In this document: one piece after another, positions 1 to 64,000 of the stretch | Layout: each line of letters opens with the position of its first letter | How positions within the stretch are numbered: position 1 is the stretch's first letter | Origin: a virus | Lineage: Duplodnaviria > Heunggongvirae > Uroviricota > Caudoviricetes | Direction: 5' to 3' (one strand) | IMG/VR virus record: IMGVR_UViG_3300045988_003495 | Length of the DNA stretch: 64,000 nt | Program-made: the position numbers and the translations under genes | The notes under the pieces: generated by a model | What the model was told of the DNA's origin: nothing | Databases searched by the model: none | Seen by the model: only the letters and a program-made list of their open reading frames with translations

Positions 1-2
1 AG

Positions 3-113
3 AAGATGGAAATTGATAAAGAGCAGAATGCTAATCAGGAGCAACAGAACGGTGCGTACCTATTGAATACTGTTGTAGATGATTTGAATAGTGGATTTTT
101 AGAGGTTCCTTAA
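3..113 (+). CDS. hypothetical protein, 3' end of a gene starting upstream of the window (5' partial)
   Basis: Open frame 3 runs from the window edge to TAA at 111-113; the next gene starts at 113. Confidence 0.25.
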   Translation, partial: KMEIDKEQNANQEQQNGAYLLNTVVDDLNSGFLEVP

Positions 114-355
114 TGACTTATGTAATTTACTCCAAAACTGGATGCCCTCAGTGCGAGACTGCAAAGAATTTTGCAAAAGCTCGTGGTATTGACCATGTTG
201 TGAGAATGTTAGGGCAGGACTATGAACTATCAGACCTGATTGATATTGCACAGATGCCAGTTCGTCAGATGCCATTCATCATGAAAACTGATGGGCAAAA
301 CCTAAAACCTGTTGGTACGCTACAGAATTTTATGGCAGAGGTGAATAATGCTTAA
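113..355 (+). CDS. glutaredoxin/NrdH-like redoxin
   Basis: 80 aa; CPQC dithiol motif near the N-terminus (SKTGCPQCETAK); sits just upstream of nrdD/nrdG. Confidence 0.6.
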   Translation: MTYVIYSKTGCPQCETAKNFAKARGIDHVVRMLGQDYELSDLIDIAQMPVRQMPFIMKTDGQNLKPVGTLQNFMAEVNNA

Positions 356-554
356 ACGCATTTGGGAAGGTTTGGTTGTTGATGCACCAGCTATTGTGAT
401 TGGTATGCTTATCGTTAACCTATTTACTGACTTTGAACAAGGTTCATTGTTTGGAGCCATGTTACTATGGGTTATCTTCGAAATATTAGAGATACAGTTA
501 GGTATCACTGAAAAACTAAGAGAACTCTTTGCAAAGTTTTCTAAAAAGATTTAA
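348..554 (+). CDS. small hydrophobic membrane protein
   Basis: 68 aa with two hydrophobic stretches; followed by a hairpin plus T-run at 562-584. Confidence 0.3.
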   Translation: MLKRIWEGLVVDAPAIVIGMLIVNLFTDFEQGSLFGAMLLWVIFEILEIQLGITEKLRELFAKFSKKI

Positions 555-561
555 AATGAAA

Positions 562-584
562 GGGTCTCTTCGGAGACCTTTTTA
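562..584 (+). terminator. intrinsic terminator-like hairpin
   Basis: gggtctc-ttcg-gagacc stem-loop followed by ttttt. Confidence 0.5.
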
Positions 585-602
585 GCATGTAAAGGGGCAA
601 TA

Positions 603-2747
603 ATGAACAAAGTACAGATTATTAAAAAGAATGGCTCACTTGAAGAACCTGATATCAAAAAAGTTTTAGCAGCAGTCACAAAGTCAGCTAACAGAGTTGG
701 TTATAAAGAGCTTCCACCAGATGTTACTCAAGCTCTTGAGTCAGCATTTATGAGGATTCTGGTAAAGTCCACTAAGCAGAATAATTTGCTAATTTCGGTA
801 AATGATATTCACAGTATTGTTGAGGGTGCTTTGGCAGAAGTCAATCACGAGATTTATGAGTCTTACTCAACATACAGAAATTACCGTAAAGAGGTTGCTC
901 AAAATTGGGATGAACTCTACCAGAAGACTAAGGATACCCTCTTCTTAGGTGACCGTGAAAATGCTAACTTTGACAGCAGTTTAATTTCTACGAAAGGTTC
1001 AATTATCCGTGGTTACCTGACTAAAGAAATCTTTAAACAGTATCATCTAACACCAGAGGAACTTGAAGCCATTGAGAAAGGCTTTATCTATATCCACGAT
1101 TTGAGAGACCTGATTTTTGGTGGTATTAACTGTTGCCTGTTTGACATTGGTAAAGTACTAAAAGGTGGCTTTGAAATGTCCGGCATTGAGTACTGTGAAC
1201 CTAAATCTGTACTGTCAGCGTTGCAGGTTATTGGTGACGTAGTACTTTCAGCAACTGCACAGCAATTTGGTGGTTTTACTTTAGCAGAGATTGATAAGGT
1301 ACTTGTACCGTATGCTAAGAAGTCTCTACGCTATCATGCTGAGAAAGCATCATCTTATGGTATTCCTAAAGAGCATTACCACAATTATGTAATGGAGCAG
1401 TTACAAATTGAACTGACTCAAGGTTTTCAGTCACTTGAGATGAAACTAAATACCGTACCTTGTAGCCGTGGTGATTTTGCATTCACAACTTTAACATTTG
1501 GTTTACTTGACTCAGATATGTCTAATGAGGATAATCGACTACAATACATGATTGCAAGTACTCTCCTAGATGTTCGTATGAATGGACAAGGTAAGAGCAA
1601 AAAACCTGTTGTATTCCCTAAACTGGTTTATATTTATGACCAGAAGAGACATGATGAAAATATCTGTCAAGGTCACCTGTACAGTAAAGCCATCGAGTGT
1701 TGCTCTAAAGCAATGTACCCAGATTTCTTAAGTGTGTCTGGTCATGGTGCTGTAGCAGAGGCTTTTGAGCGTTCTGGTAAGGTAATTTCACCGATGGGTT
1801 GCAGAGCCTTCTTATCTCCATATTTTAATGAGGATGGGAAAGAGTTTTACGTTGGTCGTGCTAACATTGGTGCTGTATCTTTGAACTTACCTATGATTTA
1901 TCAGTACGCCAAAGAGAATGGTTTAGATTTCTGGAAAGAGCTTGATAAGTACCTAGAGATGATTCGCAGCTTCCACAAGAAACGCTACGAAATGATTGCT
2001 AATATGCCAGCAAGTTCTAACCCTCTCGCATTCACACAGGGTGGTCTGTACAAAGGGAATAAGAAACCTACTGATAAGGTTGGCTGGGATATCGTGAAGT
2101 CCTTCACAGCTTCTTTTGGGGTTACTGCGCTTGATGAATTATCTGTTCTTGCTGAAGGTAAACGACTTCATGAAGTTGGAAGTTGTAGTTTTGCATACGA
2201 TGTTCTGGAATACATCAACATGAAAACTGAAGAGTTTAAAAATGAAGATGGTTTCTTATATGCAGTCTATGGCACTCCAGCAGAATCACTTTGTGGAACT
2301 CAGCTAAAACAGTTCAGAGATATGTTTGGAGTTATCAAAGGTGTTTCTGATAAGGAATACTTTACAAACAGCTTCCATATGAATGTTGCAGCAGACATCA
2401 CACCATTTGAGAAGCAGGACTTAGAAGAACCTTTCTTCCATATCTGTAGAGGTGGCAGAATCCAGTATGTAAGGGTAGCTAATCCAGAAAACTTACCAGC
2501 ACTTAAAAGCTGTATTACCAGAGGGATGTTGAAGGGTTTTTATCAGGGGCTTAACTTTGACTTAGCAATCTGTGAACATTGTGGTAACAGACCAAAGGCT
2601 GATGTTGAAGAATGTGAGGTTTGCCATTCACACGACATCTCTGTGATTAACAGGGTGTGCGGGTACTTGTCATTCACAAAAATTAAAGGTCAGTCTCGAA
2701 TGAATGACGCTAAGATGGCAGAAATCAAGGATAGGGTTTCTATGTAG
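603..2747 (+). CDS. nrdD: anaerobic ribonucleoside-triphosphate reductase (class III RNR)
   Basis: 714 aa; C-terminal glycyl-radical motif RVCGYLS preceded by Cys cluster CEHCGN...CEVCHS; RBS aggggcaataATG. Confidence 0.85.
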   Translation: MNKVQIIKKNGSLEEPDIKKVLAAVTKSANRVGYKELPPDVTQALESAFMRILVKSTKQNNLLISVNDIHSIVEGALAEVNHEIYESYSTYRNYRKEVAQNWDELYQKTKDTLFLGDRENANFDSSLISTKGSIIRGYLTKEIFKQYHLTPEELEAIEKGFIYIHDLRDLIFGGINCCLFDIGKVLKGGFEMSGIEYCEPKSVLSALQVIGDVVLSATAQQFGGFTLAEIDKVLVPYAKKSLRYHAEKASSYGIPKEHYHNYVMEQLQIELTQGFQSLEMKLNTVPCSRGDFAFTTLTFGLLDSDMSNEDNRLQYMIASTLLDVRMNGQGKSKKPVVFPKLVYIYDQKRHDENICQGHLYSKAIECCSKAMYPDFLSVSGHGAVAEAFERSGKVISPMGCRAFLSPYFNEDGKEFYVGRANIGAVSLNLPMIYQYAKENGLDFWKELDKYLEMIRSFHKKRYEMIANMPASSNPLAFTQGGLYKGNKKPTDKVGWDIVKSFTASFGVTALDELSVLAEGKRLHEVGSCSFAYDVLEYINMKTEEFKNEDGFLYAVYGTPAESLCGTQLKQFRDMFGVIKGVSDKEYFTNSFHMNVAADITPFEKQDLEEPFFHICRGGRIQYVRVANPENLPALKSCITRGMLKGFYQGLNFDLAICEHCGNRPKADVEECEVCHSHDISVINRVCGYLSFTKIKGQSRMNDAKMAEIKDRVSM

Positions 2748-2754
2748 CATACAA

Positions 2755-3312
2755 ATGAATTACGAACTGATATATAATGCAATTATTAAGAAGGCACATT
2801 CTGAAAGGGGTGTGCCTCTTACATACTACAAATGTCAAGGTAAGGGTTATGAAAGACACCATATCATACCAGTATGTCTAGGTGGCGATAAAATTAGTGG
2901 AGATAATATTGCTTTACTTACACCTAGAGAGCATTATATAGCTCATAAATTACTGGTTAAGATGTATCCAAACAATCATAAGTTATGGTTTGCATGGAAC
3001 AGGTTAGCTCATGATGGCCTAGATAGGAAAATATCATCCAGAGACTATGAAAAGGTAAGGGCTTTGAACTCGAAAGCTCTATCTATTGTGAATAAAGGTA
3101 GGGTTTTCACTGAAGAACATCGAAGACGATTAGGAGAATCTCAAATAGGCAATACAAAATCAAAAGGTTGTAAAAGGTCTATAGAAACAAGGAAGAAGAT
3201 GTCAGAAGCCGGAAAAAAGCCAAAGAAAAAGAAAACTTGCCCTCATTGTGGTATGACTGGTGGTGCTGGTAACATGACTCGATACCATTTTGACAATTGT
3301 AAGGAAAAATAA
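2755..3312 (+). CDS. HNH homing endonuclease (free-standing)
   Basis: ERHHIIPVCLGGDKISGDNIALLTPREHYIAHK HNH-type motif; basic C-terminal tail ending in CPHCG. ORF track start 2704 overlaps nrdD; in-frame ATG at 2755 just after the nrdD stop is the likelier start. Confidence 0.6.
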   Translation: MNYELIYNAIIKKAHSERGVPLTYYKCQGKGYERHHIIPVCLGGDKISGDNIALLTPREHYIAHKLLVKMYPNNHKLWFAWNRLAHDGLDRKISSRDYEKVRALNSKALSIVNKGRVFTEEHRRRLGESQIGNTKSKGCKRSIETRKKMSEAGKKPKKKKTCPHCGMTGGAGNMTRYHFDNCKEK

Positions 3313-3334
3313 CCTTATGTAAAAACTTGACAAG

Positions 3335-3721
3335 GTGGTGTGGGTCTTGATAGGCTTACATCACCTTTTTATTTGGAGTTACATTATGGACTTGTGGCTT
3401 TATGTAGCAGTTTGTGGGATTGTATGTCTGATAATCTTATTTATTCTTGGAATAATGCGATTTAGAGACATCATACAGTCAGATTTTTTGCCTGAGTTTG
3501 CCATGATAGTTGGAGTTATTACACTTTGTGTCTTGGCGGTGTTCTATTCATACAAAACTGTGATATGGATGAAGTCAAACAATTGTGTAAAAACTCATCA
3601 ACATCGTGAGGTTACTTATTTTGTGAGTGTACTTAGTGGGAACACCACTGTACTTGTCCCACAAACTTCTGTAGAGTATATTTACACATGTGATAATGGT
3701 AAAACTGTATGGTGGAATTAA
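3335..3721 (+). CDS. hypothetical membrane protein
   Basis: 128 aa with several hydrophobic helices; true start may be the internal ATG (MDLWLYVAV). Confidence 0.3.
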   Translation: MVWVLIGLHHLFIWSYIMDLWLYVAVCGIVCLIILFILGIMRFRDIIQSDFLPEFAMIVGVITLCVLAVFYSYKTVIWMKSNNCVKTHQHREVTYFVSVLSGNTTVLVPQTSVEYIYTCDNGKTVWWN

Positions 3722-3924
3722 CAATGGCAACACTCTTAAAGGTATTGACACCCACACTACACATAGTAATTTTCTTCTTTGGGGTTAGTGTTATGGTATG
3801 GGGTTTTTCTGACCCACAATGGGGTTTCTCATATCATGGTCAGATGGATTTATGGTCATGCTTCAAACCATTTTTAGGTTTAGCTATAGCATTCAGTGCA
3901 TTACCAACTAAGGTGAAATTATGA
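3709..3924 (+). CDS. hypothetical small membrane protein
   Basis: 71 aa, hydrophobic core (HIVIFFFGVSVMVWGF). Confidence 0.3.
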   Translation: MVELTMATLLKVLTPTLHIVIFFFGVSVMVWGFSDPQWGFSYHGQMDLWSCFKPFLGLAIAFSALPTKVKL

Positions 3925-4316
3925 TTAAGTTAAATCAAAAACAGTTAGAGTGGATTAAAGACTATGCCTCAGAGTGTGGCTCTTGTGAAAAGAATCACGT
4001 AAGGTACTCAACATTCCATACAGCCTTTACATTATATCTCAGCGAAAACGTTCTAGCTGATTCTGTAGAAGATGGTGTGTCATTACCTAATGAGTTACTT
4101 GATAAATTAGCTGTAGTTACTGGAACTTGGTCTGAAGAAGATGGTCATGAGTTATCTGATGATGTTGTCTTCTACAGTCTTGAAAACATTATGAATCCAG
4201 AGTATATTGCACTAATGACCTGTGCACAAGACTGTGTAATCTTGCAGGATTTCATCAAGAAACACTGCGAAGAGTTTATTACTAAACAGGTTCCTTGTCA
4301 GGTGGTGTTTGAATGA
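3921..4316 (+). CDS. hypothetical protein
   Basis: 131 aa ORF, start overlaps upstream stop (ATGA coupling). Confidence 0.4.
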   Translation: MIKLNQKQLEWIKDYASECGSCEKNHVRYSTFHTAFTLYLSENVLADSVEDGVSLPNELLDKLAVVTGTWSEEDGHELSDDVVFYSLENIMNPEYIALMTCAQDCVILQDFIKKHCEEFITKQVPCQVVFE

Positions 4317-4612
4317 GTAAAACAATTCGAAGAAAAGGTTTAAAGAACGTTCATGGACTCTACGAGTGGAGAAATGAGGTACGTAACAGAGAAAATGCTT
4401 CAGATGTCTACTTCCATTCTGATATGATGTCCAGAAAAGGTGGCTCTTACGACTTCACAAGCCAGCCTTGTAGAGAGATTAAGAAGGCCACTAAACGTCT
4501 TACAAGAACACAAATAAGGCAGCTTTCTAAGACATCCTTCTTAGATGAAGATTTTGATATTGATAGCAAGTCTCCAAAGAAAGCCGCTAAGAACACTTAT
4601 ATGTATTGGTGA
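4313..4612 (+). CDS. hypothetical protein
   Basis: 99 aa ORF, translationally coupled to the upstream gene. Confidence 0.4.
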   Translation: MSKTIRRKGLKNVHGLYEWRNEVRNRENASDVYFHSDMMSRKGGSYDFTSQPCREIKKATKRLTRTQIRQLSKTSFLDEDFDIDSKSPKKAAKNTYMYW

Positions 4613-4621
4613 GGTAACTAG

Positions 4622-5077
4622 ATGAATTACATGGAGATTCGACCATTTGATACAGCTAATGGTGAAGGGGTTCGTGTAAGCCTCTTCGTAGCTGGCTGCA
4701 AACATCACTGTGAAGGCTGCTTTAACAGGGAGTCTTGGAAGTTTAATGCTGGTAAAGTATTTACTTATGCAAACCTTTACGGAATCATTCAGCTAATGAA
4801 TGATAACGCTATCAGTGGGCTGTCAATACTTGGTGGGGAGCCTCTGGATGATAGAAATATTCAAGAGGTCACCAACATATGCAAGCGTATTAAAACTGTT
4901 TATCCAGAAAAGTCTATCTGGCTCTGGACAGGTTTTCAGTTACACGAAAAAATTCACCTAGATGTGATGAAATATGTTGACGTGGTGATTGATGGTAAGT
5001 ATGATTCATCTAAACCAACAGTTAAACCATATCGTGGTTCTGATAACCAAAACCTCTGGAGAAAAGAGTATGGGTGA
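4622..5077 (+). CDS. nrdG: anaerobic ribonucleotide reductase activating protein (radical SAM)
   Basis: 151 aa; N-terminal GCKHHCEGCFN cysteine cluster typical of glycyl-radical activases; close to nrdD. Confidence 0.8.
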   Translation: MNYMEIRPFDTANGEGVRVSLFVAGCKHHCEGCFNRESWKFNAGKVFTYANLYGIIQLMNDNAISGLSILGGEPLDDRNIQEVTNICKRIKTVYPEKSIWLWTGFQLHEKIHLDVMKYVDVVIDGKYDSSKPTVKPYRGSDNQNLWRKEYG

Positions 5078-5231
5078 CAAGGTGATTGTCAGTGGAGAGC
5101 CGAGTAAATCTCGTCGTAAAATAGGTTATCGGTAAAGGACACTTTACAATGTTCTACAGAACAAACTTAACCGTTTGTGTCACTGAAAAAGAACTTAAAA
5201 CATTTTGTGAAAAGATTGAGAGAGATATGAA

Positions 5232-5480
5232 ATGGGACTCTGGAATAGTTTTAAATCAAAAGTAAAAGCAGCACTAGCTTCATTAGGTATGCTCACTGGT
5301 GTTGATGTGACTCACCTTATGCAGAACTTCAAGATGGACGAGAAGCTGGCTAATGAGATTATGAAAAGTATCTATGTAGGCCGTGGAAAAGGTGGTAAAA
5401 AACAAGCACATCGACCAACTGGTGCAGCAGCAATTAAACGTGCAGCTAAGAAAGCTCGTAACCGTAAACGCAATAAGTAA
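5232..5480 (+). CDS. hypothetical small basic protein
   Basis: 82 aa, Lys/Arg-rich C-terminus (KKARNRKRNK). Confidence 0.4.
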   Translation: MGLWNSFKSKVKAALASLGMLTGVDVTHLMQNFKMDEKLANEIMKSIYVGRGKGGKKQAHRPTGAAAIKRAAKKARNRKRNK

Positions 5481-5491
5481 GGATAACCAAA

Positions 5492-5803
5492 ATGGAAAAG
5501 ATTTATAACACCCGTAAAATTCAGATTTCTATTCTGTGTCAGTTTATGGCTGATAAACACAATTCACATTATTGTGGCACAGGTTTCCTTACTCTTGGTG
5601 GCGGTTACATTAGCTTCAAAGAGGCTGTAAAGATGTACAATGAGCACCCTGAAGATGATAAAGAGCTTAAGCAGCTTAAACTTTCTTATGATAAGAAACG
5701 TAAGAAAATAATCTGCTTGAACAACCTTATCAAGCCAACTGAAAAGGTCTATGATGCAATTGGTGAAGAAGGTTTCTTCAAAGTATTGAAATTAGTTCAG
5801 TAA
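5492..5803 (+). CDS. hypothetical protein
   Basis: 103 aa ORF; hairpin plus T-run follows at 5818-5845. Confidence 0.4.
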   Translation: MEKIYNTRKIQISILCQFMADKHNSHYCGTGFLTLGGGYISFKEAVKMYNEHPEDDKELKQLKLSYDKKRKKIICLNNLIKPTEKVYDAIGEEGFFKVLKLVQ

Positions 5804-5817
5804 GAGTCTATGATTAG

Positions 5818-5845
5818 GGAACTGTAAAGGTTCCCTTTTTATTTT
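5818..5845 (+). terminator. intrinsic terminator
   Basis: gggaac-tgtaaag-gttccc stem-loop followed by tttttatttt. Confidence 0.55.
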
Positions 5846-5854
5846 GGAGATAAA

Positions 5855-6370
5855 ATGTATCTGTCAAACCTGAAACGTTCGGCTGCAATGTCAGTGTTAA
5901 GACTCAGCTTTGAGGAACGTCAAGAGTTCATTGACTCCCACCAATACGACCCCTCAAACTCCAATCACATGATTCTCTGGAATCGTGAGAGTACTCGTGA
6001 AAGAGTATTATTCCGATATTACCCATACTACACCATAGACAACCTGTATGAATGTTTTGTTGTGAAGAACACCATTACAGTACTTAATAAACTTTGCAGA
6101 TACACAGGTAGTCAATCCTTCACATTAGGTCACCACAAGCCTGTTACAAAAGGTGGTGAACATCACTGCGCAAACTGGTTTATCCAAACTAAAGCTGATA
6201 ACCAGAAGCAAGAAGATAGCCTTCTAAGCACTCCTAAGATGACCTATGAAGAGCAAGAGAGATATATCAAAAATAATATGCCAGATGTGCTTGACAACAA
6301 CTATACAGATTTGGCAATATCTCTCCTGTTGAAGTTTGAGACAGTTTATAGGGCAACTTACAATGGCTAA
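5855..6370 (+). CDS. hypothetical protein with possible HNH-like motif
   Basis: 171 aa; GHHKPVTKGGEHHCANW resembles an HNH core but is not conclusive by eye. Confidence 0.35.
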   Translation: MYLSNLKRSAAMSVLRLSFEERQEFIDSHQYDPSNSNHMILWNRESTRERVLFRYYPYYTIDNLYECFVVKNTITVLNKLCRYTGSQSFTLGHHKPVTKGGEHHCANWFIQTKADNQKQEDSLLSTPKMTYEEQERYIKNNMPDVLDNNYTDLAISLLLKFETVYRATYNG

Positions 6371-6641
6371 AGAGAAGTGGGAGATTCTACCATTAGTGAG
6401 TGAAGGTGGTAACGGCTGTGAGATGTACATGATACGTGGTCATGTCCCAGAACCAATTGCACTTGAGATGGTAAACAATTTTACAGATGGCTCTTACAAA
6501 GATTTAGGAGAGCCAACTATAAAGCATCAATGGGTCAAACCTGTACCAGACAGCACAGGTAACTGTAGTGTACTTTATCACGTTGTAGACCCTGCAAAAT
6601 GCAAATCTGCAATGGCAGTAACAAACATAACCTTTGATTGA
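6363..6641 (+). CDS. hypothetical protein
   Basis: ORF track 6336-6641; ATG at 6363 (MAKEKWEIL) avoids most overlap with the upstream gene. Confidence 0.3.
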   Translation: MAKEKWEILPLVSEGGNGCEMYMIRGHVPEPIALEMVNNFTDGSYKDLGEPTIKHQWVKPVPDSTGNCSVLYHVVDPAKCKSAMAVTNITFD

Positions 6642-6656
6642 TAGAGAGAGAAAACT

Positions 6657-7538
6657 ATGAAAACATCTATCCGTGTTACAGTTCATTCACCAACTAAAGG
6701 GACTCATGAAGAAGAGTTTAACATCATCCAATTTCCTTCTGGTGAGATTGGTGGACACTTTTCGCCAGAGTTTGTTGATTTCACTGCTTATGCAGCATCA
6801 TCCATCAACAATGTGATTATGATTGTAAAAGGTTATGACAAGGACACATTGTTTGCTGTGGCACTTGCTAAAGAAGCAATTGATGATTTAATTCCTCATG
6901 ATTATGCTTTAAAGACTGTCATCTTTTACTACTTACCAAATGCACGATATGACCGTCACATGTTTAAAGGCGACGCAGCAGCTTTAAAGGTTTTTGCTAA
7001 ACAGGTAAATGCAATGGGATTTGGTGCAGTCTGTGCAGTTGACCCTCACAGTTACGTTCCAGATAACCTGTTTAACTGCTTCCAGAGTATTCCTCAAAAG
7101 GAGATTGCAGTCCACTATGCAAATGACCCACTGGTTGATTACTTAGTAGCCCCAGATGCAGGTGCTGCTAAGAAGGTTGCAGAGACCGCTAAAGAGGCGG
7201 ATAAACCATATATCACAATGTCTAAGGTGCGTAACCTTAAGACTGGTGAAATTACTGGTATGCGAATCCTTGATGATGTTGATTTGACAGATAAAACCGT
7301 CATGATTCTGGATGATATCTGTGATGGTGGTCGAACCTTCATAGAAGCAGCTAGACATCTTCGTGAAGCAGGTGCAAAACGTGTGGAACTCTATGTAACA
7401 CATGGTATCTTCTCTAAAGATGTTGAAAACCTTCTTGACAATGGCATTGACCACATCTACACTACAAACTCTTTAGGGGAAGCTAAAGACCGTGGCTTAA
7501 CACATTATGGTCAAGTTACTGTAGCAAATTTGGATTAG
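6657..7538 (+). CDS. prs: ribose-phosphate pyrophosphokinase (Prs) homologue; candidate ADP-ribose pyrophosphokinase
   Basis: 293 aa; phosphoribosyltransferase-type PRPP-binding loop (VMILDDICDGGRTF); RBS gagagagaaaactATG. Confidence 0.75.
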   Translation: MKTSIRVTVHSPTKGTHEEEFNIIQFPSGEIGGHFSPEFVDFTAYAASSINNVIMIVKGYDKDTLFAVALAKEAIDDLIPHDYALKTVIFYYLPNARYDRHMFKGDAAALKVFAKQVNAMGFGAVCAVDPHSYVPDNLFNCFQSIPQKEIAVHYANDPLVDYLVAPDAGAAKKVAETAKEADKPYITMSKVRNLKTGEITGMRILDDVDLTDKTVMILDDICDGGRTFIEAARHLREAGAKRVELYVTHGIFSKDVENLLDNGIDHIYTTNSLGEAKDRGLTHYGQVTVANLD

Positions 7539-7546
7539 GTATTAAA

Positions 7547-8038
7547 ATGGATAAGGGTTACTTCGAAAAATACCTAATATACGAACCGGAGACAGGTTTA
7601 CTAATTTGGAAAGTAACCCTTTGCAATACCGCTATTGCTGGTAATGTTGCTGGCACAAGGTCTAAGAAGGGTTATATCCAAGTCCAGATAAATAAGAAGA
7701 GGTACTATGCACATAATATTGCATGGATTATGTCTGGAGGTGAGATACCAAGTGGATATGAGATAGACCACATAGACCTTGATAAATCTAATAATAAGTT
7801 GGAGAATTTAAGACTTAGCACAAAGTCACAAAATCAGAGGAATAGGGGTATATACAAGAATAATAAAACTGGTGTGAAGGGTGTAAGTTTTTGTAAACAA
7901 ACAGGTCTTTACAAAGCAAGAGTCATGCTTTACCATAAAGAATACTTTTGTGGAAGATTTAAAACGGTAGAAGAAGCAAAAGAAGCTGTAATTAAAAAGC
8001 GAATAGAACTTCATGGTGAGTTTGCAAGACATAACTAA
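7547..8038 (+). CDS. HNH homing endonuclease with AP2-like DNA-binding domain
   Basis: 163 aa; HNH_3-type core (YYAHNIAWIMSGGEIPSGYEIDHIDLDKSNNKLENLR) followed by AP2-like segment (GVKGVSFCKQTGLYKARV...GRFKTVEEA). Confidence 0.6.
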   Translation: MDKGYFEKYLIYEPETGLLIWKVTLCNTAIAGNVAGTRSKKGYIQVQINKKRYYAHNIAWIMSGGEIPSGYEIDHIDLDKSNNKLENLRLSTKSQNQRNRGIYKNNKTGVKGVSFCKQTGLYKARVMLYHKEYFCGRFKTVEEAKEAVIKKRIELHGEFARHN

Positions 8039-8056
8039 GAGAGAGAGAGATAAAAT

Positions 8057-9838
8057 ATGAGTAAGTCACTTTACGCAGTACCAGCAGGTCTTAATGCAGA
8101 TGCTTACAAGGCATCACATATATATCAGTATCCAGATGCTACGCAATATCTTATGTTGAACCTGACACCACGTAGCGACAAATGGTTTAACAGTCCATTA
8201 GCAATTGATGGTGTAGTCGCTTTTGGTATTCAACGTTTCGTTAAAGATTACTTGATAGACCACTGGAACGCCACTTTCTTTGAACGTGATAAAAAAGAAG
8301 CCATTGATGAAATCTTAGAAGTCATGAATGGTGTTCTGGGTAAAGATGCTATCGGTCGAGAGCATTGGGAAGCACTTCACGACTTAGGTTATCTACCAGT
8401 TGAAGTATACGCTGTAGAAGAAGGCACAGTTGTCCCTATGCGTGTCCCAATGATTGTCTTCCAGAACACTGTTTCAGGTTTCCATTGGGTAGCAGGTTAT
8501 CTGGAAGATGCTTTCTCTGCTGAGATTTGGAAGGCTTGCACTATTGCAACTATTGCATTGCATTACAAACGCATCTGTAAGAAGTGGGCTGACCTTACTT
8601 GTGACAACGACTTGCATCTGCCCTATCAGTGCCATGACTTTGCTATGCGTGGTATGTCAGGCTTTACTGATGACGCATTTAATGCTGTAGGTCACTTAAC
8701 CAGCTTTAAAGGAACTGACAGCTTCCCTGCTGTATACACGGCTAAACGCATCTATGGGCAGTCTTACCCAATCTCTGATATTGGTAGTTCTGTACCAGCC
8801 ACTGAACACTCTGTAATGTGTGCAAACATTGCTTGGGAAGGTGGTAATGAATTGATTGAAGATGAAAGACGCTTTAAAGGTGAGTTACAAACCTTCCGTC
8901 GTTTTTTAACAGAAACTTACCCAACTGGTATTGCAAGTATTGTTTCAGATACTTATAACTTCTGGAGAACTGTGTCAGAAATCTTACCAGCACTCCGTAA
9001 AGAAATTATGGAACGTGATGGCAAACTGGTAATTCGCCCTGACTCTGGAGACCCTGTACATATTGTCACAGGTTATAAAGCAATCCACTTAGAATGTGCT
9101 AAGAAGGCTTATTATGAGCACCTTAGTAAGCTGGAAGCCAGCGACACAATGTTGAATGCTGTTCTGAATATGAAGCTTGAAAACATCAGCTATGGTATTG
9201 CTGGATGGCTACTGTCAGAAGGCTACGAAATGGTTGTTGACAGAGAAGACTTTGAAGTTGCTGATACAGTGATGTTGAAGAACGCTTATATGGTTGGTTC
9301 TGCAAACGTTGTAACACGCCCTGTAGCAGAGATTGATGGGGCTATTAAGACCCTGTATAACATCTTCGGAGGGACTATCAACTCCAAAGGCTTTAAGGTA
9401 CTGGATGAGCATATCGGGCTTATCTATGGCGACTCTATCACGCTGGAACGTGCAAACGAAATCCTGAAGCGTCTGTATGAAATGGGTTTTGCAAGCTCTA
9501 ACGTAGTGTTTGGTGTAGGCTCTTACACTTACCAGTACATGACTCGTGACACCTTTGCATTTGCTGTCAAAGCAACTCTTGCAAGCATTGGTGGTAAAGA
9601 GATTATGCTTGCAAAAGACCCTAAAACAGATAGTGGTGTTAAGAAATCTGCCTTTGGTGGTGTAGCACCTATGTGGGATGGTGATAAGCTGAAAGCTGTA
9701 GATGGCTATGGATTCCAGAGCTTTGCAGATGCACTTGAACATCCAGCTTGTGCTCTACGCTTAGTCTTTAGTGATTCTGAGCAGTATGGTTACACATCTC
9801 TTGGTGATATTCGAAATAATATTGACAAGCAGCTTTAA
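8057..9838 (+). CDS. nadV: nicotinamide phosphoribosyltransferase (NadV/NAMPT) homologue
   Basis: 593 aa; N-terminal region and central motifs look NAMPT-like (HDFAMRGMSGFTDD, GTDSFPA), read by eye without a search. Confidence 0.75.
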   Translation: MSKSLYAVPAGLNADAYKASHIYQYPDATQYLMLNLTPRSDKWFNSPLAIDGVVAFGIQRFVKDYLIDHWNATFFERDKKEAIDEILEVMNGVLGKDAIGREHWEALHDLGYLPVEVYAVEEGTVVPMRVPMIVFQNTVSGFHWVAGYLEDAFSAEIWKACTIATIALHYKRICKKWADLTCDNDLHLPYQCHDFAMRGMSGFTDDAFNAVGHLTSFKGTDSFPAVYTAKRIYGQSYPISDIGSSVPATEHSVMCANIAWEGGNELIEDERRFKGELQTFRRFLTETYPTGIASIVSDTYNFWRTVSEILPALRKEIMERDGKLVIRPDSGDPVHIVTGYKAIHLECAKKAYYEHLSKLEASDTMLNAVLNMKLENISYGIAGWLLSEGYEMVVDREDFEVADTVMLKNAYMVGSANVVTRPVAEIDGAIKTLYNIFGGTINSKGFKVLDEHIGLIYGDSITLERANEILKRLYEMGFASSNVVFGVGSYTYQYMTRDTFAFAVKATLASIGGKEIMLAKDPKTDSGVKKSAFGGVAPMWDGDKLKAVDGYGFQSFADALEHPACALRLVFSDSEQYGYTSLGDIRNNIDKQL

Positions 9839-9852
9839 AAGTATATGATAAG

Positions 9853-9875
9853 AGGCTCCTACGGGAGCCTTTTTA
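9853..9875 (+). terminator. intrinsic terminator
   Basis: ggctcc-tacg-ggagcc followed by ttttt, just after the nadV-like gene. Confidence 0.6.
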
Positions 9876-9891
9876 ATTTCTGGAGAAGACT

Positions 9892-10227
9892 ATGAAAATC
9901 AAAGAAATGAACATCAACATTGTCTTAGAAGAACGTTGGGAGAACATCAAGAAGTCTGAAGATGGTCATAAGTTCCTCAACAAAATTTTAGTAGCAGCTA
10001 AAGAAGAACTGACTGGAAAGGTTGCAGCAGCAATCACAATAAAGGTTTGTGTAAAAGGTCTTCCACAACATCACCAGTTTGCTCTTGACGAGTTTAAAGA
10101 AAGCTTCTACAATCCAAACAAACAGATGCTTGAAAGTAACTTTGCAGTATCTACAAGCATCGTTCATGACAGAAGCTTTATCCTTTACAAAAACATGAGA
10201 GGTGAGTCATGCAAGCATATTGGATAG
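9892..10227 (+). CDS. hypothetical protein
   Basis: 111 aa ORF. Confidence 0.4.
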   Translation: MKIKEMNINIVLEERWENIKKSEDGHKFLNKILVAAKEELTGKVAAAITIKVCVKGLPQHHQFALDEFKESFYNPNKQMLESNFAVSTSIVHDRSFILYKNMRGESCKHIG

Positions 10228-10385
10228 AAATTTTACTGTCACTTGGTAGTGTAGCAATATTTGTTTGCCTTCTTTGTAAGTACTTTGCAGAACACAAAAA
10301 GTGTGACTACTGTAGCGGAGAAGGGTATACAAGAGCAGGTTGTTGCCCTATGTGTGGTGGTTCTGGTAAAATGTTTAATAAGTAA
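10209..10385 (+). CDS. small membrane protein with CxxCxGxG zinc-ribbon (below the 60 aa track cut-off)
   Basis: 58 aa read manually: MQAYWIEILLSLGSVAIFVCLLCKYFAEHKKCDYCSGEGYTRAGCCPMCGGSGKMFNK; start overlaps upstream gene end with RBS gagaggtgag. Confidence 0.35.
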   Translation: MQAYWIEILLSLGSVAIFVCLLCKYFAEHKKCDYCSGEGYTRAGCCPMCGGSGKMFNK

Positions 10386-10413
10386 TTTAACAGTAAACTG
10401 AGAGGAAAGTATT

Positions 10414-12780
10414 ATGCGCATGGTAAACGACCACGCAGAAGTGATTAAAAGTTCAACTTCTTTAGAGACGTCTCAAGCACAGATTACAATGACACCTGAG
10501 ATGTTCAGCCTTTTGAGTTCTGGTGTATATACCTTTAAAGAAAGGGCAGTGATTCGTGAACTGTCATGTAACGCAGTAGATGCTCAGAAAGAAGCTGGAA
10601 AAGAGAACATCCCATTCCATGTGCATTTACCTACTCGTTTTGAGCCTTACTTCGAAGTTCGTGATTTTGGAACTGGATTGACTCATGATAAAGTTATGAG
10701 TTTGTACCTAAACTATGGAGCTTCTACGAAGAATGACTCTAATGACTACATTGGTGCAATGGGTATCGGCTCAAAGTCACCATTTGCAATTGCTCAGTCA
10801 TTCACAGTATCTAGTTATGTTGACGGTGTTGTTAATAAGTACTCTGTTTATCTTGAGAATGGTATCCCTCAAGTAACTAAGCTGACAACTAACCAAACAA
10901 AAGAACCTAATGGTTTAGCTGTACGTGTGGCAGTTGCTGACCACCGTATCTCAAAGTTCTTTGAAGAAGCTGGGAATGTGTACTCATACTTCACTGTAAA
11001 ACCAGAAAGTAATATTGAGTACGACGATGTATTAGCAGATATGAACGTAATTGCCCGTGAAGAAGGTGTTTATGATGCCATGATTCATAAGCACAGCTGG
11101 CGTTCTAGTGATAACAGGACAGAGTTTAATGTGGTGATGGGTAACATTGCCTATCCAGTGAACATGGAAGCGTTACTTGGTGATGATTTCTTCAAAGTCT
11201 TGCCAGAGTTTTTCCGTAGGAGCGTAGACCTTGTAAACATCTACATGCCTATTGGTTCAGTTGCTATTGCAGCTTCTCGTGAAGCATTGCAGATGAATGA
11301 CACGACAAAAAATGTTATCATTGAGGCTACTAAAAAGATAACTGAAGCCATTACAAAGGATGTTATCAAGAAAGTTAATAGCCAACCTACACTCATGGAT
11401 GCTGCACAGGCTTATGCTGAGTTACGTTTGAACTCACGAGAGATGTTTAATGCTGTGTGTCCAAAGCTAGAGTGGGGTGGCGTTAAGCTTGATTCTCTGG
11501 AAGAAGAATTGCTAAACATTCGTCGTGGAATTATCTACGCAGAAGACGGCTCAGTCATTTACGAACGTGACGGTAAAGGTAATATTAAGGTTGATAGGAA
11601 CGGGAACAATATCCCTAAAGTAGATTATCTTTATGACCCAGTTGCTTATGTCAAGTTTAACTCTTTAGAGAGTAAGATTCGTGCAACAGCACTATCCTAC
11701 ACTCAAGAGGCGAGCATGTTCAACATCTTTGGTGCAATGCGCAAAAGCCAGATTGGACAGTTTTTGTTCGTGATTAATGACCGTCGAAATAAAAATGGCA
11801 CTGAGAAGACTGTTGGGCGTAACCAAATCTTGCGTGGTGCATGTCGAGACTATGCAAGTGAGTCTAGTCTGTTTCACAGATACAATGGTATTGTCTTTGT
11901 ATTCTCGACTGAAAAAGAGTTAGATGACTTAATCAATCTGCACAAACTTGATAAAAGTTTGTTAAAGATTGTGAAAATGTCTGATAAGGAGCACCATTAC
12001 CAGCGTAAAGAAGCTGTAAGAGGTGTTGTAAAACTCTGGAAAGCTGTCCCAGAAGAAGGTGTAGCTTCCTATAAAGAGGTTTCAGAAGACTTTGATACAA
12101 TTGAAGAGCCTCAGCTTTACATTAAGGCAGTTGGTGACACAGTTGATGGCGAATGTTTTTGCTCATCTCCAGAAGATGTAGCCAAGTCAGTTGCTAATGT
12201 TACAGGGAAGACAGTCTATGTTTTCCGAAAAGCAAATTGGAAAAAGATACCAGAAGACTGGATTGAAGTAGATGAGAAACTCTTGAACGATAGCTTAACT
12301 GATGTTCATTGGATTAATCATAACAGGTATATGACACGTATCTATATGAATGGTGTCCTTGACCTTACAAGCAGTTGGATTATTGCCAGAAACTTTACGT
12401 TCAATAACAGGAAGATTTCTCGTGGCTATTGCTATTCACTGGATACAAACAAAACTATCTTCCTAGAAGGTAATGAAGAGGCTGTAGAGGCAATGTTTGG
12501 TAAAATCCAGTATGTTGCTGCACCATTTGCATACACTTACACTATTAGTGTGTTGAAAACTTTGAAAGATTGTCTTGACAACGATACAAAGCTTTACAAG
12601 AAAATTAAGAAAGCTGGTGACCGTATGGTTATTAAGGTGACAAACTACCTTTCAAAAAGAAAACAAGAAAACTTCTTGCTTTCCCATTTAGATTGGAATA
12701 AAGTGTCACCCATCGAAGTGAGTAAGTTCTTAGGTTTTGATGTGAAGTGTGTTCCAGAAGGGACTACAATTTACGATTAA
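10414..12780 (+). CDS. rIIA: rIIA-like protein (GHKL ATPase-like N-terminus)
   Basis: 788 aa; Bergerat-fold-like motifs (RELSCNAVDA, VRDFGTGL, GAMGIGSKS); followed by a second large ORF as in rIIA/rIIB pairs. Confidence 0.55.
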   Translation: MRMVNDHAEVIKSSTSLETSQAQITMTPEMFSLLSSGVYTFKERAVIRELSCNAVDAQKEAGKENIPFHVHLPTRFEPYFEVRDFGTGLTHDKVMSLYLNYGASTKNDSNDYIGAMGIGSKSPFAIAQSFTVSSYVDGVVNKYSVYLENGIPQVTKLTTNQTKEPNGLAVRVAVADHRISKFFEEAGNVYSYFTVKPESNIEYDDVLADMNVIAREEGVYDAMIHKHSWRSSDNRTEFNVVMGNIAYPVNMEALLGDDFFKVLPEFFRRSVDLVNIYMPIGSVAIAASREALQMNDTTKNVIIEATKKITEAITKDVIKKVNSQPTLMDAAQAYAELRLNSREMFNAVCPKLEWGGVKLDSLEEELLNIRRGIIYAEDGSVIYERDGKGNIKVDRNGNNIPKVDYLYDPVAYVKFNSLESKIRATALSYTQEASMFNIFGAMRKSQIGQFLFVINDRRNKNGTEKTVGRNQILRGACRDYASESSLFHRYNGIVFVFSTEKELDDLINLHKLDKSLLKIVKMSDKEHHYQRKEAVRGVVKLWKAVPEEGVASYKEVSEDFDTIEEPQLYIKAVGDTVDGECFCSSPEDVAKSVANVTGKTVYVFRKANWKKIPEDWIEVDEKLLNDSLTDVHWINHNRYMTRIYMNGVLDLTSSWIIARNFTFNNRKISRGYCYSLDTNKTIFLEGNEEAVEAMFGKIQYVAAPFAYTYTISVLKTLKDCLDNDTKLYKKIKKAGDRMVIKVTNYLSKRKQENFLLSHLDWNKVSPIEVSKFLGFDVKCVPEGTTIYD

Positions 12781-12786
12781 AACGTT

Positions 12787-12815
12787 TGACAAGGGGCTTT
12801 GAAGCCCCTTAGAAT
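12787..12815 (+). promoter_or_regulatory. sigma70-like promoter with hairpin in spacer (or terminator/promoter overlap)
   Basis: TTGACA, 17-nt spacer aggggctttgaagcccc (dyad), then TTAGAAT. Confidence 0.35.
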
Positions 12816-12859
12816 ATCCTCACAAAATGATTTATTAACTAACAAGAGAGAGTAATAAG

Positions 12860-13969
12860 ATGACTACTAAAACTAAAGCACAGATTGACGCAGAAATTTA
12901 CAAACTGGTTAAAGAAGGTAAGCTGACTAAAACAGCTATTGCACAGAAATTTAATACTTCAACCCGTTCAGTCGGTCGTGCTGTAGAGCGTCATGAAGCA
13001 ACATTAAAAGGGAATAAGAAGGTAACTTCTACACCAGCTACGAAGACTTTGAAGCAAGTTGCTAAGACCTTTAAAAAGAAAGCTGACAAACCAGTTGAAA
13101 AGGTTGTTAAAGATTCTGTACAGAAAGCTCCAGTAAATAAACTGCACGAAGCTATGCAGAAAGATGACAAGATTGAGTACATGATTACTGGTGACTCTGT
13201 AATTATGACTTACGGTTCAGAATCTGAAATTGTTGAGTCTACTCATCCGAACTATCAAGAGATTGTAGTTCATGTTGTGAAAGGTGAGTTCAAGAAAGCC
13301 TTTGAACTGATGAACATTCGTAAGTCTATCGAAAACTTCACGCAGGGAGCTATCACAATCAAAGGTGATAAGCTATTCTACGGTGCTGTTGAGATGCGTT
13401 CTACTCTGGTTGACCGTATACTTCACATGATGAAGACTGGTGATAAAGGTTTTGAACGACTTGTAATGTTCTTCGAAAAACTGATGGAAAACCCATCTAA
13501 AGATTCTGTAGAACAACTTTGGGGATTCATATCTCACCTTGATGTTGAAATTGATGAAGAAGGCTACATCATTGGTTGGAAGAAAGTCTCTACTCGTGAA
13601 GGCAAGCTGGTTGACTCCCGCACCTGCAAAGTACCTAATGATTTGGGTAACATTGTAGAAATGCCACGTTGGATGGTTGATAATAACCGTAACGTGACTT
13701 GCTCTCAAGGTCTTCACGTTGGTGCTTGGGATTATGTTCGTTACTTCTCAGGTGATACAATTCTGAAGGTTCGTGTCCATCCACGAGACGTTGTATCCGT
13801 ACCAACTGATTACAACGATATGAAGATGCGCTCGTCTCGTTATGAAGTTGCAGCAATCGTTGATAATCAACGTAAAGTACTGAAAGCATGGGATGGCAAG
13901 ACTGAAGCTTTGCATGTCATCGTTGGCACTGCTGGTGAACTTATCTCTCAGCGTAAACGTGAAATCTAA
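12860..13969 (+). CDS. rIIB-like protein (assigned by position and size)
   Basis: 369 aa ORF directly after the rIIA-like gene; no motif recognised by eye. Confidence 0.4.
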   Translation: MTTKTKAQIDAEIYKLVKEGKLTKTAIAQKFNTSTRSVGRAVERHEATLKGNKKVTSTPATKTLKQVAKTFKKKADKPVEKVVKDSVQKAPVNKLHEAMQKDDKIEYMITGDSVIMTYGSESEIVESTHPNYQEIVVHVVKGEFKKAFELMNIRKSIENFTQGAITIKGDKLFYGAVEMRSTLVDRILHMMKTGDKGFERLVMFFEKLMENPSKDSVEQLWGFISHLDVEIDEEGYIIGWKKVSTREGKLVDSRTCKVPNDLGNIVEMPRWMVDNNRNVTCSQGLHVGAWDYVRYFSGDTILKVRVHPRDVVSVPTDYNDMKMRSSRYEVAAIVDNQRKVLKAWDGKTEALHVIVGTAGELISQRKREI

Positions 13970-13985
13970 TAAGTAATTTCTTAAA

Positions 13986-14010
13986 AGGCTGCTTCGGCGG
14001 CCTTTTTTAT
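13986..14010 (+). terminator. intrinsic terminator
   Basis: ggctgc-ttcg-gcggcc stem followed by tttttt. Confidence 0.55.
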
Positions 14011-14038
14011 TTGTATTTTGTGCAGAGTGCTGTATAAT
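14011..14038 (+). promoter_or_regulatory. sigma70-like promoter
   Basis: TTGTAT, 16-nt spacer, perfect TATAAT at 14033-14038; spacer contains GTGCAG. Confidence 0.45.
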
Positions 14039-14069
14039 TGTTGTCACGATAAACTAAACAGGAGAACCA

Positions 14070-14618
14070 ATGAAGAAATTGATTCTAGGTTTGTGCTTAA
14101 TGTTTACAGCACACTTATCTTATGCAGTTGACTGCCCAGAGCTATCAATTAGCCAAAAAGTAAACATGTTAAAAGCTTACCAGTATGGTGAGAACAACAT
14201 GGGTAAAGGTTGGGGTATCACTCTAGCTGCTATAGCCTTACAAGAGTCAGAGTTAGGTCTGAAGGTAGAGAATAAAAAGACACATGATTATGGTATTTTC
14301 CAGAATCACTTGAAGACTGTTGTAAAGCGTAACAAAATTAGTCCTAATGTGGCTAAAAAGAAACTCTTAAAAGACTTTAACTATGCTGCGAAGGAAACTC
14401 ACAAAGAGCTTGAGTTTTGGACAAAGGTGCATGGTCAGCCAAAGTCAAAGAAGACTTTACAAAAAGTTTTAGCATCATATAATGCTGGGTATTCGTACAA
14501 AATCCCTAAAGCTAAGAAATATTCTCAAGATGTCTATAACAACATGAAAGTCATTGCTCAATGTGAATTTGCAACAAACATTTCTAAGGTAAACCATGAA
14601 AAAATTAAAAAAGTCTGA
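14070..14618 (+). CDS. secreted protein, possible lytic transglycosylase-like
   Basis: 182 aa; N-terminal signal peptide MKKLILGLCLMFTAHLSYA; IALQESELG...DYGIFQ resembles an SLT catalytic region (weak). Confidence 0.4.
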   Translation: MKKLILGLCLMFTAHLSYAVDCPELSISQKVNMLKAYQYGENNMGKGWGITLAAIALQESELGLKVENKKTHDYGIFQNHLKTVVKRNKISPNVAKKKLLKDFNYAAKETHKELEFWTKVHGQPKSKKTLQKVLASYNAGYSYKIPKAKKYSQDVYNNMKVIAQCEFATNISKVNHEKIKKV

Positions 14619-15291
14619 TGAAGTACTGTGTCATGCTTACGACTTACATCCTCATGAGTTAGGTCTTGATTCCTGTGTATGGACTCCAGAACAGTGTAGG
14701 GATTTTGAAGACACTGCAAGAGAAGTTGTATGTTCACTCGAAGAGTTCCACACATCAGAGCCAATTGTGAATGTTGTAGATAAAGAGACTGGACAAACTA
14801 TAGGTGTAAGTCGTGATAGCTTAGTCATAGTCAATAAAGACCTTGTAGAAAAAGGTAACCTCATCTTAGCAGATATTGATGGTGTTCTTACAAATTTTAA
14901 TCACGAAGATTGCTCAACGGAATTGACTGATGGGTCATTCTCACAGTACACTAATCTTCTTGACTCTGTAAGAGCAAAACCAACGTATGTCTTTAGTATT
15001 ATTGATGCAATTGCTAATCATGCTGCCATTGGACTCTTGACAGCGAGAGGTGAATCTCAGAGAATACCTACTGAGATGTTTTTAAGGCACAACATAGAGC
15101 ATGACTACATGCTTTTTATGCGTGGTTTTGGAACTAACTCTATAAGTGCAGAAAGTTTGAAAGTGAGGATGATTCAGTCTTGCATCCTGCCTTACTTTAA
15201 TATAGTATGTTTTATAGAAGACACAGAGAAGAATGTGCAGAAGGTGAACAGAATCCTTCCACACATTAAAACCATGTTAGTTAAACATTGA
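14596..15291 (+). CDS. HAD-superfamily phosphatase-like protein
   Basis: 231 aa; motif I-like DIDGVLT, then GLLTARGE and FIEDTEKN consistent with HAD motifs II-IV; could be a nucleotidase or 3'-phosphatase. Confidence 0.35.
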   Translation: MKKLKKSDEVLCHAYDLHPHELGLDSCVWTPEQCRDFEDTAREVVCSLEEFHTSEPIVNVVDKETGQTIGVSRDSLVIVNKDLVEKGNLILADIDGVLTNFNHEDCSTELTDGSFSQYTNLLDSVRAKPTYVFSIIDAIANHAAIGLLTARGESQRIPTEMFLRHNIEHDYMLFMRGFGTNSISAESLKVRMIQSCILPYFNIVCFIEDTEKNVQKVNRILPHIKTMLVKH

Positions 15292-15301
15292 GAGAAAACT
15301 T

Positions 15302-15766
15302 ATGAACAATATCATTACGGTAGCACTGGACGATACGGTAAACAAATCTGCAATAGTTCGTAAAATGATTCAAGGTAACTTTGAAGGTAAAATTTTTCGT
15401 GCTGTTAATGTAAAAGCTGATGGCAGCATTCGTGAATATCGTGCATTATTGAATGTTAAAAAACACGTAAAAGGTGCTGGTTCAACTACTGCACACAAAG
15501 AAAACCTGATGACTATCTATGATATGGGCAAGGCTTCAGAGTTAGGTGCTGAAGGTATCGTTAAAGAAGGTGCTCCGTATCGCTCTTTCAATCTGGAAAC
15601 TACTCTTATGCTTTCCTTTACAAGTGGTTCTAAAACAATCACTTATCTCTTTACTGATGCTGCAACGGTATCTGCTATTAAGGATAGCACTGTCAAAGCT
15701 GGCGTAGTTGCTGCTGCAAAAGCTTCTTCGATGGCTGCGAATATCCTTGCTAAAGTCCTCGGTTAA
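15302..15766 (+). CDS. hypothetical protein
   Basis: 154 aa; followed by a strong terminator. Confidence 0.45.
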   Translation: MNNIITVALDDTVNKSAIVRKMIQGNFEGKIFRAVNVKADGSIREYRALLNVKKHVKGAGSTTAHKENLMTIYDMGKASELGAEGIVKEGAPYRSFNLETTLMLSFTSGSKTITYLFTDAATVSAIKDSTVKAGVVAAAKASSMAANILAKVLG

Positions 15767-15777
15767 GGTTAAGATAC

Positions 15778-15802
15778 AGGCTCCTTCGGGAGCCTTTTTC
15801 AT
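15778..15802 (+). terminator. intrinsic terminator
   Basis: ggctcc-ttcg-ggagcc followed by ttttt. Confidence 0.6.
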
Positions 15803-15818
15803 TTTAGGAGATTGTTAA

Positions 15819-16166
15819 ATGACATTTAAAGAGTTCTGTCAAGCTACTTTCATAATTGTTTTCTTAGTTGGTGCAGGTGTCTGGGGAGGATACTCTTACA
15901 GAGACTATCAAGTTGCTGAAACTGAGCTAAATAATGAGAAACTAATAAGTGTTGCTAAAGATGCTTATCAGGAAGGTTTAGCCACACTCAGCACCAATTA
16001 CAAAAATGATTTGAAAGATGTGCTTGCTAAGAATAAGCATACAAAAGAGGTACTAACATATGAAAAAACTAAGCCAGAGTTTTATAATGTTTGTGTTACT
16101 GATAATTATGTCAGGGTGTTCAACGAACAAAGTGAACAGTACATTCAAAAACTCCCAAGTAAGTGA
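15819..16166 (+). CDS. i-spanin (Rz)-like protein: N-terminal TM anchor plus periplasmic helical domain
   Basis: 115 aa; single N-terminal TM (FIIVFLVGAGVWGGY), remainder predicted helical/charged. Confidence 0.35.
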   Translation: MTFKEFCQATFIIVFLVGAGVWGGYSYRDYQVAETELNNEKLISVAKDAYQEGLATLSTNYKNDLKDVLAKNKHTKEVLTYEKTKPEFYNVCVTDNYVRVFNEQSEQYIQKLPSK

Positions 16167-16329
16167 GAGTGACAAGTACACCCAAGAAGAATCACGGTAT
16201 ATCATCAAAGGCAACACAGGCAGCGATGTAGCAGCAGCCCTTGAGTTCTATCGTGACGGCTTTTACCAGTGCACAATCAAAGCTAACAACCTTATTGACA
16301 TGATTTTATTAGGGAATAAGCAGCAATGA
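16060..16329 (+). CDS. o-spanin (Rz1)-like lipoprotein, out of frame within the 3' end of the upstream gene
   Basis: 89 aa; lipoprotein signal with lipobox (LLIIMSGCS); overlaps 15819-16166 by about 107 nt in another frame. Confidence 0.35.
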   Translation: MKKLSQSFIMFVLLIIMSGCSTNKVNSTFKNSQVSESDKYTQEESRYIIKGNTGSDVAAALEFYRDGFYQCTIKANNLIDMILLGNKQQ

Positions 16330-16595
16330 CAGAGAATCAAGATACTTTTTACGTAGAAGGGTACTTACTGTTACCACGACCAAAAGAGACTTATATGCGA
16401 ATTGATTTCTCACCAACCATTATGGATAATGTGATGTGCCATATCTTTATGCAAGGTGTCACAGCACAGCTTAAACATGTTGGTAAAGAGTGCAAAATAA
16501 AGGTTGACACTCATCCAGAAATCAAAGAGAATCACTACACATGGTTCTTACCAGATTCTAAAGAAATCTTAGCAGTTCTAAAAACGAGGAAGTAA
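16326..16595 (+). CDS. hypothetical protein
   Basis: 89 aa ORF, ATGA-coupled. Confidence 0.4.
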   Translation: MTENQDTFYVEGYLLLPRPKETYMRIDFSPTIMDNVMCHIFMQGVTAQLKHVGKECKIKVDTHPEIKENHYTWFLPDSKEILAVLKTRK

Positions 16596-16597
16596 CT

Positions 16598-16921
16598 ATG
16601 CAGATTAATGGAAGAGAATTTGTAGCCGTTTACTACGAGAAGGATAAAGAGGTTGGTGTAGCACAAGTAACCTACGGCAACGGTAAGTGGTTATATGGAA
16701 CAATAGCAGTAGTAGGGACAAGGAGTGATACAAAAACCTTTAAAGATTGTGTTGACCTTCTTGAAGAATCCATCCAGAATCATTGGTGTCTGATATGGAT
16801 GACTGACAACGAAGTGATGGAGCGTTTCAAAAAGATTGATATCAACATTGACAGTATTGAGCATGTTGATTTATATGAACTGACCGAAAAGGTAAACTAT
16901 GAAAGCTATAGAGGTAATTGA
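16598..16921 (+). CDS. hypothetical protein
   Basis: 107 aa ORF. Confidence 0.4.
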   Translation: MQINGREFVAVYYEKDKEVGVAQVTYGNGKWLYGTIAVVGTRSDTKTFKDCVDLLEESIQNHWCLIWMTDNEVMERFKKIDINIDSIEHVDLYELTEKVNYESYRGN

Positions 16922-17126
16922 CAAAGATACTGGAGAAGTCACGTCAGCATGTGTTTTCGTGAGTCACGACACAGTGATACCATTTTACAGCCTCGACAGT
17001 TTTAGTTTTACAGGGACAACTCCAGAGGAATACTTTGAAGACCTCACCTTTGCCAGAATTTCCATAAACACATTCTATAAATGCTTCTATGATGAAGGTA
17101 AAGAATTACGAGAAACTGAACTATAA
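16899..17126 (+). CDS. hypothetical protein
   Basis: 75 aa ORF. Confidence 0.35.
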   Translation: MKAIEVIDKDTGEVTSACVFVSHDTVIPFYSLDSFSFTGTTPEEYFEDLTFARISINTFYKCFYDEGKELRETEL

Positions 17127-17138
17127 GGTATATATTAT

Positions 17139-17339
17139 ATGGCTGACTTCTGCAAAGACTGTTCTATCGAAATGTTCGGACGTGATACAGGTGACTTAAA
17201 AGGTCTCGTCACTGAAGATGACTTTAAAGCTGGTTATGCGATTCCAGTAATCTGTGAAGGCTGTGGGTGTATCTGGGTAGACCACGAAGGGCAACGTGTA
17301 AAGCCTTCAGAAGATAAAGAATCTTGGGAGAGATGTTAA
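17139..17339 (+). CDS. small Cys-rich (zinc-binding?) protein
   Basis: 66 aa; CKDC...CEGCGC cysteine pairs. Confidence 0.35.
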   Translation: MADFCKDCSIEMFGRDTGDLKGLVTEDDFKAGYAIPVICEGCGCIWVDHEGQRVKPSEDKESWERC

Positions 17340-18125
17340 ATGGGTATTGTAAAAATCATCAAAGGTGATATCTTTGACGCCTTTGATAAAGGTAAGTTTG
17401 ACATCATTGGTCATGGTTGTAACTGTATGAATTTAATGGGTGCAGGTATTGCAGCAACTATTTCTAAGCGTTATCCAAAAGTGTATGATACTGACACAGA
17501 AGTTTACCTGTTTGCAGGTGGCATTCGTCACAAACCCTGTGAAAATTTACTAGGTAATTTCTCTGTAGCACGTTTAAAACAAGGCCGTATAGCTAACCTT
17601 TACACCCAACTTCATACTGGTAAAGATGCCCGATACAGTGCTTTAGAGTCATCCTTGAAACAGCTTAACAGATACTGTGAAGTTAACCAGTTGAAGAAAG
17701 TTGGTCTACCTATGATTGGTGCAGGTATCGGTGGACTTGACCCTCAAGCTGTCACAGTTATCATTAATCAGGTGATGAAGAGTGTAGATGTTTATCTGTA
17801 TGTCTATGAAGCAAAAATGTATAATGAGTTACACTCAGGTTGGAAAAACTACTGTGAACCAGAATACTTTGCAGGTGTAGTTGTGTTCACAGATAACGCA
17901 GTTACCCTCTTCAGACGAAGAAAAGGTAAGATACATCAAAGTAACCCTCCGGTTGAAAAGATGTCTCTAAGTAACGCTCTAGTTACCCACCTGTCGAAGA
18001 GCAATCACAGAATTGCAGTAACATTTGGCAGTGATGCAGATGCTTATATCTATGCAAGAACTGATGAGGATATTGAGTTAATCCTCTCTTCACCAGAACT
18101 TACCTTCTTAGACGCAAAGAACTAA
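17340..18125 (+). CDS. macro-domain protein (ADP-ribose binding/processing) with C-terminal extension
   Basis: 261 aa; canonical macro signatures GDIFDAF...DIIGHGCNC and MGAGIAATIS in the N-terminal 60 aa. Confidence 0.7.
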   Translation: MGIVKIIKGDIFDAFDKGKFDIIGHGCNCMNLMGAGIAATISKRYPKVYDTDTEVYLFAGGIRHKPCENLLGNFSVARLKQGRIANLYTQLHTGKDARYSALESSLKQLNRYCEVNQLKKVGLPMIGAGIGGLDPQAVTVIINQVMKSVDVYLYVYEAKMYNELHSGWKNYCEPEYFAGVVVFTDNAVTLFRRRKGKIHQSNPPVEKMSLSNALVTHLSKSNHRIAVTFGSDADAYIYARTDEDIELILSSPELTFLDAKN

Positions 18126-18187
18126 GAAACTTCGTAGTATATTCACAATAGACTAAGCCTTTCTTATCTGGTAAATTTTTCAGGTAA

Positions 18188-18400
18188 GGAGGGCTTTTTC
18201 ATTTCAGATTTGTGCAGGTAGAGTTCTGTAGAGAAATCTATAGAGAAAATTTTGAACTCCAAAGAGAAAATTCATTTTCAAACTGTGCAGGTAATCTCCA
18301 AAGGGTTTTTTCATTTTCAAAACGTGCAGAGAAAAATCAGGTCGGGCAAGAAAAATCATTTTAGAATTGTGCAGGTAGGTGGGGGTAGGTGGGACTGTCG
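18188..18400. repeat. four direct repeats (iteron-like) sharing core tCATTTtcAaAnTGTGCAGGTA, plus tandem gtaggtggg x2
   Basis: Copies near 18200, 18272, 18312 and 18353, spaced about 40-70 bp apart, in a 500-bp non-coding gap. Confidence 0.6.
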
Positions 18401-18554
18401 CCATTTCTCACAAGGCTACCACATCTGAAAATAAAAGTCAACAGAAAAATTTGTAGCGGATTGAAAAATAATTCTTGATTGTAGTTCTGTTTTGTGGTAG
18501 TCGCGCGCACCCGTTTCATTACAATTTTTGCAAAAAATATTTTTAAAAATTTTC

Positions 18555-18583
18555 TTGACTCTTTGAACTGGGTTATCTAATAT
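18555..18583 (+). promoter_or_regulatory. sigma70-like early promoter
   Basis: TTGACT (18555-18560), 17-nt spacer, TAATAT (18578-18583); preceded by an AT-rich tract (18520-18554). Confidence 0.55.
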
Positions 18584-18635
18584 TTGCATCAGACGGGGCG
18601 ACAAGCTCAACAACCTTAAACTAGGAGATTCAAAA

Positions 18636-19019
18636 ATGGCATATCGTGCACCTAAATTCATCAACAAAGACAACTTTCGCAACGCACTGGAGAAGTCACT
18701 TGATGAAAATTTTAAAGGTAACATTATCGTTGTTCACGCATTCAATTTTAAGTATGATGTAAACGGGAATAGAATCAACCATTACACGGCAACCATGTTA
18801 GATGGTACACTTTCAAGTGAAAAAGCCGTACTAAATGCACTGGCAGGACGTGGAAAGGTATTAGTAAGATGTGATAAGAGACGTTATCAGGGCGGTGCAT
18901 ATGGTTATGATGATGCTGTTTACCATCTTGAAAATATGGGCTATCAAGTAGAAAAAGCTGGAGCATCACAAATCATCGGCAGTGATGGTTATGTAACTAT
19001 CTTCAAAATTAACAAATAA
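18636..19019 (+). CDS. hypothetical early protein
   Basis: 127 aa; RBS aggagattcaaaaATG shared with the downstream early-gene family. Confidence 0.5.
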   Translation: MAYRAPKFINKDNFRNALEKSLDENFKGNIIVVHAFNFKYDVNGNRINHYTATMLDGTLSSEKAVLNALAGRGKVLVRCDKRRYQGGAYGYDDAVYHLENMGYQVEKAGASQIIGSDGYVTIFKINK

Positions 19020-19031
19020 AGTACTTTACAA

Positions 19032-19060
19032 GGGGCTTATAGTTCGATAAAGTAAGCCCC
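19032..19060 (+). repeat. conserved 5'-leader hairpin (ggggcttatagttcgataaagtaagcccc), member of a dispersed early-gene cassette family
   Basis: Identical copies at 21273-21301 and 22406-22434; close variants near 19413 and 22070; a second hairpin family (ggggagggaatgaccttcccc) near 20743, 21796, 23365 and 23925. Confidence 0.6.
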
Positions 19061-19105
19061 AGATAAAGAGCTTTACTACTCAATCCTAAATTGGAGAACT
19101 TAAAA

Positions 19106-19399
19106 ATGGCTATTATCAAAAACGTTGTAATTACTGCAAAGACTCGTGATGACGCTCGCGTTATGGCTAAAAAGTTATGCGGTAAAGTGGTTGACAACGG
19201 AAAACAATCTGCTGTAAGGTGGGGCGTGAAGGTTGATAAACAGTTGAAGTTAAAAAATTCACCGATAAACCTTTTTACATGTGTAAACACTATCGGGAAG
19301 ACAAATGTATACACGAAAAAGGCATACATTAGACGCGTAGCATTAACATCCCCCATTCGTACAATGAGAAGTTATGCAAAGCTGAAAATTAACAAATAA
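19106..19399 (+). CDS. hypothetical early protein
   Basis: ORF track begins at TTG 19091; ATG 19106 has the conserved RBS ttggagaacttaaaaATG. Confidence 0.5.
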   Translation: MAIIKNVVITAKTRDDARVMAKKLCGKVVDNGKQSAVRWGVKVDKQLKLKNSPINLFTCVNTIGKTNVYTKKAYIRRVALTSPIRTMRSYAKLKINK

Positions 19400-19484
19400 A
19401 GTACTTTACAGGGGGCTTAAAAGTTGATATCTTAAGCCCCAGATAAAGAGCTTTACTACTCAATCCTAAATTGGAGATTCAAAA

Positions 19485-19997
19485 ATGAAAACTGTAGACG
19501 CTACCTTTGAAGTTGTAAAAGAAAAATTCACTATTATTTATGAAGCTGTCAATTGCTTTGAAGCAAGCCATAATCTTGATAATTGGAAGTTTACAGATGA
19601 CCATCAAGGCGGCGTGACTGTTAAAAATCCTAACTGTCAGCGTAATGAATTTAAATATGCAATCCCTTTACATTACAGCCTTAAACAGCTTTCAAGTGAC
19701 TATGCAAAACAAGGCCGTGAGAATCCATCGAAAGAGGCTTACACGAGCTTACAGAAAGAACTAGAAAGAGATTTAGAGGCTTCAGAGTATAACCTTGCCG
19801 CGAAAGTTGTGGATGCAAACGGTAGCACGGTTTTAGAAAGTTTTTATCTTGGTTATGCTTTCGATTGGTGCTATCGTGACGGCGATGATTTAGAGGATAG
19901 ACTAAAAGAAGAGGTGAACAACGCAGACGCAGAATCTGAAGTATTAGAACGTTTGGAATCGTTGAAAGACTCAGTGATGAATATCTTTAAGAACTAA
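19485..19997 (+). CDS. hypothetical early protein
   Basis: 170 aa, conserved leader and RBS upstream. Confidence 0.5.
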   Translation: MKTVDATFEVVKEKFTIIYEAVNCFEASHNLDNWKFTDDHQGGVTVKNPNCQRNEFKYAIPLHYSLKQLSSDYAKQGRENPSKEAYTSLQKELERDLEASEYNLAAKVVDANGSTVLESFYLGYAFDWCYRDGDDLEDRLKEEVNNADAESEVLERLESLKDSVMNIFKN

Positions 19998-20089
19998 ATA
20001 GATTCCTTTACACGGGGTTATCAAGCTGGTAGGATAGCCCCAGATAAAGAGATTTATCAAATAAAGCCCTTAAACTAGGAGATTCTAAA

Positions 20090-20386
20090 ATGAAATTATC
20101 AAATAAAGTCCGTGAAAATTTAAGCAAGTTACTTAATAAAATTGATTTCATTGAAACATCAAGGAATAGTCATGATGTTATGGAATGGTTACACGGAAAA
20201 ATCAAAGGCCGTCGTGTAGTGATTTGCTTATGGAACAGTTGCAGGGAGTATAAAAAACCTGTATTGCAAGTCAATATTTATGATGATACTTTTAAAAGTC
20301 CTGTAAAATCTAAAAGCGATTTATTAGAATCCTATGAGATAACTGTAAATGGCAAAGTATCACGTAAAGAGGAAACACCATGTTAA
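20090..20386 (+). CDS. hypothetical early protein
   Basis: 98 aa, conserved RBS. Confidence 0.45.
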   Translation: MKLSNKVRENLSKLLNKIDFIETSRNSHDVMEWLHGKIKGRRVVICLWNSCREYKKPVLQVNIYDDTFKSPVKSKSDLLESYEITVNGKVSRKEETPC

Positions 20387-20712
20387 TGACTGGTATCACT
20401 GCAATCATTGCCATTTTCGCTCTATATAAGGCATATAAAGCCTATAATCTAGCAAATAAGGCAACCACCCAGCAGGTTAGCAATAGCCTTGTAGAAAGAT
20501 TTCTAGGGCGTTTAAGTGATGAGCAAATAAAGCGGCTAGAGATGAGCTTCAGATATAAAGCGAAAACCTATCAGATAAGTGACATCTTCAAAGATAATTT
20601 TCAGTTAGTTGATGATTATAATTCTCTGATAAATGCTTTAAATGTCAGTGACTTAAAAGACTACTACGCTGTAATTGTTCAAGAATTGAGCAAACGAAAA
20701 CAAAACTGTTGA
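20380..20712 (+). CDS. hypothetical early protein (N-terminal TM)
   Basis: 110 aa; hydrophobic N-terminus (ITAIIAIFALY). Confidence 0.45.
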   Translation: MLMTGITAIIAIFALYKAYKAYNLANKATTQQVSNSLVERFLGRLSDEQIKRLEMSFRYKAKTYQISDIFKDNFQLVDDYNSLINALNVSDLKDYYAVIVQELSKRKQNC

Positions 20713-20737
20713 CACTGGTTTTTAGATAGATTAAATT
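20709..20737 (+). promoter_or_regulatory. sigma70-like early promoter
   Basis: TTGACA, 17-nt spacer, TAAATT; near-identical copy at 21762-21790. Confidence 0.5.
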
Positions 20738-20802
20738 ACACATCAACGGGGAGGGAATGACCTTCCCCACTAAATAAAGCCCTTAAACTAGGAGATTCAA
20801 AA

Positions 20803-20961
20803 ATGTTTTGTGCAGGTGATAAAGTTGTCTGGAATGATATAGATGACGGTTTATGTACGAAAGTTGTTGTTATCTTAGAAATTGATTATATCACTGGTGT
20901 TGCAACTGTAGCAGATAATGATATAATCTTTGATGTCTTAATTAGTGAACTGTCAAAATAA
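20803..20961 (+). CDS. hypothetical early protein (52 aa, below track cut-off)
   Basis: Translated manually: MFCAGDKVVWNDIDDGLCTKVVVILEIDYITGVATVADNDIIFDVLISELSK; preceded by conserved leader hairpin and RBS. Confidence 0.4.
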   Translation: MFCAGDKVVWNDIDDGLCTKVVVILEIDYITGVATVADNDIIFDVLISELSK

Positions 20962-20987
20962 AATCCTTAAACTAGGAGATTCTGAAA

Positions 20988-21260
20988 ATGTATACTACTA
21001 ACAACGGTCGCACTTTAAACGTAACCCTGCGTCACTATGTGAATGGTGTGATGCACTTTGATGATTTACAAGCTGAGCAACACATCTTAAATTGGCAAGT
21101 TGCAGGACTCCAAAAAACTGCTACAGGATACGGGAAAAAGATTCCAACCAGTTGGAAAGTATACTACAAAGGACGTTTGCGCAGAATTTATCAAGACGTG
21201 CAAAGCAATAGCGCATCGAGTTACATTATAGTAAAAGGCAAAAAACTGCATTTAATGTAA
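20988..21260 (+). CDS. hypothetical early protein
   Basis: 90 aa, conserved RBS. Confidence 0.45.
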   Translation: MYTTNNGRTLNVTLRHYVNGVMHFDDLQAEQHILNWQVAGLQKTATGYGKKIPTSWKVYYKGRLRRIYQDVQSNSASSYIIVKGKKLHLM

Positions 21261-21346
21261 AGCACTTTACAAGGGGCTTATAGTTCGATAAAGTAAGCCC
21301 CAGATAAAGAGCTTTACTACTCAATCCTAAATTGGAGAACTTAAAA

Positions 21347-21751
21347 ATGGCTATTAATAACCGTGAATTATCAATTTTAAAAGCACGTTTGACCGTTAAC
21401 CGGATTAATGTTATCACGTCATCAGCACCAGATGAAACACTGCAAAACATTATTGGGAAGATTCAAAGTGTTATCTTAGACGTTGAAAGCGTAAAAAACT
21501 CATTGACTGACGTTGCAGCAGGTATCACGCTAGACGGTGCACAACATGAAATGGCCGACATGTTAGGCAAATCTAAGGTAATGAATAAAGAGTTAGATTT
21601 GAAAATGTTCCGATTTGCTGTTAAAGTGTGGTTATCTGTCGAGTATGATGCTAACTTTGCAATCGCTGACTTTTTTGCCACTTGGTTGCAGCGTAATTTG
21701 GCAAATCACGATTTCCGTAATATCTGCGATGCAATTTATGCAGAACTATAA
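21347..21751 (+). CDS. hypothetical early protein
   Basis: ORF track begins at TTG 21332; ATG 21347 carries the conserved RBS. Confidence 0.5.
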   Translation: MAINNRELSILKARLTVNRINVITSSAPDETLQNIIGKIQSVILDVESVKNSLTDVAAGITLDGAQHEMADMLGKSKVMNKELDLKMFRFAVKVWLSVEYDANFAIADFFATWLQRNLANHDFRNICDAIYAEL

Positions 21752-21761
21752 AAAATTTTTG

Positions 21762-21790
21762 TTGACACTGATTTTTAGATAGGCTAAATT
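21762..21790 (+). promoter_or_regulatory. sigma70-like early promoter
   Basis: TTGACA, 17-nt spacer, TAAATT, followed by leader hairpin. Confidence 0.5.
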
Positions 21791-21853
21791 ACACATCAAC
21801 GGGGAGGGAATGACCTTCCCCACTAAATAAAGTCCTAAACTGGAGATTCAAAA

Positions 21854-22057
21854 ATGGCTATTATTAATGGTTTAACCATTGAAACTACACACATCAAAGA
21901 TATCAAAGTTGGTGATATAGTCCTTTCCCACGGCGTAGAAAAAACTGTCACTGCAAAGGATATCAAAGAGGATTCTTTCATGGGTAGGACTCTCTTCGGT
22001 GATTCTTATTGCTTAGGCTATCTTGCAGTTTTAAAAGTTGTCAAAAATAACAAATAA
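21854..22057 (+). CDS. hypothetical early protein
   Basis: 67 aa, conserved RBS. Confidence 0.45.
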   Translation: MAIINGLTIETTHIKDIKVGDIVLSHGVEKTVTAKDIKEDSFMGRTLFGDSYCLGYLAVLKVVKNNK

Positions 22058-22144
22058 AGTACTTTACAAGGGGCTTAAAAGTTGATAACTTAAGCCCCAG
22101 ATAAAGAACTTTACCACTAAATCCTAAACTGGAGATTCTAAAAA

Positions 22145-22393
22145 ATGATGAACTACTTTAACATTCCCGATACCTGTAGATTATTGACACAAGAAGAAAA
22201 TTTGGGTAAACCTTTCATTTACCACATGCCAGATAACACGGCAAAAACTTATAGTTACAATGTTAACCGTTTCACCGCATACGCTGCAAAGAACGGCTAT
22301 AGGTTGGTTACTCAAAAAGTAATGCTGGTTACAACTGCTGGCGAGATTCCTACAGTTGCAGTCAAACTAGTTTTCTCAAAGAAAGTTAAATAA
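22145..22393 (+). CDS. hypothetical early protein
   Basis: 82 aa, conserved RBS. Confidence 0.45.
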   Translation: MMNYFNIPDTCRLLTQEENLGKPFIYHMPDNTAKTYSYNVNRFTAYAAKNGYRLVTQKVMLVTTAGEIPTVAVKLVFSKKVK

Positions 22394-22480
22394 AGCACTT
22401 TACAAGGGGCTTATAGTTCGATAAAGTAAGCCCCAGATAAAGAGCTTTACCACTCAATCCTTAAACTAGGAGATTCAAAA

Positions 22481-23023
22481 ATGAAATGTTATCACGGAAC
22501 TACTCAAGAAAATTTCCTCAACCTGATTAATAACGGTGATAAACCATCAGGCGCATGGAATTGTTCGGATATGGACGGCAATTTTTACGTGTATCCAGAA
22601 AATAAAATCTATGGCGACGATGATGAAGAGATAACATCGGAGGGCATTCAGCAAGCTCTAGGGAACGCCACTATTACGGCGGCCTTCCAGATGAAAACCC
22701 AAAATATTGTTATCTTAGAACTCGATATTCCAGATGATGAGCTAAATGATGATTATTCTTGTGATAATATGTCGAGTGTAGCAAGTTTTACAGAGTACTT
22801 TGATGTAAACTGGATTAAAAAGGTCTATACAACAGAGTTTAACGCTATGTATTCGCCTTTTTGTCTTCCTTCACTGGATAACCCAAATATGAACTATCTT
22901 GATGAGACATTAGAACTACTTGCTAAAAGTGTTCAACAGTCGGACAGTATTCAGGTTTTTTGTGACATCATAGATACACTGACAGGAAACATTGCAGAAG
23001 AGGATTTAAAGAGCTTTTTCTAA
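22481..23023 (+). CDS. hypothetical early protein (acidic)
   Basis: 180 aa, conserved RBS. Confidence 0.5.
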   Translation: MKCYHGTTQENFLNLINNGDKPSGAWNCSDMDGNFYVYPENKIYGDDDEEITSEGIQQALGNATITAAFQMKTQNIVILELDIPDDELNDDYSCDNMSSVASFTEYFDVNWIKKVYTTEFNAMYSPFCLPSLDNPNMNYLDETLELLAKSVQQSDSIQVFCDIIDTLTGNIAEEDLKSFF

Positions 23024-23054
23024 AAACCTATGCAATCACCTTATAGACACTAAT

Positions 23055-23078
23055 CAGCCCCTTGTAGGGGCTTTTAGA
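23055..23078 (+). terminator. intrinsic terminator-like hairpin
   Basis: agcccct-tgt-aggggct followed by ttt. Confidence 0.45.
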
Positions 23079-23089
23079 GGGCTTAAATC

Positions 23090-23323
23090 ATGCTTACAAC
23101 CGTTTACCTCATCCTTTCTATTTGTAACGGTCATTCATGCGATTTTAAAGGGCTTGAAGAGTTTACAGGAAGTAAAGAAAATGCTATTCAAGTTTGCCAG
23201 ATAGCAAGGAAAGACTATCCCGCTAGTGATGATATACAATGTTACTTTAAGACAGAAGATGACGACGGAATCTATTTCGACAGTGTTGACGGTAAATATG
23301 AAATTATCATTGAAAAAGACTAG
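23090..23323 (+). CDS. hypothetical early protein
   Basis: 77 aa ORF. Confidence 0.45.
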   Translation: MLTTVYLILSICNGHSCDFKGLEEFTGSKENAIQVCQIARKDYPASDDIQCYFKTEDDDGIYFDSVDGKYEIIIEKD

Positions 23324-23415
23324 ACAAGCCCGATAAAAGTCTGTAAATTGTCAATCAACGGGGAGGGAATGACCTTCCCCACTAAGTAAAGTCCTTAAAC
23401 TAGGAGATTCTAAAA

Positions 23416-23757
23416 ATGGCTTATGTAACCGTAATTACCGATAAAGCTGGCGCATCTTGGTCAACTCAGGTTAGTGATAAGATGTCACCTATGCAGTGCC
23501 TAAAATACTTTGAACAGTGGAACAAAGGCGAGGACACAAGCCCCTTTCAAGTGATGCAGATTATCCATGTAGATAACGAAGGGAATAAAACGGTTTTAAA
23601 TAGTGAGTACTACGCAAGCCGTTTTGAAACGAGAAGTAAAACAATGAAGCTTTTACGTGAATCCGGTTATGCCCATATCGCCGCGTTAATCTGGGATGAC
23701 CTGCTAAAAAACCAACGTATCAGCTATGTAAAACCTGAAAAAATATTCATCAGTTAA
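23416..23757 (+). CDS. hypothetical early protein
   Basis: 113 aa, conserved leader/RBS. Confidence 0.5.
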   Translation: MAYVTVITDKAGASWSTQVSDKMSPMQCLKYFEQWNKGEDTSPFQVMQIIHVDNEGNKTVLNSEYYASRFETRSKTMKLLRESGYAHIAALIWDDLLKNQRISYVKPEKIFIS

Positions 23758-23979
23758 TCAATAACTTACAAAAAACTTTTAAAAAAGTGTTGACAATACC
23801 CCTTGACATTGGTAACTTTGTTCGAGGGGGTTTATCTAAAAGGGATTCACTTAAAAGATTCTTTATAGATAAGCTCAAAAAATTACTTGCAATCAACTAT
23901 CAAAACAAGTAAATTACTAATCAACGGGAAGGCAATAACCTCCCCACTAAATAAAACCCTTAAACTAGGAGATTCAAAA

Positions 23980-24228
23980 ATGGCAACTATCCGCGCTACT
24001 GTCAATGCCTATGGCTGTTATACTCTGGACGTTAAATTCGATATTGGTGGAACTGATGAGTGTTTTTCATTAGTGAAGACAGTTATCAAACAAGTTATTC
24101 CAGATTATAACCCTACTGATGACTTCTGGAAAGATGCTGTAAAAGAGGCATTAAACGACGAGCATCACTATCATTACTGGGGTGACTTGATTGTTTCCCT
24201 GTACTACAATAAACAAGGTTACAACTAA
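23980..24228 (+). CDS. hypothetical early protein
   Basis: ORF track 23887-24228; ATG 23980 follows the conserved RBS ggagattcaaaaATG. Confidence 0.45.
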   Translation: MATIRATVNAYGCYTLDVKFDIGGTDECFSLVKTVIKQVIPDYNPTDDFWKDAVKEALNDEHHYHYWGDLIVSLYYNKQGYN

Positions 24229-24266
24229 TCGACGCAGCGGGGCTAAATAGCCCCAGATACCTCAAC

Positions 24267-24292
24267 AGCCCCTATTTAAAGGGGCTTTTTTA
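24267..24292 (+). terminator. intrinsic terminator closing the rightward early region
   Basis: agcccc-tatttaaa-ggggct followed by tttttt; a second hairpin sits at 24239-24254. Confidence 0.6.
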
Positions 24293-24636
24293 CGTCTATT
24301 GAATCCTTATACAATCCCTTTCCTTTCCTTTCCAGAATCTTACTAGACCTTAAAAGCAATAACTCTATAGTCTACTCTATAACCTCTTATCAAATCAACT
24401 TAAATATAAGCCCATAACCCGAAAGGGAAGGGCAACCGTTTAAACGCTCTATAAAGCTCTATAACAGCCTTATCAACCTAACTTAAGGGATTGCATTAAC
24501 TCACCCTTAAAAGCCCTTTATAAAGCTTCTCAGAGACTTAAAAGAATCTTATAAGGGTGTAAGCTTTATCGTCTCGTTAGTTATCTTGTGAATATCTAAA
24601 AAGGGCTTGTTAGTGTCTTAAAAGTATGTTATAGGG

Positions 24637-24698
24637 GCTATAAAGTTACGTAAAAGAGGCTATAAAGTTACGTAAAAGAGGCTATAAAGTTACGTAAA
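24637..24698. repeat. tandem direct repeat, 22-bp unit gctataaagttacgtaaaagag x about 2.8
   Basis: Units at 24637-24658 and 24659-24680, partial third at 24681-24698. Confidence 0.8.
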
Positions 24699-24759
24699 TA
24701 CTAGCCCCCTTAACATTCTCTTAACAATTTCTTAACAATCCCTACATAGTTATGCTTTT

Positions 24760-25800
24760 AAGGCACTTGTTAGCAACTTGTTAGCCCCTTGTTAAATCTC
24801 TGTTAAGACCACGTAAAAGCCTTGTAAGAGTCTTTGACATAGCCTTAAAAGCTCCTGTAAAGCCCTATAAAGAGCTATCTGTACAGTTGGGGTGTAACTA
24901 CTAGGAAGAGACTTAAAAGGGGCTATACAGAGCTATAGAGAGCTTTTAAGAGGTATGTTTAAGGAATCACTAAGAAAGGAAAGGGAACGATAAGAAAAGA
25001 GATAGTGACCATGTTAATAGCTTGTTAAAAAGATTAAACACTTGTTAGAGACTTGTTAATTATCTTAACAAAATAACTCTTAAAAATTAACTTGTTAGCT
25101 CTTGTTAGTCATCTGTTAAGAGACTATAAAGACCATGTATCGACTGTTAAGAACTTGTTACAACCTTGTTAGTTCTGTTAAGAGTCTGTTAAGACCTCTG
25201 AAGAGATGTTAAGAAGGTGTAAGGACTGTTAAGAGATTGTTAAGGATATTTTAAAATTTTGCAAAGTACTTGTAAGGGAGCTGTTAAGGGCTACCAAGCA
25301 GATATACACCCTAATCAGATATTTTTCAGTTCCTTCAAAGACCCTAAAAAATGACTTGACAGTCTTATTTTATAAAAATTTTAAAATTCTGAATAATTAC
25401 CTAGACAGTCTTTTAAAAATACAGGTAGAAACAGGCTTATAAGATACCTTGTTAATACCGTGTTAGACCTTGTGAGATAAGGTCTGTAAAGATATTCCTG
25501 TTAAGTTTGTTAAAACAGTCTATATAGAGGCTTAGTAACACCTAGTGAACACCTATAGAGAGTGTCATAGCTTACATAGAGATTAAGAGGTGTATAGGAG
25601 CTTCTAAGAGTGTGTAGAGAGATGGTTAAGATGATTGTATAGGTTGTTTAGAAGGCTTGTTAGAAGAGTGTTTAGATGGCTATTTAGAAGGGCTATACAG
25701 AGGGCTATTAAGACCACTAGATAGTTACTAAGATACTATATAGTACTATATAACTATATAGAGAGTAAGATTAAGAAGATTGTTAAGAAGGATAGATATT
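24760..25800. repeat. dense array of short motifs TGTTA(A/G) (cTTGTTAG / cTGTTAAG), about 30 copies
   Basis: For example cttgttagcaacttgttagccccttgttaaatctctgttaag and gactgttaagaacttgttacaaccttgttagttctgttaagagtctgttaagacc; no ORF of 60 aa or more in any frame. Confidence 0.7.
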
Positions 25801-25859
25801 TTATTCACATATGATGGTGACCCAGAGGTTGGGACAACCGATAAAATTTTATAAAAATT

Positions 25860-25883
25860 AAAAAGCCCCCAATTAAGGAGGCT
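25860..25883 (-). terminator. intrinsic terminator for the leftward gene block
   Basis: On the minus strand: agcctcc-ttaatt-gggggct followed by ttttt, just after the stop of 25895-26518. Confidence 0.45.
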
Positions 25884-25894
25884 CTTAAGATATT

Positions 25895-26518
25895 TTAAAT
25901 CAGTGTTTCCAGAACTGTTTTCAATGATGACTTAGTTGTCTGGTAAAAATGAGTGAACCCATTATTGTTATCGAATATCTGCATCATGATATCATCTCCC
26001 TTGATTGGGTACACTCGGATATCATAGTGAAACCCATTAAAGACAGCAGAACCATTACAGAACACACTAAAGTCAGCCACTGAGATATACTCTTCATGTC
26101 CTGTGATTTTTATACAAACACCTTTACTCGGTCTCTTAGGGTTGATATCTTCCATCACAGACATACTCTGTCCACCAAGAGATATCATAGTGACCACTTT
26201 ACGGTTCTTCTGTTTAAAGTACATCTTAACTTTCTGCAAAGTGTCTTCATAGAACGGATAAGACTTCTCTACAAATATTCCTTCAAGTGGCTCTTTACCA
26301 TTTTCAACTTCTCTGGTATGTCGTACTGCAAAGATAATTTGTTGGAACCAGTCAAGATTTTCTTCGGAGAGTGCTTCTCGAACATCACTCCAGTCAAGGA
26401 CTAGGTAGTTACCTTCAACATCTTTTAAGTTATCTTTTTCCATATCTATCACACCATTATCGTAAAACTTGATATTCTGGTACTGCGAATTTATTACTAT
26501 TGTTCTTGATGAGGTCAT
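25895..26518 (-). CDS. hypothetical protein
   Basis: 207 aa ORF; overlaps the upstream gene by about 60 nt so the true start may be an internal Met. Confidence 0.4.
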   Translation of the reverse strand: MTSSRTIVINSQYQNIKFYDNGVIDMEKDNLKDVEGNYLVLDWSDVREALSEENLDWFQQIIFAVRHTREVENGKEPLEGIFVEKSYPFYEDTLQKVKMYFKQKNRKVVTMISLGGQSMSVMEDINPKRPSKGVCIKITGHEEYISVADFSVFCNGSAVFNGFHYDIRVYPIKGDDIMMQIFDNNNGFTHFYQTTKSSLKTVLETLI

Positions 26519-26921
26519 CTTCTGAAACTAAAAATGTAATCCCACATAAGTGTCTGTAACGACTATCATACTCGAATATCTTAAACAGATATTTACCATC
26601 ATGATAAACCTGTTGCACTTCACCTTCTGCAACAATCTCGCCTGTAATAAAATTTTTTAGTTTATACACATTACCAACTTTAGGTACTGTTTTCATCTCA
26701 GGCTCTTTTAGTGCTACACCTATTTTTGCATCACCGAGTAAATGAGAACTCTCAAAAGCTACGTGTTTCATATAAGCTTCTGAACATTCCCAAATAAAAC
26801 AATGTACAAGAATCTTAGCAGCATGTCTTGAACAGTTCAACTTATCACAGATTTCTGTGTACATCTCATCTTTAGTCGAGTTGTCAAGCATTGCTCTTTG
26901 TACTATCTCTTTAACCTTCAT
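26457..26921 (-). CDS. hypothetical protein
   Basis: 154 aa ORF in a tightly packed leftward operon. Confidence 0.4.
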   Translation of the reverse strand: MKVKEIVQRAMLDNSTKDEMYTEICDKLNCSRHAAKILVHCFIWECSEAYMKHVAFESSHLLGDAKIGVALKEPEMKTVPKVGNVYKLKNFITGEIVAEGEVQQVYHDGKYLFKIFEYDSRYRHLCGITFLVSEDDLIKNNSNKFAVPEYQVLR

Positions 26922-27339
26922 AAGCTCTCCGAATAACCCTATTAAGCATCTCTAAAGTCAGCTTTCCAGATTCTAAATGCGGCATAACAAGCTTTAAAGC
27001 TTTTTCAACATCATGCACAACATCTATTATACCTTCTTCATAGGCTTCTACAAGGATATCTTTTACGTTTTGTTGGTTATCTTTTTGTGGTATTGCTAGA
27101 CGCATATTAAACTCATTTGCTTGAGGGTGGTCACTACCACGCCAGTAACCATCTTTGTTAAAGCTGATGTAGTCACCGTGGTAAAAGTGTACACCATTAG
27201 CTTTAAACTTCTCCAGCACAAGGCATTGAATTGGGTATTCAGTATTCCACTCCCTGACTCCTATAACCTTCACTGTTGCGATGTACTCCTGTGTTTTTGC
27301 ATCTATGATGTCAAGTTCTTGACCAGCAATGATTTGCAT
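26911..27339 (-). CDS. hypothetical protein
   Basis: 142 aa ORF. Confidence 0.4.
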   Translation of the reverse strand: MQIIAGQELDIIDAKTQEYIATVKVIGVREWNTEYPIQCLVLEKFKANGVHFYHGDYISFNKDGYWRGSDHPQANEFNMRLAIPQKDNQQNVKDILVEAYEEGIIDVVHDVEKALKLVMPHLESGKLTLEMLNRVIRRAYEG

Positions 27340-27392
27340 ATTCGCTACCTTCTAAGTTTCTACAAAGGGGCTATCAAGTAACCCCTAAGTTA

Positions 27393-27629
27393 TTACTCAG
27401 ACTTTTCAGTCTTCTTATCGGATTTCTTACTAGTCTTCTTCTCAGCCTTCTGCTCAGCCTTCTGCTCAGGTTCCTTCTCAGAAGTTGCCTTGATAACCAT
27501 ATCAAGAAGCTCTGATAAGTCACTCTTCAGCAAAGTAACAGGCTGCTCGTTGTAGAAGTTTTTGTCAAGATAAACTTTGAACTCTTCTATAGAAGGAAAT
27601 CCAAAAATTGGTACAGGTGTCTTAATCAT
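27393..27629 (-). CDS. hypothetical protein with Lys/Glu-rich tail
   Basis: 78 aa; C-terminal EQKAEQKAEKKTSKKSDKKTEKSE. Confidence 0.35.
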   Translation of the reverse strand: MIKTPVPIFGFPSIEEFKVYLDKNFYNEQPVTLLKSDLSELLDMVIKATSEKEPEQKAEQKAEKKTSKKSDKKTEKSE

Positions 27630-27705
27630 TACTTAGTCTCTCCATAGGCATCTTTTAAGATTGCCTTGTTAATCATTTCAGCGATTGCAAAACGAACACA
27701 TACAG

Positions 27706-28239
27706 CTATAATTGTAGGTTGCATTCTTTACTTACCTCTTCAAGTTTAACCTCAGAGTCCTTAAGTCGTTTCTTATGAACCCTGAACCTCATTAGTGAGA
27801 TGATGATACCAGCTAAAGGAACAGCATACAAGTACCAAACATCATGTACCTTTGCAGTAATCTGTGTAATGGTCAAGTCTTGAGCTATACAACTGATTGC
27901 TGAGACTGCCAGTAACATTGCTAAGAAGAACGCCAGTACCATAACAATACTTAGGCAGCCTCTGGCATGGTGTTCATGCTTAATACACTTGTTCTTTTCG
28001 TCAACAACCCTGTTGTAGTCGTTTGTAAAGTCTCTGTAGAAAGCTTTCAAGTATTCTTGAGTGTAGCCTTCAAAGCAACCTGTACCGTACCAATAATCAC
28101 CGCCAAAATGTGCTATGATACCGGTATCTCCATTCGGTTTGGTTACTCTAAGAGAAGTATGATGACCAGTCTTCTGGTAATCTATTTTGTATCTTTCTTC
28201 GTAAATCATTTTCCAACCCCTCTCAATCGTTTGTTCCAC
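27706..28239 (-). CDS. hypothetical membrane protein (two C-terminal TM helices)
   Basis: 177 aa; LSIVMVLAFFLAMLLAVSAISCIA and VWYLYAVPLAGIIISLM. Confidence 0.4.
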   Translation of the reverse strand: MEQTIERGWKMIYEERYKIDYQKTGHHTSLRVTKPNGDTGIIAHFGGDYWYGTGCFEGYTQEYLKAFYRDFTNDYNRVVDEKNKCIKHEHHARGCLSIVMVLAFFLAMLLAVSAISCIAQDLTITQITAKVHDVWYLYAVPLAGIIISLMRFRVHKKRLKDSEVKLEEVSKECNLQL

Positions 28240-28424
28240 TCAAGGTCAACAAGTCTTTGCAGGACTTTCCCTCTAGGTGTTACACCTTTTAAATCTGCAT
28301 CGTAGCAACGGTAAAAGTCACCTTCAGCGTGTTTACCATAACATTTTCTGATATTCTGGCTCCTACGATACTGCTCTAACAGGGATAGTTTGTAGTAATC
28401 TTCAACTGTAGTTAACTTTTTCAT
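28206..28424 (-). CDS. hypothetical protein
   Basis: 72 aa ORF overlapping neighbours at both ends. Confidence 0.3.
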   Translation of the reverse strand: MKKLTTVEDYYKLSLLEQYRRSQNIRKCYGKHAEGDFYRCYDADLKGVTPRGKVLQRLVDLEWNKRLRGVGK

Positions 28425-28966
28425 TCTTTCACCATAGCATTTCTGAACTGGCGTTGTGTTTCTCTTGTAATTTCGTTTGGAGTAAACCCTGCTTTTAGCA
28501 TATCTCTGAAAAGAACTTCTAAATGGTTCCTCTCAATGATGTAAATAGCATTCTGAGTAGCTGTTTTACGCTCCTTCAGGTCACTACTAAGCTCTTCGCA
28601 CTTGCTGGTAAGTTCTGTGTCAACTTTCTTATAGACTGGCATAACATGTGCGTAGCAACCTTTATTAGTCTCCATGAAAAATTTAAAAGATTCTTCAGAG
28701 TCCTTTAGAGCAATCCCTATAAAGTTTTTGTAAGCACCTGTGAAAGATAAGGAATCAATCTCAGCAGTTGAGTATACAGTCCCTGCACACAGTCTTGCAG
28801 AAATACTGAATGTGTGGTTTGGTGTTGTGTCAAAGTCTAAGTTCTTCAGCGGTCGGAAATAAACTGTACCATTGTGCGAGATGTGTGTTACAACAGCCTC
28901 AACACTCTTTGAAGGATTCTGTTTAACATACAAAATAATTTTATCGTGTTCTTTCACTTTAGCCAT
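28421..28966 (-). CDS. hypothetical protein
   Basis: 181 aa ORF. Confidence 0.4.
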   Translation of the reverse strand: MAKVKEHDKIILYVKQNPSKSVEAVVTHISHNGTVYFRPLKNLDFDTTPNHTFSISARLCAGTVYSTAEIDSLSFTGAYKNFIGIALKDSEESFKFFMETNKGCYAHVMPVYKKVDTELTSKCEELSSDLKERKTATQNAIYIIERNHLEVLFRDMLKAGFTPNEITRETQRQFRNAMVKE

Positions 28967-29038
28967 ATCTATTCTCCAGAAACTAAAAAGGGAACTACCT
29001 CTCGATAGCTCCCATCATAGTCAATATTGTATACTCGG

Positions 29039-29620
29039 TCAAGAGTATTTTTTAGGCAGCAATGCACTACGCTTGTTACTCTCTTCACTCAATAGTGCAA
29101 TGAAGTCATCACTTTTACCTTTCCACGGGCTGAATGAAGGGATATGTTCACGGATAGCCTCGATAACCGTCTTAAGTGCCGTGTTCTTCATCCACCAATC
29201 AGAATCTGCTGATGCCACCACGTAGTATCCACCGTCATCAGTTAAAATTGGCTCTGAAATACATGGTGAAATCAAAGTGGTGATAATTGAACCATTGTTC
29301 ATGTAGTATGTGCGTTTCATAACCTTTTCAAGAAGCTTGTGAAGGTCGCCAAACAATGTTACAAGTTCTTTGTGGTCAATATCTTTTTCGAGGTTTGCTC
29401 GATACTTCAATAGTGCAGCATCAACCTCTCTGTCATTGAACTTGAAATATTGAACCTCTTCAACAAGGCAAACACTGATATTGTTGACATTCATAGTCAA
29501 CTTGCAAACTTTTACAGGAGAGTTGATATTTGGTTGAAAAAGTGCAATACAACCTTCAATATTTCCAAAATGTTGTACCAGTGTTACTTGTGGAGTGATA
29601 TTCTGTTGCTCTTCGGACAT
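29039..29620 (-). CDS. hypothetical protein
   Basis: 193 aa ORF. Confidence 0.4.
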   Translation of the reverse strand: MSEEQQNITPQVTLVQHFGNIEGCIALFQPNINSPVKVCKLTMNVNNISVCLVEEVQYFKFNDREVDAALLKYRANLEKDIDHKELVTLFGDLHKLLEKVMKRTYYMNNGSIITTLISPCISEPILTDDGGYYVVASADSDWWMKNTALKTVIEAIREHIPSFSPWKGKSDDFIALLSEESNKRSALLPKKYS

Positions 29621-29964
29621 TACAGTTTCCTCATTAAATACTTTTTAAGTTGTGTGTTAGGTTTCTCAAAAACTTCTATAGAAGATATCTTGACAGATTC
29701 ACCACGCATACCAGTATGTTTGAATATGTAGTACTCTAACATACCTATGTACTTTGCTGGTAAGTCATGCTTGACATACACCGTCACAGAATCTTCAAAC
29801 TCAACGACCTTTGTACCATCTTTGTAGTTAAACTCTTTAGGATGGTTGTAGTTGTCTATGTCGTACATTAAAAAGAGTCTTTTACGTTGTAAGTCAAGCT
29901 TATTTGTTAAAGACTCTTTGATATCTGAGAAGTTTTTGTAAACTGTGACATGGAGCTTACTCAT
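29620..29964 (-). CDS. hypothetical protein
   Basis: 114 aa ORF. Confidence 0.4.
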   Translation of the reverse strand: MSKLHVTVYKNFSDIKESLTNKLDLQRKRLFLMYDIDNYNHPKEFNYKDGTKVVEFEDSVTVYVKHDLPAKYIGMLEYYIFKHTGMRGESVKISSIEVFEKPNTQLKKYLMRKL

Positions 29965-30250
29965 CGTTAAACTCTCTGACGAAGAAATAGTTGACTTTGT
30001 TATTACCTACCATAAGGTCAAAGCAGGTATTCTCAAAAGGTTTGTTGTAGGCATCATAAGAAGTATATGAGTCAGCTACTTGTTTAGTATTGAGCTTTTT
30101 ACTTGATGGGTTTAAGAGGCCACCATACAGCTTCTTGATAGCCTCTTCTACAACAGACCAGATAATTTCGTCAGTAATTTCTTCGTACAGGTCAAGTTCA
30201 CGCTCTAGTGAGAAGTCACAAATAGGGAAAACAACCTGTACTTTACTCAT
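29957..30250 (-). CDS. hypothetical protein
   Basis: 97 aa ORF. Confidence 0.4.
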   Translation of the reverse strand: MSKVQVVFPICDFSLERELDLYEEITDEIIWSVVEEAIKKLYGGLLNPSSKKLNTKQVADSYTSYDAYNKPFENTCFDLMVGNNKVNYFFVREFNDE

Positions 30251-30648
30251 TAACGAATCACCTGTGAGACTTGAATTGCTTCAGTTACTGACAAGTCACC
30301 TACTTTCTCTTCTTTGATAAAAGTGAAGGTGAGTTCAACAGGCTCTTGCTCTTCTTGCTCAACTGGAATGCCATTAAGCTCATCGCGGATTGATTGAGTT
30401 GTCCAGTCTTCTCCACCATCTGGATAATGGATGGCGTAACGAGGAAACTCCATATCATACCAGCCAAATACAGGACAACCATCTTCATCATCTCGCATTC
30501 TGCGAAGGGTGCTACCTGAGCCTGTAAAGCGAAGACTAATATTCCCATTACACTCAAAAATCACTGCGTCGGCAAGTCCAGCATCTTCTCGACCATCATG
30601 ACCAAATGTGTCCACCTTTACTTGGATATCTCTAACATCTTTATTCAT
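30250..30648 (-). CDS. hypothetical protein
   Basis: 132 aa ORF. Confidence 0.4.
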   Translation of the reverse strand: MNKDVRDIQVKVDTFGHDGREDAGLADAVIFECNGNISLRFTGSGSTLRRMRDDEDGCPVFGWYDMEFPRYAIHYPDGGEDWTTQSIRDELNGIPVEQEEQEPVELTFTFIKEEKVGDLSVTEAIQVSQVIR

Positions 30649-31039
30649 AAAAACCTCTCTCTGCTTGTTCGATTTTCGCTTTTAGAACTTCACACCGTTC
30701 AATGTGATATCTGGCTTCATGCTCATGTGTCGCCAAAGTTCTTTCAAGAATGGTTTTATAGTAACCTGCAAGCTGCTCTCTTGTCAATGGGTTCTCTGAA
30801 ATAATATCGAGACCACTTTCACCTAGAGTATTAAACTGCCCATGTTCATTTACATGATAAGTTTCAAACTTGAATAAACCGTTATTAGCAGCCTCAATAG
30901 GTGAGAGTTCAACCAACTCAACAGTGAACATTGTATGCACCCTATCACCAACTGTAACAATGTTACTTCCAATGATGCGTACAAGCGAACCATTACGAGT
31001 GTACTTAAAAGTCCCAAAGTCACTAGCCCAAAGCTTCAT
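30641..31039 (-). CDS. hypothetical protein
   Basis: 132 aa ORF; terminator-like hairpin downstream. Confidence 0.4.
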   Translation of the reverse strand: MKLWASDFGTFKYTRNGSLVRIIGSNIVTVGDRVHTMFTVELVELSPIEAANNGLFKFETYHVNEHGQFNTLGESGLDIISENPLTREQLAGYYKTILERTLATHEHEARYHIERCEVLKAKIEQAERGFYE

Positions 31040-31052
31040 AGTTTTTCTCCTT

Positions 31053-31080
31053 AGAAAATAAAAAGGCTCCCGAAGGAGCC
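31053..31080 (-). terminator. intrinsic terminator (minus strand) after the lysozyme gene
   Basis: Plus strand reads aaaataaaaa-ggctcc-cgaa-ggagcc; on the minus strand the hairpin is followed by a T-run. Confidence 0.55.
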
Positions 31081-31090
31081 TATGAAGATA

Positions 31091-31555
31091 TTACTTTGGG
31101 TATACACTGTCAAGATAAATGTCAGCTTCCATTCTACGTCTGTTTTTCAGGCCGTTTGAAGTGACCTTCTTACCTTTGACTGTAACCTTGTTCCACCACT
31201 GCATAGCTTCTGCACAACCGACCTTATTACCAGCATTGTGGCGCTTGATAAATGTGGAATCCTGCATAGCTGTGATACCGATGTTGTATGTTTCACTTAC
31301 AAGTGCATCAAACTCGTTCTGAGAAGTTGGAACCTTGATGGCTTTATTCACTGCTGCAACGAATTTTTCAACATCTGCAAGAAGATACTGTTCAGCTTGT
31401 TCAGCAGTAATTTTCATACCCATCTTAACAGGTTTTCCGTCAATACGGATTGTTCCATAACCGATTGTTGGGATTCCGGCAGAGTCTTCGTAAGCCTCTA
31501 ACTTCAGACCTTCAAAGAACTTAATAGCCTCTAAACCTTTTCTTGAGAGTTGCAT
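31091..31555 (-). CDS. endolysin, T4 lysozyme-like (GH24)
   Basis: 154 aa; N-terminal GLEAIKFFEGLKLEAYEDSAGIPTIGYGT matches the phage lysozyme catalytic region (Glu...Asp...Thr). Confidence 0.75.
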   Translation of the reverse strand: MQLSRKGLEAIKFFEGLKLEAYEDSAGIPTIGYGTIRIDGKPVKMGMKITAEQAEQYLLADVEKFVAAVNKAIKVPTSQNEFDALVSETYNIGITAMQDSTFIKRHNAGNKVGCAEAMQWWNKVTVKGKKVTSNGLKNRRRMEADIYLDSVYPK

Positions 31556-32187
31556 TATGCCTCCCCTGCTGGATTAACTGTAACTGTTGCTGCGTTAGAT
31601 GTTACAGAACCACCTGCACCAGTAACTACACAAGTGTATCTTCCTGCATCAGCAGTGGTTGCACCTTCTTTGGTGTAAGTTGCAGTAGTTGCATCGAGGA
31701 TATCTTCCTCACCTTTCTTCCACTGGTAACCTGTTGCACCTGTTGCCACAACATTCAGTGTTAATGTCTCACCTTCAGTGATTTCTTGATTGGTTGGCTG
31801 CTGAGTGATTGATGGTGGCTTGATAGCATCCTTCAACTTAGCATTCAACATTGAGAATGGTTTAACTCTTGCCAGCCATTCACAATAAACTGTATCAACA
31901 TCTTTACCATTGATAATTGCATATTGTAAGTCCATGAAGAAGTCAGAAGTTCTCATTTGAGCACCAACGCTGTAAAGCAACTCATCACTAAATGGAACTT
32001 TGTAGTCTGGTTTGTAGTCAAACTTCTCAACTTCTGCGATATCAGCTTCAGGCCAATACGAACTATAGGTGAGTGGTAAAATAGCCTCTTGATATGTTCT
32101 AAAATCATATCTCTTACCAGCCTTTACATTTGCAATGAAGCCCTTCACAAACTCTTTGAAGTCTGGGTAAGTCTTTGCTTTAATCAT
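31555..32187 (-). CDS. hypothetical protein with C-terminal Ig-like domain; paralogue of 32184-32555
   Basis: 210 aa; C-terminus ITQQPTNQEITEGETLTLNVVATGATGYQWKKGEE...RYTCVVTGAGGSVTSNAATVTV is Ig-like; N-terminal domain aligns with the next gene. Confidence 0.5.
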   Translation of the reverse strand: MIKAKTYPDFKEFVKGFIANVKAGKRYDFRTYQEAILPLTYSSYWPEADIAEVEKFDYKPDYKVPFSDELLYSVGAQMRTSDFFMDLQYAIINGKDVDTVYCEWLARVKPFSMLNAKLKDAIKPPSITQQPTNQEITEGETLTLNVVATGATGYQWKKGEEDILDATTATYTKEGATTADAGRYTCVVTGAGGSVTSNAATVTVNPAGEA

Positions 32188-32555
32188 TTCTTTTTAGCCT
32201 CTAAATGTGCGTTTAGTCTAAAATAACCTTTGTGATGCGGAGATACATCACCAACAACAATACCTTTAACCTTATAACCTTTACCAATTACATACTGGAT
32301 ATCCATAAGGAATCTTCCAAGACCAACAATATGGAACATCGGATATAATAGATTCTCAGAGTCTGGAATATTGATTTCAGGTTTGTAGGTGCGTTGTTCG
32401 CTTGTTGGTGTAATATCTTCTTCAGGCCATTTACTGAGTCTCCATGTCAAAGGTGTTGGGATAACATCATTAAGGTTGTACCTTTCACCATTTTGCACGG
32501 AATTGATATAGGATTGTAGGAAGCAATAAAAGTCTTTTGCACTCTTAGCTTTCAT
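32184..32555 (-). CDS. hypothetical protein, paralogue of the N-terminal domain of 31555-32187
   Basis: 123 aa; shared pattern K.F..F......V..G.RY...LP.T....WPE.DI...YKP....P.S..LLY...F.MD.QY.I..GK. Confidence 0.45.
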   Translation of the reverse strand: MKAKSAKDFYCFLQSYINSVQNGERYNLNDVIPTPLTWRLSKWPEEDITPTSEQRTYKPEINIPDSENLLYPMFHIVGLGRFLMDIQYVIGKGYKVKGIVVGDVSPHHKGYFRLNAHLEAKKK

Positions 32556-32602
32556 TAAATATCCTTATAAATAGTTAAAGGGGCATCAGCCCCTATTCAC
32601 AC

Positions 32603-33196
32603 TTAAGCTTTGGTCTTAAGTAGGTTCTTAAGTTTTTTAAGATTCATACTCTCATCAAACTTAAAACCAAATCCATTGACATAATCAATGAACTCGGATT
32701 TCTTACTGAGTGACAATGCGTAACTCATATCAAAGTTCTTACTTGTTTCTGCGTCTGGACTAGAGTTCACATCAAATGAAATTTCTGTAGGCTCTTGTTT
32801 ACTTTTTCTCATATTATCAACCAACAAACATGTATAGTTTGCTGGATAGAAATTTACACTACCATCAACGTAGCTGTATTTATTATTATTATGGATAAGG
32901 TTGGAAAATACCTTAAGGAATGTTTCTGAGTCGTGGCAAACAAGTTTGAATTGGCTGCTCTCTCCAAGTGCAACTAATGAGTACGGACTTTCACTATCGA
33001 AGTCATAGTTTGGATTCGATGTCGTCACTGTTACACGCATCAAGTTATTAGCAATAGTCTTCTGTTTAAAAGAATTTTGAACATAGTGAAGACCTCTCTC
33101 ACACTGATTGACTAGCTCTTTAAGTAGGTCATTTGCATATGGTGAATTAATTGATACAGAGCCATCACTATTGTAATTAAAACTTACTGTTAACAT
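32603..33196 (-). CDS. hypothetical protein
   Basis: 197 aa ORF. Confidence 0.4.
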   Translation of the reverse strand: MLTVSFNYNSDGSVSINSPYANDLLKELVNQCERGLHYVQNSFKQKTIANNLMRVTVTTSNPNYDFDSESPYSLVALGESSQFKLVCHDSETFLKVFSNLIHNNNKYSYVDGSVNFYPANYTCLLVDNMRKSKQEPTEISFDVNSSPDAETSKNFDMSYALSLSKKSEFIDYVNGFGFKFDESMNLKKLKNLLKTKA

Positions 33197-33423
33197 TTTT
33201 CAGTTCTCCTGCGATTTATAATTTTGCTGCAATAGAGAAACGAAGTAAACTCACTGGAAGAAACCATTAAGTGTTGTTCACTAGATTGAGCCATTGCCCT
33301 GAAATACATTCCAGTCAAAGCATCATAGTGACTATTCTTTCCAATTGAGGTTATATAGCCATGACTCTTTGCAGTTTGATATAAATCTATAATATCTGCG
33401 ATTTCTAATTGGGAACTACACAT
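33190..33423 (-). CDS. hypothetical protein
   Basis: 77 aa ORF, first gene of the leftward block. Confidence 0.3.
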   Translation of the reverse strand: MCSSQLEIADIIDLYQTAKSHGYITSIGKNSHYDALTGMYFRAMAQSSEQHLMVSSSEFTSFLYCSKIINRRRTEKC

Positions 33424-33611
33424 AGATAATCCTCTTGTCTTCTGTAATTTTGAAAGAACAGGTACAGACCAATTTCAGAGGATGAATAGTAGATTAACTC
33501 TACCCTTTTTGATTCCTTACAGTGATTGGTATTCTTACCTTTCTTCGGTTTATTTGATTTTCTCATTAAGTCTCCTTTGTAGAACAAGGCAGACCTACAG
33601 CTTTAAGTAAG

Positions 33612-33640
33612 ATGGTACAGTAATCCATACAACAAGTCAA
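33612..33640 (-). promoter_or_regulatory. candidate sigma70-like promoter for the leftward block
   Basis: Minus strand reads TTGACT, 17-nt spacer, TACCAT; divergent from plus-strand promoter candidates at 33664-33700. Confidence 0.35.
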
Positions 33641-33815
33641 GAACTATTGCAAGTTAAAAAAGTTGTTGACAAAGTACTTGACAAGGTGTAGGCTTATAAA
33701 TACTTAGAAGATAACTTAAAAGGTTCCTCTAAAAAGGCTATTTAAACAGATATCTTTCTGGATATCTATCTTTTATCTTAAAAGCCTTTTAAGAGGTCTT
33801 ATAAGAGGCATACCA

Positions 33816-34187
33816 ATGAAAAACAGAACAAACAAAGGCCAGTTTAAAAAAGGCCAGTCTGGAAACCCATCTGGAAGACCAAAAGGCTCTCGTAACAAAA
33901 GCTCACTCGTAAAAGCTCAACTGACCATTGATAATTCTGCTGAGTTCGCTGCAAAGCTGTTTGAGGCGATTGTTACAAGGGACGCGGCTAAGCTTGCAGA
34001 GTTCGGTTTAAACACAGATGACGTAACCATCAAGAGCATGATTGAGGTCGGTAAAACTATCTTTACTCACTCAGCAGGTGAGATGAAAGCACTTGCAGCA
34101 GACACTAAGAAGACTCCTGATAATGGTGGTCAACAACAGACAGATAACAAACCAACGTTCTCTGCTGTAGCGACTCTCAAAAAATAA
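33816..34187 (+). CDS. hypothetical protein with N-terminal GNPSGRPKG motif
   Basis: 123 aa; basic N-terminus KKGQSGNPSGRPKGSRNK. Confidence 0.45.
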   Translation: MKNRTNKGQFKKGQSGNPSGRPKGSRNKSSLVKAQLTIDNSAEFAAKLFEAIVTRDAAKLAEFGLNTDDVTIKSMIEVGKTIFTHSAGEMKALAADTKKTPDNGGQQQTDNKPTFSAVATLKK

Positions 34188-34199
34188 TTTTAAAAGATG

Positions 34200-34229
34200 T
34201 TGACAGACTCTACAGAGTTGCTCTAAAGT
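34200..34229 (+). promoter_or_regulatory. sigma70-like promoter embedded in a dyad (operator-like)
   Basis: TTGACA (34200-34205), 18-nt spacer, TAAAGT; inverted repeat TGACAGACT...AGTCTGTCA spans the promoter. Confidence 0.45.
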
Positions 34230-34268
34230 CTGTCACATCAAACAACAAATGAGAGAAGAGAGTAAAAT

Positions 34269-35684
34269 ATGAGCGAATTATTTAAACATGCGCACCTTCA
34301 TGCAGGTCGAACTGAAAATGGTGCTGTAAACCATACTTCATCAATGTCTGCTCTTGTAGACTTTTACAAAGCTGCTGGTTCAAGCCGTAGCAATGTAGAA
34401 ATCTTACCAGACCTGTTCTACAAAGCTTTGCGTGAGGATGTTGATGTTGCAGTCCGTATTTTACTGCATATGCGAGATGTACGAGAAGGTATGGGTGAGC
34501 GTAAAGCCTTCAGAACTGTTTTGCTTCAAGCAATTGAAGACAAAGTTTTAGAGCCTACACAGGTTCTTCGCATTATGGATAAGATTGCAGAGCTTGGTCG
34601 CTTTGATGACTTCAAAATCTTTGTAGGTACTCGTTTCGAGACAGATGCCTTCAAACATTTAGAAGCAGCATTACTAGACCCTGCAACAGCAGGTTTAGCA
34701 GCTAAGTGGTTACCACGAGTCAAACCACGTCATAAGCAGTTTGTAAAACGTTTCTGCAAGTTTGCCAACTTGAGTGAGAAAGAGTACCGCACACTGTTGT
34801 CTGCACTATCTGATACAGTTGAGCAAAAAATCTCTGCTAATGAGTTTGGTAAGATTGACTACAGCAAGATTCCTTCACTTGCTGCTGCACGTTACCAAAA
34901 ACTGTTTAACCGTAAGGATGGAGAACGCTACAAAGCTTACATTGAGTCTTTATCAAAGGGCGAGGCTAAGATTAATGCTGGTGCTGTTTACCCATACGAT
35001 GTGATTAAATCTGTCAAGCATGGTAATGCAGATGTTGCCAATGAGCAGTGGAAAGCACTACCAAACTGGATGGCAGAAGGTGAGAACATCTTGTGTATGA
35101 CTGATGTTTCAGGCTCAATGTCTTGGGTGAATCTTGGTTCAATCACTGCCCTTGATATTGGTGTATCACTTGCCTTGTATGTAGCAGAACGTAATACAGG
35201 TTGCTTTAAGGATGAGTTAATGGTTTATTCAACAAACCCTTACTTCATCGAACTGAGTGGTGATTTACGAAACCGCCATCGTCAGGTGATGCGACATGTT
35301 GAATATGGCTCAACTAACCTACAAGCAGCTTTTGACCGCATTCTTGAGGTAGGTAAGAGAAACAACTTGACTCAGAAAGATATGCCAAGTAAGCTTATCA
35401 TCTTCTCCGATATGGAGTTCAATCAGGTTGATGGAGCTAACGGTCGTACAAACTTTGAAGCAATTCAGAGTAAGTACAAAAAAGCTGGATACGAGATGCC
35501 ACAACTGGTATTCTGGTACTTAGCAAACCGTAATGGTACTTGCGAAGTGTCTGTTAAGGATAACGGTGTAGCGATGGTATCTGGTTTCTCTCCAGCCACT
35601 TTAAAAGCTCTGATTGGTGGTGAGAAGTTTGACCCAATCAGCGTAATGCTCAAAGCAGTAATGATTGACCGTTATATCTGGTAA
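34269..35684 (+). CDS. vWA-domain protein with alpha-helical N-terminal domain (TROVE/Ro60-like architecture?)
   Basis: 471 aa; MIDAS-like motif CMTDVSGSMSW then IIFSDMEF in the C-terminal half; helical N-terminal half of about 270 aa. Confidence 0.55.
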   Translation: MSELFKHAHLHAGRTENGAVNHTSSMSALVDFYKAAGSSRSNVEILPDLFYKALREDVDVAVRILLHMRDVREGMGERKAFRTVLLQAIEDKVLEPTQVLRIMDKIAELGRFDDFKIFVGTRFETDAFKHLEAALLDPATAGLAAKWLPRVKPRHKQFVKRFCKFANLSEKEYRTLLSALSDTVEQKISANEFGKIDYSKIPSLAAARYQKLFNRKDGERYKAYIESLSKGEAKINAGAVYPYDVIKSVKHGNADVANEQWKALPNWMAEGENILCMTDVSGSMSWVNLGSITALDIGVSLALYVAERNTGCFKDELMVYSTNPYFIELSGDLRNRHRQVMRHVEYGSTNLQAAFDRILEVGKRNNLTQKDMPSKLIIFSDMEFNQVDGANGRTNFEAIQSKYKKAGYEMPQLVFWYLANRNGTCEVSVKDNGVAMVSGFSPATLKALIGGEKFDPISVMLKAVMIDRYIW

Positions 35685-35702
35685 AAAGTTTTAAAAAGGG
35701 TA

Positions 35703-35731
35703 TTGACAATGTGTTTGATACCCTTTAATAT
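35703..35731 (+). promoter_or_regulatory. sigma70-like promoter with flanking dyad
   Basis: TTGACA, 17-nt spacer, TAATAT; GGGTAT...ATACCC inverted repeat flanks the -35 and spacer. Confidence 0.5.
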
Positions 35732-35793
35732 GTTCTACATAGAAACGAAACGAGAGCTTTTCTAAGATACTGAAAAATATTTTAAAAAAGTTC

Positions 35794-35823
35794 TTGACAA
35801 CCACTAAAAAATAATGTTAAAGT
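35794..35823 (+). promoter_or_regulatory. sigma70-like promoter driving the tRNA cluster
   Basis: TTGACA (35794-35799), 18-nt spacer, TAAAGT; ACCACT...AGTGGT dyad overlaps; first tRNA starts about 25 nt downstream. Confidence 0.5.
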
Positions 35824-35848
35824 GGTTACATAGAGTTTGAAAAGTTTA

Positions 35849-35924
35849 TCTCTGTTTAGCTCAGCTTGGTAGAGCGTTCCGTTTGGGGCGGTAAGGCCGG
35901 AGGTTCAATTCCTCCAACAGAGAC
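35849..35924 (+). tRNA. tRNA-Pro (anticodon TGG)
   Basis: Manual fold: acceptor tctctgt/acagaga, T-arm ggagg-ttcaatt-cctcc, anticodon loop tttgggg. Confidence 0.65.
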
Positions 35925-35933
35925 CAAATTAAT

Positions 35934-36008
35934 GTTCCAGTAGACAAAATGGTATAGTCACCACTCTTTCAAAGTGGATATTTGAGGGTTCAAATCCCTT
36001 CTGGAACG
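35934..36008 (+). tRNA. tRNA-Glu (anticodon TTC)
   Basis: Acceptor gttccag/ctggaac, T-loop ttcaaat, anticodon stem-loop ccact-ctttcaa-agtgg; CCA encoded. Confidence 0.65.
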
Positions 36009-36103
36009 CCAGTTTTGACAGAAGACCAATTACAGCAAACTTAATCTTATTCATCTGAAGGTAAATCGGACAAAGAAGAGATTTGGTCTGGTCATTAAGA
36101 ATT

Positions 36104-36176
36104 GCGGGTATAGAGAAAGGGCGTCTCACATGTCTCATTAGCATGGTATCGGCAGGTTCGACTCCTGCACCCGCCT
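36104..36176 (+). tRNA. tRNA with CAT anticodon (Met or Ile2)
   Basis: T-arm gcagg-ttcgact-cctgc; anticodon loop ctcatta; acceptor pairing imperfect at the 5' end. Confidence 0.45.
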
Positions 36177-36256
36177 CCAAATTTACAGAAGACCGTATGC
36201 AGCAACAAACTACTTTTTGCGGATAAAAGAAAAAACACGGTCTGGCAATGTATTAA

Positions 36257-36330
36257 GGTTAGGAAGCACATAAGGTATGTGCGGTCGCCTGTTAAGCGAA
36301 TGGCACAGGGTTCGAATCCCTGACTAACCG
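36257..36330 (+). tRNA. tRNA-Asn (anticodon GTT)
   Basis: Anticodon loop ctgttaa; T-arm caggg-ttcgaat-ccctg; CCA encoded. Confidence 0.65.
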
Positions 36331-36342
36331 CCAAATTTAAAT

Positions 36343-36427
36343 GTGTCGTTATCCCGTAGATGGTAGCGGTGGGGACTGTAAATCCCTTGTCATTGAGACT
36401 CGGTAGGTTCGACTCCTACACGGCACA
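36343..36427 (+). tRNA. tRNA-Tyr (anticodon GTA), long variable arm
   Basis: 85 nt; anticodon stem-loop gggga-ctgtaaa-tccct; T-arm gtagg-ttcgact-cctac. Confidence 0.65.
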
Positions 36428-36452
36428 CCAACACTTAGCGAGATACTTAGTT

Positions 36453-36854
36453 ATGAGAGATGAAGTATACAAATCACAACTTGGTATGAGTTTGGGAACT
36501 GCACAAAACAGACTAGTAAAAGATTTGCTATTCGATTTTATATGTAAGACAAATCAAAATAGATGTTTTCAGTGCGGAAAAGAAATGACTAGGGATGATT
36601 TCTCTATCGAGCATAAGACTCCGTGGAGACACAAAGATAATGCAAAAGAACTTTTCTTTTCACTAGATAACATTTCTTATAGCCACCTGCGTTGCAACAT
36701 GAAAGCAGCCAGACCAGCACAGATTTATGATAGAAAGCCTAAGCCAATTAAACACGGCACTGCACACAGCTACTCTAAAGGTTGCAGATGTGATGAGTGT
36801 AGGCTGGCTAAGAATGCTGAGGGTAGGAAGCACTATAACCCCAGAAAGGCGTAG
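36453..36854 (+). CDS. HNH homing endonuclease inside the tRNA cluster
   Basis: CFQCGKEM...FSIEHKTPW...SHLRCNMKAA...CRCDEC; ORF track start 36360 overlaps tRNA-Tyr, in-frame ATG at 36453 is the likelier start. Confidence 0.6.
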   Translation: MRDEVYKSQLGMSLGTAQNRLVKDLLFDFICKTNQNRCFQCGKEMTRDDFSIEHKTPWRHKDNAKELFFSLDNISYSHLRCNMKAARPAQIYDRKPKPIKHGTAHSYSKGCRCDECRLAKNAEGRKHYNPRKA

Positions 36855-36886
36855 GAAGAAGTATTTAAGAAATGGCACATAGTTTT

Positions 36887-36959
36887 GGGGTATTAGTTTA
36901 GACGGTGAAAATACGGGATTATCTCTCCTGAGCCGCGAGTTCGATTCTCACATACCTCG
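36887..36959 (+). tRNA. tRNA with atypical anticodon loop (ttatctc, apparent anticodon ATC; Asp-like?)
   Basis: Good acceptor (ggggtat/atacctc), D-arm and T-arm (gcgag-ttcgatt-ctcac), but A34 and T37 are unusual; Asp is otherwise absent from the cluster. Confidence 0.4.
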
Positions 36960-37110
36960 CCAATTTTGAGAGGGCTATTTAGCCCCTCCCTTAAAGAGTT
37001 CTTACGAGTATCCTTTAAAGGAGCAGAAGACCAAATACAGCAAGTTACTTAAAATTTCAAGCCAATTCAATTTTGAAAAATTTAAAACTTGGTCTGGCTC
37101 AACAAATTTA

Positions 37111-37242
37111 CAGAAGACCGTTTACAGCAAAACTTAAACAATCTATTTCTCGGTAAAGAAAAGGCGAAGGTTCGATTCCTTCACTCGGCAGATGTCGAGT
37201 TGGTGTAATGGTAGCACTTAAGATGATAAACAACGGTCTGGT
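37111..37242 (+). ncRNA. circularly permuted tRNA-like module enclosed by an AGACCGTT/AACGGTCT helix (candidate Y-RNA-like RNA)
   Basis: Order along the strand: T-arm gaagg-ttcgatt-ccttc (37166-37182), acceptor-like hairpin actcggc-agat-gtcgagt (37183-37200), tg, D-arm-like gtgtaatggtagcac (37203-37217); 8-bp closing helix 37115-37122 with 37232-37239. Confidence 0.35.
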
Positions 37243-37392
37243 AATTATCTTTGCAGTAGCTTATGTGGCTAATTATGTCGTCCCATGAGTGCCGATGAAT
37301 TTCCTTAGCATGATTCTAGATTAGCTTAGTAGGAAATGACTCTACAGACCCTTTAGCAAGGTCTGCGTAGGTTACTGCAAAGGCAATTTAAT

Positions 37393-37465
37393 GGAAGTGT
37401 AGCAGAATGGTGATGCGGCAGACTTTTAATCTGACAGGCGATGGGTTCGAATCCCTCCACTTCTA
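37393..37465 (+). tRNA. tRNA-Lys (anticodon TTT)
   Basis: Acceptor ggaagtg/cacttct, anticodon loop cttttaa, T-loop ttcgaat (short T-stem), CCA encoded. Confidence 0.6.
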
Positions 37466-37472
37466 CCAAAAT

Positions 37473-37546
37473 GGTTCAGTCGCAGATAAGGTAATGCAGG
37501 GGTCTCATAAGCCCTATGAATGTGGGTTCGATTCCCATCTGAACCT
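37473..37546 (+). tRNA. tRNA with CAT anticodon (Met or Ile2)
   Basis: Acceptor ggttcag/ctgaacc, anticodon loop ctcataa, T-arm gtggg-ttcgatt-cccat, CCA encoded. Confidence 0.6.
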
Positions 37547-37551
37547 CCAAT

Positions 37552-37623
37552 TGTGGGTTAGCATAAATGGTAATGCAAACGGCTGATAACCGTTAGAAGA
37601 GGGTTCGATACCCTCACCTACAA
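37552..37623 (+). tRNA. tRNA-Ile (anticodon GAT)
   Basis: D-arm gcat-aaatggta-atgc, anticodon stem-loop aacgg-ctgataa-ccgtt, T-arm gaggg-ttcgata-ccctc, CCA encoded. Confidence 0.7.
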
Positions 37624-37641
37624 CCAATTTCAATAAAGTTG

Positions 37642-37670
37642 TTGACATTGATACGTGACTACTTTATAGT
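37642..37670 (+). promoter_or_regulatory. sigma70-like internal promoter in the tRNA cluster
   Basis: TTGACA, 17-nt spacer, TATAGT. Confidence 0.5.
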
Positions 37671-37874
37671 AACCTTAGTTTTCGTTGCGTAGCGTCTATT
37701 TTGCAAATTTAAAATAAATGCAAACGACAATGTTTTTCTGGCAGTAGCTTGATAGGCTAAACACCAGTGAGGTCTTCCAATCCCTCATCAAAGAATTTGG
37801 CGTACTAGCCCACGGTATGATTAATAAGGTGGGCATCTTTAAGGGCTTTCTAAGAGAGTCTTTAAAGATAATTA

Positions 37875-37953
37875 CGGGGCGTATCTCAGCTGTCTTCTAA
37901 ACAGCCGTTAACCGAGTAAGTGGAGTATGCGGGTTCGAGTCCTGCCGCCTCGA
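37875..37953 (+). tRNA. tRNA-like gene, internal arms atypical (possible anticodon TCT, Arg)
   Basis: Clear acceptor (cggggcg/cgcctcg) and T-arm (gcggg-ttcgagt-cctgc) with CCA; gctgt-cttctaa-acagc hairpin would give TCT but leaves no room for a normal D-arm. Confidence 0.35.
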
Positions 37954-38099
37954 CCAATTTAGTTAGCAGATTACTTAGACGACCTAAGCGGGTCTTCCTG
38001 TAGGGAGGTGGTCTGTATCTCATGTTTTCCAGAACATGTAAATAATCTGAGAAGGGGCTTTACAGTGTTGCGAAAATACGGTAAGCTTCGAATTATAGT

Positions 38100-38179
38100 G
38101 TGGGACGATGTTAAGACTCTAAGGCATGAGCAACGGCCTCCAAAACCGTTTCAAAGGGGTTCAACTCCTCCGTCCCATG
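38100..38179 (+). tRNA. tRNA-like gene, possible Trp (anticodon CCA), 80 nt
   Basis: Acceptor gtgggac/gtcccat, T-loop ttcaact, anticodon loop candidate ctccaaa; D-arm region longer than standard. Confidence 0.4.
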
Positions 38180-38195
38180 CCAAAGTCTTATTAGG

Positions 38196-38283
38196 GGTAG
38201 GTAGCGGCTAATGGCAGCCAAACAGTCTTGAAAACTGTTGCCACTGTAGAGATACGGTGAGGGTTCGACTCCTTTACTTACCG
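38196..38283 (+). tRNA. tRNA-Ser (anticodon TGA), long variable arm
   Basis: 88 nt; anticodon stem-loop acagt-cttgaaa-actgt; variable arm about 20 nt; T-loop ttcgact. Confidence 0.65.
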
Positions 38284-38541
38284 CCTAATAAGATTTAAAG
38301 CCAAGCTTCATTCGGATGTTGCTTTGGTATCCCTCGTGTATTGTCGTACACGCACAGTAAAGCACCTAGTAGGTGTCACGGAGAAGAGATAATATCAAGC
38401 TCTCCAAAGGTTCTAGTCACCGGATTAAACAAGACTATGCAAAGACCAAATTAGGTCTTTTTAGAGGGCTTCTAAGGTTATTACAGCTTGTTGTGGAACC
38501 TTGTTGCTTAGGTTCTTAGAAGTTCTCTAAAAAGATTTAAT

Positions 38542-38616
38542 GGGAGATTGACGGTAATTGGTAAACCTACCATCCTTAGAAGTTGGTGTTTGAGGGTTCG
38601 AATCCCTTGTCTCCTA
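38542..38616 (+). tRNA. tRNA with anticodon TAG (Leu-type anticodon on a short-variable-arm scaffold)
   Basis: Acceptor gggagat/gtctcct, anticodon loop cttagaa, T-arm gaggg-ttcgaat-ccctt, A73, CCA encoded; 75 nt. Confidence 0.45.
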
Positions 38617-38626
38617 CCAAATTAAT

Positions 38627-38699
38627 GCAGGTGTAGCAAAATGGTTATGCGGCTGACTCTTAATCAGTAAGACGATGGGTTCAATTCCCTCCACCTGTA
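38627..38699 (+). tRNA. tRNA-Lys (anticodon CTT)
   Basis: Anticodon stem-loop gctga-ctcttaa-tcagt; T-loop ttcaatt; CCA encoded. Confidence 0.65.
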
Positions 38700-38708
38700 C
38701 CAAACATT

Positions 38709-38781
38709 GGGGATGTAGTTTACATGGTTAAAACATAAGTTTTGCAAACTTAAGTACAGGGTTCAATTCCCTGCTTCTCCA
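38709..38781 (+). tRNA. tRNA-Ala (anticodon TGC)
   Basis: Anticodon stem-loop taagt-tttgcaa-actta; T-arm caggg-ttcaatt-ccctg; CCA encoded. Confidence 0.65.
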
Positions 38782-38790
38782 CCAATTAGT

Positions 38791-38862
38791 GCATCCATAG
38801 TTTAAACGGGAAAATTACAGTCTTCCAAACTGAGGTTGAGGGTTCGATTCCCTCTGGATGCT
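38791..38862 (+). tRNA. tRNA-Gly (anticodon TCC)
   Basis: Acceptor gcatcca/tggatgc; anticodon loop cttccaa; T-arm gaggg-ttcgatt-ccctc; CCA encoded. Confidence 0.65.
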
Positions 38863-38872
38863 CCAAATTAAT

Positions 38873-38945
38873 GCTCCTATCGTATAATTGGCTATTACGG
38901 TTGCCTTGTAAGCAACTTATCAGGGTTCGAATCCTTGTGGGAGCA
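38873..38945 (+). tRNA. tRNA-Thr (anticodon TGT)
   Basis: Anticodon stem-loop gttgc-cttgtaa-gcaac; T-arm caggg-ttcgaat-ccttg; CCA encoded. Confidence 0.7.
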
Positions 38946-39034
38946 CCAATTCAGAGGCCAAGTGAAAGACCGCTGGTGTCAACTGAAGACCGTAACAAAT
39001 TCCACGGAGTTGAGTTAGCGGCACAACTTCAGAC

Positions 39035-39106
39035 CTCTTTCATACTCGCTTAGTTTATATGGTAAAACACCACCCTTACAAGATGAAGAAAAAGGTTCAA
39101 GTCCTT
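39035..39106 (+). tRNA. tRNA, probable Val (anticodon TAC)
   Basis: Acceptor actcgct/agtgagt, T-arm aaagg-ttcaagt-ccttt, anticodon loop cttacaa with two mismatches in the anticodon stem. Confidence 0.45.
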
Positions 39107-39110
39107 TAGT

Positions 39111-39185
39111 GAGTACCATGTTCCAGTATCCCAATTGGCAGAGGATGCAAGCTCAAACCTTGTACTAGTGACGGTTCGAATCCGT
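39111..39185 (+). tRNA. tRNA with anticodon CAA (Leu-type anticodon, short variable arm)
   Basis: Acceptor gttccag/ttggaac, anticodon stem-loop gcaag-ctcaaac-cttgt, T-arm gacgg-ttcgaat-ccgtc, A73, CCA encoded. Confidence 0.5.
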
Positions 39186-39193
39186 CTTGGAAC

Positions 39194-39266
39194 ACCAATT
39201 TTGCAGGATTAGTTCAAATGGATAGAGCAACAGTCTACGAAGCTGTTAATAGGGGTTCGAATCCCT
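39194..39266 (+). tRNA. tRNA-Arg (anticodon ACG)
   Basis: Anticodon stem-loop acagt-ctacgaa-gctgt; T-arm agggg-ttcgaat-ccctt; CCA encoded. Confidence 0.7.
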
Positions 39267-39297
39267 TATCCTGCGCCAATTTAAAGAGGCTATTTAG

Positions 39298-39855
39298 ATG
39301 AGATATTTGAAGTATGCTTCATGGATTTTCCTAGCTTTACTAGAACCATTTGCAGCAACCCTAGCAGTCATCTTAGCACCTTTCGTAGTTCCATTCTACA
39401 GTGAGAAGAAAGGGCATCTACCTTTTGGATTCAGATGGATGGAGACCTATGACAACCCGATTGATGGTGATGAAGGCCACGTTAAAAGATGGGCTAAGAT
39501 TAGAAAGATTGGTAAGCTGGGTGTCTACATGCAGAGAGTCGGATGGCTCTGGAGAAACAAAGCTTATAACTTCTCTTACCATGTATTAGGAAGAGATGTA
39601 AAAGATGTTACTAAGTGGAAAGGTAATATCAACGTAAGTTCTGACCCTGAAGATAATCAGACTGGTTATCTCCTAATGTGGAATAGCAATGCTTGGGGAT
39701 TATTTGCTTTTATCCCATCAATTAAAGTCTTTGGTAAACAGTTTTACTGGAGAATTTATATTGGATGGAAACTAAAAAGCGTTGTCCCAGAAGAAAGAGC
39801 ATTCTCAAGGGAAAGAGTTATGTTGGCATTCTTTATTCATCCACTGAGAAAGTAA
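39298..39855 (+). CDS. hypothetical membrane protein encoded inside the tRNA cluster
   Basis: 185 aa; N-terminal hydrophobic region (WIFLALLEPFAATLAVILAPFVVPF); Trp-rich. Confidence 0.35.
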   Translation: MRYLKYASWIFLALLEPFAATLAVILAPFVVPFYSEKKGHLPFGFRWMETYDNPIDGDEGHVKRWAKIRKIGKLGVYMQRVGWLWRNKAYNFSYHVLGRDVKDVTKWKGNINVSSDPEDNQTGYLLMWNSNAWGLFAFIPSIKVFGKQFYWRIYIGWKLKSVVPEERAFSRERVMLAFFIHPLRK

Positions 39856-39863
39856 AGATTTAA

Positions 39864-39936
39864 AGGGGATTAGTTTACAAGGTTAAAACCTCGGTCTTTG
39901 AAATCGAAGAAGTTGGTTCAATTCCAACATCCCCCA
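39864..39936 (+). tRNA. tRNA-Gln (anticodon TTG)
   Basis: Anticodon stem-loop tcggt-ctttgaa-atcga; T-arm gttgg-ttcaatt-ccaac; A1-C72 mismatch; CCA encoded. Confidence 0.6.
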
Positions 39937-39941
39937 CCAAT

Positions 39942-40017
39942 GCTCCATTACTCCAATTGGCAGAGAGGCCAGACTTAAAATCTGTGTTATGTATCGGTTC
40001 GAATCCGATATGGAGTA
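39942..40017 (+). tRNA. tRNA with anticodon TAA (Leu-type anticodon, short variable arm)
   Basis: Acceptor gctccat/atggagt, anticodon stem-loop ccaga-cttaaaa-tctgt, T-arm atcgg-ttcgaat-ccgat, A73, CCA encoded. Confidence 0.5.
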
Positions 40018-40027
40018 CCAAATTTAG

Positions 40028-40100
40028 CGGTATAGCATAACTGGCAATGCAACAGTCTCTGAAGCTGTCCTATTAAGGTTCAAATCCTTATGCCGCTGCC
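40028..40100 (+). tRNA. tRNA-Gln (anticodon CTG)
   Basis: D-arm gcat-aactggca-atgc; anticodon stem-loop acagt-ctctgaa-gctgt; T-arm taagg-ttcaaat-cctta; CCA encoded. Confidence 0.6.
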
Positions 40101-40133
40101 ACTTCTAAGGGTTCTTACGAGAGTCCTTAAATG

Positions 40134-40206
40134 TGGCCTTATCATAAACGGTAATGACCTATGCTGTGAACATGGTCTATGCGGGTTCAAATCCCGTAGG
40201 TCACCC
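40134..40206 (+). tRNA. tRNA-His (anticodon GTG)
   Basis: Anticodon stem-loop ctatg-ctgtgaa-catgg; T-arm gcggg-ttcaaat-cccgt; discriminator C73; CCA encoded. Confidence 0.65.
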
Positions 40207-40215
40207 CAATTTATA

Positions 40216-40289
40216 GTCCAAGTAGCTTATATGGTTAAAGCGCGTGTCTGAAAAACATGAGAAGAGGGTTCAAATCCCACTGGACTACC
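40216..40289 (+). tRNA. tRNA-Phe (anticodon GAA)
   Basis: Acceptor tagtcca/tggacta; anticodon stem-loop cgtgt-ctgaaaa-acatg; T-loop ttcaaat. Confidence 0.55.
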
Positions 40290-40307
40290 AATTTCAAAGG
40301 TGCTTAA

Positions 40308-41041
40308 TGAAAGAGATGACAGAACAAGGTAAGGAGATTTTTAATCTCTTAAAAACCGGTAAAGGGTTTTCTAACCCACTTATTACTGGTGCAGCAGTTC
40401 TCGGTGGAACCGTAGCTGCCTCTACATCACTTGTAAACTCTATTAGTTCTGTAACAGACCCTACAATGAAGGATAAACTTGTTGCTGCTGGACTTACAAC
40501 AGTCCTTCTAAACAGCTTTACAACAAGCCTGACAAGCACTACAGCAACTACTAAGACCCTAACAGACTATGGTCAAAAATCTATTGATGAGTTTTCATCA
40601 CGTATGCAGGTAGCAAAGGGATACTCCAATGTTATGGGTGCAGCAGGAGAACAAGTTGGTTGTACACCATTCAGTGGTATTATGGGTGTTGCTACAGAGT
40701 ATGGTCAGCAAGCTATTGACACTATTAATAATGCACTAGATGGCGTTAACGATGTATTAAGTGACTTACAAGATGCTATTGATAAGGGTCTTGATACTGT
40801 TTCTGATTTAGCTAACCAAGCTGTTAGTAAGATTAATGAAGGTATCTCAAAGATTACAGCTTATGCAGATGAAGTTGTGCAGATGATTGAAGAAGAAGCT
40901 GCCCTTATTGCAGAGTACCTTAAAACGAATATCAATGGGTTCTTAGCAGGTATCTTACCAGACTGGTTTGATGATGCTTGTAAAACTGGTGTAATTGACA
41001 CTATTGCAACACCAGAAATGAAGAACGCATTACAGAAATAA
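40308..41041 (+). CDS. hypothetical Ser/Thr-rich protein
   Basis: ORF track start 40244 overlaps tRNA-Phe; ATG at 40308 (MKEMTEQGKE) is the likelier start. Confidence 0.4.
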
Positions 41042-41042
41042 T

Positions 41043-41132
41043 GGAAGATTAACCCTAAAAGGTAAGGGAGCAGTTTGCTAAACTGCCAGTAGCTGAGAAA
41101 TCGGTGTACCAGTTCAAGTCTGGTATCTTCCT
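41043..41132 (+). tRNA. tRNA-Ser (anticodon GCT), long variable arm
   Basis: 90 nt; anticodon stem-loop gcagt-ttgctaa-actgc; T-arm accag-ttcaagt-ctggt; CCA encoded. Confidence 0.7.
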
Positions 41133-41140
41133 CCAATTTT

Positions 41141-41213
41141 GAATCCGTGACAGAAATGGATATGTGCCTGTCTGCAAAACAGGTTTATAAGGGTTCAAGT
41201 CCCTTCGGATTCT
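41141..41213 (+). tRNA. tRNA-Cys (anticodon GCA)
   Basis: Anticodon stem-loop cctgt-ctgcaaa-acagg; T-arm aaggg-ttcaagt-ccctt; CCA encoded. Confidence 0.7.
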
Positions 41214-41255
41214 CCAAGTTATTTTACTCTCTCTCTCAATTAAAATAATAATAAT

Positions 41256-41316
41256 GCCCTGCTATAAGTATTCTTCCTTTCGCTACCGAAGAGTATTTTT
41301 AGACAGGGCTTTTTTA
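41256..41316 (+). terminator. intrinsic terminator closing the tRNA cluster
   Basis: Long hairpin gccctg...cagggc followed by tttttt. Confidence 0.55.
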
Positions 41317-41440
41317 CAGAGTTATACTTTATAGGAAGACTTATACAGTATGTCTCTGACGTACATTGTGGTTTCTCCTTGACGGTCTCTGTGCCGTCTT
41401 TTTTAAGGGGAAACAAGATTAATTATTTGGAGAAAACATA

Positions 41441-41641
41441 ATGAGCGAGAACGTTTATAAAGAACTTTATGAAGCTAACAAGAAGTTAGAGTTTATGCAG
41501 AATACTATCATGGCAATTGCAGATAGATTGTCTGTAGCAACAGGTATTGATATTAAAGAAGCATCTATGGATGCACTTCTTGATGCTGTTGATGCAAAGT
41601 TCGAAGTTAAGAAAGAAGAGACTGCTACAGACTCTGAATAA
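41441..41641 (+). CDS. hypothetical small protein upstream of terminase
   Basis: 66 aa; RBS tggagaaaacataATG. Confidence 0.4.
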   Translation: MSENVYKELYEANKKLEFMQNTIMAIADRLSVATGIDIKEASMDALLDAVDAKFEVKKEETATDSE

Positions 41642-41662
41642 TTCTATTTGCGGAGGCGCTTA

Positions 41663-43264
41663 ATGGACTTAAATACTGTTAAGCAGAAGCGAGTGGAAGA
41701 TGTTAGGAAAGTCCTAGCTGGAGAGTTGGGGCTTTCTGATGAAGTAAAAGAAATTATTAAATCATTCGGTAAAGACCCCTCTAAATTCCTTCCAACTCAA
41801 ATTCTGACTTTATTAAGATACACACCAGACCAAGTTCGCCTCATCTTTAAATTGATGACTGATAAGAACTATGTAGCCCCTCAGCCGGGTTCTCAAGAGG
41901 TGTTTTTAAATACTAATGCTGACTTGGTTTTATATGGTGGTGCTGCTGGTGCTGGTAAAACTGCTGCATTGTTAATGGACTCTTTAAGGTTTATTGAAGA
42001 CCCTAACTATAATGCTGTATATTTCCGTCGAAATACAACACAGTTACAAGGTGGTTTATGGCCTGCTGCAAAGAAACTATTTGGTAAGTTTGGTGGGGTT
42101 CCTCATGAGCAGAAGATGACTATCACATTCCCTTCTGGGGCAACTATCAAGTTCACCTACCTAGAACTTGAAAAGCACGCTGAAGGTCATCAGGGTATTG
42201 AATACTCAGCTATTTACTTTGACGAAGGTACACACTTCTCTGCTTCACAGATTTCATACCTACAAACCCGTCTACGTTCTGGTGCTGAAGGTGATTCATA
42301 CATGAAGATTTCCATGAACCCAGACAGAGACCACTTTATTTACGATTGGGTAGAGCCATTCTTAGATGAAGAAGGCTATCCAGACCCTGAAAAGTGTGGT
42401 CGTATTCGTTGGTATGTAATGAATGATGGTGTGATGGTTTCTGATTGGGAGAGAGACAAGATTCTTGAAATGTTCCCTCTTGAGATTCCTCAAACATACA
42501 CCTTTATCTCTGGTACGATTGATGATAACCCAATTCTTGACTTCTTAGAACCAAAGTATCGCGGTAAGCTTGAAAACAACACCCCTGTAAACGTTGCAAG
42601 ACTTCGTTTCGGTAACTGGAAGGCTCGTGCAGAAGGTTCGAACTATTGGCAAAGACAATGGTGTGAGATTGTTGATTCACTCCCAGAAGATGTATTTGAT
42701 GTTAGAGCATGGGACTTAGCAGCAACTTTACCATCTGAGGTTAACCCTAATCCAGACTGGACAGCAGGTGTTAAGATGGGTAAATCTAAAAAAGACGGTT
42801 GCTATTATATCATTGATGTAGTAAGATTTAGAGATAGACCCTCTGGAGTCGAAACACAAATTAATTTGACTGCTGAAAGTGACGGTAAGCGAACTGGTAT
42901 TTTTATCCCTCAAGACCCAGGCGCTGCTGGTAAATCCTACGCAACATCCCTCATCAGGAAACTTGCCGAGAAAGGCTATCGTGCAAGAGCTAAACCAACA
43001 AATAAAGATAAAGTTACCCGCTTTGCGGGATTTTCTGCTGCTTCTGAAGCTGGACTTGTAAAAGTCTTGAGAGGTAGTTGGAATGAAGCTTATTTTCAAG
43101 AGCTTGAAGGCTTTTGTGGTGATGGCAAAACTAAAGATGACCAAGTGGATGCTACCAGTGATGCTTTCAACAGTCTTAACGAAGTTAAATTATTCAAGCC
43201 ACCATCAATGGGTGCTCACACAGACTTAGTGAGAGGAAACCCATATGAGGGGCTTAGACGTTGA
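41663..43264 (+). CDS. terL: terminase large subunit
   Basis: Walker A LYGGAAGAGKT; ORF track starts at TTG 41648, but ATG 41663 follows RBS ggagg. Confidence 0.85.
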   Translation: MDLNTVKQKRVEDVRKVLAGELGLSDEVKEIIKSFGKDPSKFLPTQILTLLRYTPDQVRLIFKLMTDKNYVAPQPGSQEVFLNTNADLVLYGGAAGAGKTAALLMDSLRFIEDPNYNAVYFRRNTTQLQGGLWPAAKKLFGKFGGVPHEQKMTITFPSGATIKFTYLELEKHAEGHQGIEYSAIYFDEGTHFSASQISYLQTRLRSGAEGDSYMKISMNPDRDHFIYDWVEPFLDEEGYPDPEKCGRIRWYVMNDGVMVSDWERDKILEMFPLEIPQTYTFISGTIDDNPILDFLEPKYRGKLENNTPVNVARLRFGNWKARAEGSNYWQRQWCEIVDSLPEDVFDVRAWDLAATLPSEVNPNPDWTAGVKMGKSKKDGCYYIIDVVRFRDRPSGVETQINLTAESDGKRTGIFIPQDPGAAGKSYATSLIRKLAEKGYRARAKPTNKDKVTRFAGFSAASEAGLVKVLRGSWNEAYFQELEGFCGDGKTKDDQVDATSDAFNSLNEVKLFKPPSMGAHTDLVRGNPYEGLRR

Positions 43265-43280
43265 TAGCTAGGTGAGAAGA

Positions 43281-44747
43281 ATGGCAGATATTACAGAAAC
43301 ACAAGAAAGCTTACCACCATTTAGAATGGGTGAAGTAGGTTCTTTGGGTCTGAAGGTTAAGAATGGAAGAATCTATGAAGAACCTCGTCAGGCACTAAGG
43401 TTCCCTGAAAGTATTAAAACTTTCCAATTAATGATGCGTGACCCTGCTGTAGCAGCATCTGTAAATATTATTAAGATGTTTGTCAGAAAAGTCAACTGGA
43501 GATTCGTACCTCCAAAGGGAAAAGAGCAAGACCCTAAAATGCTTGAGAGAGCAGACTTCTTTAATTCTTTAATGGATGACATGGAGCATGATTGGGCAGA
43601 TTTTATTAATTCTGTAATGTCATTCTGCACTTATGGGTTCTGTGTTAACGAGAAAGTTTATAAGAAGCGTCAGGGTAAAAAAGGAAAGTACCAGTCAAAA
43701 TTTGATGATGGTCTAATTGGATGGGCTAAATTACCAATCAGAAACCAATCAACACTTGATAAGTGGTATTTTGACGAAGACTTTAGAAAAGTTACTGGTG
43801 TCAGACAGAATCTGAGAAATGTTTCACATATTGCTGGAGCAATTAATCTTGGAGAAAGACCACTAACAAGAAAACTTCCACGAGCTAAATTCATGCTGTT
43901 TAAGTATGATGATGAATATGGAAACCCAGAAGGTCGTTCACCATTACTTAATGCCTATGTACCGTGGAAGTATAAAGTTCAGATTGAAGAGTACGAAGCT
44001 GTTGGTGTTTCAAGAGACTTGGTAGGTATGCCAAAGATTGGTTTACCACCAGATTATCTGGATGAAAATGCAGAACCTGAAAAGAAAGCTTTCGTACAAT
44101 ACTGCAAAACTGTTGTTAATGATATGATTGCTAATGACAGAGCAGGTTTAATCTGGCCTAGATATATTGACCCAGACACTAAAGAGGATATTTTTGAGTT
44201 CTCATTAGTTTCTAGACAGGGTGCTAAAGCATACGATACAGGTTCTATTATTGACAGATATTCCAAGCAGATTATGATGGCATTTATGTCAGATGTTCTT
44301 GCTATGGGTCAGTCAAAATATGGTTCATTCTCTCTTGCAGATTCTAAGACAAGCTTACTAGCAATGTCAGTAGATATTCTGCTGAAGCAAATTAAGAACG
44401 TAATTAACCGTGATTTAGTTGCACAGACTTATGCTCTTAATATGTGGGACGATGAAGAACATGTACAAATCACATATGATGATATCGAAACCCCAGACCT
44501 TGAAGTAATTGGTTCTTATATCCAGAAGACTGTTGCAGTAGGTGCTTTGGAAGTTGACAAAGAGCTATCTAACAAGCTTAGAGAGCATATTGGTCTTCCT
44601 CCTGCTGATGAGTCTCAGCCAGTATCTGAAAAGCTTTCTCCAAATAGCCAAAGCCGTTCAGGAGATGGTTATAAGACCGCTGGAGAAGGTACTGCAAAGA
44701 CACCTTCAGCAAAAGACCCAAGCACAGCAAATAAGGCAAATAAATAA
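43281..44747 (+). CDS. portal protein
   Basis: About 489 aa ORF directly after terL (track start GTG 43272, ATG 43281 preferred); assigned by position, size and acidic C-terminus. Confidence 0.65.
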   Translation: MADITETQESLPPFRMGEVGSLGLKVKNGRIYEEPRQALRFPESIKTFQLMMRDPAVAASVNIIKMFVRKVNWRFVPPKGKEQDPKMLERADFFNSLMDDMEHDWADFINSVMSFCTYGFCVNEKVYKKRQGKKGKYQSKFDDGLIGWAKLPIRNQSTLDKWYFDEDFRKVTGVRQNLRNVSHIAGAINLGERPLTRKLPRAKFMLFKYDDEYGNPEGRSPLLNAYVPWKYKVQIEEYEAVGVSRDLVGMPKIGLPPDYLDENAEPEKKAFVQYCKTVVNDMIANDRAGLIWPRYIDPDTKEDIFEFSLVSRQGAKAYDTGSIIDRYSKQIMMAFMSDVLAMGQSKYGSFSLADSKTSLLAMSVDILLKQIKNVINRDLVAQTYALNMWDDEEHVQITYDDIETPDLEVIGSYIQKTVAVGALEVDKELSNKLREHIGLPPADESQPVSEKLSPNSQSRSGDGYKTAGEGTAKTPSAKDPSTANKANK

Positions 44748-45247
44748 TGGCTGAAGTTATCTCTATTTCAAATGCTACACGAGTGCATTCGTATAGAGGT
44801 GTTCTTATTATCACTGACAAATTATCTGTAGAGGCTGGCTCAAGGGTCAGCCTTTCAGGTTATGTAAGTGATGGTGGAGCCTCTGACGTTTTCACTATTT
44901 GCAGGTTACTTGATGCACCAATGAGTGGAAAACCGTTTATTTCAGGAAATTGTAGTGAAATTGTTAAAATTCCATTTGACAGTTCATGCCTTTTGGGTGT
45001 AAAGTTATATAACTGCGAGAATAAACGTATCAATGTTAATAGCATTGAAGCCGCTTTCATTACCCTCGACACTGCATTTCAATCTCCAATGACAGTTAAT
45101 AAAGAAACAAACAGACTTGAATACATTTTTTCACAAAATGATTACAAAGTACTTGTCAAAGGCAAAGTATATGATATGATTGTAAATGTGGTAGATGAAT
45201 CTGGTAACCATTCAACAGTCCTTAAACAAAAAGTAAGGTTTAATTAA
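44747..45247 (+). CDS. hypothetical head-module protein
   Basis: 166 aa, ATGA-coupled to the portal gene. Confidence 0.4.
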   Translation: MAEVISISNATRVHSYRGVLIITDKLSVEAGSRVSLSGYVSDGGASDVFTICRLLDAPMSGKPFISGNCSEIVKIPFDSSCLLGVKLYNCENKRINVNSIEAAFITLDTAFQSPMTVNKETNRLEYIFSQNDYKVLVKGKVYDMIVNVVDESGNHSTVLKQKVRFN

Positions 45248-45579
45248 TGGGAACATTAACTATTGATGGTAAGAATAAAATCCTCGCCACGCTAACCCCA
45301 ACGACTATTATTTTACACAATGTAGACCCAACGGCAGACCCTACAGCAAATAAGGTTACTCAGCCAGTGGCTATTTATTTTTCTGAACCGGATAATGGCT
45401 TAATTGCCTCAGAAGACACAGTTAATATTACTGTTCCAGCTTCTGCAACGGTCTCACACTATAGCTTGTGGGATGCTAACGATAAATGCGTGGCAACTGG
45501 TGCTCTTAGCAAACCTCAATTCTTTGCTGAAGAAGGTATCTATGTTATCTCTTCAGTCTCTGTAGATTTAAACAAATAG
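45247..45579 (+). CDS. hypothetical head-module protein
   Basis: 110 aa ORF. Confidence 0.4.
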   Translation: MGTLTIDGKNKILATLTPTTIILHNVDPTADPTANKVTQPVAIYFSEPDNGLIASEDTVNITVPASATVSHYSLWDANDKCVATGALSKPQFFAEEGIYVISSVSVDLNK

Positions 45580-45590
45580 GGTGAGTAAAA

Positions 45591-46937
45591 ATGAGTTCGA
45601 ATATCTTCAGACTTGCTGATAGATTATTCAACCAACCTTTACTAGCCACTGAATCATTAGCTCACTCAGCAGCAACTTATGTGAATAACAGATTGCTGGG
45701 TGATGTCCAAGCAGCAGTAAACTTTGATAAACCCAAAGGTGAAGCAAGAAGTCTTTTAAAAGTGAAAGATAACATTGCTATTATCCCTATTATGGGTGGT
45801 TTAACCCATCGTATGACATTCATTGATGCAATGTGTACAGGTGGATTAAGCTCTTATGAAGGTTTGCGTAGAGGCTTTGACGAAGCTTTAGCAGATGAGT
45901 CAATCAAGACTATTGTTCTGCATATTGATTCTGGTGGTGGTGAAGCTTCAGGTTGCTTTGAATTAGCACGTCACATTATGGCTTCAAGAGGCCAAAAGAA
46001 AATTATTGCTTATGTAGATGAGTTCGCTTGTTCCGCTGCATACGCTCTTGCATCTTCTGCTGAAGAAATTATTGCATCACCAGATGCAGATGTTGGTTCT
46101 ATTGGTGTAATTATGGTTCATCAGGAATTAACTAAGGCATTTGAAAAGAATGGCGTAACAATTAACGTCATCAAAGCTGGTGAGTTTAAAGGTATGGGTT
46201 CACCATTCCAAGCACTCTCAGAAGAAAGCAAAGAAAGACTTCAAAAGAGAATTAATGATACCTACGCAACCTTTACAGGTTTTGTAGCTGAATCTCGTAA
46301 TCTCTCTGAAGAAGCTGTAAAGAATACTGAGGCGAATGTTTATTCTGCTCAGGAAGCTCTTGAACTTGGTTTAATTAACTCAATCATGTCTCAAGATGAT
46401 TTCTTAAATTACTTACAAGGTTCTGAAGAGGCTCCTGTAAGTTTAAACGTTAACAATTCAGGTGAAGAAATGACTGAACAAGAAAAGCAAGAACTAGAAG
46501 CTTTGCGTCTTCAGGTTGCTCAAATGAAAGCTAAAGAACAGGAAGCTGCTTTGTCAGATTTGACTAATAAGATTTCTGCTTCTGCTGAAGCTTTTGGATT
46601 TGATGCAAAAGAAGCTGCAACGACTATTTTAGGTGCTGGTCTTGACAACCCTCTGAGTGTTCTGTTTATGAATGCTATGGAAGGTGCTAACCAGAAACTT
46701 AATGAAACTATCGCGTCCCATGCTTCTGCAATGGAAGAAAAAGAATCAGAAATTACCAAGTTGAAAGAGACTGCTGGTGCTGTTCTTGAACATTCCAACG
46801 CTATGGAAGAAGTGGGTAATGACGGCGAAGCTGATTTGGTTGAAGAAGAAAAAGAACCAGCTAAGAATGCTTCCGAAGACACCGCTGAACAACGCAAACT
46901 GGCTCTCCAGAATGCTCTAAAATCTCTTATCAAATAA
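45591..46937 (+). CDS. prohead serine protease (S49/ClpP-like) fused to scaffold-like C-terminal domain
   Basis: 448 aa; IVLHIDSGGGEASG...YVDEFACSAAYALASSAEEIIASPDADVGSIGV; C-terminal 150 aa acidic and predicted coiled-coil. Confidence 0.7.
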   Translation: MSSNIFRLADRLFNQPLLATESLAHSAATYVNNRLLGDVQAAVNFDKPKGEARSLLKVKDNIAIIPIMGGLTHRMTFIDAMCTGGLSSYEGLRRGFDEALADESIKTIVLHIDSGGGEASGCFELARHIMASRGQKKIIAYVDEFACSAAYALASSAEEIIASPDADVGSIGVIMVHQELTKAFEKNGVTINVIKAGEFKGMGSPFQALSEESKERLQKRINDTYATFTGFVAESRNLSEEAVKNTEANVYSAQEALELGLINSIMSQDDFLNYLQGSEEAPVSLNVNNSGEEMTEQEKQELEALRLQVAQMKAKEQEAALSDLTNKISASAEAFGFDAKEAATTILGAGLDNPLSVLFMNAMEGANQKLNETIASHASAMEEKESEITKLKETAGAVLEHSNAMEEVGNDGEADLVEEEKEPAKNASEDTAEQRKLALQNALKSLIK

Positions 46938-46948
46938 GGAACACAATA

Positions 46949-47326
46949 ATGGCATATCAAGGTTTTACTAAGTTAGGTAAAAGAGAACCTCTGAATGATA
47001 TCATTCTTTGGGAACAGGTTACCCCAACAGGCCACTCTCGTAAAGAGTACACTCCAGTTGCTTCAACAGAATACCGTGTAGGTGAAGTTCTGAAAGCAGA
47101 TGGTACTAAGGTTACAGCAGGGCAAGAAGCTCAGGCTGATTCAGTATGTATCGTTAACTTTTATGCAGACTCACAACTGTCTTATCATGGTCAGTTGAAA
47201 GTGGTAGGCATCTACCGCGATGCAGAACTGAAAGACATGCTTACTCTTGAAGCAAGTGTTAATGCTGATAGTGTTAAGGCAGCTCTGGCTGCTAAAGGTA
47301 TTGATTTCGTACCAACTGGCCTGTAA
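46949..47326 (+). CDS. hypothetical head protein (possible decoration protein)
   Basis: 125 aa ORF between protease/scaffold and major capsid genes. Confidence 0.35.
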   Translation: MAYQGFTKLGKREPLNDIILWEQVTPTGHSRKEYTPVASTEYRVGEVLKADGTKVTAGQEAQADSVCIVNFYADSQLSYHGQLKVVGIYRDAELKDMLTLEASVNADSVKAALAAKGIDFVPTGL

Positions 47327-47359
47327 TAACAATAATAAGACATTCTGGAGAATTTTACA

Positions 47360-48466
47360 ATGTTGACTAATTCTGAAAAAAGCAGATTTTTCCTTGCTGA
47401 CCTGACTGGCGAAGTCCAGTCTATCCCAAATACTTATGGGTATATTTCCAACTTAGGTCTGTTCCGTTCAGCACCAATCACCCAAACTACTTTCCTGATG
47501 GACTTGACTGATTGGGATGTTAGCTTGCTTGATGCGGTAGACCGTGATAGCCGTAAAGCAGAGACTAGCGCACCTGAGCGTGTTCGTCAAATCAGCTTCC
47601 CAATGATGTACTTCAAAGAAGTTGAAAGCATCACTCCTGATGAGATTCAGGGTGTACGTCAGCCAGGAACTGCAAACGAACTGACTACTGAAGCTGTAGT
47701 ACGTGCTAAGAAGCTGATGAAGATTCGTACCAAGTTCGATATTACTCGTGAGTTCCTGTTTATGCAAGCTCTGAAGGGTAAAGTTGTTGATGCTCGTGGT
47801 ACTCTATACGCTGACCTGTACAAGCAGTTCGACGTTGAGAAGAAGACTGTTTACTTCGACCTTGCCAACCCTAATGCTGACATCGACGCTTCTATCGAAG
47901 AACTGCGTATGCACATGGAAGACGAAGCTAAGACTGGCACTGTAATCAACGGCGAAGAAATTCACGTAGTTGTTGACCGTGTATTCTTCAGCAAACTGGT
48001 TAAGCATCCTAAGATTCGTGACGCTTATCTTGCACAGCAGACTCCGCTGGCTTGGCAACAGATTACTGGTTCTCTGAGAACTGGTGGTACTGACGGCGTT
48101 CAGGCTCATATGAACACCTTCTACTACGGTGGTGTTAAGTTTGTCCAGTACAACGGTAAGTTCAAAGACAAGCGTGGTAAGGTTCACACTTTGGTGGGCA
48201 TTGATGGTGTAGCAGCAACTGTTGGTGTTGGTCATGCCTTCCCTAACGTATCTATGCTGGGTGAAGCTAACAACATCTTCGAAGTGGCATATGGCCCATG
48301 TCCTAAGATGGGTTACGCAAATACACTTGGTCAGGAACTGTACGTATTCGAATACGAAAAAGACCGTGACGAAGGTATTGACTTCGAAGCTCACTCTTAC
48401 ATGCTGCCATACTGTACTCGTCCTCAGTTGCTGGTAGATGTTTGCGCTGACGCTAAAGGCAAATGA
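47360..48466 (+). CDS. major capsid protein
   Basis: 368 aa; follows protease/scaffold and small head gene; assigned by position and size. Confidence 0.6.
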   Translation: MLTNSEKSRFFLADLTGEVQSIPNTYGYISNLGLFRSAPITQTTFLMDLTDWDVSLLDAVDRDSRKAETSAPERVRQISFPMMYFKEVESITPDEIQGVRQPGTANELTTEAVVRAKKLMKIRTKFDITREFLFMQALKGKVVDARGTLYADLYKQFDVEKKTVYFDLANPNADIDASIEELRMHMEDEAKTGTVINGEEIHVVVDRVFFSKLVKHPKIRDAYLAQQTPLAWQQITGSLRTGGTDGVQAHMNTFYYGGVKFVQYNGKFKDKRGKVHTLVGIDGVAATVGVGHAFPNVSMLGEANNIFEVAYGPCPKMGYANTLGQELYVFEYEKDRDEGIDFEAHSYMLPYCTRPQLLVDVCADAKGK

Positions 48467-48487
48467 TATTCTTAAGGAGGGTTATGA

Positions 48488-48937
48488 ATGTGTTATACAG
48501 GCGACCCAGCCAATAACCCTCTTGATAGAGTAAGAATCCTCTGCACAGACACCAATAATGATGAAATTCTTATTGAACAGTCTGTGCTAGAGTGGTTCTA
48601 TCTAGAATCTGGAAAGGATGAAAAGAAAGCAGCCATCAAAGCTCTTAAATATTTACTCTTTCAAGTAGCCAAGATGGGAGATGAGAAGGTTGGTGGTGTT
48701 TATTTACGTAACTCTTCCAGATTCAAGTCTCTGAAAGCTGTTTATGACGACCTTGTTAAAAGCTCTGTTTCAGGACTACCCTATGCAGGTGGTATTAATC
48801 AGTGTGATATTGACATGCGTCGTCAAAATCCTTGCTCTGTCAAGAAATACACAGAATATGGTGATGCTGCCAGATACGAAGGCAGAGATTACTGCAACCG
48901 TGTTAATGGCGTATTTATTATCGAGCGAGATGAATAA
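48488..48937 (+). CDS. head-tail joining protein (hypothetical)
   Basis: 149 aa ORF after the capsid gene. Confidence 0.4.
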   Translation: MCYTGDPANNPLDRVRILCTDTNNDEILIEQSVLEWFYLESGKDEKKAAIKALKYLLFQVAKMGDEKVGGVYLRNSSRFKSLKAVYDDLVKSSVSGLPYAGGINQCDIDMRRQNPCSVKKYTEYGDAARYEGRDYCNRVNGVFIIERDE

Positions 48938-49419
48938 TGGTTAAAAGGGTTATTCACCCCGCTAGAGCAAAATTAGTCGGGGCTATGAAGAACTTGCAGA
49001 CGGCTAATGCTCAAGTTGGGTATTTTCAAGAACAAGGTCAACATAGCTCTGGTTTTTCTTATCCTGCTTTAATGTATTTACAAGAAGTTATTGGGGTTCC
49101 TTCAGCTTCTGGTAAAGTATATCGTAGGTTGTTTGAAATCACTATGATGCTAAACAGACAGACCTTGTTAGAGCAGACTAAGAAGAATCTATATAAGCAA
49201 CTTAGCAGTCTCAACACAGACCCTTCAGATACCTTAGAAGCATTTGCAAAGAATGCTCAAAAGGCAATTAAAAGAGGTTTTGGTAATTCTGCTATTCTCC
49301 CTCCTAACGCACCTTCCACAGTCAAGAAAAAAGGCTTTAATGCACCTCTTGTTGAGACAGGTGACTTAAGGGATAACCTTGCTTATAAAATTTCTACTAA
49401 GAAGGGTATTAAAAAATGA
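48937..49419 (+). CDS. head-tail joining protein (hypothetical)
   Basis: 160 aa, ATGG-coupled. Confidence 0.4.
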   Translation: MVKRVIHPARAKLVGAMKNLQTANAQVGYFQEQGQHSSGFSYPALMYLQEVIGVPSASGKVYRRLFEITMMLNRQTLLEQTKKNLYKQLSSLNTDPSDTLEAFAKNAQKAIKRGFGNSAILPPNAPSTVKKKGFNAPLVETGDLRDNLAYKISTKKGIKK

Positions 49420-49817
49420 GGCTCTTAAACAGACACAGCTTTGTAGTAAAGCGTAAAGTCTCTGAAGACGGTTATTATAACGATGATGGTGATTGGGTAG
49501 CTTCACAAGATATTGTAGAGGTTAACTGTAAAGGTAATATCCAGCCATATATCAAAGGTTCTGTAAAGAACGGTACACAGATTGCTTTACCGGAAGGTAT
49601 TAGACTTACCGATACAAGAATCCTGTATACCACATATAAGCTTAGAACTTCAGATGATGTAGAGTGGAATGAGTCTGATATTGTTATGATTGATGGTCAT
49701 GAGTATGAAGTATTTATGACTATGGATTGGTCACAGCAATTAGCCCATACGTCCCATTATGAATATATCATTATTAGAAGGGATAAAATGAATGCAGTTA
49801 GAAACAGCAGAACTTGA
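49416..49817 (+). CDS. head-tail joining / tail completion protein (hypothetical)
   Basis: 133 aa ORF. Confidence 0.4.
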   Translation: MRLLNRHSFVVKRKVSEDGYYNDDGDWVASQDIVEVNCKGNIQPYIKGSVKNGTQIALPEGIRLTDTRILYTTYKLRTSDDVEWNESDIVMIDGHEYEVFMTMDWSQQLAHTSHYEYIIIRRDKMNAVRNSRT

Positions 49818-50391
49818 AAAAGGTCTAGTTAGAACCTTAGTGGATGTTATTGGTCACAGACTAGCTCGTGATAAAAATAATAGACCAAACGTAATTAGAG
49901 CTTACCCTTCTGATAACTCAAATGACAAAGGTTTAAAACCTGACCAGCCATTTATTACCGTATATTGTCAAGATGCTGCAACACCTTATGGTTGGGTTCT
50001 TGATAAGTTTGTTGAGGATGATGTAGTTTGCTACAGAATTGCTTTTCAGATTCCTGTATTAATTACGGTAAATGGTAAAGGTGCTCACAGTATTATGCTT
50101 GAGCTTAAACAACGATTAGAGATGAGTTCAGTCAGAGATTTAATCCTTGAAGAAACAGGAGCTACAGTATTAGACACTGGAGCTATCCCAAATGACTATA
50201 CTTATCTTAATACAGATTTCGAAAATTCTGCGCCTCTTGTTGTAACTCTTGTAAAAAACTCAGTCCTGAAGGATGAACGTGGAAGTATTATTGAGCGTGT
50301 CATTGTTGATGGTGAGTTGGTTTATGAAGAAGGACAAGAGCCACCAGAATATACTATCCATCTAGATGTAGACTCCAAAGGGGTAAAATAA
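49792..50391 (+). CDS. tail completion / sheath-stabiliser protein (hypothetical)
   Basis: 199 aa ORF. Confidence 0.4.
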   Translation: MQLETAELEKGLVRTLVDVIGHRLARDKNNRPNVIRAYPSDNSNDKGLKPDQPFITVYCQDAATPYGWVLDKFVEDDVVCYRIAFQIPVLITVNGKGAHSIMLELKQRLEMSSVRDLILEETGATVLDTGAIPNDYTYLNTDFENSAPLVVTLVKNSVLKDERGSIIERVIVDGELVYEEGQEPPEYTIHLDVDSKGVK

Positions 50392-51744
50392 ATGTGGAAT
50401 CCAATTGTTAATGTAGATATTACATTGAACACCGCAGGAACTACAAGAGAAGGTTTTGGTTTGCCACTATTCTTAGCTTCAACAGATAACTTTGAAGAAA
50501 GAGTACGCGGTTACACTTCCTTAACTGAAGTTGCTGAAGATTTCGATGAGAATACTGCTGCATATAAGGCTGCTAAACAACTTTGGAGTCAGACTCCTAA
50601 AGTAACTCAGCTTTATATTGGTAGACGTACTATGCAGTACACTGTATCAATTCCTGATACCGTTACCGAAAGTACAGACTACTCAATTACTGTAGCTGTT
50701 GGCGGTGGAATTTCTCAACCATACCAGTACACATCAAAAAGCTCAGACACTGCTGAGAAAGTTTTGCAACAGTTTAAAACACAGATTGAAGCTGACCCAA
50801 CAATCAAAGATAAGGTTTCTGTGAATGTAACTGGTAGTGCTGGTTCTGCCACAATGATTATTACCAAAGCTGGTGATAATGACTTTGTGAAAGTAACAAC
50901 CACAGCACAGACTGTATATATTGCAAGTACAACTGCCGATACAGCATCAACTGCTCTGGCAGCCATTGAAGCTTATTCTACCGACTGGTATTTCATTGCA
51001 GCAGAAGACAGAACTCAACAGTTTGTCTTAGCAATGGCTTCTGAGATTCAGGCTCGTAAGAAAATCTTCTTCACTGCTAACTCTGATGTATCAGCACTAC
51101 AAGGCACAGAATTAAACAGTGCAAATGATGTTCCAGCACAGCTTGCTAAGAGTATGTACACTCGCACAGTTTGCCTGTGGCATCACACAGCAGCAGAAGA
51201 CTATCCAGAAATGGCATACATTGCTTATGGTGCTCCATACGATGCAGGGTCAATTGCTTGGGGTAATGCTCAGTTGACTGGTGTAGCTGCTTCTCTACAG
51301 CCAGCTAATAAGAGACCTCTGACAAGTATTCAGAAGTCAGCTTTAGATGCACGTCACTGTAACTTTATTGACCTTGATGGTGGTGTTCCAGTGGTTCGTA
51401 GAGGGATTACTTCTGGTGGGGAATGGATTGATATCATCCGTGGTGTTGACTGGTTAGAATCAGACCTGAAAACTTCTCTGAGAGACTTGCTAATTAACCA
51501 GAAGGGTGGTAAGATTACTTATGATGATACTGGTATTACCCGTATTCGTCAAGTCATTGAAACCTCTCTACAAAGAGCAGTCAACAGAAACTTCCTGTCA
51601 TCTTACACAGTTAATGTTCCTAAAGCCTCTCAAGTTGCTTTGGCAGACAAGAAAGCTCGTATCCTGAAAGATGTTACCTTCTCAGGTATCTTAGCAGGGG
51701 CTATCTTGGATGTTGACTTGAAAGGTACAGTGGCTTACGAATAA
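50392..51744 (+). CDS. tail sheath protein (probable)
   Basis: 450 aa ORF immediately followed by a 148 aa ORF, a strong terminator and a chaperone pair; sheath/tube pattern. Confidence 0.5.
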   Translation: MWNPIVNVDITLNTAGTTREGFGLPLFLASTDNFEERVRGYTSLTEVAEDFDENTAAYKAAKQLWSQTPKVTQLYIGRRTMQYTVSIPDTVTESTDYSITVAVGGGISQPYQYTSKSSDTAEKVLQQFKTQIEADPTIKDKVSVNVTGSAGSATMIITKAGDNDFVKVTTTAQTVYIASTTADTASTALAAIEAYSTDWYFIAAEDRTQQFVLAMASEIQARKKIFFTANSDVSALQGTELNSANDVPAQLAKSMYTRTVCLWHHTAAEDYPEMAYIAYGAPYDAGSIAWGNAQLTGVAASLQPANKRPLTSIQKSALDARHCNFIDLDGGVPVVRRGITSGGEWIDIIRGVDWLESDLKTSLRDLLINQKGGKITYDDTGITRIRQVIETSLQRAVNRNFLSSYTVNVPKASQVALADKKARILKDVTFSGILAGAILDVDLKGTVAYE

Positions 51745-51759
51745 TAGAGGTAAATTGGA

Positions 51760-52206
51760 ATGGCTATGTATCAGCAATATTCCCCTAAAGACGTTGTATG
51801 TAGCTGGAACGGCATTGCTATTGAAGGCTTTGCTCCAGACTCATTCTTGCGTCTACAGAGAACATCACCACTTGTGACACCAGTTGTTGGTGCAGGTGGT
51901 CAGGTTGCTCTGACAAGAAATGCAGACAAGACAGGTACTATTGAGATTGAGCTAATGCAGACTTCTCTCTCTAACCAGATGCTTTCTGCAATTCAAGCTA
52001 AACAAGACAATATGGAACTTGAAGAAGATATCTCTTCTAACTTCGTAATCTACGACCCATCAGGCTCTGTTCTGGCAACTGGTATTAACGCTTGGTTGCA
52101 GGAATTACCACAGGTTGAACTTGGTCGTGACCAGAACTCTAAGACTTGGATTTTTGGTTGTGAGAAGCTAGACTATACTTCTACAATTCCAGCGTCAAGT
52201 GTTTAA
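51760..52206 (+). CDS. tail tube protein (probable)
   Basis: 148 aa; followed by terminator 52218-52252. Confidence 0.5.
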   Translation: MAMYQQYSPKDVVCSWNGIAIEGFAPDSFLRLQRTSPLVTPVVGAGGQVALTRNADKTGTIEIELMQTSLSNQMLSAIQAKQDNMELEEDISSNFVIYDPSGSVLATGINAWLQELPQVELGRDQNSKTWIFGCEKLDYTSTIPASSV

Positions 52207-52217
52207 TAAATCCTATA

Positions 52218-52252
52218 AGGGGGAGACTTTAAAAGGTCTTCCCCTTTTTTGT
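52218..52252 (+). terminator. intrinsic terminator after the tube gene
   Basis: gggggagac-tttaaaag-gtcttcccc followed by tttttt. Confidence 0.65.
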
Positions 52253-52279
52253 TTCTTTTAAAAGTATTAAGGAATCACA

Positions 52280-52678
52280 ATGAAAACAGAATCTAGAGTA
52301 ATTAACGGCAAGAAAGTAAATATCGTTCTGCTTGGGGCAAGAGATGGTATTAAGATGTCTATGAAGTTGGGTAAAATTGTTGTTCCAACTTTTGCACAGA
52401 TGCTATCAAGTCTGACTGACAAGGGTAAGAAAGAAGCTCCAACGGTTCCATTTAAAGAACTTGTTGAAGCTTGTTTTGACAGAATTGAAGAAATTAACCT
52501 TGAAGAAATGGCTACCCTGTTATTTCAAGGGGCAACTGTTGATGACTTCCCACTTAATATTGATACGTACTTCCAAGCAAACTATGGTGAATTTATTGAT
52601 TACTTAGCATTTGCGCTGGAGGCAAACTTCGGAAGTTTTTTCGAAGCAAGCATTTTCAAAAGCCTAACTTCTCAGTAA
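52280..52678 (+). CDS. tail assembly chaperone (G-like)
   Basis: 132 aa ORF just upstream of tape measure; contains slippery heptamer near its 3' end. Confidence 0.5.
   Translation: MKTESRVINGKKVNIVLLGARDGIKMSMKLGKIVVPTFAQMLSSLTDKGKKEAPTVPFKELVEACFDRIEEINLEEMATLLFQGATVDDFPLNIDTYFQANYGEFIDYLAFALEANFGSFFEASIFKSLTSQ
52636..52642 (+). other. candidate -1 programmed frameshift site (slippery heptamer T_TTT_TTC)
   Basis: Heptamer is in X_XXY_YYZ phase with ORF 52280-52678; the -1 frame from 52642 runs without a stop into ATG 52681 and the 52681-52920 ORF. Confidence 0.5.
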
Positions 52679-52680
52679 AC

Positions 52681-52919
52681 ATGGGTAACACTCTACAGAC
52701 ACCACTAACTGATGCTGCTGTAGAGGCAACCTATGAAGAAGCAGACGAGATGAAATTTGTGCTTGCTATTTATGGTATGGAAGGGTGTAAAGAAACACTT
52801 GACCAACTCTTTGCTATGACATTCTCTGATTTATTATCATTGAGACAATTTCTTGAAATTCAGAGGTCGTATAAAGAGGAAATTGCTTACAACGAACTTA
52901 GAAGAGCAGGAAAAATGTA

Positions 52920-52920
<1 letters not shown>
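52681..52920 (+). CDS. tail assembly chaperone extension (GT-like; possibly made only as frameshift fusion)
   Basis: 79 aa ORF in the -1 frame relative to 52280-52678, ending by ATG-overlap with the tape measure start. Confidence 0.4.
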
Positions 52921-60915
<7,995 letters not shown>

Positions 60916-60917
60916 TA

Positions 60918-62090
60918 ATGGCAGTAGGTGAAATTCAAATTAGTGCCTTGCCTCAAGCAGCCTTACCAATTGACCTTAGTGATATCTTCCATCTTAAGCA
61001 GGGTATTGAGGATAAGAGGTGTACTCTTGAGCAATTACTTGCTCCACACTCAAGCCTAAGAAATAACCCACATGGTGTTACTAAAACACAAATTGGTTTA
61101 GATAACGTTATCAATGCTCTTCAGTTAGTTGCTGCAAATAACTTATCAGATATTGTTAATGTAGCTGAGGCAAGAGCAAATCTACAGATTATGTCTTCAG
61201 AAGAGGTTAATAATCTTGTCCAACAACATATCAAAGACAAGAGTAACCCACACAATACAACTAAGGCACAGGTAGGGTTGAGTAATGTCCAGAACTGGAC
61301 AACATCTAACCTTTATAACGAAGATGCAGATAAGTACGCTACAGCAAGAGCAGTAAATAACTTGTACAAGGCTGTTCAGGCTTCTTATCCAGTTGGCACT
61401 ATCCATCTTTCTATGAACTCTGCAAACCCCTCTACATATTTAATTTGTGGAGGTACTTGGGAGTTAGTTTCAAAAGGTAGGGCATTGGTTGGTTATGACT
61501 CTGACACAAGACCAGCAGGTTCTGTATTTGGTGCTCCAACTGTTACTTTGTCAGTTAATAACATGCCTCAACATTCACACTCCGTGTCTCTTAGTGGTGG
61601 TGGACATACCCACAACGCCACTGTGTCAATTTCAGCTTTTGACTATGGAACTAAGGCTACCAACTCTTTTGACTATGGAACAAAAGAGACTAATACAACA
61701 GGTAACCATACACACAACGTATCAGGTAATACAAGCACAAATGGCACTCACAACCATGATGTGTACCCTAGAGAAAATGATGGTACTGGTAATGCTGTAG
61801 CTGACTCTGATGGTGGTGGTGCATGGAGAACATCAAGGACATCCAGTGACGGTGCACACTCACACAGTTTTAGCGTTACATCTGGTGCATCTGGTAACCA
61901 CAGCCACGCAGTTGGTATTGGTGCTCACAGCCACACAGTCGGTATTGGTTCACATACACATAGTGGCACTGTGGTAGTTTCTTCTTCTGAGCATACACAT
62001 AGTGGCAATACAAATAGTGTTGGTGGAGGTCAGGCGGTTAGTATTGAGCAGCCATCCTTCGTCCTGTATGTATGGCAGAGAACAGCTTAA
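60918..62090 (+). CDS. tail fibre protein with His-rich (HxH) repeats
   Basis: 390 aa; C-terminal half rich in GHTHN, GNHTHN, GTHNHD, GAHSHS, GNHSHA, GAHSHT, GSHTHS, EHTHS motifs and Gly/Ser/Thr. Confidence 0.6.
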   Translation: MAVGEIQISALPQAALPIDLSDIFHLKQGIEDKRCTLEQLLAPHSSLRNNPHGVTKTQIGLDNVINALQLVAANNLSDIVNVAEARANLQIMSSEEVNNLVQQHIKDKSNPHNTTKAQVGLSNVQNWTTSNLYNEDADKYATARAVNNLYKAVQASYPVGTIHLSMNSANPSTYLICGGTWELVSKGRALVGYDSDTRPAGSVFGAPTVTLSVNNMPQHSHSVSLSGGGHTHNATVSISAFDYGTKATNSFDYGTKETNTTGNHTHNVSGNTSTNGTHNHDVYPRENDGTGNAVADSDGGGAWRTSRTSSDGAHSHSFSVTSGASGNHSHAVGIGAHSHTVGIGSHTHSGTVVVSSSEHTHSGNTNSVGGGQAVSIEQPSFVLYVWQRTA

Positions 62091-62100
62091 TTTCTTTACA

Positions 62101-62121
62101 GGGGCTTGAAAGCCCCTTTTT
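62101..62121 (+). terminator. intrinsic terminator
   Basis: ggggcttgaaagcccc followed by ttttt. Confidence 0.6.
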
Positions 62122-62136
62122 AGAGGAAAATTTATA

Positions 62137-64000
62137 ATGGCAGATTACAAGTTGAGTGAACTAAACTCAATCGATACAATCCGTTCAGATGACCTTCTTC
62201 ATGTCAGAGTTAAAAAGAGACCTGAAATGCTTGGCGATGAAGACCGTCGAATGACCTATCAAGATTTCTTAGCATCTTTTAAACTAGAAAGATTTGTTCA
62301 GATTGCTGGTAGCACTATGACGGGTGACTTAGGAATTGTTAAGCTACTTTACGGTGGCAAGGCTGTATTCGACCCTACAGGCTCTTCTGAGATTACTGTT
62401 GGGAATGTTTTAAAGACTTTTAAAATCAACGCAAAAGGCCTTAAACTAACTATTGCAGACGCTTCAAGGTCGGCAACTGTTTATCATACTTTGAATAAGC
62501 CAAGCCCTAATGAACTTGGGATGAGAACTAATGAAGAGAATGACGCAAGGTATGCAAGACTAGCCGTGAATAATACCTTTAGAGGTACTCAAGCTATCCT
62601 CTCTGACAATGAAGCGCTCATTATTAAAAATATCACTCAAGGTGCTCCACTCTATCTTCGTGGTCAAGATGCAGATGGTACTAACAGATGGTATCTAGGT
62701 AATGATAATAGGGGTACAAATAATCTTGTATTGAAGAATGTAAAGTCTGACGTTTCAATTGCTATTTTAGAGAATTTGGTGACAGTCAACAGAACTCTTC
62801 AAATTGCTGGCCAAGTTCAGCCTTCAAGTTTTGCTAACTTAGATGCTAGGTATTTTACCCAGACAGCAGCTAATCAGAGATTTGCGCAGTTAGCTGGTAA
62901 TAACACTTTTACTGGTACTAACACTTTCTCTAATTTTGTTGCTAAGAAGAATGCTGAAGCCATCACTCTGCAAAATGTGGACACTGCTCCCTCTTTATAT
63001 ATCCGAGCAAGAAAGTCAGATGGGAATTATAAGTGGTACATTGGTAATGACGGTGATGAGAACATTTTAAAAATCTATAACTATCTAACAAAAACACAAG
63101 TCTCACTAGGTAACACTATTGCCATGAGCAAAACAGTTCAAATTGATGGTCAAGTACAACCTTCTGATTGGACTAACATTGATTCTAGATATATTCCGGC
63201 AGCCACTTTGAGTAATCTCCCTAAACTTAATGTTGCTAATACTTTCACAAATGTGCAGACTATTGTATCAGATAATGAAGGTCTAGTATTAAGGAGCTTA
63301 ACACAGGGACAGCCACAATATATCCGTGGTGTTGATACTGCGAATGTATCTAGGTGGTGGCTGGGCGTAGGAACTGCTAATTCTAACGTGGTAACCTTGA
63401 GCAACAGCTTTTCAGGCACTCAAATTTCCCTAGAGCCAACATTGGTTAGTATGAATAAGAATCTGTATATTAATGGGCAGGTTCAACCACAAAATTGGTC
63501 TAACTTAGATGCTAGATACTTTGTTAAGACTCAGTTATTAAATCAATCTTTGATGACTGCATCTGTAGATAATCTTGGACACCCTTCAGCATTTAATCTT
63601 GGGTATTCAGGTTTTGTCAGAAACAATGCGGTTACTAGTGGACTGAAAGAATTGGCAATTCATGTTGCTCACTCTAATAAGACTGCTGCACATGCAAGAG
63701 GAATCTCTTTTGTGTATGGCTCAAATGGACTGGCAACATTTACCTATGCCTATGACAAAAATGGTGACTATGCCGGAGAAGCACAGATTTATACAACTGA
63801 TTTTAAACCAACTCCTTCAGATATTGGTGCATACACTAAAGCTGAAACTGACCAGAAGATTGCACAGGCAGTAAGTGACTCTACAGACCTTAACAAAATC
63901 TATCCAGTAGGTATTGTAACGTGGTTTAACAGTAACGTTAACCCTAATACAGCACTTCCTGGGCTAACTTGGACGTACCTGAACAATGGTGTTGGCAGAA
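62137..64000 (+). CDS. tail fibre / receptor-binding protein with internal repeat modules (3' partial)
   Basis: Open frame from ATG 62137 to the window edge (not in the ORF track because no stop is reached); repeated modules each ending in GQVQP(S/Q).W(T/S)N(I/L)D(S/A)RY(I/F). Confidence 0.55.
   Translation, partial: MADYKLSELNSIDTIRSDDLLHVRVKKRPEMLGDEDRRMTYQDFLASFKLERFVQIAGSTMTGDLGIVKLLYGGKAVFDPTGSSEITVGNVLKTFKINAKGLKLTIADASRSATVYHTLNKPSPNELGMRTNEENDARYARLAVNNTFRGTQAILSDNEALIIKNITQGAPLYLRGQDADGTNRWYLGNDNRGTNNLVLKNVKSDVSIAILENLVTVNRTLQIAGQVQPSSFANLDARYFTQTAANQRFAQLAGNNTFTGTNTFSNFVAKKNAEAITLQNVDTAPSLYIRARKSDGNYKWYIGNDGDENILKIYNYLTKTQVSLGNTIAMSKTVQIDGQVQPSDWTNIDSRYIPAATLSNLPKLNVANTFTNVQTIVSDNEGLVLRSLTQGQPQYIRGVDTANVSRWWLGVGTANSNVVTLSNSFSGTQISLEPTLVSMNKNLYINGQVQPQNWSNLDARYFVKTQLLNQSLMTASVDNLGHPSAFNLGYSGFVRNNAVTSGLKELAIHVAHSNKTAAHARGISFVYGSNGLATFTYAYDKNGDYAGEAQIYTTDFKPTPSDIGAYTKAETDQKIAQAVSDSTDLNKIYPVGIVTWFNSNVNPNTALPGLTWTYLNNGVGR

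Follow-up and report, generated by a model that had tools for sequence, protein, structure and literature searches.

Gene arrangement at the locus

Do two neighbouring phage genes that are named ribose-phosphate pyrophosphokinase (Prs) and nicotinamide phosphoribosyltransferase (NadV/Nampt) encode these housekeeping-type enzymes, or do they encode the anti-defence system NARP1, NAD+ reconstitution pathway 1, in which an ADP-ribose pyrophosphokinase (Adps) and a nicotinamide ADP-ribose transferase (Namat) rebuild NAD+? The question is raised by a stretch of 64,000 nt of phage DNA (the window), which belongs to the genus Felixounavirus and is matched by 258 phage records at up to 96%. A first-pass annotation had described a Prs-like and a Nampt-like gene on either side of an HNH gene; its coordinates turned out to be exact, and the profile matches of these genes lie far beyond chance. 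The Prs-like ORF matches phrog_619 'ribose-phosphate pyrophosphokinase' (E 1e-95), TIGR01251 (E 2.5e-35) and the Pfam families Pribosyltran (E 7e-12) and Pribosyl_synth (E 4e-10), with no Pfam match to Pribosyltran_N, and the Nampt-like ORF matches phrog_448 'nicotinamide phosphoribosyl transferase' (E 3e-202) as well as Pfam NAPRTase (E 5e-35) and NAMPT_N (E 9e-6). All three ORFs are intact and ATG-initiated (293, 163 and 593 aa) and are separated by spacers of 8 nt and 18 nt (Table 1). The two putative enzyme genes, hereafter adps and namat, are located on the same strand with only the 492-nt HNH ORF intervening, and in HNH-less relatives they are direct neighbours.

Table 1. Features of the NARP1-type locus and of an unlinked Macro-domain gene (positions refer to the window).
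Feature	Position	Strand	Basis
Upstream boundary: promoter-like TTGAAA-17-TATGAT, directly followed by terminator-like hairpin AGGGAACTGTAAAGGTTCCCT and T-run	5786..5836	+	consensus scan
Conserved ORF of 171 aa, phrog_3500	5855..6370	+	E 5.5e-90; bas63_0077 orthologue
Conserved ORF of 92 aa, phrog_4726, directly 5' of adps	6363..6641	+	E 1e-59; bas63_0078 (92 aa) orthologue
adps, ADP-ribose pyrophosphokinase (Prs superfamily), predicted first NARP1 enzyme	6657..7538	+	homology; GAGAGAGA-type RBS upstream
Codon of Lys190, predicted catalytic lysine of Adps, in loop KVRNLKTGEI	7224..7226	+	alignment to SPbetaL1 Lys162
Free-standing HNH (HNH_3, weak AP2) predicted homing-endonuclease gene in the adps-namat spacer	7547..8038	+	Pfam/PHROG
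namat, nicotinamide ADP-ribose transferase (Nampt fold), predicted second NARP1 enzyme	8057..9838	+	homology, AF2 fold, contact residues
Lineage-specific insertion of ~85 residues in Namat, aa ~340-427	9074..9337	+	predicted small alpha/beta subdomain
Namat selectivity-clamp helix motif GSYTYQYMTRD, aa 488-498, aromatics Y490 and Y494	9518..9550	+	published consensus
Downstream boundary: promoter-like TTGACA-16-TATGAT, then terminator-like hairpin AAGAGGCTCCTACGGGAGCCTTTT	9822..9873	+	consensus scan
Macro-domain 'phosphatase' of 261 aa, not linked to the module, candidate Adpp-like accessory	17340..18125	+	Pfam Macro, phrog_335

Regarding the boundaries of the module, the putative promoter and terminator sites on its two sides were assigned from their sequence, with RNA folds of -13.1 kcal/mol for the upstream hairpin and -16.6 kcal/mol for the downstream one. 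The genes of the module share GAGAGAGA-type RBS motifs and are tightly packed between these terminator-like hairpins, and adps, the HNH gene and namat are probably co-transcribed. The 171-aa ORF, which carries a weak HNH-like motif (phrog_2214 HNH, E 3e-4), is probably co-transcribed upstream of adps; we rejected it as a component of NARP1, since its Phapecoctavirus homologue does not adjoin NARP1. For the ORF between it and adps, the phrog_4726 match begins at residue 10 of a TTG-started reading frame (6336..6641).

The Prs-like protein

The window Adps falls far below every NCBIfam Prs equivalog cut-off (e.g. 103 vs 296 bits). It is 36% identical to the Adps of Bacillus phage SPbetaL1 (E 2e-28) and 37% identical to that of Vibrio phage Thalassa (E 8e-34), against 29% identity to E. 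coli Prs (E 2e-14). Lys190 in KVRNLKTGEI aligns with Lys162 in KQRNFHTGEI of SPbetaL1 Adps, the equivalent of B. subtilis Prs Lys197, and the K162A variant of SPbetaL1 Adps has served as an active-site-dead control. A loop of this type is common to the Adps proteins of SPbetaL1, FADO, Thalassa and Bas63, while E. coli Prs has DKRRPRAN. All 120 database matches listed for Adps are 185 to 310 aa long and come mostly from phage-sized contigs and in some cases from enterobacterial chromosomes; no canonical Prs of 315 aa was found among them. By these sequence features the protein is predicted to belong to the phage Adps group and not to housekeeping Prs.

The Nampt-like protein

In the case of Namat, overall similarity fails to separate it from Nampt, because the protein passes the NCBIfam 'nicotinate phosphoribosyltransferase' equivalog NF006629 (470.7 vs a cut-off of 405 bits), which is thus non-discriminating, and HdNadV, a true Nampt, is also fairly near (E 1.8e-105). 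Its best sequence match in the PDB is nevertheless SPbetaL1 Namat (9w5w/9w5x, E 1e-128, vs 1e-41 to 1e-51 for Nampt structures), and an AF2 model (pLDDT 92.5) has its top fold matches in the same two entries with a TM of 0.95, 9w5x giving the best fit. The contact residues of SPbetaL1 Namat for nicotinamide and NAD+ are all kept, barring the conservative exchanges F to Y, A to S and S to A (S190 to A196). The core is conserved as well (D15, Y17, F195, R198, D221, A248, the catalytic H251, R327, D329 and G458-D459), Arg327 being the equivalent of SPbetaL1 R306, and the equivalent of Asp308 is also present.

The assignment as Namat rests on orthology and on the selectivity clamp, for which the consensus GSX-Phi-X-Phi-X-Phi-TRD has been published (PMC12774641). 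The window motif carries aromatics at position 3 and position 7, the predicted adenine-stacking Y490 and Y494, and resembles GSFTYQYNTRD of SPbetaL1. True Nampts have non-aromatic residues at these positions, namely Q/R in HdNadV (GAQTYQRNTRD) and A/K in the Xcc Nampt (GGALLQKVDRD). The window has Tyr/Tyr like Namat, which speaks against a housekeeping Nampt/NadV. A third adenine-stacking residue would come from the selectivity-clamp loop (SCL), whose sequence PRSDKWFNSPL is the same in the window and in Bas63 Namat; for Bas63, stacking by the residue after the Lys was deduced from an AlphaFold3 model in the paper.

Orthology to the NARP1 operon of Bas63

Bas63 (Escherichia phage JohannRWettstein, MZ501086) belongs to the same genus as the window; NARP1 was first found in this phage, where a deletion was used to test it (Osterman et al., bioRxiv 10.1101/2024.02.11.579819). 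Its genes bas63_0079 (Adps) and bas63_0080 (Namat) have the same order, neighbours and lengths (293 and 593 aa) as their counterparts in the window. Namat is 97% identical over 593 aa, and this match takes in the 85-aa insertion as well as the SCL and SCH parts of the clamp. For Adps the identity is 78% over 293 aa, the C-terminal catalytic half being identical; the differing 22% of positions lie mostly in the N-terminal two-thirds, where the window adps represents another allele (DNA identity 65-77% at nt 6700-7150). Within the genus the window-type allele is more common, about 159 records having ≥80% protein identity, compared to 94 records in the 60-80% band to which the Bas63-type class (~78% to the window) belongs. 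The two operons also differ between the genes: in place of the HNH gene, the Bas63 spacer is 45 nt long and contains a hairpin (GGGGCTTGAAAGCCCC).

SPbetaL1 Adps and Namat are more distant (36% and about 43-45% identity to the window) but have been characterised biochemically, with Namat crystal structures 9W5W and 9W5X (PMC12774641). The catalytic Lys of Adps, the ligand contacts and clamp motif of Namat and the overall fold (TM 0.95) are shared, whereas the window protein's insertions of ~85 aa and ~15 aa are missing from SPbetaL1 Namat, which has Arg40 as SCL stacking residue, where the window has Lys42-Trp43 of the Bas63 type.

Conversion of ADP-ribose and ATP to ADPR-pyrophosphate (ADPR-PP), and of ADPR-PP and nicotinamide to NAD+, is known for the SPbetaL1, DyoEdafos and P. 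foliorum enzymes and from infection metabolomics of Bas63, and protection against defence has been demonstrated for Bas63, FADO and engineered SBSphiJ. Bas63 without genes 79-80 is sensitive to SIR2-HerA and loses both NAD+ recovery and ADPR-PP, while the host genes pncC and nadR are dispensable for the wild-type phage (bioRxiv 10.1101/2024.02.11.579819). By analogy to these publications on Bas63 and SPbetaL1, the window phage would have the same enzymatic activities and anti-defence phenotype. A NADase effector of the host (SIR2, TIR or SEFIR type, in Thoeris, DSR1/2 or SIR2-HerA) would split NAD+ into ADP-ribose and nicotinamide; Adps would transfer pyrophosphate from ATP onto ADP-ribose, and in the Namat reaction nicotinamide would displace the pyrophosphate to give NAD+ directly, making NMN and an NMN adenylyltransferase (NMNAT) unnecessary.

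Search for an NMNAT or Nudix gene and alternative roles of the module

The first-pass annotation had seen no NMNAT in the window, which agrees with our Pfam scans: none of the 76 window ORFs matches CTP_transf_like/NMNAT, NadR or NUDIX. The search that it suggested beyond the window was extended to 10 ORFs of the relative vB_EcoM_D4 from the genome part outside the window, and likewise neither an NMNAT nor a Nudix gene turned up among these; a vB_EcoM_D4 gene labelled 'NAD synthetase' was identified as a SegE-type GIY-YIG protein and discarded. These results argue against NMN-based salvage (NARP2). The classical NadV-NMNAT pathway of the Vibrio phage KVP40 type has in common with the window a Nampt-fold enzyme using nicotinamide, but in the window this enzyme carries the clamp for ADPR-PP and is paired with Adps, not with an NMNAT.

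It could still be supposed that the pair is a canonical phage Prs, producing PRPP, and a NadV/Nampt, producing NMN, with the host NadR or PncC/NadD completing NAD+ as in auxiliary metabolic salvage. Database, Pfam and PHROG names say so, the NF006629 cut-off is passed, and Namat enzymes keep some PRPP-to-NMN activity in vitro, about half of that of human Nampt (PMC12774641). However, the adenine-clamp residues for ADPR-PP preference are present in place of the Q/R and A/K pairs of true Nampts, all Prs equivalog cut-offs are failed while the Adps-type loop is present, and no phage NMNAT occurs among the ORFs searched, so that we regard this explanation as very improbable. By eye the choice between NARP1 and true Prs/NadV had appeared undecidable; Bas63 orthology, the Namat clamp motif, the Adps loop and the NMNAT/Nudix search decide it for NARP1, as the first-pass annotation had suspected.

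A dual use of the module would leave NARP1 as the main role, with the residual Nampt activity of Namat on host PRPP also raising NMN and NAD+ during ordinary infection. This would explain the core-gene status of the module in the genus, where it is present in all 258 matching Felixounavirus-type records, and it would fit with the fully conserved catalytic core and the formation of NMN from PRPP by SPbetaL1 Namat in vitro. We nevertheless consider it unlikely: the NARP1 authors report no surplus NAD+ without prior NADase action, and neither the 76 window ORFs nor the 10 ORFs of vB_EcoM_D4 include a phage NMNAT to use the NMN. We are highly confident in identifying the locus as a Felixounavirus operon for NARP1 anti-defence, into whose spacer a selfish HNH gene has inserted.

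The HNH gene between adps and namat

The label 'HNH-AP2' given to the intervening gene is backed only partly: the HNH part is well founded (Pfam HNH_3, E 1.6e-19; phrog_99, E 3.5e-69), but the AP2 match is weak and below cut-off (E 4.7e-4, 20.8 vs 33.3 bits). The assumption that the gene is free-standing holds, as it proved to be a polymorphic insertion. Of 246 related phage records, 62 carry it at the same site, and it occurs as one copy within the window. Most of the other records, including Bas63, REP12 and Shy, are HNH-less with an adps-namat gap of about 45 nt. The insertion cleanly replaces about 30 nt of the spacer, thereby removing the small intergenic hairpin of HNH-less alleles, and substitutions are concentrated at both junctions, as expected of a homing site.

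Could the HNH protein contribute to the module as a third working part, e.g. as a regulator or a cooperating nuclease? It is tightly packed against both neighbours and occupies the slot in which accessory genes are found elsewhere (Macro in Thalassa, RyDEP in DyoEdafos). Yet about three quarters of the related genomes lack it, among them that of Bas63, whose operon works in experiments, its domains are of the homing-endonuclease type, and the clean spacer replacement with its junction substitutions looks like a homing site; such a role can practically be dismissed. Judged by its sequence, the gene is a selfish mobile insertion outside the NARP1 chemistry, coding for a predicted homing endonuclease.

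An unlinked Macro-domain gene

In NARP1-AP of the Vibrio phage Gary type, a Macro-domain ADPR-1''-phosphate phosphatase (Adpp) is encoded between Adps and Namat (bioRxiv 10.64898/2026.01.28.702374). The window has the same two core enzymes with HNH, not Macro, between them, and no Macro domain was found within two genes of adps and namat, where phrog_3500, phrog_4726, HNH, phrog_4262 and phrog_3931 are located. A conserved Macro protein of phrog_335 (E 5e-114; Pfam Macro E 1.1e-7, 32.2 vs a cut-off of 22 bits) is, however, encoded about 7.5 kb downstream of the module, past rIIA, rIIB and pnk, by the only Macro gene of the window, and phrog_335 proteins also occur in the Thalassa and PA10 operons. 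It is 31% identical to the Macro protein of Thalassa, which is encoded between Adps and Namat, and about 30% identical to that of Pseudomonas phage PA10, whose gene comes two after Namat. It has an extra C-terminal region of ~104 aa and is equally similar to Tk.4-type Macro proteins of T4-like phages. The protein could supply Adps with ADPR by acting on ADPR-1''-phosphate or on other derivatives of ADPR. We put forward only tentatively, as rather doubtful ideas, that Felixounaviruses run a dispersed NARP1-AP and, separately, that the Ounavirinae-specific insertion in Namat, for which no recognisable structural relative was found, adds a regulatory or interaction function.

Significance

The system is already known: the locus is the characterised NARP1 as carried by a phage of the Felix O1 type, so that the observation is correct but not new, and the interest first attached to it was set too high, the pathway having been first described in the same genus. 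NARP1 itself is an important recent discovery, in which viruses rebuild a metabolite destroyed by host immunity, and the window locus adds no new principle to it. Its practical value lies in annotation, as public records, including those of Felix O1 relatives for typing and therapy, still read 'ribose-phosphate pyrophosphokinase' and 'nicotinamide/nicotinate phosphoribosyltransferase'; simple discriminators are the clamp GS[YF]T[YF]Q[YF]xTRD and, for Adps, the loop K-x-R-[ND]-x-x-T-G-[ED]-I. The HNH polymorphism indicates that the operon tolerates an insertion where other phages place accessory enzymes. As a lead on aRES resistance of these phages, the unlinked Macro gene can be tested at little cost: if NARP1-AP were indeed dispersed, they would escape aRES-type defence as well, in a manner that the published search within two genes would miss.

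NARP1-like locus and its relatives in Felixounavirus

The first-pass annotation had described a Prs-like and a NadV-like gene with only an HNH gene between them, and the three ORFs were found at exactly these positions, in agreement with the profile searches (see table). According to the ORF listing the spacers adps-HNH and HNH-namat measure 8 and 18 nt. The label HNH-AP2 held for the HNH part (HNH_3, E 1.6e-19), while the AP2 part is a weak match under the Pfam cut-off.

Features of the putative NARP1 locus and its surroundings (window coordinates)
Feature	Position	Strand	Evidence
Upstream boundary	5786-5836		promoter-like site, then terminator-like hairpin
Conserved 171-aa ORF, phrog_3500	5855-6370	+	degenerate HNH-like stretch GHHKPVTKGGEHHCANW; phrog_2214 E 3e-4
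adps, Prs-superfamily ORF	6657-7538	+	293 aa, ATG start; phrog_619 E 1e-95, Pfam Pribosyltran + Pribosyl_synth, TIGR01251 E 2.5e-35
HNH_3 endonuclease ORF	7547-8038	+	163 aa, ATG start; HNH_3 E 1.6e-19, phrog_99 E 3.5e-69
namat, Nampt-family ORF	8057-9838	+	593 aa, ATG start; phrog_448 E 3e-202, Pfam NAPRTase + NAMPT_N
Downstream boundary	9822-9873		promoter-like site, then terminator-like hairpin
Macro-domain 'phosphatase', bas63_0095 orthologue	17340-18125	+	261 aa; Pfam E 1.1e-7, above cut-off; phrog_335

By megablast 258 records of the phage collection match the region 6400-9900 with up to 96% identity, nearly all of them Felixounavirus phages of Escherichia, Salmonella, Shigella and Citrobacter. 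Felix O1 shows the identical three-gene arrangement (93% identity). The first description of NARP1, the rebuilding of NAD+ from ADP-ribose and nicotinamide, started with an operon of two genes, 'Prs + Nampt', in the BASEL phage Bas63 or JohannRWettstein (genes 79-80; Osterman et al., bioRxiv 10.1101/2024.02.11.579819). Deletion of this operon raised the sensitivity of Bas63 to SIR2-HerA about 20-fold and blocked NAD+ recovery; host pncC and nadR were not required for the effect, and ADPR-pyrophosphate (ADPR-PP) was seen with wild-type Bas63 only (bioRxiv 10.1101/2024.02.11.579819). The purified enzymes of Bacillus phage SPbetaL1 were characterised in the same study, the Prs-like Adps pyrophosphorylating ADP-ribose and the Nampt-like Namat converting ADPR-PP and nicotinamide to NAD+ (bioRxiv 10.1101/2024.02.11.579819). 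Bas63 (MZ501086) is a Felixounavirus, and the products of its genes 79 and 80 (293 and 593 aa) equal the window proteins in length. Both phages have NrdG, small ORFs and the 171-aa and 92-aa ORFs as upstream neighbors, and rIIA, rIIB, pnk and a 'putative phosphatase' as downstream neighbors. Bas63 gp80 is 97% identical to the window Namat over the full length, gp79 78% identical to the window Adps with the differences mostly in the N-terminal two-thirds.

Distinction from Prs and Nampt

Whether the two proteins are true Prs/NadV or an ADPR-pyrophosphokinase/transferase pair had been left undecided from the sequence; orthology to Bas63 genes 79-80, the clamp motif of Namat and a loop of Adps favor the latter. 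For the alignment of both proteins the operons of SPbetaL1, FADO and Vibrio phage Thalassa were included. K190 of the window Adps is the counterpart of K162 in SPbetaL1 Adps, the catalytic lysine that was exchanged in the NARP1 study (bioRxiv 10.1101/2024.02.11.579819), and belongs to a loop, K-x-R-[ND]-x-x-T-G-[ED]-I, which is present in all five Adps compared and missing from E. coli Prs. The window Adps stayed under the cut-off of every NCBIfam Prs equivalog model, and a Pfam search found no Pribosyltran_N domain in it. With E-values of 2e-28 for SPbetaL1 Adps, 8e-34 for Thalassa Adps and 2e-14 for E. coli Prs, it is nearer to the two phage enzymes than to the E. coli one.

The distinction between Namat and Nampt, which have the catalytic core in common, is set out in a 2026 structural paper (PMC12774641). 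All contact residues of SPbetaL1 Namat have counterparts in the window protein, namely D15, Y17, F195, R198, D221, A248, the catalytic H251, R327, D329, G458-D459-S460, G488-S489-Y490, Y492, Y494 and T496-R497-D498. The clamp motif reads GSYTYQYMTRD in the window Namat versus GSFTYQYNTRD in SPbetaL1, and the same stretch in true Nampts reads GAQTYQRNTRD (Haemophilus ducreyi) and GGALLQKVDRD (Xanthomonas). The selectivity-clamp loop does not differ at all between the window and Bas63 Namat. An AlphaFold2 model (pLDDT 92.5) ranked the Namat crystal structures as the best fold match (TM 0.95), with HdNadV, the true Nampt of H. ducreyi, in second place and mammalian NAMPT after it. Overall similarity does not separate the two families cleanly, as HdNadV still matches the window protein with E 1.8e-105 and TM 0.93-0.94, and the window protein passes the NCBIfam phosphoribosyltransferase equivalog model. 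The Namat call therefore rests on the clamp motif and on orthology. Taken together, the locus is best read, by sequence comparison, as NARP1 (Adps and Namat) with a mobile HNH gene inserted between its two genes, which bears out the NAD+ reconstitution module proposed in the first-pass annotation.

Namats of the Ounavirinae type carry an insertion of 77-103 residues after the RPDSGDP strand (aa ~340-427 in the window Namat), for which the prediction, at high confidence, is a small alpha/beta unit. Bas63 Namat, whose operon is functional in vivo, has this insertion as well; the structural paper does not take it up (PMC12774641).

HNH gene and adps alleles

The HNH gene occupies the adps-namat site in 62 of the 246 related records that match 7300-8300, which bears out its description as free-standing, and most of the others, including Bas63, REP12 and Shy, have an adps-namat gap of ~45 nt. 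The cassette replaces ~30 nt of this spacer (window 7539-8056 versus REP12 1940-1984 and Bas63 15629-15673). The spacer without HNH gene forms a hairpin, GGGGCTT(A/G)AAAGCCCC followed by ATTTT (-11.5 to -12.6 kcal/mol), and the ribosome-binding motif of namat, GAGAGAGA, is kept in the HNH-bearing allele. Several substitutions are clustered at both cassette junctions, and no HNH paralogue was found elsewhere in the window at E < 1e-3. Presence and absence among relatives, the clean spacer replacement, the clustered substitutions and the missing paralogue make up the pattern of a free-standing homing endonuclease and not of a component of the pathway. As regards other genes, nrdD (window 603-3312) is a single uninterrupted ORF of 714 aa, whereas the Bas63 annotation gives nrdD in two joined segments that enclose a homing endonuclease gene, and one of 39 scanned ORFs gave a NUMOD3 match; both suggest further mobile-endonuclease polymorphism in the genome.

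DNA identity to Bas63 drops to 65-77% over 6700-7150, the N-terminal two-thirds of adps, compared to >90% in the flanks, a case of mosaicism. The window-type adps allele was found in ~159 records at ≥80% protein identity, while the 60-80% band contains 94 records, corresponding to the Bas63-type class (~78% shared with the window). By these counts the window-type allele is the commoner one in the genus, with both classes coexisting. The adps allele and the HNH gene are not simply linked by co-conversion, as REP12 and Shy are HNH-less yet carry the window-type allele (90-96% identity). In namat, identity over the first 150 nt is ~80% with Bas63 and Shy and 95% with REP12.

Transcription unit and search for further NAD+ genes

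Both boundaries of the locus look alike, each with a sigma-70-like promoter close to the consensus and, directly next to its -10 element, a GC-rich hairpin with T-run. We infer that ORF171, ORF92, adps, the HNH gene and namat, bracketed by these sites, form one transcription unit. All relatives checked have the 171-aa ORF, and it also occurs, far from NARP1, in ~150-kb Phapecoctavirus phages. A Pfam scan found no Macro or RyR domain in the 171-aa or 92-aa ORF, and with the 171-aa family being unlinked to NARP1 in Phapecoctavirus both were rejected as NARP1 accessories.

That no NMNAT is visible in the window was borne out by Pfam scans, in which none of 76 ORFs contained an NMNAT, NadR or NUDIX domain. 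Of a genome of roughly 87 kb about 64 kb lie in the window, and the annotated relative vB_EcoM_D4 stood in for the remainder; 10 unannotated or suspicious ORFs from that part were equally negative for these three domains. Since neither set contained such a domain, NARP2-type salvage, which proceeds via NMN by Nampt and NMNAT, is unsupported. One candidate for a small NMNAT, annotated as 'NAD synthetase' in vB_EcoM_D4 (PP886228, 23352-23849), was rejected as a SegE-like GIY-YIG endonuclease (Pfam E 9e-28). This public label is misleading in an NAD-related setting.

Macro-domain gene and bacterial homologues

A 2026 preprint shows some NARP1 operons to contain Adpp, a Macro-domain ADPR-1''-phosphate phosphatase which enables NARP1 to overcome aRES defence; in that study Macro genes were counted only if within two genes of NARP1, and its data cover neither Bas63 nor any other Felixounavirus (10.64898/2026.01.28.702374). 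The Macro gene of the window lies 7.5 kb from NARP1, a distance also kept in Erwinia Kolesnikvirus, and its product has an additional C-terminal region of ~104 aa. The Macro domain shares 31% identity with the Thalassa protein encoded between Adps and Namat, and the window protein ~30% with that of Pseudomonas phage PA10, encoded two genes after Namat; these two come from NARP1-AP-type operons, and all three share PHROG 335. In the PDB the window protein comes closest to macrodomains of the OARD1/TARG1 type. It is equally similar to the Tk.4-type Macro proteins of T4-like phages, which are not known to have NARP1. From these comparisons we rate a dispersed NARP1-AP (NARP1 plus Adpp), with the Macro gene apart from the pair, as possible only.

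Close homologues of Adps and Namat, with the Namat-type motif, were found in chromosomes of Cronobacter, Klebsiella, Kluyvera and Kosakonia. The chromosomal homologues read or listed include Namat-like sequences of 495-496 aa from Klebsiella, Kosakonia and Erwinia chromosomes (P0066, P0071, P0103) and Adps-like sequences of 283-285 aa from Cronobacter (P0187-P0194); all three chromosomal Namat-like sequences read contain GS[FY]TYQYNTRD. These homologues are NARP1-like pairs of bacteria under the annotation of ordinary phosphoribosyltransferases, in agreement with the bacterial NARP1 already reported (PMC12774641). As an orthologue of the operon from which NARP1 was discovered, the phage locus is already known, and its value lies in the correction of its annotation and in two side leads, the Macro gene and the Namat insertion.

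Follow-up and report, generated by a model that had tools for sequence, protein, structure and literature searches.

Genetic organization of the locus

The window, by which we mean the whole stretch of 64,000 nucleotides analysed here, is that of a Felixounavirus, and the 3.5 kb surrounding the gene under study are 91-94% identical to many Felixounavirus genomes, among them Escherichia phage Barry, Salmonella phage GEC_vB_B1 and wV8. The open reading frame that the original prediction had placed at 17340-18125 on the plus strand was found to be exact; it begins with ATG, encodes 261 amino acids and includes the stop codon (Table 1). We conclude that this frame is a genuine gene rather than a fortuitous one, its product being conserved at full length in about 256 phage records and its dN/dS being low in both of its parts. 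The corresponding gene of phage Felix O1, ORF13, is 92.6% identical to it and is annotated as 'phosphatase', with a GenBank note reading 'hypothetical 17.5 KD protein in tk-vs intergenic region', and orthologues in other records are named either 'macro domain protein' or 'O-acetyl-ADP-ribose deacetylase'. Similarly, PHROG 335, which also bears the name 'phosphatase', is matched over residues 1-260 (E=5e-114). Such public records imply that neither the gene nor its identification as a macro protein is new to public annotation, and the overall outcome of the present comparative analysis is a sharpened, testable hypothesis on an already annotated gene.

Table 1. Coordinates of the macro gene, its parts and the features around it in the window
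Feature	Position	Strand	Remarks
PRPP-synthetase-like gene	6657-7538		NAD gene
Nampt gene	8057-9838		NAD gene
Terminator-like hairpin	15778-15795		Between the NAD genes and the macro gene
66-aa Cys-rich ORF	17139..17339	+	Upstream of macro gene; CxxC...CxxCxC; phrog_2210; its TAA abuts the macro ATG
Shine-Dalgarno-like GGGAGAG	17326..17332	+	7 nt 5' of the ATG, within the 3' end of the upstream ORF; read from the sequence
CDS, 261 aa + stop	17340..18125	+	Macrodomain plus orphan C-terminal domain; ATG start; Felix O1 ORF13 orthologue
Macrodomain, residues 1-157	17340..17810	+	Three-layer alpha/beta/alpha, TARG1/DarG/Poa1p-like; Pfam, PDB sequence hits, AlphaFold2/Foldseek, DarG profiles
Loop 1 and active-site motif H25-G-C-N28-C-M-N-L-M-G-A-G-I-A38	17412..17453	+	From alignments
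N-L-Y-T-Q motif	17598..17609	+	Invariant; Q90 codon 17607-17609, at the catalytic-Lys position
Loop 2, diphosphate-binding Gly loop P124-M-I-G-A-G-I-G-G132	17709..17735	+	From alignments
C-terminal region, residues 158-261	17811..18122	+	Helix 158-167, six beta strands, acidic C-terminal helix 243-249
Intrinsic-terminator-like hairpin	18155..18206	+	17-bp stem and T-run; 30 nt past the macro gene stop

The pairing of the short Cys-rich ORF with the macro gene is kept in Felixounavirus, Suspvirus and Mooglevirus, and translational coupling of the two is therefore possible, the link between them being only suggestive. The same ORF was also considered as an obligate partner of the macro gene and was rejected in that role: in L005 it lies apart from the macro gene, and in L006 a zinc-ribbon-like ORF is found instead. 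On the 3' side, the strong terminator-like hairpin after the stop codon (its end placed at 18196 or, as tabulated, at 18206) marks the point where the transcription unit ends, the macro gene being its last member; the annotation of phage Barry likewise has a 'terminator' feature. The macro gene closes a conserved accessory block consisting of rIIA, rIIB, an SLT-like gene, a PNKP-like phosphatase gene and small ORFs. This arrangement was observed in Felix O1-like phages as well as in divergent relatives, and in one such relative an Ocr homologue is found nearby. The neighbouring genes that we scanned are phage genes of unknown function. Synteny with rIIA/rIIB makes it plausible that the gene belongs to the 'early region', to which it had been ascribed.

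An NAD module had also been claimed about 8 kb upstream of the macro gene, and NAD genes, one of them PRPP-synthetase-like and the other encoding Nampt, indeed lie 7.5-10 kb upstream. In the Felixounavirus Bas63 the NAD genes counter NAD-depleting defences (PMC11482910). They are set apart from the macro gene by a terminator-like site and by about 13 genes, rIIA/B and spanins included, and no evidence of a functional link of the macro gene with the NAD module was found. A link to RNA repair, in which Tpt1 would produce ADP-ribose-1''-phosphate for a macro phosphatase, was likewise considered and rejected, as neither Tpt1 nor an RNA ligase nor an ADP-ribosyltransferase was found in the scanned neighbours or annotated relatives.

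The N-terminal part of the protein is a macrodomain of the ALC1-like class

The original prediction described a macrodomain followed by an extension of about 100 residues, and both parts were recovered. The motifs it relied on are present in the translation as KGDIFDAF (residues 8-15), HGCNC (residues 25-29) and MGAGIA (residues 33-38). Residues 25-141 matched Pfam Macro (PF01661) from position 2 to position 117 of its 118, the score of 32.2 bits exceeding the cutoff of 22 (E=1.1e-7), while the extension gave no Pfam hit. The AlphaFold2 model of the full protein, built on 24 homologues, reached a pLDDT of 92.2 and a pTM of 0.89, and when it was compared with solved structures using Foldseek, DarG (5m3e), TARG1 (4j5r) and Poa1p (6lfr) were matched at E~1e-10 with target TM scores of 0.77-0.88. 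The DarG macrodomain 5m3e was the top structural match, Poa1p stood at TM 0.77, and altogether 243 PDB matches to the model were obtained at E<=0.001. Thus the macrodomain call survives the tests by which it could have been refuted, because structure prediction yields a macro fold and the protein has its Gly-rich loops.

At the level of sequence, the nearest solved protein was human TARG1/OARD1 (E=1e-6 with the single sequence and 2.6e-12 with a profile), followed by DarG macrodomains, TTHA0132 and yeast Poa1p. When PADLOC and NCBIfam profiles were searched, the only meaningful match was DarG (E~5e-15), and it involved the macro half alone: the NCBIfam DarG equivalog NF048014 scored 55.5 bits against its cutoff of 250, with profile positions 2-151 of 338 matched, and the PADLOC DarG profile was matched over positions 5-146 of 329. 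PADLOC returned DarG only and no ThsA-type macro model. The Pfam, sequence, Foldseek and DarG matches therefore place the domain in the ALC1-like (TARG1/DarG/Poa1p) class, and the clade is narrowed further to ALC1-like proteins in which Gln replaces the catalytic Lys, as in SCO6735 of Streptomyces coelicolor. The elements that bind ADP-ribose are present as far as sequence can tell, G9-D10, with the N-terminal Asp for adenine, corresponding to G19-D20 of TARG1 and both Gly-rich loops being conserved, and the N-terminal macrodomain is predicted to bind ADP-ribose.

The active site carries an invariant glutamine in place of the catalytic lysine

We compared the active-site region among 133 homologues and found H25, G26, N28, G36, A38, N86, Y88, Q90, P124 and G129 to be 100% invariant, and position 89 to be T in 128 and S in 5 of them, so that the family signature reads HG[CA]N[CT] ... 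NLY[TS]Q ... PxIGxG[IL][AG]G. Phmmer, profile and MAFFT alignments all brought Q90 opposite K84 of TARG1, and Q90 also aligned with K78 of AdfM (PhiKZ gp104; BLASTP was among the methods). The catalytic Lys of these enzymes (K84 in TARG1, K80 in DarG and K78 in AdfM) is thus absent here, and Gln occupies its place in 133/133 family members. The position of D125, the other half of the Lys/Asp dyad of TARG1, is taken by G131, and across the family it is Gly or Ala. The active-site Asn (N22 in DarG, N23 in AdfM) is retained as N28.

These replacements point to SCO6735. Q90 would be the counterpart of its Gln85, transitively through TARG1, DarG and AdfM; Q85 of SCO6735 has been equated with TARG1 K84 and DarG K80 by structural superposition (PMC9411070). 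Judged from motif spacing and from the conservation of Asn27 in DarG (PMC9411070), H25 and N28 probably correspond to H24 and N27 of SCO6735. By motif spacing only, the lysines K34 and K89, with which SCO6735 positions DNA, seem to correspond to A35 and G94 here; in the two-domain clade G94 is followed by K/R95. The invariance of H25, N28, N86, Y88 and Q90 is more suggestive of an enzyme than of passive binding, and the invariant polar triad H25/N28/Q90 looks catalytic. What appears to be new beyond the existing annotation is a whole phage subfamily having an SCO6735-like Gln active site, distinct from that of DarG and of AdfM.

This subfamily is a broad one. Of 50,697 phage records, at least 2823 contained its single-domain form by tblastn. 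T-even phages are among them, with the gene lying at the Tk.4 position, flanked by vs and tk. The single-domain form also makes up at least 5464 protein clusters, most of them about 150 aa long and encoded on contigs of phage size. In the literature we found no paper on Felix O1 ORF13 or on the function of Tk.4, and AdfM was the only phage macrodomain for which a paper was found.

The C-terminal part is a selected domain restricted to Andersonviridae phages

The C-terminal ~104 residues, for which Pfam was silent, were modelled confidently by AlphaFold2 both within the full protein and alone (pLDDT 85 when alone). Among homologues the C-terminal regions can be aligned at 13-25% identity, with P174, G179 and Y236 conserved. 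Within Felixounavirus the mean dN/dS was 0.24 for the C-terminal part and 0.07 for the macro part, purifying selection on the former being about 3.5 times more relaxed, and between genera dN was 0.35-0.48 for the C-terminal part and 0.15-0.19 for the macro part. The C-terminal part is thus a genuine selected domain, and such relaxed yet purifying selection is as expected of a recognition surface. The pTM of the whole model suggests that the two domains would form one fixed compact unit.

Using tblastn we found the C-terminal domain in 256 phage records, and all those examined were of Ounavirinae or Ounavirinae-like phages, namely Felixounavirus, Suspvirus, Mooglevirus and relatives, whose genomes measure about 85-90 kb. 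Two-domain homologues at a greater distance were found in Arnovirus (Andersonviridae) and on metagenomic contigs 84-92 kb long. The orphan domain was thus found only fused to this macrodomain and only in Andersonviridae phages. A fold search in BFVD returned matches to the protein's own family only, and no similarity of the C-terminal domain to the DarT-binding domain of DarG was found. When an exhaustive profile search was run with the domain alone, weak matches turned up among giant repeat proteins and among PQQ beta-propellers (P0043-P0046, E 1e-5 to 4e-4), and a tetrathionate hydrolase in the PDB was also weakly matched (E 0.009); these were rejected as relatives because the resemblance was that of a blade-like 'DGVVY' beta-hairpin. 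Pfam identified the weakly matching proteins as PQQ, YDG and reverse-transcriptase proteins sharing no context, and P0042 and P0047 are the same macro gene with its ORF truncated. An orphan, selected and structurally unmatched C-terminal domain in Andersonviridae proteins is the second addition to existing annotation, and it may be a new fold.

Proposed function of the two-domain protein

Taking the two domains together, we infer that the protein would be a lysine-independent hydrolase of ADP-ribose conjugates, directed against host ADP-ribosylation, whose C-terminal domain would recognise a target or a partner. We give this reading a probability of roughly 0.45, and it should be taken as tentative. 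The macrodomain would most likely strip ADP-ribose from a macromolecule, be it DNA, RNA or protein, that has been marked by a host ADP-ribosyltransferase defence or by a toxin such as DarT2, DNA modification of the DarT2 type being the leading candidate substrate. In the proposed mechanism there is no catalytic lysine; instead the invariant Asn28 would hold Q90, and Q90 would place the distal ribose where an activated water can attack it, as in SCO6735. The phage-lineage-specific beta domain of about 100 aa would pack on the macrodomain and probably serve in recognition of the target or partner. Three functions had been offered in the original prediction (reversal of host ADP-ribosylation, degradation of ADP-ribose-derived defence signals and supply of the NAD pathway), and of these the reversal of ADP-ribosylation appears to have the best comparative support.

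In SCO6735 the Q85A substitution abolishes activity, His24 adjoins the site, and N27S almost abolishes activity because Asn27 locks the Gln (PMC9411070). SCO6735 hydrolyses DarT-made dT-ADP-ribose on DNA as well as ADP-ribosylated protein, and it protects against DarT (PMC9411070). There is precedent for phage-encoded erasers, as AdfM, a macrodomain protein, counters DarTG2 (PMC13309987) and AdfN, a NADAR protein, counters DarTG1 (PMC11825919). The place of the gene in an accessory block that is conserved across divergent relatives, one having the Ocr homologue nearby, also speaks for the eraser reading.

Several observations speak against it. DarG and AdfM, which are proven erasers of DNA-ADP-ribose, have a catalytic Lys that is missing here, and the DNA-positioning lysines of SCO6735 appear, by motif spacing only, to be replaced. 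In sequence the protein lies closer to TARG1 and DarG than to SCO6735, which was matched only weakly (5e3b, E=0.14), and convergence may therefore account for the shared Gln. The small-molecule phosphatase Poa1p has the HxCNC motif as well, the single-domain form is possibly too widespread for one defence target, and the C-terminal domain is unlike the DarT-binding domain of DarG. The PhageMaP text on the Felixounavirus Bas63 does not name the macro gene among the counters to the 33 defence systems of its panel, which contains neither DarTG nor Thoeris.

A more elaborate form of the eraser reading, which we consider distinctly unlikely, would make the protein a two-mode analogue of DarG. Its Gln-type macrodomain would erase ADP-ribose from phage nucleic acid while its fast-evolving C-terminal domain, as a new module for binding a toxin or target, would directly bind and block the host ADP-ribosyltransferase (DarT2 or another) or would tether the enzyme to ssDNA, and the protein would then be a convergent two-domain anti-toxin with a previously unseen fold.

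Alternative functions

The HxCNC motif and the N-terminal 60 residues, which among the motifs match Poa1p best, raise the question whether the protein is instead a Poa1p-type small-molecule hydrolase, that is, an ADP-ribose-1''-phosphate phosphatase or O-acetyl-ADP-ribose deacetylase that recycles NAD-derived metabolites in infection, possibly alongside the PNKP-like phosphatase or the NAD-salvage genes. Poa1p is among the top structural neighbours, the names in PHROG and GenBank agree with such an activity, a gene for a PNKP-like HAD phosphatase is conserved in the same block, and the Nampt and PRPP-synthetase-like genes lie on the same genome arm. However, 'phosphatase' and 'deacetylase' are names transferred by annotation. 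The residues of Poa1p that were mutated in its PDB entries are not shared, L32 standing here for S30 and G131 for F152, and a Ser of Poa1p stands at the position of the invariant Gln. ADP-ribose, moreover, is not needed in Nampt-based salvage, the NAD genes are set apart from the macro gene by the intervening genes and terminator-like site described above, and it is not obvious why a small-molecule enzyme should require an additional recognition domain that evolves fast. This alternative is on balance doubtful.

We also considered that the protein could destroy or sponge up ADP-ribose-based immune signals (the 1''-2' and 1''-3' gcADPR of Thoeris, His-ADPR or N7-cADPR) and so block TIR signalling. 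The type II Thoeris effector ThsA senses His-ADPR via a macrodomain (10.64898/2026.06.04.730250), phages are known to sequester or cleave such signals (PMC12265669), and the family is widespread among virulent phages. On the other hand, the known anti-Thoeris proteins Tad1, Tad2, Sequestin and Lockin are not macrodomains, the PADLOC search gave DarG with no ThsA-type model, and no sign of an oligomeric sponge architecture was noticed. The H25/N28/Q90 triad looks catalytic, and its sole characterised counterpart acts on glycosidic ADP-ribose conjugates. A role in blocking TIR signalling is, hence, quite unlikely.

Loss of the TARG1 Lys/Asp dyad (Q90 and G131 here) would also be consistent with a non-catalytic ADP-ribose reader or scaffold with the C-terminal domain as its effector, and loss of activity is described as recurrent among macrodomains (PMC10221186). 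But the Gln is absolutely conserved along with His and Asn, and in SCO6735 the Gln is essential for catalysis (PMC9411070). The C-terminal domain, furthermore, is almost devoid of conserved polar residues, only P174, G179 and Y236 being conserved in it, which argues against an effector active site there. We therefore regard the reader as very unlikely. Regulation of physiological ADP-ribosylation of phage or host with no part in counter-defence, acting on phage marks such as those of T4 Alt/ModA/ModB or, like YmdB, on RNase III, is highly improbable: the T-even orthologue at the Tk.4 position does coexist with Alt/ModA/ModB (reviewed in PMC8120803) and some sources name homologues 'regulator of RNase III', but no ADP-ribosyltransferase is annotated in the inspected parts of Felixounavirus genomes, and the RNase III name stems from the MacroD-type YmdB, which belongs to another clade.

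Significance

Among the major bacterial defences are ADP-ribosylation of DNA (DarTG), ADP-ribosylation of mRNA (CmdTAC) and ADP-ribose-derived signals (Thoeris). Macrodomains of the Gln-type subfamily described here are among the commonest accessory genes of large virulent phages, T4 itself having one, and no characterised member of the Gln-type phage subfamily was found in the literature. If enzymes of the Felix O1/Tk.4 type are active lysine-independent erasers, a function would be gained for a very large gene family, and this would also help in predicting the host range of Felixounavirus. Phages of this genus are used in typing and therapy of Salmonella and E. coli. The Andersonviridae-specific C-terminal domain would, in addition, offer a way to study how erasers gain target specificity. 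The first macrodomain counter-defence protein, AdfM, was reported in 2026 and has the classical lysine (PMC13309987).

Comparison with known systems

SCO6735 (PDB 5E3B), which with Bt_1257 represents the Gln-type ALC1-like macrodomains, is like the protein described here in having Gln at the Lys position of TARG1 and DarG together with the Asn of the H-x-x-N motif and the His, and it is a free-standing eraser with no toxin gene adjoining. It is unlike it in that direct similarity between the two is weak and its DNA-positioning K34 and K89 appear unconserved here, and in being a single-domain bacterial protein, whereas here a phage protein has an added C-terminal domain. AdfM, the chimallivirus DarG2-like anti-DarT factor, is a phage macrodomain of the same class whose N23 aligns with N28, and it is a proven counter-defence ADP-ribose eraser on DNA (PMC13309987), the only phage macrodomain so characterised. 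Identity to it is only 25%, AdfM keeps Lys78 where Q90 stands, and it is a single-domain protein imported into the phage nucleus, in contrast to the two-domain protein here.

The DarG/DarG2 antitoxin provided the best PADLOC/NCBIfam profile match and the top structural match, and it has a comparable two-domain plan, an eraser macrodomain in DarG being followed by a second domain, which binds DarT. TARG1/OARD1 differs in having K84 and D125 at the positions of Q90 and G131. Poa1p has the overall fold in common and carries HSCNC where HGCNC is found here, but it has 'FTS' in place of 'YTQ', and the profile matches Poa1p residues 4-62 only. The T-even protein at the Tk.4 position ('17.5 kDa protein in tk-vs intergenic region') is a single-domain protein of 155 aa that has no C-terminal domain; it belongs to the same phage subfamily, is 34-35% identical, is the protein cited in the Felix O1 GenBank note, and shares the identical HGCNC, NLYTQ and IGAGIG motifs.

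Conserved neighbourhood of the macro gene

The start codon of the macro gene abuts the stop codon of a 66-aa Cys-rich ORF (Table), and this pairing was found to be kept in Felixounavirus, Suspvirus, and Mooglevirus. In L005, a very divergent relative, the homologue of the Cys-rich ORF (5226-5426) is roughly 70% identical by a by-eye estimate, while the macro protein is only 32% identical to that of the window; by these figures the small Cys-rich protein is better conserved than the macro protein. The synteny of the annotated 'polynucleotide kinase' with rIIB, an SLT-like gene, and the macro gene is also preserved in divergent relatives. Residues 84-219 of this ORF match other 'polynucleotide kinase' PHROG profiles, and because its relatives give a weak match to PF25109 (HAD_PNKP), we read the matched part as the putative HAD phosphatase portion of a Pnkp-type enzyme. 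The 231 residues showed no sign of a P-loop kinase half. In two further divergent relatives, L004 and L006, both metagenomic, a few genes separate the two-domain macro gene from an upstream ORF of MazG-like appearance, and a counterpart is absent at the corresponding position of the window. The Ocr-family homologue of L005 fits the idea that the genes around the macro gene form a block for host takeover and anti-defence.

Features of the window and of the divergent loci L004, L005, and L006
Feature	Coordinates	Strand	Remark
NrdD, anaerobic ribonucleotide reductase	603-2747	+	ATP-cone plus NRDD
NUMOD3-motif ORF	2704-3312	+	overlaps nrdD 3' end
NAD-salvage module	6657-9838	+	PRPP-synthetase-like gene plus Nampt
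PRPP-synthetase-like gene	6657-7538	+	NAD-salvage module
HNH/AP2 homing-endonuclease ORF	7547-8038	+	splits PRPP-synthetase-like gene from Nampt
Nampt	8057-9838	+	NAD-salvage module
'Polynucleotide kinase' ORF	14596-15291	+	231 aa; phrog_3970
Cys-rich ORF	17139-17339	+	CxxC...CxxCxC; phrog_2210, unknown function
Intergenic region	18126-18635		between macro gene and ORF 18636
Repeat array	18199-18374	+	four direct copies of 19-nt box, inside intergenic region
Sigma-70-like sequence	18555-18583		TTGACT-17-TAATAT; downstream of array, upstream of ORF 18636
MazG-like-looking ORF	L004 4906-5193		by eye, LLLLKLSEEC-type motif
MazG-like-looking ORF	L006 5467-5823		by eye, LLLLKLSEEC-type motif
Ocr-family (PF08684) anti-restriction homologue	L005 10715-11056		about 4 kb downstream of macro gene

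Repeat boxes and other macrodomain fusions

Directly past the macro-gene terminator, the box TCATTTYMRAWNYGTGCAG starts at 18199, 18272, 18311, and 18356, and no further copy was found in the 64-kb window (chance expectation 0.21 matches). These boxes could be binding sites of a regulator or part of a small RNA. Other phage macrodomains of the subfamily carry different extra domains, as in the homologue P0033 (339 aa) and the profile phrog_30914 (371 positions), one example of such fusions combining PF20274 with the macrodomain, which suggests that one macro core has been fused repeatedly to differing accessory modules.

Possible mobile elements and NAD-salvage genes

The NUMOD3-motif ORF may be a homing endonuclease. 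The annotation of phage HMD-P8 divides the nrdD region into two CDSs, an arrangement suggestive of mobile-element activity there. The NAD-salvage genes have orthologues in the Felixounavirus Bas63, g79 and g80, which are reported (PMC11482910) to counteract three defences: Sir2-HerA, hhe, and the Ec86 retron.

Follow-up and report, generated by a model that had tools for sequence, protein, structure and literature searches.

Direct repeats in a putative early control region of Felix O1-type phages: operator array or replication origin?

Introduction

A classical phage for the typing and biocontrol of Salmonella, Felix O1 has relatives that are frequent components of therapy cocktails. The Felix O1 genome paper states that the temporal regulation of transcription is unknown, and in searchable papers on this phage group we found no description of a replication origin, nor of the repeats, the unit sequence or the module considered here. 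The DNA analysed, a stretch of 64,000 nucleotides (IMG/VR record IMGVR_UViG_3300045988_003495; below, the window), is a Felixounavirus genome, that is, a Felix O1-type phage. It contains a non-coding gap with direct repeats at 18126-18635, for which a sequence-only reading had offered two explanations: an iteron-type replication origin, or operator sites controlling early transcription. Which of these does the locus represent?

On our best reading, the gap would be the control region that heads the terminal block of small early genes in the Ounavirinae, and the repeats an operator or architectural array rather than a replication origin. No other non-coding element of the subfamily is as well defined as this module, which occurs in a single copy and has parts that are more conserved than the surrounding genes. 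Since its unit appears to be co-evolving with a partner, it also offers a direct experimental handle.

Results

Layout of the gap and its genome setting

The gap consists, in order, of a terminator, four repeat units, a G/C block, a 47-nt block, an AT tract and a promoter. The features are as follows (positions in the window).

18155..18196, plus strand: strong intrinsic terminator, 17-pair stem followed by TTTTT (scanner match); closes the upstream gene run from rIIA to the macro-domain gene
18199..18220, plus strand: repeat unit 1, TCATTTCAGATTTGTGCAGGTA, 35 bits; its A/T tract is the terminator's T-run
18272..18293, plus strand: repeat unit 2, TCATTTTCAAACTGTGCAGGTA, 33 bits; 73 nt past unit 1
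18311..18332, plus strand: repeat unit 3, TCATTTTCAAAACGTGCAGAGA, 31 bits; 39 nt past unit 2
18356..18377, plus strand: repeat unit 4, TCATTTTAGAATTGTGCAGGTA, 32 bits; 45 nt past unit 3
18374..18433, no strand assigned: hypervariable, strand-skewed G/C-rich block, starting with GGTAGGTGGG x2 at 18374-18393
18434..18480, no strand assigned: nearly invariant 47-nt block; across 19 relatives, 39 of its 47 columns do not vary; entropy 0.10
18441->18436 and 18418->18413, minus strand: candidate leftward promoter P_L, -35 TTGACT and -10 TAGCCT
18475-18480, plus strand: -35 TTGATT of candidate promoter P1
18498..18513, plus strand: candidate P1 -10 TAGTCG, 17 nt past TTGATT, with GC-rich discriminator-like CGCGCACCCG; read from sequence
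18514..18554, plus strand: short AT-rich tract abutting the P2 -35, in UP-element position; AAATATTTTTAAAA conserved
18555..18583, plus strand: predicted rightward promoter P2, TTGACT-17-TAATAT, 9/12 matches in the scanner; annotated in ASO1A
18584..18638, plus strand: 5' leader with Shine-Dalgarno AGGAG at 18623-18627 and ATG at 18636
ATG 18636, plus strand: first gene of the terminal early block, 127 aa, orphan

The terminator is also annotated in Barry, AYO145A and ASO1A, and its 3' arm shows no variation across 19 relatives; on the minus strand it lacks a T-run in the window. Downstream, the terminal block of small genes extends over 6-9 kb, with the module at its inner edge in three lineages. 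Between the array and the mapped right physical end are 6.3-6.9 kb (approximately 7-8% of the genome); in M7 and Arno18, the terminal non-coding gap is 6.7-8.2 kb away from the array. The small ORFs in between are transcribed towards the end, and in the window many of them are separated by promoter-like sites. The first downstream gene has no homology between genera. GC skew shows no inflection. Chi sites are absent from the window; one Chi site occurs in the Arno18 gap.

A non-coding repeat gap of about 500 bp is close in size to the terminal repeats reported for the genus (581-608 bp), and could be taken for a genome end, terminal repeat or packaging site. We give this reading practically no credence, since it is refuted by Pr103Blw, whose annotated terminal repeat corresponds in alignment to window positions 24704-25284, about 6 kb downstream. 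Positions 1-1260 of the Pr103Blw record align to 24704-25942 with 90% identity, and the aligned terminal repeat is held by a separate gap of 1.67 kb with a repeat family of its own, YTGTTARR. The UAB_Phi87 record, in the version examined, is not opened at the physical ends.

The repeat units form a single-copy array

The four spaced copies of about 24 bp that had been proposed are present within a few bases of the positions then given, starting at 18199, 18272, 18311 and 18356. The unit is bipartite, A/T5-TCATTT-N6-7-GTGCAGGTA, about 24 nt long, and all copies have the same orientation. When up to 3 mismatches are allowed, TCATTTTNRAANTGTGCAGGTA has four direct copies, all on the plus strand, against 0.01 expected, and none elsewhere in the 64 kb. 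When the window and the complete Bas63 genome (87.1 kb) were scanned with a weight matrix, the four units scored 27-36 bits and the next-best site 15 bits. The unit is absent outside the array in this complete 87-kb relative, which makes the module single-copy; its uniqueness there rules out both a promoter class and a regulon-wide operator. The AAAAATWWTTCTTGAYT motif was not enriched, and no palindrome was seen by eye in the Felix-type units.

A related GTGCAG core had been pointed out near 14011-14038. The site exists, at 14002-14029 just after the rIIB terminator, but its 15 bits are at chance level, where a few such matches are expected. The suggested link is therefore unsupported, and the site is not counted as part of the element.

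The layout is conserved while the unit changes

Felixouna-, Moogle-, Susp- and Kolesnikviruses share the layout. It recurs in the Arno18/Wc4 and L138 lineages with 4 or 6 copies of a longer unit that has only the GTGC core in common with the others; the six units of L138, an array with no relative among isolated phages, are all on the plus strand. Nearly all of the 21 distinct arrays have four units, with a lineage-fixed spacing of 73/39/45, 75/41/45, 77/39/45 or 37/37/39, and the spacings 89/47/47 and 36/43/43/49/43 also occur. There is no common helical phase, and in every lineage all units point in the same direction. Entropy amounts to 0.22 in the units, compared with 0.36 in the spacers and 0.83 in the G/C block, and there are almost no indels.

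In every lineage the array is situated between a terminator and a promoter cluster. This holds even for L138, where the array lies 1.8 kb past the macro gene with three genes between, and is still flanked by a terminator and paired promoters. The distance from array to promoter is about 60 bp in the Felix type versus about 165-180 bp in the other lineages. Unit type B is found in Pectobacterium phages, and type A in phages of Escherichia, Salmonella, Citrobacter, Shigella, Erwinia and Cronobacter, so that unit type may track the host group. A layout that is kept while the unit changes is expected of a phage-encoded binder and not of a shared host factor. Look-alikes of sigma-54 promoters and Fis sites were dropped by eye, as a shared host factor clashes with units that differ between lineages.

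Taken together, the conservation in about six Ounavirinae lineages, the fixed copy number and spacing, the single-copy status and the co-evolving unit strongly support reading the repeats as functional, sequence-specific sites of the binding type in an early control region. This was the premise shared by both explanations of the sequence-only reading. When one unit was used to scan viral contigs, mostly chance matches were retrieved, and among the 120 matches listed in a scan of bacterial genomes there were only scattered single matches in unrelated taxa.

Public annotations place small proteins across the array (bas63_0096/0097, Mordin_126, a phi63_307 CDS, and Arno18_14, the last called on the plus strand). 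A minus-strand small protein with internal repeats could be imagined, as Felix-type phages have an open frame of 66-67 codons running through units 4-3-2, and the spacings of 39 and 45 nt are divisible by three. On the other hand, codon periodicity is lacking (entropy 0.357/0.407/0.363 at positions 1/2/3), the start codon is not kept between variants, and Moogle and Kolesnik phages have the units in different reading frames. Spacings elsewhere of 37, 41, 43 and 47 nt are not multiples of three, there is no Pfam match, and TCATTT and GTGCA are invariant even at would-be synonymous third positions. The ORF was rejected on the periodicity, start-codon and frame evidence; we regard such a protein as hardly credible, and the small-protein calls across the array as unsupported.

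Promoters and flanking blocks

The tandem G-rich repeat that had been noted is present as GGTAGGTGGG x2; no other 20-mer in the window is as rich in G (14/20), and its sequence is lineage-variable. The block that it opens has an entropy of 0.83 (18379-18433) and a single 4-nt indel, thus combining near-constant length with varying sequence. In about half of the Felix-type relatives, and in the Moogle, Susp and Kolesnik representatives, a C-rich block replaces the G-rich repeat, and the polarity is flipped between close relatives. The minus strand of the C-rich polypyrimidine tract in these other relatives is a canonical G-quadruplex motif, and G3 quadruplex motifs occur in ASO1A, SUSP2 and Mordin.

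Conservation within the gap peaks in the adjoining 47-nt block. The -35 hexamers of P_L and P1 stand back to back with 33 nt of AT-rich DNA between them. The Felix-type P_L -10 is weak, falling under the scanner threshold, and in some variants it lies inside the G-quadruplex motif; the P1 -10, too, appears weak for a sigma-70 -10 element. In L138 the corresponding promoter-like site is trailed by CCGCGCCCGTTTCC, which resembles CGCGCACCCG.

The AT-rich tract reported for 18520-18554 is real (89% A+T) but short, about 40 bp, and 140 bp away from the array. The 40-bp stretch from 18514 is the eighth least stable non-overlapping 40-mer in the window (top 0.1%), while at 100 bp the gap is only in the 5th percentile for duplex stability.

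P2 was found where it had been proposed, and it is conserved, albeit the description "near-consensus" slightly overstates 9 of 12 matches. In its sequence P2 has the hexamers and spacing of a sigma-70 promoter, is conserved in relatives, and is followed by AGGAG and ATG. A rightward promoter of the TTGAC type is kept at this position in the Felix/Moogle/Susp/Kolesnik alignment, in L138 and in the P0011 lineage. Strong leftward promoters are predicted between the array and the rightward promoter in M7 and L138, so that clear divergent pairs of predicted promoters flank the array in both, and the L138 terminator scores on both strands, i.e. as bidirectional.

Discussion

A proposed operator or architectural array

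We favour, at a probability of roughly 0.4, the reading that the units, present as one array per genome, are the sites of a DNA-binding protein that is encoded by the phage, co-evolves with them and controls the promoter cluster heading the early block. A sequence-specific protein of this kind would bind the four sites, probably touching two successive major grooves at TCATTT and GTGCA, the centres of which are about one helical turn apart. Bound protein would then build a higher-order complex at the junction, setting the activity of the adjacent leftward P_L and rightward P1 and P2. Such a complex could shut off or boost the early block during infection, or insulate it from transcription coming from upstream.

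Site specificity and single-copy status (four matches versus 0.01 expected; 27-36 versus 15 bits) speak for this reading, as do the deep conservation of the layout with its lineage-fixed spacing and the co-evolving unit sequence. The array travels with the terminator and the promoter cluster and not with genes, a constant association that fits the operator alternative of the sequence-only reading. Further support comes from the divergent promoter pairs of M7 and L138, the matching Felix-type block being the most conserved in the gap, and from the position of the module at the inner edge of the terminal small-gene block in three lineages. In Bas63 a segment of about 46-66 kb has been reported as uniformly nonessential, and the counterpart of the gap (64,064-64,571) lies inside it, a finding more easily squared with a modulatory element than with a unique origin. 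This evidence is indirect, because the paper names neither of the pseudo-genes that overlie the array (gp96 and gp97).

Several observations do not fit as well. The flanking ORFs examined carry no DNA-binding domain, and no regulator was found among them to match the units. The conserved upstream macro protein is unsuited as binder: its C-terminus, modelled with a pLDDT of 91, is a small beta domain with no helix-turn-helix, the L134 lineage keeps Felix-type units with a macro protein only about 40% identical, and the L138 array is three genes away from the macro gene. The first downstream gene was likewise discarded as binder or initiator, not being homologous between genera. Moreover, the units neither overlap nor abut a core promoter, lying 60-280 bp from the -35 hexamers at a distance that varies by lineage, many similar promoter-like sites in the early block lack such units, and the Felix-type P_L has the poor -10 described above. 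Classical operators are usually palindromic, and direct repeats are more iteron-like.

Phage switches of a comparable kind are known. The phi29 protein p4 has four sites between early and late promoters, and P2 Cox and 186 Apl use direct-repeat arrays between opposed promoters. In these switches, as here, several sites of the same type stand beside opposed or tandem promoters, and those sites build a higher-order complex that switches transcription. They differ from the present array in geometry: their sites overlap or closely adjoin the promoters, at intervals of about one to two helical turns, whereas here the units lie 60-280 bp off and 36-89 bp apart.

Weighing the alternatives

The serious rival to the operator array is a replication origin, which we consider possible but less probable. 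The units would be iterons for a phage initiator or helicase loader, adjacent transcription, especially leftward, would activate or prime replication, and the AT tract would be the unwinding element. Iteron-type origins include mini-F ori2 with four 19-bp iterons, RK2 oriV with iterons and AT- and GC-rich segments, lambda ori with four repeats and an AT tract, and T4 oriE. The array resembles them in its single-copy set of four to six co-oriented direct repeats (22-37 bp), in the nearby AT- and GC-rich segments and promoters, and in a unit that changes from lineage to lineage, in the way that iterons follow their initiators; the low duplex stability of the AT tract at 40 bp points the same way. 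Promoters lie on both sides, and in M7 and L138 the leftward promoter, together with the bidirectional terminator in L138, defines a non-coding transcription unit across the array. The would-be leftward RNA corresponds to a strand that in many variants is G-rich or quadruplex-capable, favouring R-loops. The locus is also like the origin region of Lactococcus phage c2 and the promoter-type origins of T7 and T4 (oriF/oriG), non-coding regions with promoters and repeats, and a T7-like replication gene set goes with promoter-type rather than iteron-type origins. Those origins, in contrast, need no array of four long oriented sites of the protein-binding type, and the priming transcript is here only a candidate. 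The direct repeats and the AT tract of the iteron proposal are present, but an origin is not established by them, and the proposal is weakened by the wide spacing, by the failure to find an initiator and by the Bas63 segment reported as nonessential. Centre-to-centre distances of 36-89 bp without consistent phasing were seen in all lineages, versus about 22 bp and helical phasing in classical iterons. No initiator-like gene adjoins the array: in the neighbourhood and in the Bas63 annotation the flanking ORFs have no Rep or DNA-binding domains, the downstream gene is unconserved between genera, and the annotated replication genes of Bas63 (polymerase, primase/helicase and ligase, a T7-like set) are 24-36 kb away with no initiator listed. 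The absence of a GC-skew inflection, the flipping polarity of the G/C block, and an AT tract of about 40 bp that abuts a -35 like an UP element argue further against an origin, and a plasmid search gave chance-level matches only, with no similarity to plasmid iteron regions. T4 and T7 survive loss of individual origins, so that dispensability as reported for the Bas63 region would not exclude one.

If the leftward strand were itself the product, a P_L-to-terminator transcript with four (or six) antisense units might sequester a small RNA or an RNA-binding protein, serving as an unstructured decoy or sponge. This is unlikely. The strong predicted leftward promoters facing the array in M7 and L138, the L138 terminator on both strands, a leftward strand without coding signal and a unit type that may track the host group would agree with it. 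A known or stably folded RNA is unsupported, as is a CRISPR-like array: Rfam gave no match, and in the two lineages folded, both strands were no more stable than shuffled sequences (z = -0.84 to +1.33). In addition, the Felix-type leftward promoter is weak, the window's terminator has no minus-strand T-run, a search of E. coli genomes able to detect long matches only gave none, and a spacing that stays fixed while the spacer sequence varies freely is more easily reconciled with a DNA scaffold than with RNA that lacks structure. To our knowledge, two-step DNA entry has so far been known only from T5-like siphoviruses. A comparable role for the present array is rather improbable, namely that the bound, oriented sites form a polar barrier bordering the early block on its inner side, which would make DNA entry, RNA polymerase, RecBCD or a replication fork pause. 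Slightly more improbable still is the specific checkpoint in which genome entry, nuclease or fork is paused after the terminal 7-8% or so has entered, with the early block being expressed first; if true, it would mean a two-step infection strategy assembled from unrelated parts in a subfamily of contractile-tailed phages. The co-orientation of the units in every lineage, the distance of the array from the right end, and the direction of the intervening ORFs with their promoter-like sites are in line with a barrier. Read in reverse complement, the unit cores of Kolesnik phages and L138 differ from a DnaA box at a single position (8/9); host DnaA boxes were nevertheless rejected, since the Felix-type unit matches TTATNCACA at only 6/9 and that of Arno18 at 5/9. 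Stepwise DNA entry in Felix O1-type myoviruses was not found reported in the literature searched. In T5, entry stops after 7.9% of the genome at a repeat-rich non-coding site, and this injection-stop signal, which sits within a terminal repeat of 10 kb, is composed of inverted repeats, palindromes and consensus DnaA boxes in pairs (10.1101/866236). All of these are absent here, where there are direct repeats only and the terminal repeat of about 0.6 kb lies elsewhere (24704-25284). What the array and the T5 signal share is that both are conserved, untranslated and rich in repeats, lie some 8% of the genome away from one end, border early genes and exceed the ORFs around them in conservation.

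Repeat units and conservation of the gap

The window derives from a Felixounavirus genome (Felix O1-type, Ounavirinae), and 17300-19100 exhibits 98% identity to Felixounavirus LF110P4 and ~93% to many E. coli/Salmonella phages. The region is organized as follows:

17340-18125, + strand: macro-domain gene, annotated "phosphatase" (261 aa; Pfam Macro at residues 25-141)
18126-18635: non-coding gap (510 bp) between the macro-domain gene and an orphan ORF
18199, 18272, 18311 and 18356, + strand: four copies of TCATTTTNRAANTGTGCAGGTA, the repeat array
18374-18393: tandem G-rich repeat, GGTAGGTGGG x2
18434-18480: invariant block
from 18475, rightward: candidate promoter P1
18555-18583, rightward: promoter P2, TTGACT-17-TAATAT
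18636-19019, + strand: orphan ORF, 127 aa

In other records the gap is annotated with a terminator only, plus a promoter in one record. The sequence-only reading, in which the gap was a candidate iteron origin or a set of early operator sites, had listed the four-copy repeat, the tandem repeat and P2, and all three were borne out. TCATTTTNRAANTGTGCAGGTA was observed four times against 0.01 expected, with no further match in the 64 kb. With a weight matrix made from 12 units, the four copies scored 31-35 bits in the window and 27-36 bits in Bas63, a complete 87.1-kb relative (MZ501086), and the next-best site reached 15 bits in the window and the complete Bas63 genome alike. This 15-bit site, at 14002 directly past the rIIB terminator, is the supposedly related GTGCAG core of the earlier reading; it scores at chance level and was discarded. 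The tandem repeat is the most G-rich 20-mer of the window, and P2 has 9/12 consensus matches according to a promoter scanner. The AT-rich tract of the earlier reading is present, with the eighth lowest duplex stability among non-overlapping 40-mers, albeit only ~40 bp long; it directly adjoins the -35 hexamer of P2.

The + strand of the G/C block is rich in G in the window and in the phages Barry and AYO145A, and rich in C in ASO1A, SUSP2 and Mordin; the polarity of the block reverses between close relatives. A canonical G-quadruplex motif is present on the minus strand of the C-rich block in the latter three phages, and none was found in the window or the whole Bas63 genome.

Column entropies were derived from an alignment of 19 distinct gaps of the Felix, Moogle and SUSP types, which are 64-99.6% identical in pairwise comparison. 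The spacers and the G/C block are nearly indel-free (one 4-nt indel), and their lengths are therefore constrained even where the sequence is free.

Mean column entropy of gap segments
Invariant block (18434-18480): 0.10
Repeat units: 0.22
Within-array spacers: 0.36
AT tract: 0.53
P2: 0.60
G/C-rich block: 0.83

In Barry, adrianh, LinBro and Bas63 a cassette-like insertion of ~290 bp lies between P2 and the 127-aa ORF (L001 2834-3126 in Barry, versus about 18600-18635 in the window), bringing a 68-aa ORF (Felix01p030-like) and a second copy of the leader/ribosome-binding segment.

The promoter cluster

Within the invariant block, TTGACT on the minus strand (18441->18436) and TTGATT on the plus strand (18475-18480) are separated by 33 AT-rich bases, and the hexamer pair looks like candidate back-to-back promoters. 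At the corresponding position the promoter scanner detected a strong leftward promoter, paired with a rightward one, in the Erwinia phage M7 (TTGACG-18-TATACT) and in the metagenomic Ounavirinae-like phage L138 (TTGACT-16-TATCAT with a TG extension), and the upstream terminator of L138 scores on both strands. The leftward -10 of Felix-type phages is weak and under the scanner threshold (TAGCCT in the window, TAAGAG in C-rich variants), and a leftward transcript in the window phage is for this reason only putative.

The candidate P1 and P2 have a tandem-promoter layout. P1 and a GC-rich stretch 3' of it together occupy 18475-18513 in the window and about 13036-13095 in L138. The stretch, CGCGCACCCGTTTCA in the window and CCGCGCCCGTTTCC in L138, is kept between distant lineages and resembles the GC-rich discriminator, GCGCCACC, of rRNA P1 promoters under stringent control.

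Distribution of the array

Blastn searches recovered the gap in Mooglevirus and SUSP-type phages, far past close relatives, and Erwinia/Cronobacter Kolesnikviruses were matched through the repeat core alone. On direct reading, Mordin and M7 share one order of parts: terminator, four same-direction units, G- or C-rich block, AT tract and TTGAC-type promoter. Among all loci compared there were 21 distinct arrays, with four units in all save one truncated locus and one three-unit lineage; TCATTT and GTGCA are invariant across them, and unit spacing is constant within a lineage (73/39/45, 75/41/45, 77/39/45 or 37/37/39 nt).

The layout is also retained, with a different unit, in two lineages further removed. 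The Pectobacterium phages Arno18 and Wc4 have four copies of GTGTCACATTGCAAAACTCGTTGGAAAAAAGTGCTC with spacing 89/47/47 followed by a G-rich block; the two are ~98% identical from the start of the array to ~300 bp past it, and the stretch directly 5' of the array is diverged. In L138 (86 kb) six copies of a related unit are spaced 36/43/43/49/43. This array lies 1.8 kb past the macro gene with three other genes between, directly after a terminator and ahead of the paired promoters. Since it is parted from the macro gene and still at a terminator/promoter junction, the array goes with the junction and is tied to neither neighbouring gene; the downstream genes are non-homologous between genera. 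A GTGC(A/T) core is common to all unit types and the rest of the unit is lineage-specific, the pattern expected of a phage-encoded, co-evolving partner.

L138 is a Logan SRR33471206 contig of 86,276 bp from an uncultured lineage; its array (12559-12830) is followed by additional ATGTTGCnAnAATGTTAACA repeats, and a search of 50,697 isolated-phage records gave no nucleotide match to the array. When reverse-complemented, the unit cores of the Kolesnik type (L005 1497-1638) and of L138 (12580-12830), CTATGCACA, TTATGCACG and TTATGCACT, differ from the DnaA box TTATNCACA at one position, all in a single orientation; the Felix-type core ACCTGCACA differs from it at three. Chi (GCTGGTGG) is absent from both strands of the window and occurs once in Bas63; the Arno18 gap (L129 3082) holds a perfect Chi within a conserved GC-rich block, in the orientation that would act on RecBCD arriving from the nearer genome end.

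Candidate binding proteins

As the sole conserved neighbour, with an extra C-terminal domain of ~100 aa, the macro protein was an attractive binder. That domain is confidently predicted (pLDDT 91) to be a small beta domain without helix-turn-helix, one lineage with an only ~40% identical macro protein retains Felix-type units, and in L138 gene and array are not linked. Twenty further flanking ORFs had no DNA-binding Pfam domain, the 127-aa ORF also being scanned, and no candidate was found among the macro protein and flanking ORFs. The polymerase, primase/helicase and ligase genes lie outside the window, 24-36 kb off in Bas63 coordinates, and no initiator was found among the annotated replication genes of Bas63.

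Possible functions of the array

The array is single-copy and deeply conserved, with oriented bipartite sites of constrained spacing at a terminator/promoter junction, which is the signature expected of a sequence-specific protein that would assemble a higher-order complex on DNA. Protein-site arrays are a known kind of element in the control regions or origins of phages. Long bipartite sites with wide spacing, a first site fused to a terminator, and coupling to back-to-back promoters and a G/C block of reversing polarity make this one an unfamiliar variant. No description of it was found in the literature searched; the Felix O1 genome paper, whose repeat list is restricted to exact repeats of at least 24 bp, does not mention it and describes the temporal control of transcription as unknown. 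We tentatively favour, with a probability of roughly 0.4, a regulatory or architectural array that would act at the promoter cluster, because the array always accompanies that cluster and its spacing differs from that of iterons, because no initiator is apparent, and because the region seems dispensable under laboratory conditions. In a PhageMaP study of Bas63, ~46,000-66,000 was described as uniformly nonessential. The Bas63 gap (64,064-64,571) lies inside this interval; bas63_0096 and bas63_0097, pseudo-genes annotated over the array, would have been eligible as targets, and are unnamed in the paper's text, so that this study's evidence on the array is indirect. The spacing, the lack of an apparent initiator and the seeming dispensability speak against a replication origin, a serious though somewhat less probable alternative. 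An origin would accord with the oriented repeats and co-evolving unit, the nearby AT tract, the promoters on both sides and a candidate non-coding transcript through the G/C-skewed block, and other phages tolerate loss of a single origin. The array had no detectable relation to plasmid iterons, and no array was found in bacterial genomes among the matches listed.

The gap had no Rfam match at gathering or relaxed thresholds, and folding of neither strand beat shuffled controls in two lineages; a leftward decoy RNA is improbable. A polar translocation barrier like the injection-stop signal of T5, the anatomy of which is quite unlike that of the array, is still harder to credit. A promoter class was excluded, the unit having no comparable site elsewhere in the window or Bas63. 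That the array encodes a small protein is very improbable: a minus-strand frame is open across units 4-3-2 in Felix-type phages with no conserved start, the units fall in differing frames in Moogle/Kolesnik phages, other lineages have spacings that are not divisible by three, and there is no third-position substitution excess (0.357/0.407/0.363 at codon positions 1/2/3). "Hypothetical proteins" are annotated across the array on either strand, i.e. bas63_0096/0097 (MZ501086 64142-64457), Mordin_126 (KT363872 8301-8489), Arno18_14 (MK290738 8792-8968) and phi63_307 LINGLNFE_00143. The frame, start-codon and codon-periodicity tests (Felix, Moogle, Kolesnik) and the Arno18 spacings, not multiples of three, indicate that these ORFs are not genes. 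A genome terminus is effectively refuted: Pr103Blw has a 581-bp terminal repeat, derived with PhageTerm and annotated at both ends of its record, and this repeat aligns to window 24704-25284 in a separate gap (24704-25942 for record positions 1-1260). For UAB_Phi87, experiments showed fixed ends with a repeat of 608 bp.

Genomic position

Small orphan genes make up a terminal block whose inner border is formed by the array with its promoters; in the window the block spans 18636-24228 (about 14 small ORFs) and extends to a convergent non-coding gap containing the terminal repeat. Ten terminal-block ORFs scanned had no Pfam match. Promoter-like sites (TTTACA/TTGACA-17-TAAAGT/TAAATT) lie between many of the genes, all directed to the genome end. 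From one genus to another the genes of the block differ, while its place beside the terminus is constant. The right physical end is 6.3-6.9 kb from the array, a distance of about 7-8% of the genome; in M7 and Arno18 the array is about 6.7 kb and 8.2 kb, respectively, from the terminal non-coding gap.

The gap at 24229-25894 (1.67 kb, between convergent gene blocks) is probably a packaging/terminus region that has a protein-site family of its own; of the 50 YTGTTARR motifs in the window, 18 are grouped at 24720-25787, and the least stable DNA of the window is found here, around 25.0-25.8 kb. Past the tail-fibre region, 62091-62962 comprises 872 bp without an ORF of at least 45 aa. ARAGORN identified a cluster of 25 + strand tRNA genes at 35850-41216, and 23 of these pass the Rfam threshold.

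Follow-up and report, generated by a model that had tools for sequence, protein, structure and literature searches.

What are the repeated spacers that set apart the small early genes of a Felix O1-like phage, and what might the hairpins within them do? The window (the whole 64,000-nucleotide stretch analysed here, IMG/VR record IMGVR_UViG_3300045988_003495) belongs to Felixounavirus, Escherichia phage ASO1A matching it at 97% identity, and its small early genes are separated by two families of repeated spacers of roughly 90 bases, in both of which a host-type promoter is combined with an RNA hairpin and a strong ribosome-binding site (RBS). Probably these units are PeSL-type regulatory cassettes (early promoter, stem-loop and Shine-Dalgarno sequence), a kind of cassette known from T4-like phages and seen here in a Felix O1-like phage, the relatives of which gain and lose genes at the spacers.

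The gene array and its boundaries

The earlier note counted about 14 small genes, and 14 small plus-strand ORFs (52-180 aa) are indeed present between 18636 and 24228. In order, they encode proteins of 127 aa (18636-19019), 97 aa (19106-19399), 170 aa (19485-19997), 98 aa (20090-20386), 110 aa (20380-20712, overlapping its predecessor), 52 aa (20803-20961), 90 aa (20988-21260), 134 aa (21347-21751), 67 aa (21854-22057), 82 aa (22145-22393), 180 aa (22481-23023), 77 aa (23090-23323), 113 aa (23416-23757) and 82 aa (23980-24228). All are ORFans: a Pfam search of the 14 proteins matched no family, 13/14 fall into PHROGs of unknown function, and the 52-aa ORF at 20803 gave no PHROG match. The label “early” is based only on coarse RT-PCR in Felix O1, where homologues of five array genes peak at 5 min and of four at 25 min (PMC3185647).

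On the left the array is bounded by a plus-strand intrinsic terminator with a 17-bp stem and T-run (18155-18196), which closes the upstream operon and is t13 of Felix O1, while the right boundary (24239-24291, plus strand) consists of a truncated type A upper hairpin and CCCCAGATA (24239-24258), with no promoter, followed by an intrinsic terminator (24267-24286 plus T-run) that is t23 of Felix O1 (PMC3185647 in both cases).

Repeated units within the spacers

The suggestion that nearly every gene carries a complete promoter, hairpin and RBS unit holds for 10 of the 14, the other four genes being without the full unit. Six of the ten full cassettes are of type A (preceding the genes that start at 19106, 19485, 20090, 21347, 22145 and 22481) and four are of type B (genes at 20803, 21854, 23416 and 23980). 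The gene at 18636 has a degenerate cassette (18555-18638, plus strand), with a promoter (18555-18583, TTGACT-17-TAATAT) and an RBS (18617-18631, ATG 18636) and no hairpin; in ASO1A, KhF2 and SLAM_phiST56 this same promoter carries a type B hairpin. Upstream of the gene at 20988 there is only an RBS (20968-20982, within a plus-strand spacer at 20962-20990, ATG 20988), and phages without the 52-aa gene have a full type B cassette in front of this one. The gene at 23090 is preceded by a terminator-like plus-strand hairpin (23056-23075, AGCCCC-TTGTA-GGGGCT and then TTTT, between the 180-aa and 77-aa genes), which is not a cassette and falls under the T-run threshold of our terminator scan.

That the spacers are true repeats, far above chance expectation, is clear from their wording. 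The RBS word TAAACTAGGAGATTC has seven exact copies, confined to 18617-23975, as compared with about 0.06 matches expected per 64 kb even with one mismatch allowed, and 0/100 shuffled sequences reached seven. The pattern CTTTACA-N-GGGG-N-T-N10-TANNNT occurs six times (0.00 expected), and GGGGAGGGAATGACCTTCCCC occurs three times exactly and once as a variant. Both hairpin sequences quoted earlier, and the 17-nt spacers, are likewise present.

Type A cassettes

The proposed order, in which the promoter is followed by a hairpin in the leader, fails for type A, where the predicted start comes after the hairpin, which belongs to the 3' end of the preceding message; this geometry matches the case that the earlier reader had named as contrary to the proposal. 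The 5' arm of the quoted hairpin begins 1 nt past the -35, the -10 falls within its loop and 3' arm, and the start, predicted (as throughout) from the usual 7-nt distance alone, lies at the end of the 3' arm. The complete hairpin is about twice the quoted length (59-61 nt, with three tiers and about 20 bp), begins at the stop codon of the upstream gene and has the two promoter hexamers inside it, the -35 (TTTACA) and the -10 (TAnnnT), the predicted start coinciding with an internal loop. All six window copies adopt the same three-tier fold, with dG values of -21 to -26.5 kcal/mol and z-scores of -2.7 to -5.3. Since the promoter lies inside the hairpin, its own transcripts would lack this structure, which could fold only in read-through RNA; and because the hairpin includes the previous gene's stop codon, it forms part of the 3' end of the upstream message.

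All six are on the plus strand. The first (19017-19108) has its hairpin at 19017-19075, including the previous gene's stop codon, a -35 at 19025-19030 (TTTACA), a -10 at 19048-19053 (TAAAGT), a predicted start at about 19060-19062, a Shine-Dalgarno sequence at 19093 and its ATG at 19106. In the second (19397-19487; hairpin 19397-19455, -35 19405-19410, ATG 19485) the -10 is TG-extended (19428-19433, TATCTT) and the predicted start is at about 19440-19442. The third (19998-20092; hairpin 19998-20057, -35 20007-20012, -10 20030-20035 TAGGAT, ATG 20090) has divergent stems, GGGGTTATC/GATAGCCCC and AUAGAUU/GAUUUAU. The remainder are at 21257-21349 (hairpin 21257-21317 with dG -26.5, -35 21266-21271, -10 21289-21294, ATG 21347), 22055-22147 (hairpin 22055-22113, -35 22063-22068, -10 22086-22091 TAACTT, ATG 22145) and 22391-22483 (hairpin 22391-22449, -35 22399-22404, -10 22422-22427, ATG 22481).

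This anatomy bears directly on the idea that every hairpin sits in the 5' leader of its own gene, there to protect, process or regulate that transcript. By geometry this is true of type B, and a type A hairpin would also lie in a long leader if transcription began upstream of the TTTACA promoter, for instance by read-through from the previous cassette. However, as a general account it is unlikely, given that the type A -35 and -10 are inside the hairpin with the predicted start at its 3' end, that the upstream stop codon lies in the 5' arm in nearly all of 60 type A copies, and that Hafnia phage Zyzzx, Erwinia phages and RB49 show the same bracketing layout with sequences that are unrelated.

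Type B cassettes

In type B units the claim of a leader hairpin fits: TTGACA-17-TAAATT is followed by exactly 10 nt and then by a hairpin of 4-8 bp, whose first base would lie about 3 nt from the predicted 5' terminus. Type B hairpins have 26 different sequences, and they begin at the 11th nt past the -10 in 30/32 distinct copies. The four window units, again on the plus strand, are at 20709-20805 (-35 20709-20714 TTGACA, -10 20732-20737 TAAATT, predicted start about 20744-20745, hairpin 20748-20768, Shine-Dalgarno 20791, ATG 20803), 21762-21856 (-35 21762-21767, -10 21785-21790, predicted start about 21797-21798, hairpin 21801-21821, ATG 21854), 23321-23418 (-35 23321-23326 TAGACA, -10 23344-23349, hairpin 23360-23380, ATG 23416) and 23887-23982 (-35 23887-23892 TTGCAA, -10 23910-23915, hairpin 23926-23945 with sequence GGGAAGGCAATAACCTCCCC, ATG 23980).

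A position so close to the 5' end recalls the stabilising 5'-terminal stem-loops of the E. coli ompA 5' UTR and the T7 phi10 leader described by Emory, Bouvet and Belasco in 1992, since this is the geometry that reportedly blocks 5'-end-dependent RNase E; the difference is that the type B start site is predicted only.

GenBank annotation offers another view, namely that the hairpins are ordinary Rho-independent terminators. The ASO1A record annotates type B hairpins as plus-strand terminators (the KhF2 record, in disagreement, puts the same hairpins on the minus strand), and cassette hairpins share with intrinsic terminators a G+C-rich stem directly 3' of a gene. In addition, RB49 stem-loops of similar style cut expression of a downstream lacZ as strongly as rrnB T1 does (PMC2839356), although that result cannot separate termination from RNA processing or decay. 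What makes this the least probable of the readings considered here is that no cassette hairpin passes a scan for a stem plus T-run and none is followed by a U-tract (the sequences that follow are CCCCAGAUAAAG and CCCCACUAAAUA), that a type B hairpin, being downstream of its own promoter, would end that promoter's transcript 25 nt past the start, and that textbook terminators are found at operon ends flanking the array (18155-18196 and 24267-24291). We know of no established mechanism for efficient termination without a U-tract.

Conservation and covariation

For analysis of conservation, the comparison took in three genera, with 60 distinct copies of type A and 41 of type B, these counts being inflated by shared ancestry. 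The attribution of sigma-70-type promoters and an RBS to the ORFans is borne out, in that hardly any variation is seen in the -35, in its 17-nt distance from the -10 or in the T, A and final T of the latter. The type A -35 is TTTACA in 59/60 copies, and the spacer is 17 nt in 56 and 18 nt in four; the three middle bases of the -10 vary, giving 13 hexamers around an invariant T, A and last T, and TG is present at -15/-14 in 32/60. In type B the spacer is 17 nt in 41/41 and the -10 is TAAATT, TAAAGT, TAATAT or TAGTAT. The 25 nt 5' of the -35 are 75-76% A+T, as against 63% for the array.

Both structures are maintained by compensatory changes across the three genera. In the 60 type A copies 96.5% of cells are paired, as compared with at most 55.7% when the partners are slid; 45 cells are changed on both sides (G-C is replaced by U-A in Erwinia phages, for example, and also in the lower stem), and the covariation score of 0.147 (0.077 in shuffles) was reached by 0/500 shuffles. 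The middle stem contributes no covariation evidence, as it never varies, being also the -35.

These data weigh upon the proposal that the inverted repeats act as DNA, either as operators for a dimeric phage or host repressor shutting off the early promoters or as cruciform or hairpin promoter elements. The type A repeat overlaps both promoter hexamers and the spacer between them, a position typical of classic operators, and its flanks (ATAAAG-NN-CTTTAC) are nearly invariant and themselves palindromic. Even so, we regard this as very unlikely. Stem sequences that shift while pairing is kept (GGGG/CCCC to GGTG/CACC, lower-stem G-C to U-A in six copies, the many type B sequences) fit poorly with a sequence-specific protein site; the 5' flank of the divergent type A subfamily is no local palindrome, yet still pairs with the 3' flank; and type B repeats lie downstream of the predicted start. 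N4-type hairpin promoters have 3-nt loops and require a virion RNA polymerase. Felix O1, for its part, encodes no RNA polymerase (PMC3185647). Finally, the 102 G-U cells as against 14 A-C cells in type A favour plus-strand RNA, although this asymmetry is modest and comes mostly from two columns, and the two strands differ little in mean folding energy (-22.7 vs -21.6 kcal/mol).

Comparison with RNA processing sites and REP elements

If type A hairpins act in read-through RNA, they could specifically be host RNase III processing sites in the manner of the T7 early region. Polycistronic RNA would be cut at the 3' strand of the internal loop (AGA), leaving a protective 3' hairpin on the upstream mRNA and giving the downstream mRNA a 5' end identical to that of RNA begun at the embedded promoter, whose predicted start coincides with the internal loop. 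The type A fold would suit such a role, having three coaxial tiers of about 20 bp in total and a conserved 3x3 (or 2x2) internal loop within the energy range given above, and the absence of a U-tract makes termination improbable as a sole role. The T7 sites (R0.3, R0.5, R1, R1.1 and R1.3) are similarly intercistronic, in an early region transcribed by host polymerase, and have promoters adjacent; five T7 intergenic regions, which we take to contain these sites (the T7 record carries no annotation of them), fold to the same general shape, an irregular hairpin (about 20 bp) in which an internal loop separates an upper stem of 9-10 bp from an interrupted lower stem of about 9 bp (dG -20 to -26 kcal/mol). 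However, the likeness is one of shape only: type A loops are large (10-13 nt, as against tetraloops in T7), the promoter is inside the hairpin, and every window gene has its own predicted promoter, so that separating the cistrons needs no processing. Moreover, rnc/RNase III is absent from the main text of a Salmonella genome-wide screen that included Felix O1, and type B stems are too short for this enzyme. On balance RNase III cleavage seems possible but doubtful; it amounts to a sharper form of the processing branch of the PeSL explanation.

The REP/BIME elements of enterobacteria, intercistronic palindromes that stabilise the upstream cistron and are recombination hot spots, are also repeated imperfect palindromes in intergenic RNA, but they lack a promoter or RBS and are host rather than phage elements.

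Probable PeSL-type cassettes

PeSL cassettes are known in the T4-like phages RB49/phi1, PST/T4 and nt-1/KVP40 (Arbiol et al. 2010, PMC2839356; Comeau et al. 2014, PMC4122927), and those of RB49 have shown promoter and attenuator activities in reporters (PMC2839356). Every sequence-level feature of the RB49/phi1 cassettes is recognisable in the window: an AT-rich upstream region and then sigma-70-type -35 and -10 hexamers at 17 nt, a stem-loop of G-run and C-run between the hexamers or over the -10, a Shine-Dalgarno sequence and ATG at the 3' end, conservation over some 70-100 bp, clustering between ORFans in a plastic region, and indels, replacements and chimeric cassettes among close relatives. 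The -35 of the T4/PST set is likewise TTTACW, and when RB49 spacers were folded their layout proved to be the same, the leader and RBS being worded similarly (CCCCATCGAAAC, GGAGAATCAAAATG). The differences are that the lineage is Ounavirinae rather than Straboviridae, with no sequence homology detectable by blastn; that the type A stem-loop, of about 20 bp in three tiers, takes in the -35 and the upstream stop codon; and that the window has a second conserved class, type B, with a hairpin at a fixed position past the start. We found no paper describing PeSL-like cassettes in phages of the Felix O1 type (the genome paper of Felix O1 gives the repeats only as direct repeats), nor, in the searchable literature, 5' or 3' end data for any such phage.

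Promoter activity, start sites and hairpin effects on RNA are here inferred. Each spacer would supply its downstream ORFan with its own host sigma-70 promoter and strong RBS, and would also equip one end of a message with an RNA hairpin. The type A hairpin may mark the 3' end of the upstream message or create it, either through attenuation or through endonucleolytic cutting within the internal loop, and may protect that end, with the consequence that each gene would be expressed mainly from its own promoter; the type B hairpin would act as a 5'-terminal stabilising stem-loop.

Exchange of genes at the cassettes

The earlier idea that the units serve as recombination substrates agrees with what is seen among relatives, where the units are the sites at which genes are present or absent, cassette types are swapped and spacers are chimeric. 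Homologous recombination between near-identical direct repeats of about 90 bp would delete, insert and re-pair single genes. Compared with five close relatives, 28/28 homology-block ends (a count inflated by shared ancestry, with about 12 distinct breakpoints) fall in spacers or at gene edges, where 30% would be expected, and the differences in gene content, a comparison that the note had proposed, are of single cassette-bounded genes. A relative without certain genes has one spacer in their place, chimeric between the two cassettes that flank those genes in the window, and such chimeras are found exactly at the missing-gene sites. The cassette of one and the same gene differs in type, A or B, between phages, and in Erwinia phages the gene order is rearranged.

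The early gene array and its repeated units

Positions 19000–24300 of the window match 254 phage records, nearly all of them Felix O1-like myoviruses of Escherichia, Salmonella, Shigella and Citrobacter, the closest being Escherichia phage vB_EcoM_ASO1A (97% identity over 94% of the query); the cluster of 25 tRNA genes present in the window is also typical for this group. (Inside that cluster ARAGORN reports a tRNA-Asp with the unusual anticodon ATC at 36887–36962, which may be a pseudo-tRNA or a miscall.) The + strand array considered here is preceded by a macro-domain gene (17340–18125), and its borders are two + strand intrinsic terminators, a strong one on the left at 18155–18196, corresponding to t13 of Felix O1, and one on the right at 24267–24291 (hairpin 24267–24286), corresponding to t23. 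Within 18636–24228 there are 14 + strand ORFs of 52–180 aa, for none of whose products did Pfam give a family; 13 of the 14 fall into PHROGs families of unknown function, while the 52-aa ORF is without a PHROGs match.

The repeats that had been noticed in this stretch are genuine and restricted to the array, their copy counts being far above expectation. The RBS word TAAACTAGGAGATTC has seven exact copies in the 64 kb, all at 18617–23975, where some 0.06 matches per 64 kb would be expected even with one mismatch allowed, and the core CTTTACA-N-GGGG-N-T-N10-TANNNT of the cassettes called type A here was observed six times against an expectation of 0.00. Repeat finding gave one family of 99 nt, with copies at 19017, 19397, 21258, 22055 and 22391 and a divergent sixth at 19998, and another of 80 nt, with four copies at 20707, 21760, 23319 and 23885; all cassette copies of the 64 kb are confined to 18.6–24.0 kb. 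The earlier note had placed a promoter, hairpin and RBS before nearly every small gene, which is somewhat too generous: the full unit precedes 10 of the 14 genes (type A those at 19106, 19485, 20090, 21347, 22145 and 22481; type B those at 20803, 21854, 23416 and 23980), and it is incomplete for the other four, the gene at 18636 having a promoter and RBS without a hairpin, that at 20988 an RBS only, and that at 23090 a terminator-like hairpin with a weak SD, while the gene at 20380 overlaps its predecessor.

As to timing, RT-PCR in Felix O1 (a coarse assay) put the peak of genes 13, 16, 20, 21 and 22 at 5 min and that of genes 14, 17, 19 and 23 at 25 min; these gene numbers were assigned to ORF families through the repeat positions given in the paper.

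Two arrangements of promoter and hairpin

All six type A copies in the window share a three-tier hairpin of 59–61 nt, with folding energies of −20.9 to −26.5 kcal/mol (z −2.7 to −5.3). Its lower stem of 6–7 bp (AUAAAGU / GCUUUAC) holds the stop codon of the upstream gene in its 5′ strand; above this come a 1×1 mismatch, a middle stem of 5 bp (CUUUA / UAAAG), an internal loop of 3×3 (CAN / AGA), an upper stem of 9 bp and a terminal loop of 10–11 nt. The 29-nt hairpin quoted previously, GGGGCTTA...TAAGCCCC, is indeed present, but it is not the whole of the inverted repeat, the arms of which run to 23–33 nt. The promoter lies inside this structure: the −35 element TTTACA lies on the 5′ side of the middle stem and of the internal loop, and exactly 17 nt further on the −10 element (TAAAGT, TATCTT, TAGGAT or TAACTT) takes up the last part of the terminal loop and reaches one base into the 3′ arm. 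Seven nucleotides past the −10 one reaches the last C of CCCC, followed by AGA, so that the predicted start of the promoter coincides with the 3′ edge of the upper stem. It follows that a transcript started there cannot contain the hairpin, which, as far as can be judged from the sequence, is foldable only by RNA coming from upstream. The proposal that the hairpins sit in the 5′ leader therefore finds no support in type A, where the promoter hexamers lie inside the hairpin and the predicted start at its 3′ edge. Two further candidates in type A were discarded, namely a second promoter in the 3′ flank (TTTACT...), which has no acceptable −10 at the proper distance, and a small 5′ hairpin in the RNA initiated there (UAAAG-AG-CUUUA), the loop of which is too small.

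In type B the leader proposal fits. Here the −35 element (TTGACA, TAGACA or TTGCAA) is followed by a 17-nt spacer, by the −10 element TAAATT in the window copies, by 10 nt ending in ATCAAC, and then by the hairpin GGGGAGGG-AAUGA-CCUUCCCC (−13.7 kcal/mol) or a variant of it, after which come an A-rich linker, the RBS and the ATG. Given initiation 7–8 nt after the −10, the hairpin would begin about 3 nt from the 5′ end of the transcript. A stem-loop placed a few nucleotides from the start is the known geometry of 5′-terminal mRNA stabilisers such as those of ompA and T7 phi10, and by analogy type B may be regarded as matching it.

Conservation and covariation in related phages

The homologous region was fetched from 12 relatives: the Felixounavirus phages ASO1A, Felix O1, P54, KhF2 and SLAM_phiST56; Moogle, ESh20, ESh21 and pEC-M719, which are Mooglevirus or Moogle-like; and Erwinia phages Harbringer and vEam_PM_6 with Salmonella phage PMBT37, which are Kolesnikvirus or related. 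Hafnia phage Zyzzx was fetched in addition. (The P54 record, PV390658, is clearly a Felixounavirus and is filed under Tequatrovirus.)

Profile searches yielded 67 + strand copies of type A, 60 of them distinct. The −35 element with the base before it, CTTTACA, is constant apart from a single TTCACA (TTTACA in 59 of the 60); in the −10 element the T, the A and the final T are invariant (TAnnnT, 60/60) and the middle three bases vary, giving 13 hexamers; 56 copies have a spacer of 17 nt and four one of 18 nt, and TG stands at −15/−14 before the −10 in 32 copies. Judged by sequence, this profile is as expected for a sigma-70 promoter. The structure is kept as well: 96.5% of cells pair across the 60 copies, whereas sliding the 3′ partners leaves no more than 55.7% paired, and the three-tier fold was counted in 59 of 60 by eye on printed folds (21 of 60 by a regular expression that proved too strict). 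Forty-five cells are changed on both sides, and the covariation score of 0.147 (0.077 in shuffles) was reached by none of 500 shuffles. Among the compensatory changes, the Erwinia-type phages show G-C to U-A in the upper stem (GGTG/CACC), and in the lower stem there is G-C to U-A again as well as a series U-G, C-G, U-A at one pair; the middle stem is uninformative in this respect, being invariant because it is also the −35. There is thus good evidence that the type A structure is under selection. G-U cells number 102 against 14 A-C cells, as a result of which the + strand pairs better than the − strand (96.5% against 89.1%), an asymmetry that stems mostly from two columns, the folding energies of the two strands being similar; this amounts to moderate evidence that the structure acts as + strand RNA.

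For type B, both the spacer length (17 nt) and the distance from −10 to hairpin (exactly 10 nt) are the same in all 41 distinct copies. In 30 of 32 distinct segments pairing begins at the 11th nucleotide after the −10, and there are 26 different hairpin sequences with stems of 4–8 bp. Position and pairing are kept and the sequence is variable. A reading of the hairpins as DNA operators is disfavoured, since the covariation, the excess of G-U and the diversity of the type B stems all speak against it. In both types the 25 nt before the −35 have 75–76% A+T, compared with 63% for the array, with an invariant A-tract some 5–7 nt before the hexamer. The putative promoter and RBS roles of the cassettes are well supported by conservation.

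In the phage database type A was found at 1368 places in 289 records and type B at 1407 places in 248, or about 5 copies per genome of either type. All matches look like Ounavirinae except Staphylococcus phage SA1 and Campylobacter phage A132, records which are taken to be mislabelled or chimeric. The nhmmer models of types A and B found no match in Hafnia phage Zyzzx, which has sequence families of its own with the same architecture. At a permissive E-value, Rfam had no family at gathering score for the cassette hairpins; below threshold there was only mir-980, on the − strand (24.7 bits, where 47 are required), and such look-alikes are a reflection of the long hairpin.

Possible roles of the hairpins

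One alternative is that the hairpins are simply terminators, and database annotation has treated them in this way, though inconsistently: in ASO1A (locus L001) type B is annotated as a “promoter” directly followed by a + strand “rho-independent terminator”, and in KhF2 (locus L006) the same type B hairpins appear as − strand terminators. In a scan for a hairpin plus U-tract, however, every cassette hairpin has its stem but none is followed by a T-run, the adjoining sequence being CCCCAGATAAAG in type A and CCCCACTAAATA in type B, and the only + strand sites in 18000–25000 to pass are 18155–18196 and 24267–24286, both outside the cassettes. With no T-run following, these are not ordinary terminators, and for type B a true terminator 25 nt past its own promoter would in any case be senseless; the database annotation is thereby corrected.

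The type A hairpin would have its role at the 3′ end of the upstream message, as suggested by its occurring only in read-through RNA, by its beginning at the stop codon, and by its length and stability. It might act by attenuation, as claimed for RB49, by endonucleolytic processing, or by protecting the message against 3′ exonucleases. A search of the literature on Felix O1 promoters, stem-loops and transcriptomes found no mapping of 5′ or 3′ ends; the early transcript ends can now be predicted exactly, and the predictions tested.

One possible form of processing, which by analogy deserves to be entertained although we doubt it, is that type A hairpins are RNase III sites of the T7 early type. 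The T7 record does not annotate these sites, and the early intergenic regions were folded at what we take to be their positions; the folds have a 9–10 bp upper stem, an internal loop and an interrupted lower stem of about 9 bp, with ΔG of −20 to −26 kcal/mol, much as in type A, and T7 promoters adjoin these regions. Type A has the expected shape of about two helical turns with an internal loop, which the type B stems of 4–8 bp do not. The likeness is a resemblance only; shape alone does not define an RNase III substrate, and the main text of a Felix O1 host-factor screen makes no mention of rnc or RNase III. A general literature search for RNase III sites of phages turned up no specific lead.

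A more elaborate idea, and a distinctly less probable one, is that type A is deliberately dual-coded, a complete sigma-70 promoter having been placed inside an RNase III-type hairpin with stop-codon coupling and a discriminator. If that were true, the 5′-triphosphate RNA from the promoter and the 5′-monophosphate read-through RNA cut in the internal loop would have a common 5′ end, the presence of the upstream stop codon in the lower stem would link folding of the hairpin to translation of the gene before it, and the G+C-rich 3′ arm would in addition be a stringent-type discriminator by which early expression is tied to the physiology of the host. The host screen reported that Felix O1 is sensitive to RpoS activity and to nutrient state, and to this a discriminator may be relevant. 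A hairpin promoter of the N4 kind was considered and rejected in view of the loops of 10–13 nt, the good sigma-70 hexamers and the fact that the phage has no RNA polymerase.

Relation to the PeSLs of T4-like phages

The closest system described so far is that of the promoter-early stem-loop cassettes (PeSLs) of T4-like phages. In these an AT-rich region is combined with a strong sigma-70-like promoter and with a stem-loop that frequently consists of a G-run and a C-run, after which come an SD and an ATG; they cluster between ORFans in hyperplastic regions, are associated with indels and yield mini-circles through recombination (PMC2839356, PMC4122927), and lacZ reporters have shown both promoter and attenuator/terminator activity for those of RB49 and phi1 (PMC2839356). 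All the sequence features of a PeSL are found in the Felix O1-like cassettes, i.e. the promoter, the AT-rich upstream region, the stem-loop, the SD and ATG, the clustering with ORFans, and indels and chimeras. As regards the stem-loop, whose position is variable, the GGGG...CCCC arms of type A bracket the spacer and −10, and the type B hairpin lies 10 nt past the −10. When twelve RB49 spacers were folded, they proved to have TTGACA with GGGGATC-loop-GATCCCC as the spacer or over the −10, and in their 3′ part ...CATACCGAAAC... and GGAGAATCAAAATG; a U-tract follows the stem in none of the twelve. On the other hand, blastn found no homology between the cassettes and T4-like phages, the host lineage of the cassettes is a different one, type A is extended to a three-tier hairpin of about 20 bp that takes in the −35 and the upstream stop codon, and type B has a separate and strictly positioned leader hairpin.

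The bracket layout, in which the 5′ arm directly follows the −35 and the 3′ arm ends at −1, is seen in RB49 and also, in unrelated sequence, in Hafnia phage Zyzzx (CTTGCA-GGGGTT...GATAAT-AACCCC-ATCGAAAC) and in the Erwinia phages (TTGCAA-A-GGGGTTA...TAACCCC-GTCGAAAC). From its recurrence in unrelated sequences it seems that the promoter-bracketing geometry is itself under selection, which suggests a functional reason for it. A further cassette family in Zyzzx (2500–7600 of the fetched locus, L011), after tandem TTTTGTAAAG repeats, has its −35 TTGATT in the hairpin loop (AAAGGGGA-TTGATTAG-TCCCCTTT) and its −10 TAATAT past the hairpin, and is a third mode of overlap between hairpin and promoter. 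Separately, the RB49 PeSLs (locus L015, RB49 112000–132000) and the Ounavirinae cassettes have some leader/RBS wording in common, e.g. CCCCATCGAAAC and GGAGAATC[AT]AAAATG, in the absence of overall homology; either convergence on host signals or an exchange of regulatory cassettes between phage families could account for it, and under the dual-coded reading it would suggest movement between unrelated families. Just before the true terminator on the right, at 24239–24258, lies GGGGCTAAATAGCCCCAGATAC, the upper hairpin of type A in truncated form, with a CCCCAGATA tail and neither −35 nor −10; it resembles the degraded “half PeSLs” of T4-like phages.

In the Felix O1 genome paper (PMC3185647) units of 57 and 39 bp were given as direct repeats, uninterpreted; the cassettes go unmentioned in the wV8 paper and in a comparative paper on Felixounavirus, the rV5 paper was a false lead, and in the searchable literature the units are undescribed in Felix O1-like phages beyond “direct repeats”. 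The PeSL concept is already known, and the cassettes are best filed as PeSL-type in a new phage lineage, which widens that concept from T4-like phages to unrelated and therapeutically used phages infecting Salmonella, E. coli, Shigella, Citrobacter and Erwinia.

Recombination at the cassettes

An ORF-family table over 13 loci shows the array to be largely collinear across Felixounavirus and Mooglevirus, the arrays differing by single genes or small blocks bounded by cassettes; in the Erwinia-type phages shared genes occur in rearranged order, and coverage of the array region by relatives ranges from 93% down to <10%. The same gene may have either cassette type. In the window type A precedes both the 180-aa and the 134-aa gene, yet type B precedes the former in Moogle, pEC-M719 and ESh21 and the latter in pEC-M719; conversely, the 113-aa gene has type B in the window but type A in the phages ESh20 and ESh21. 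Comparison with five close relatives gave 28 internal ends of homology blocks, every one of which lies in a spacer or no more than 9 nt from the edge of a gene, positions that make up 30% of the total; distinct breakpoints number about 12, so that there were fewer than 28 independent events.

A relative that lacks genes has in their place a single spacer that corresponds on its left to the window's upstream cassette and on its right to the downstream one, with the switch inside the shared core between hairpin and RBS. Examples are SLAM_phiST56, without the 82-aa gene, and Felix O1, without the four genes of 21854–23323 and also without the 52-aa gene, where the switch falls within the RBS word. 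Such chimeric spacers are what recombination between direct repeats predicts at the sequence level, and the suggestion that the units provide recombination substrates is borne out by this comparison of gene content. The cassette-bounded slots mark swaps of accessory early genes, and should be useful both for mining host-takeover and anti-defence genes and for engineering insertions; with a promoter inside a long hairpin, two positional classes and a clean recombination record, these cassettes also offer a good system in which to test what stem-loops do.

Three smaller observations concern joints. The first cassette (18555–18635) has a good promoter and RBS and lacks a hairpin; after the same promoter, ASO1A, KhF2 and SLAM_phiST56 have a type B hairpin and two extra small genes (62–63 and 68 aa) that are missing from the window, where the joint has the look of an imprecise deletion. 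The spacer at 23758–23886, which separates the 113-aa gene from the 82-aa one, is unusually long and holds a CCCCT...AGGGG repeat as well as TTGACA motifs that overlap; it is probably the scar of a deletion, because relatives have one or two extra genes there (176 and 87 aa), all of them behind type B cassettes. Lastly, the mutually unrelated genes at 19106, 21347 and 21854 all open with ATGGCTATTA (Met-Ala-Ile), repeat family D1 extending into their first codons, and recombination joints may reach the start of the coding sequence.

Other repeats near the array

Two neighbouring regions have repeats of a different kind. At 18200–18380, between the left terminator and the first promoter at 18555, CATTTTCA[AG]A-N-TGTGCAGGTA occurs four times, each copy behind a T-run, and Erwinia phage Harbringer has similar repeats in the equivalent place (about 4050–4170 of locus L004). 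The roughly 1.5 kb between the array and the − strand gene block (24300–25850) has no ORF of at least 100 aa and contains dozens of short repeats (CTTGTTAG, CTGTTAAG, TTGTTAA and CTATA[AG]AG), as well as three tandem copies of the 22-bp TAAAGTTACGTAAAAGAGGCTA at 24641–24698; it looks like a protein-binding array, for example one that serves as origin, packaging site or regulatory region.
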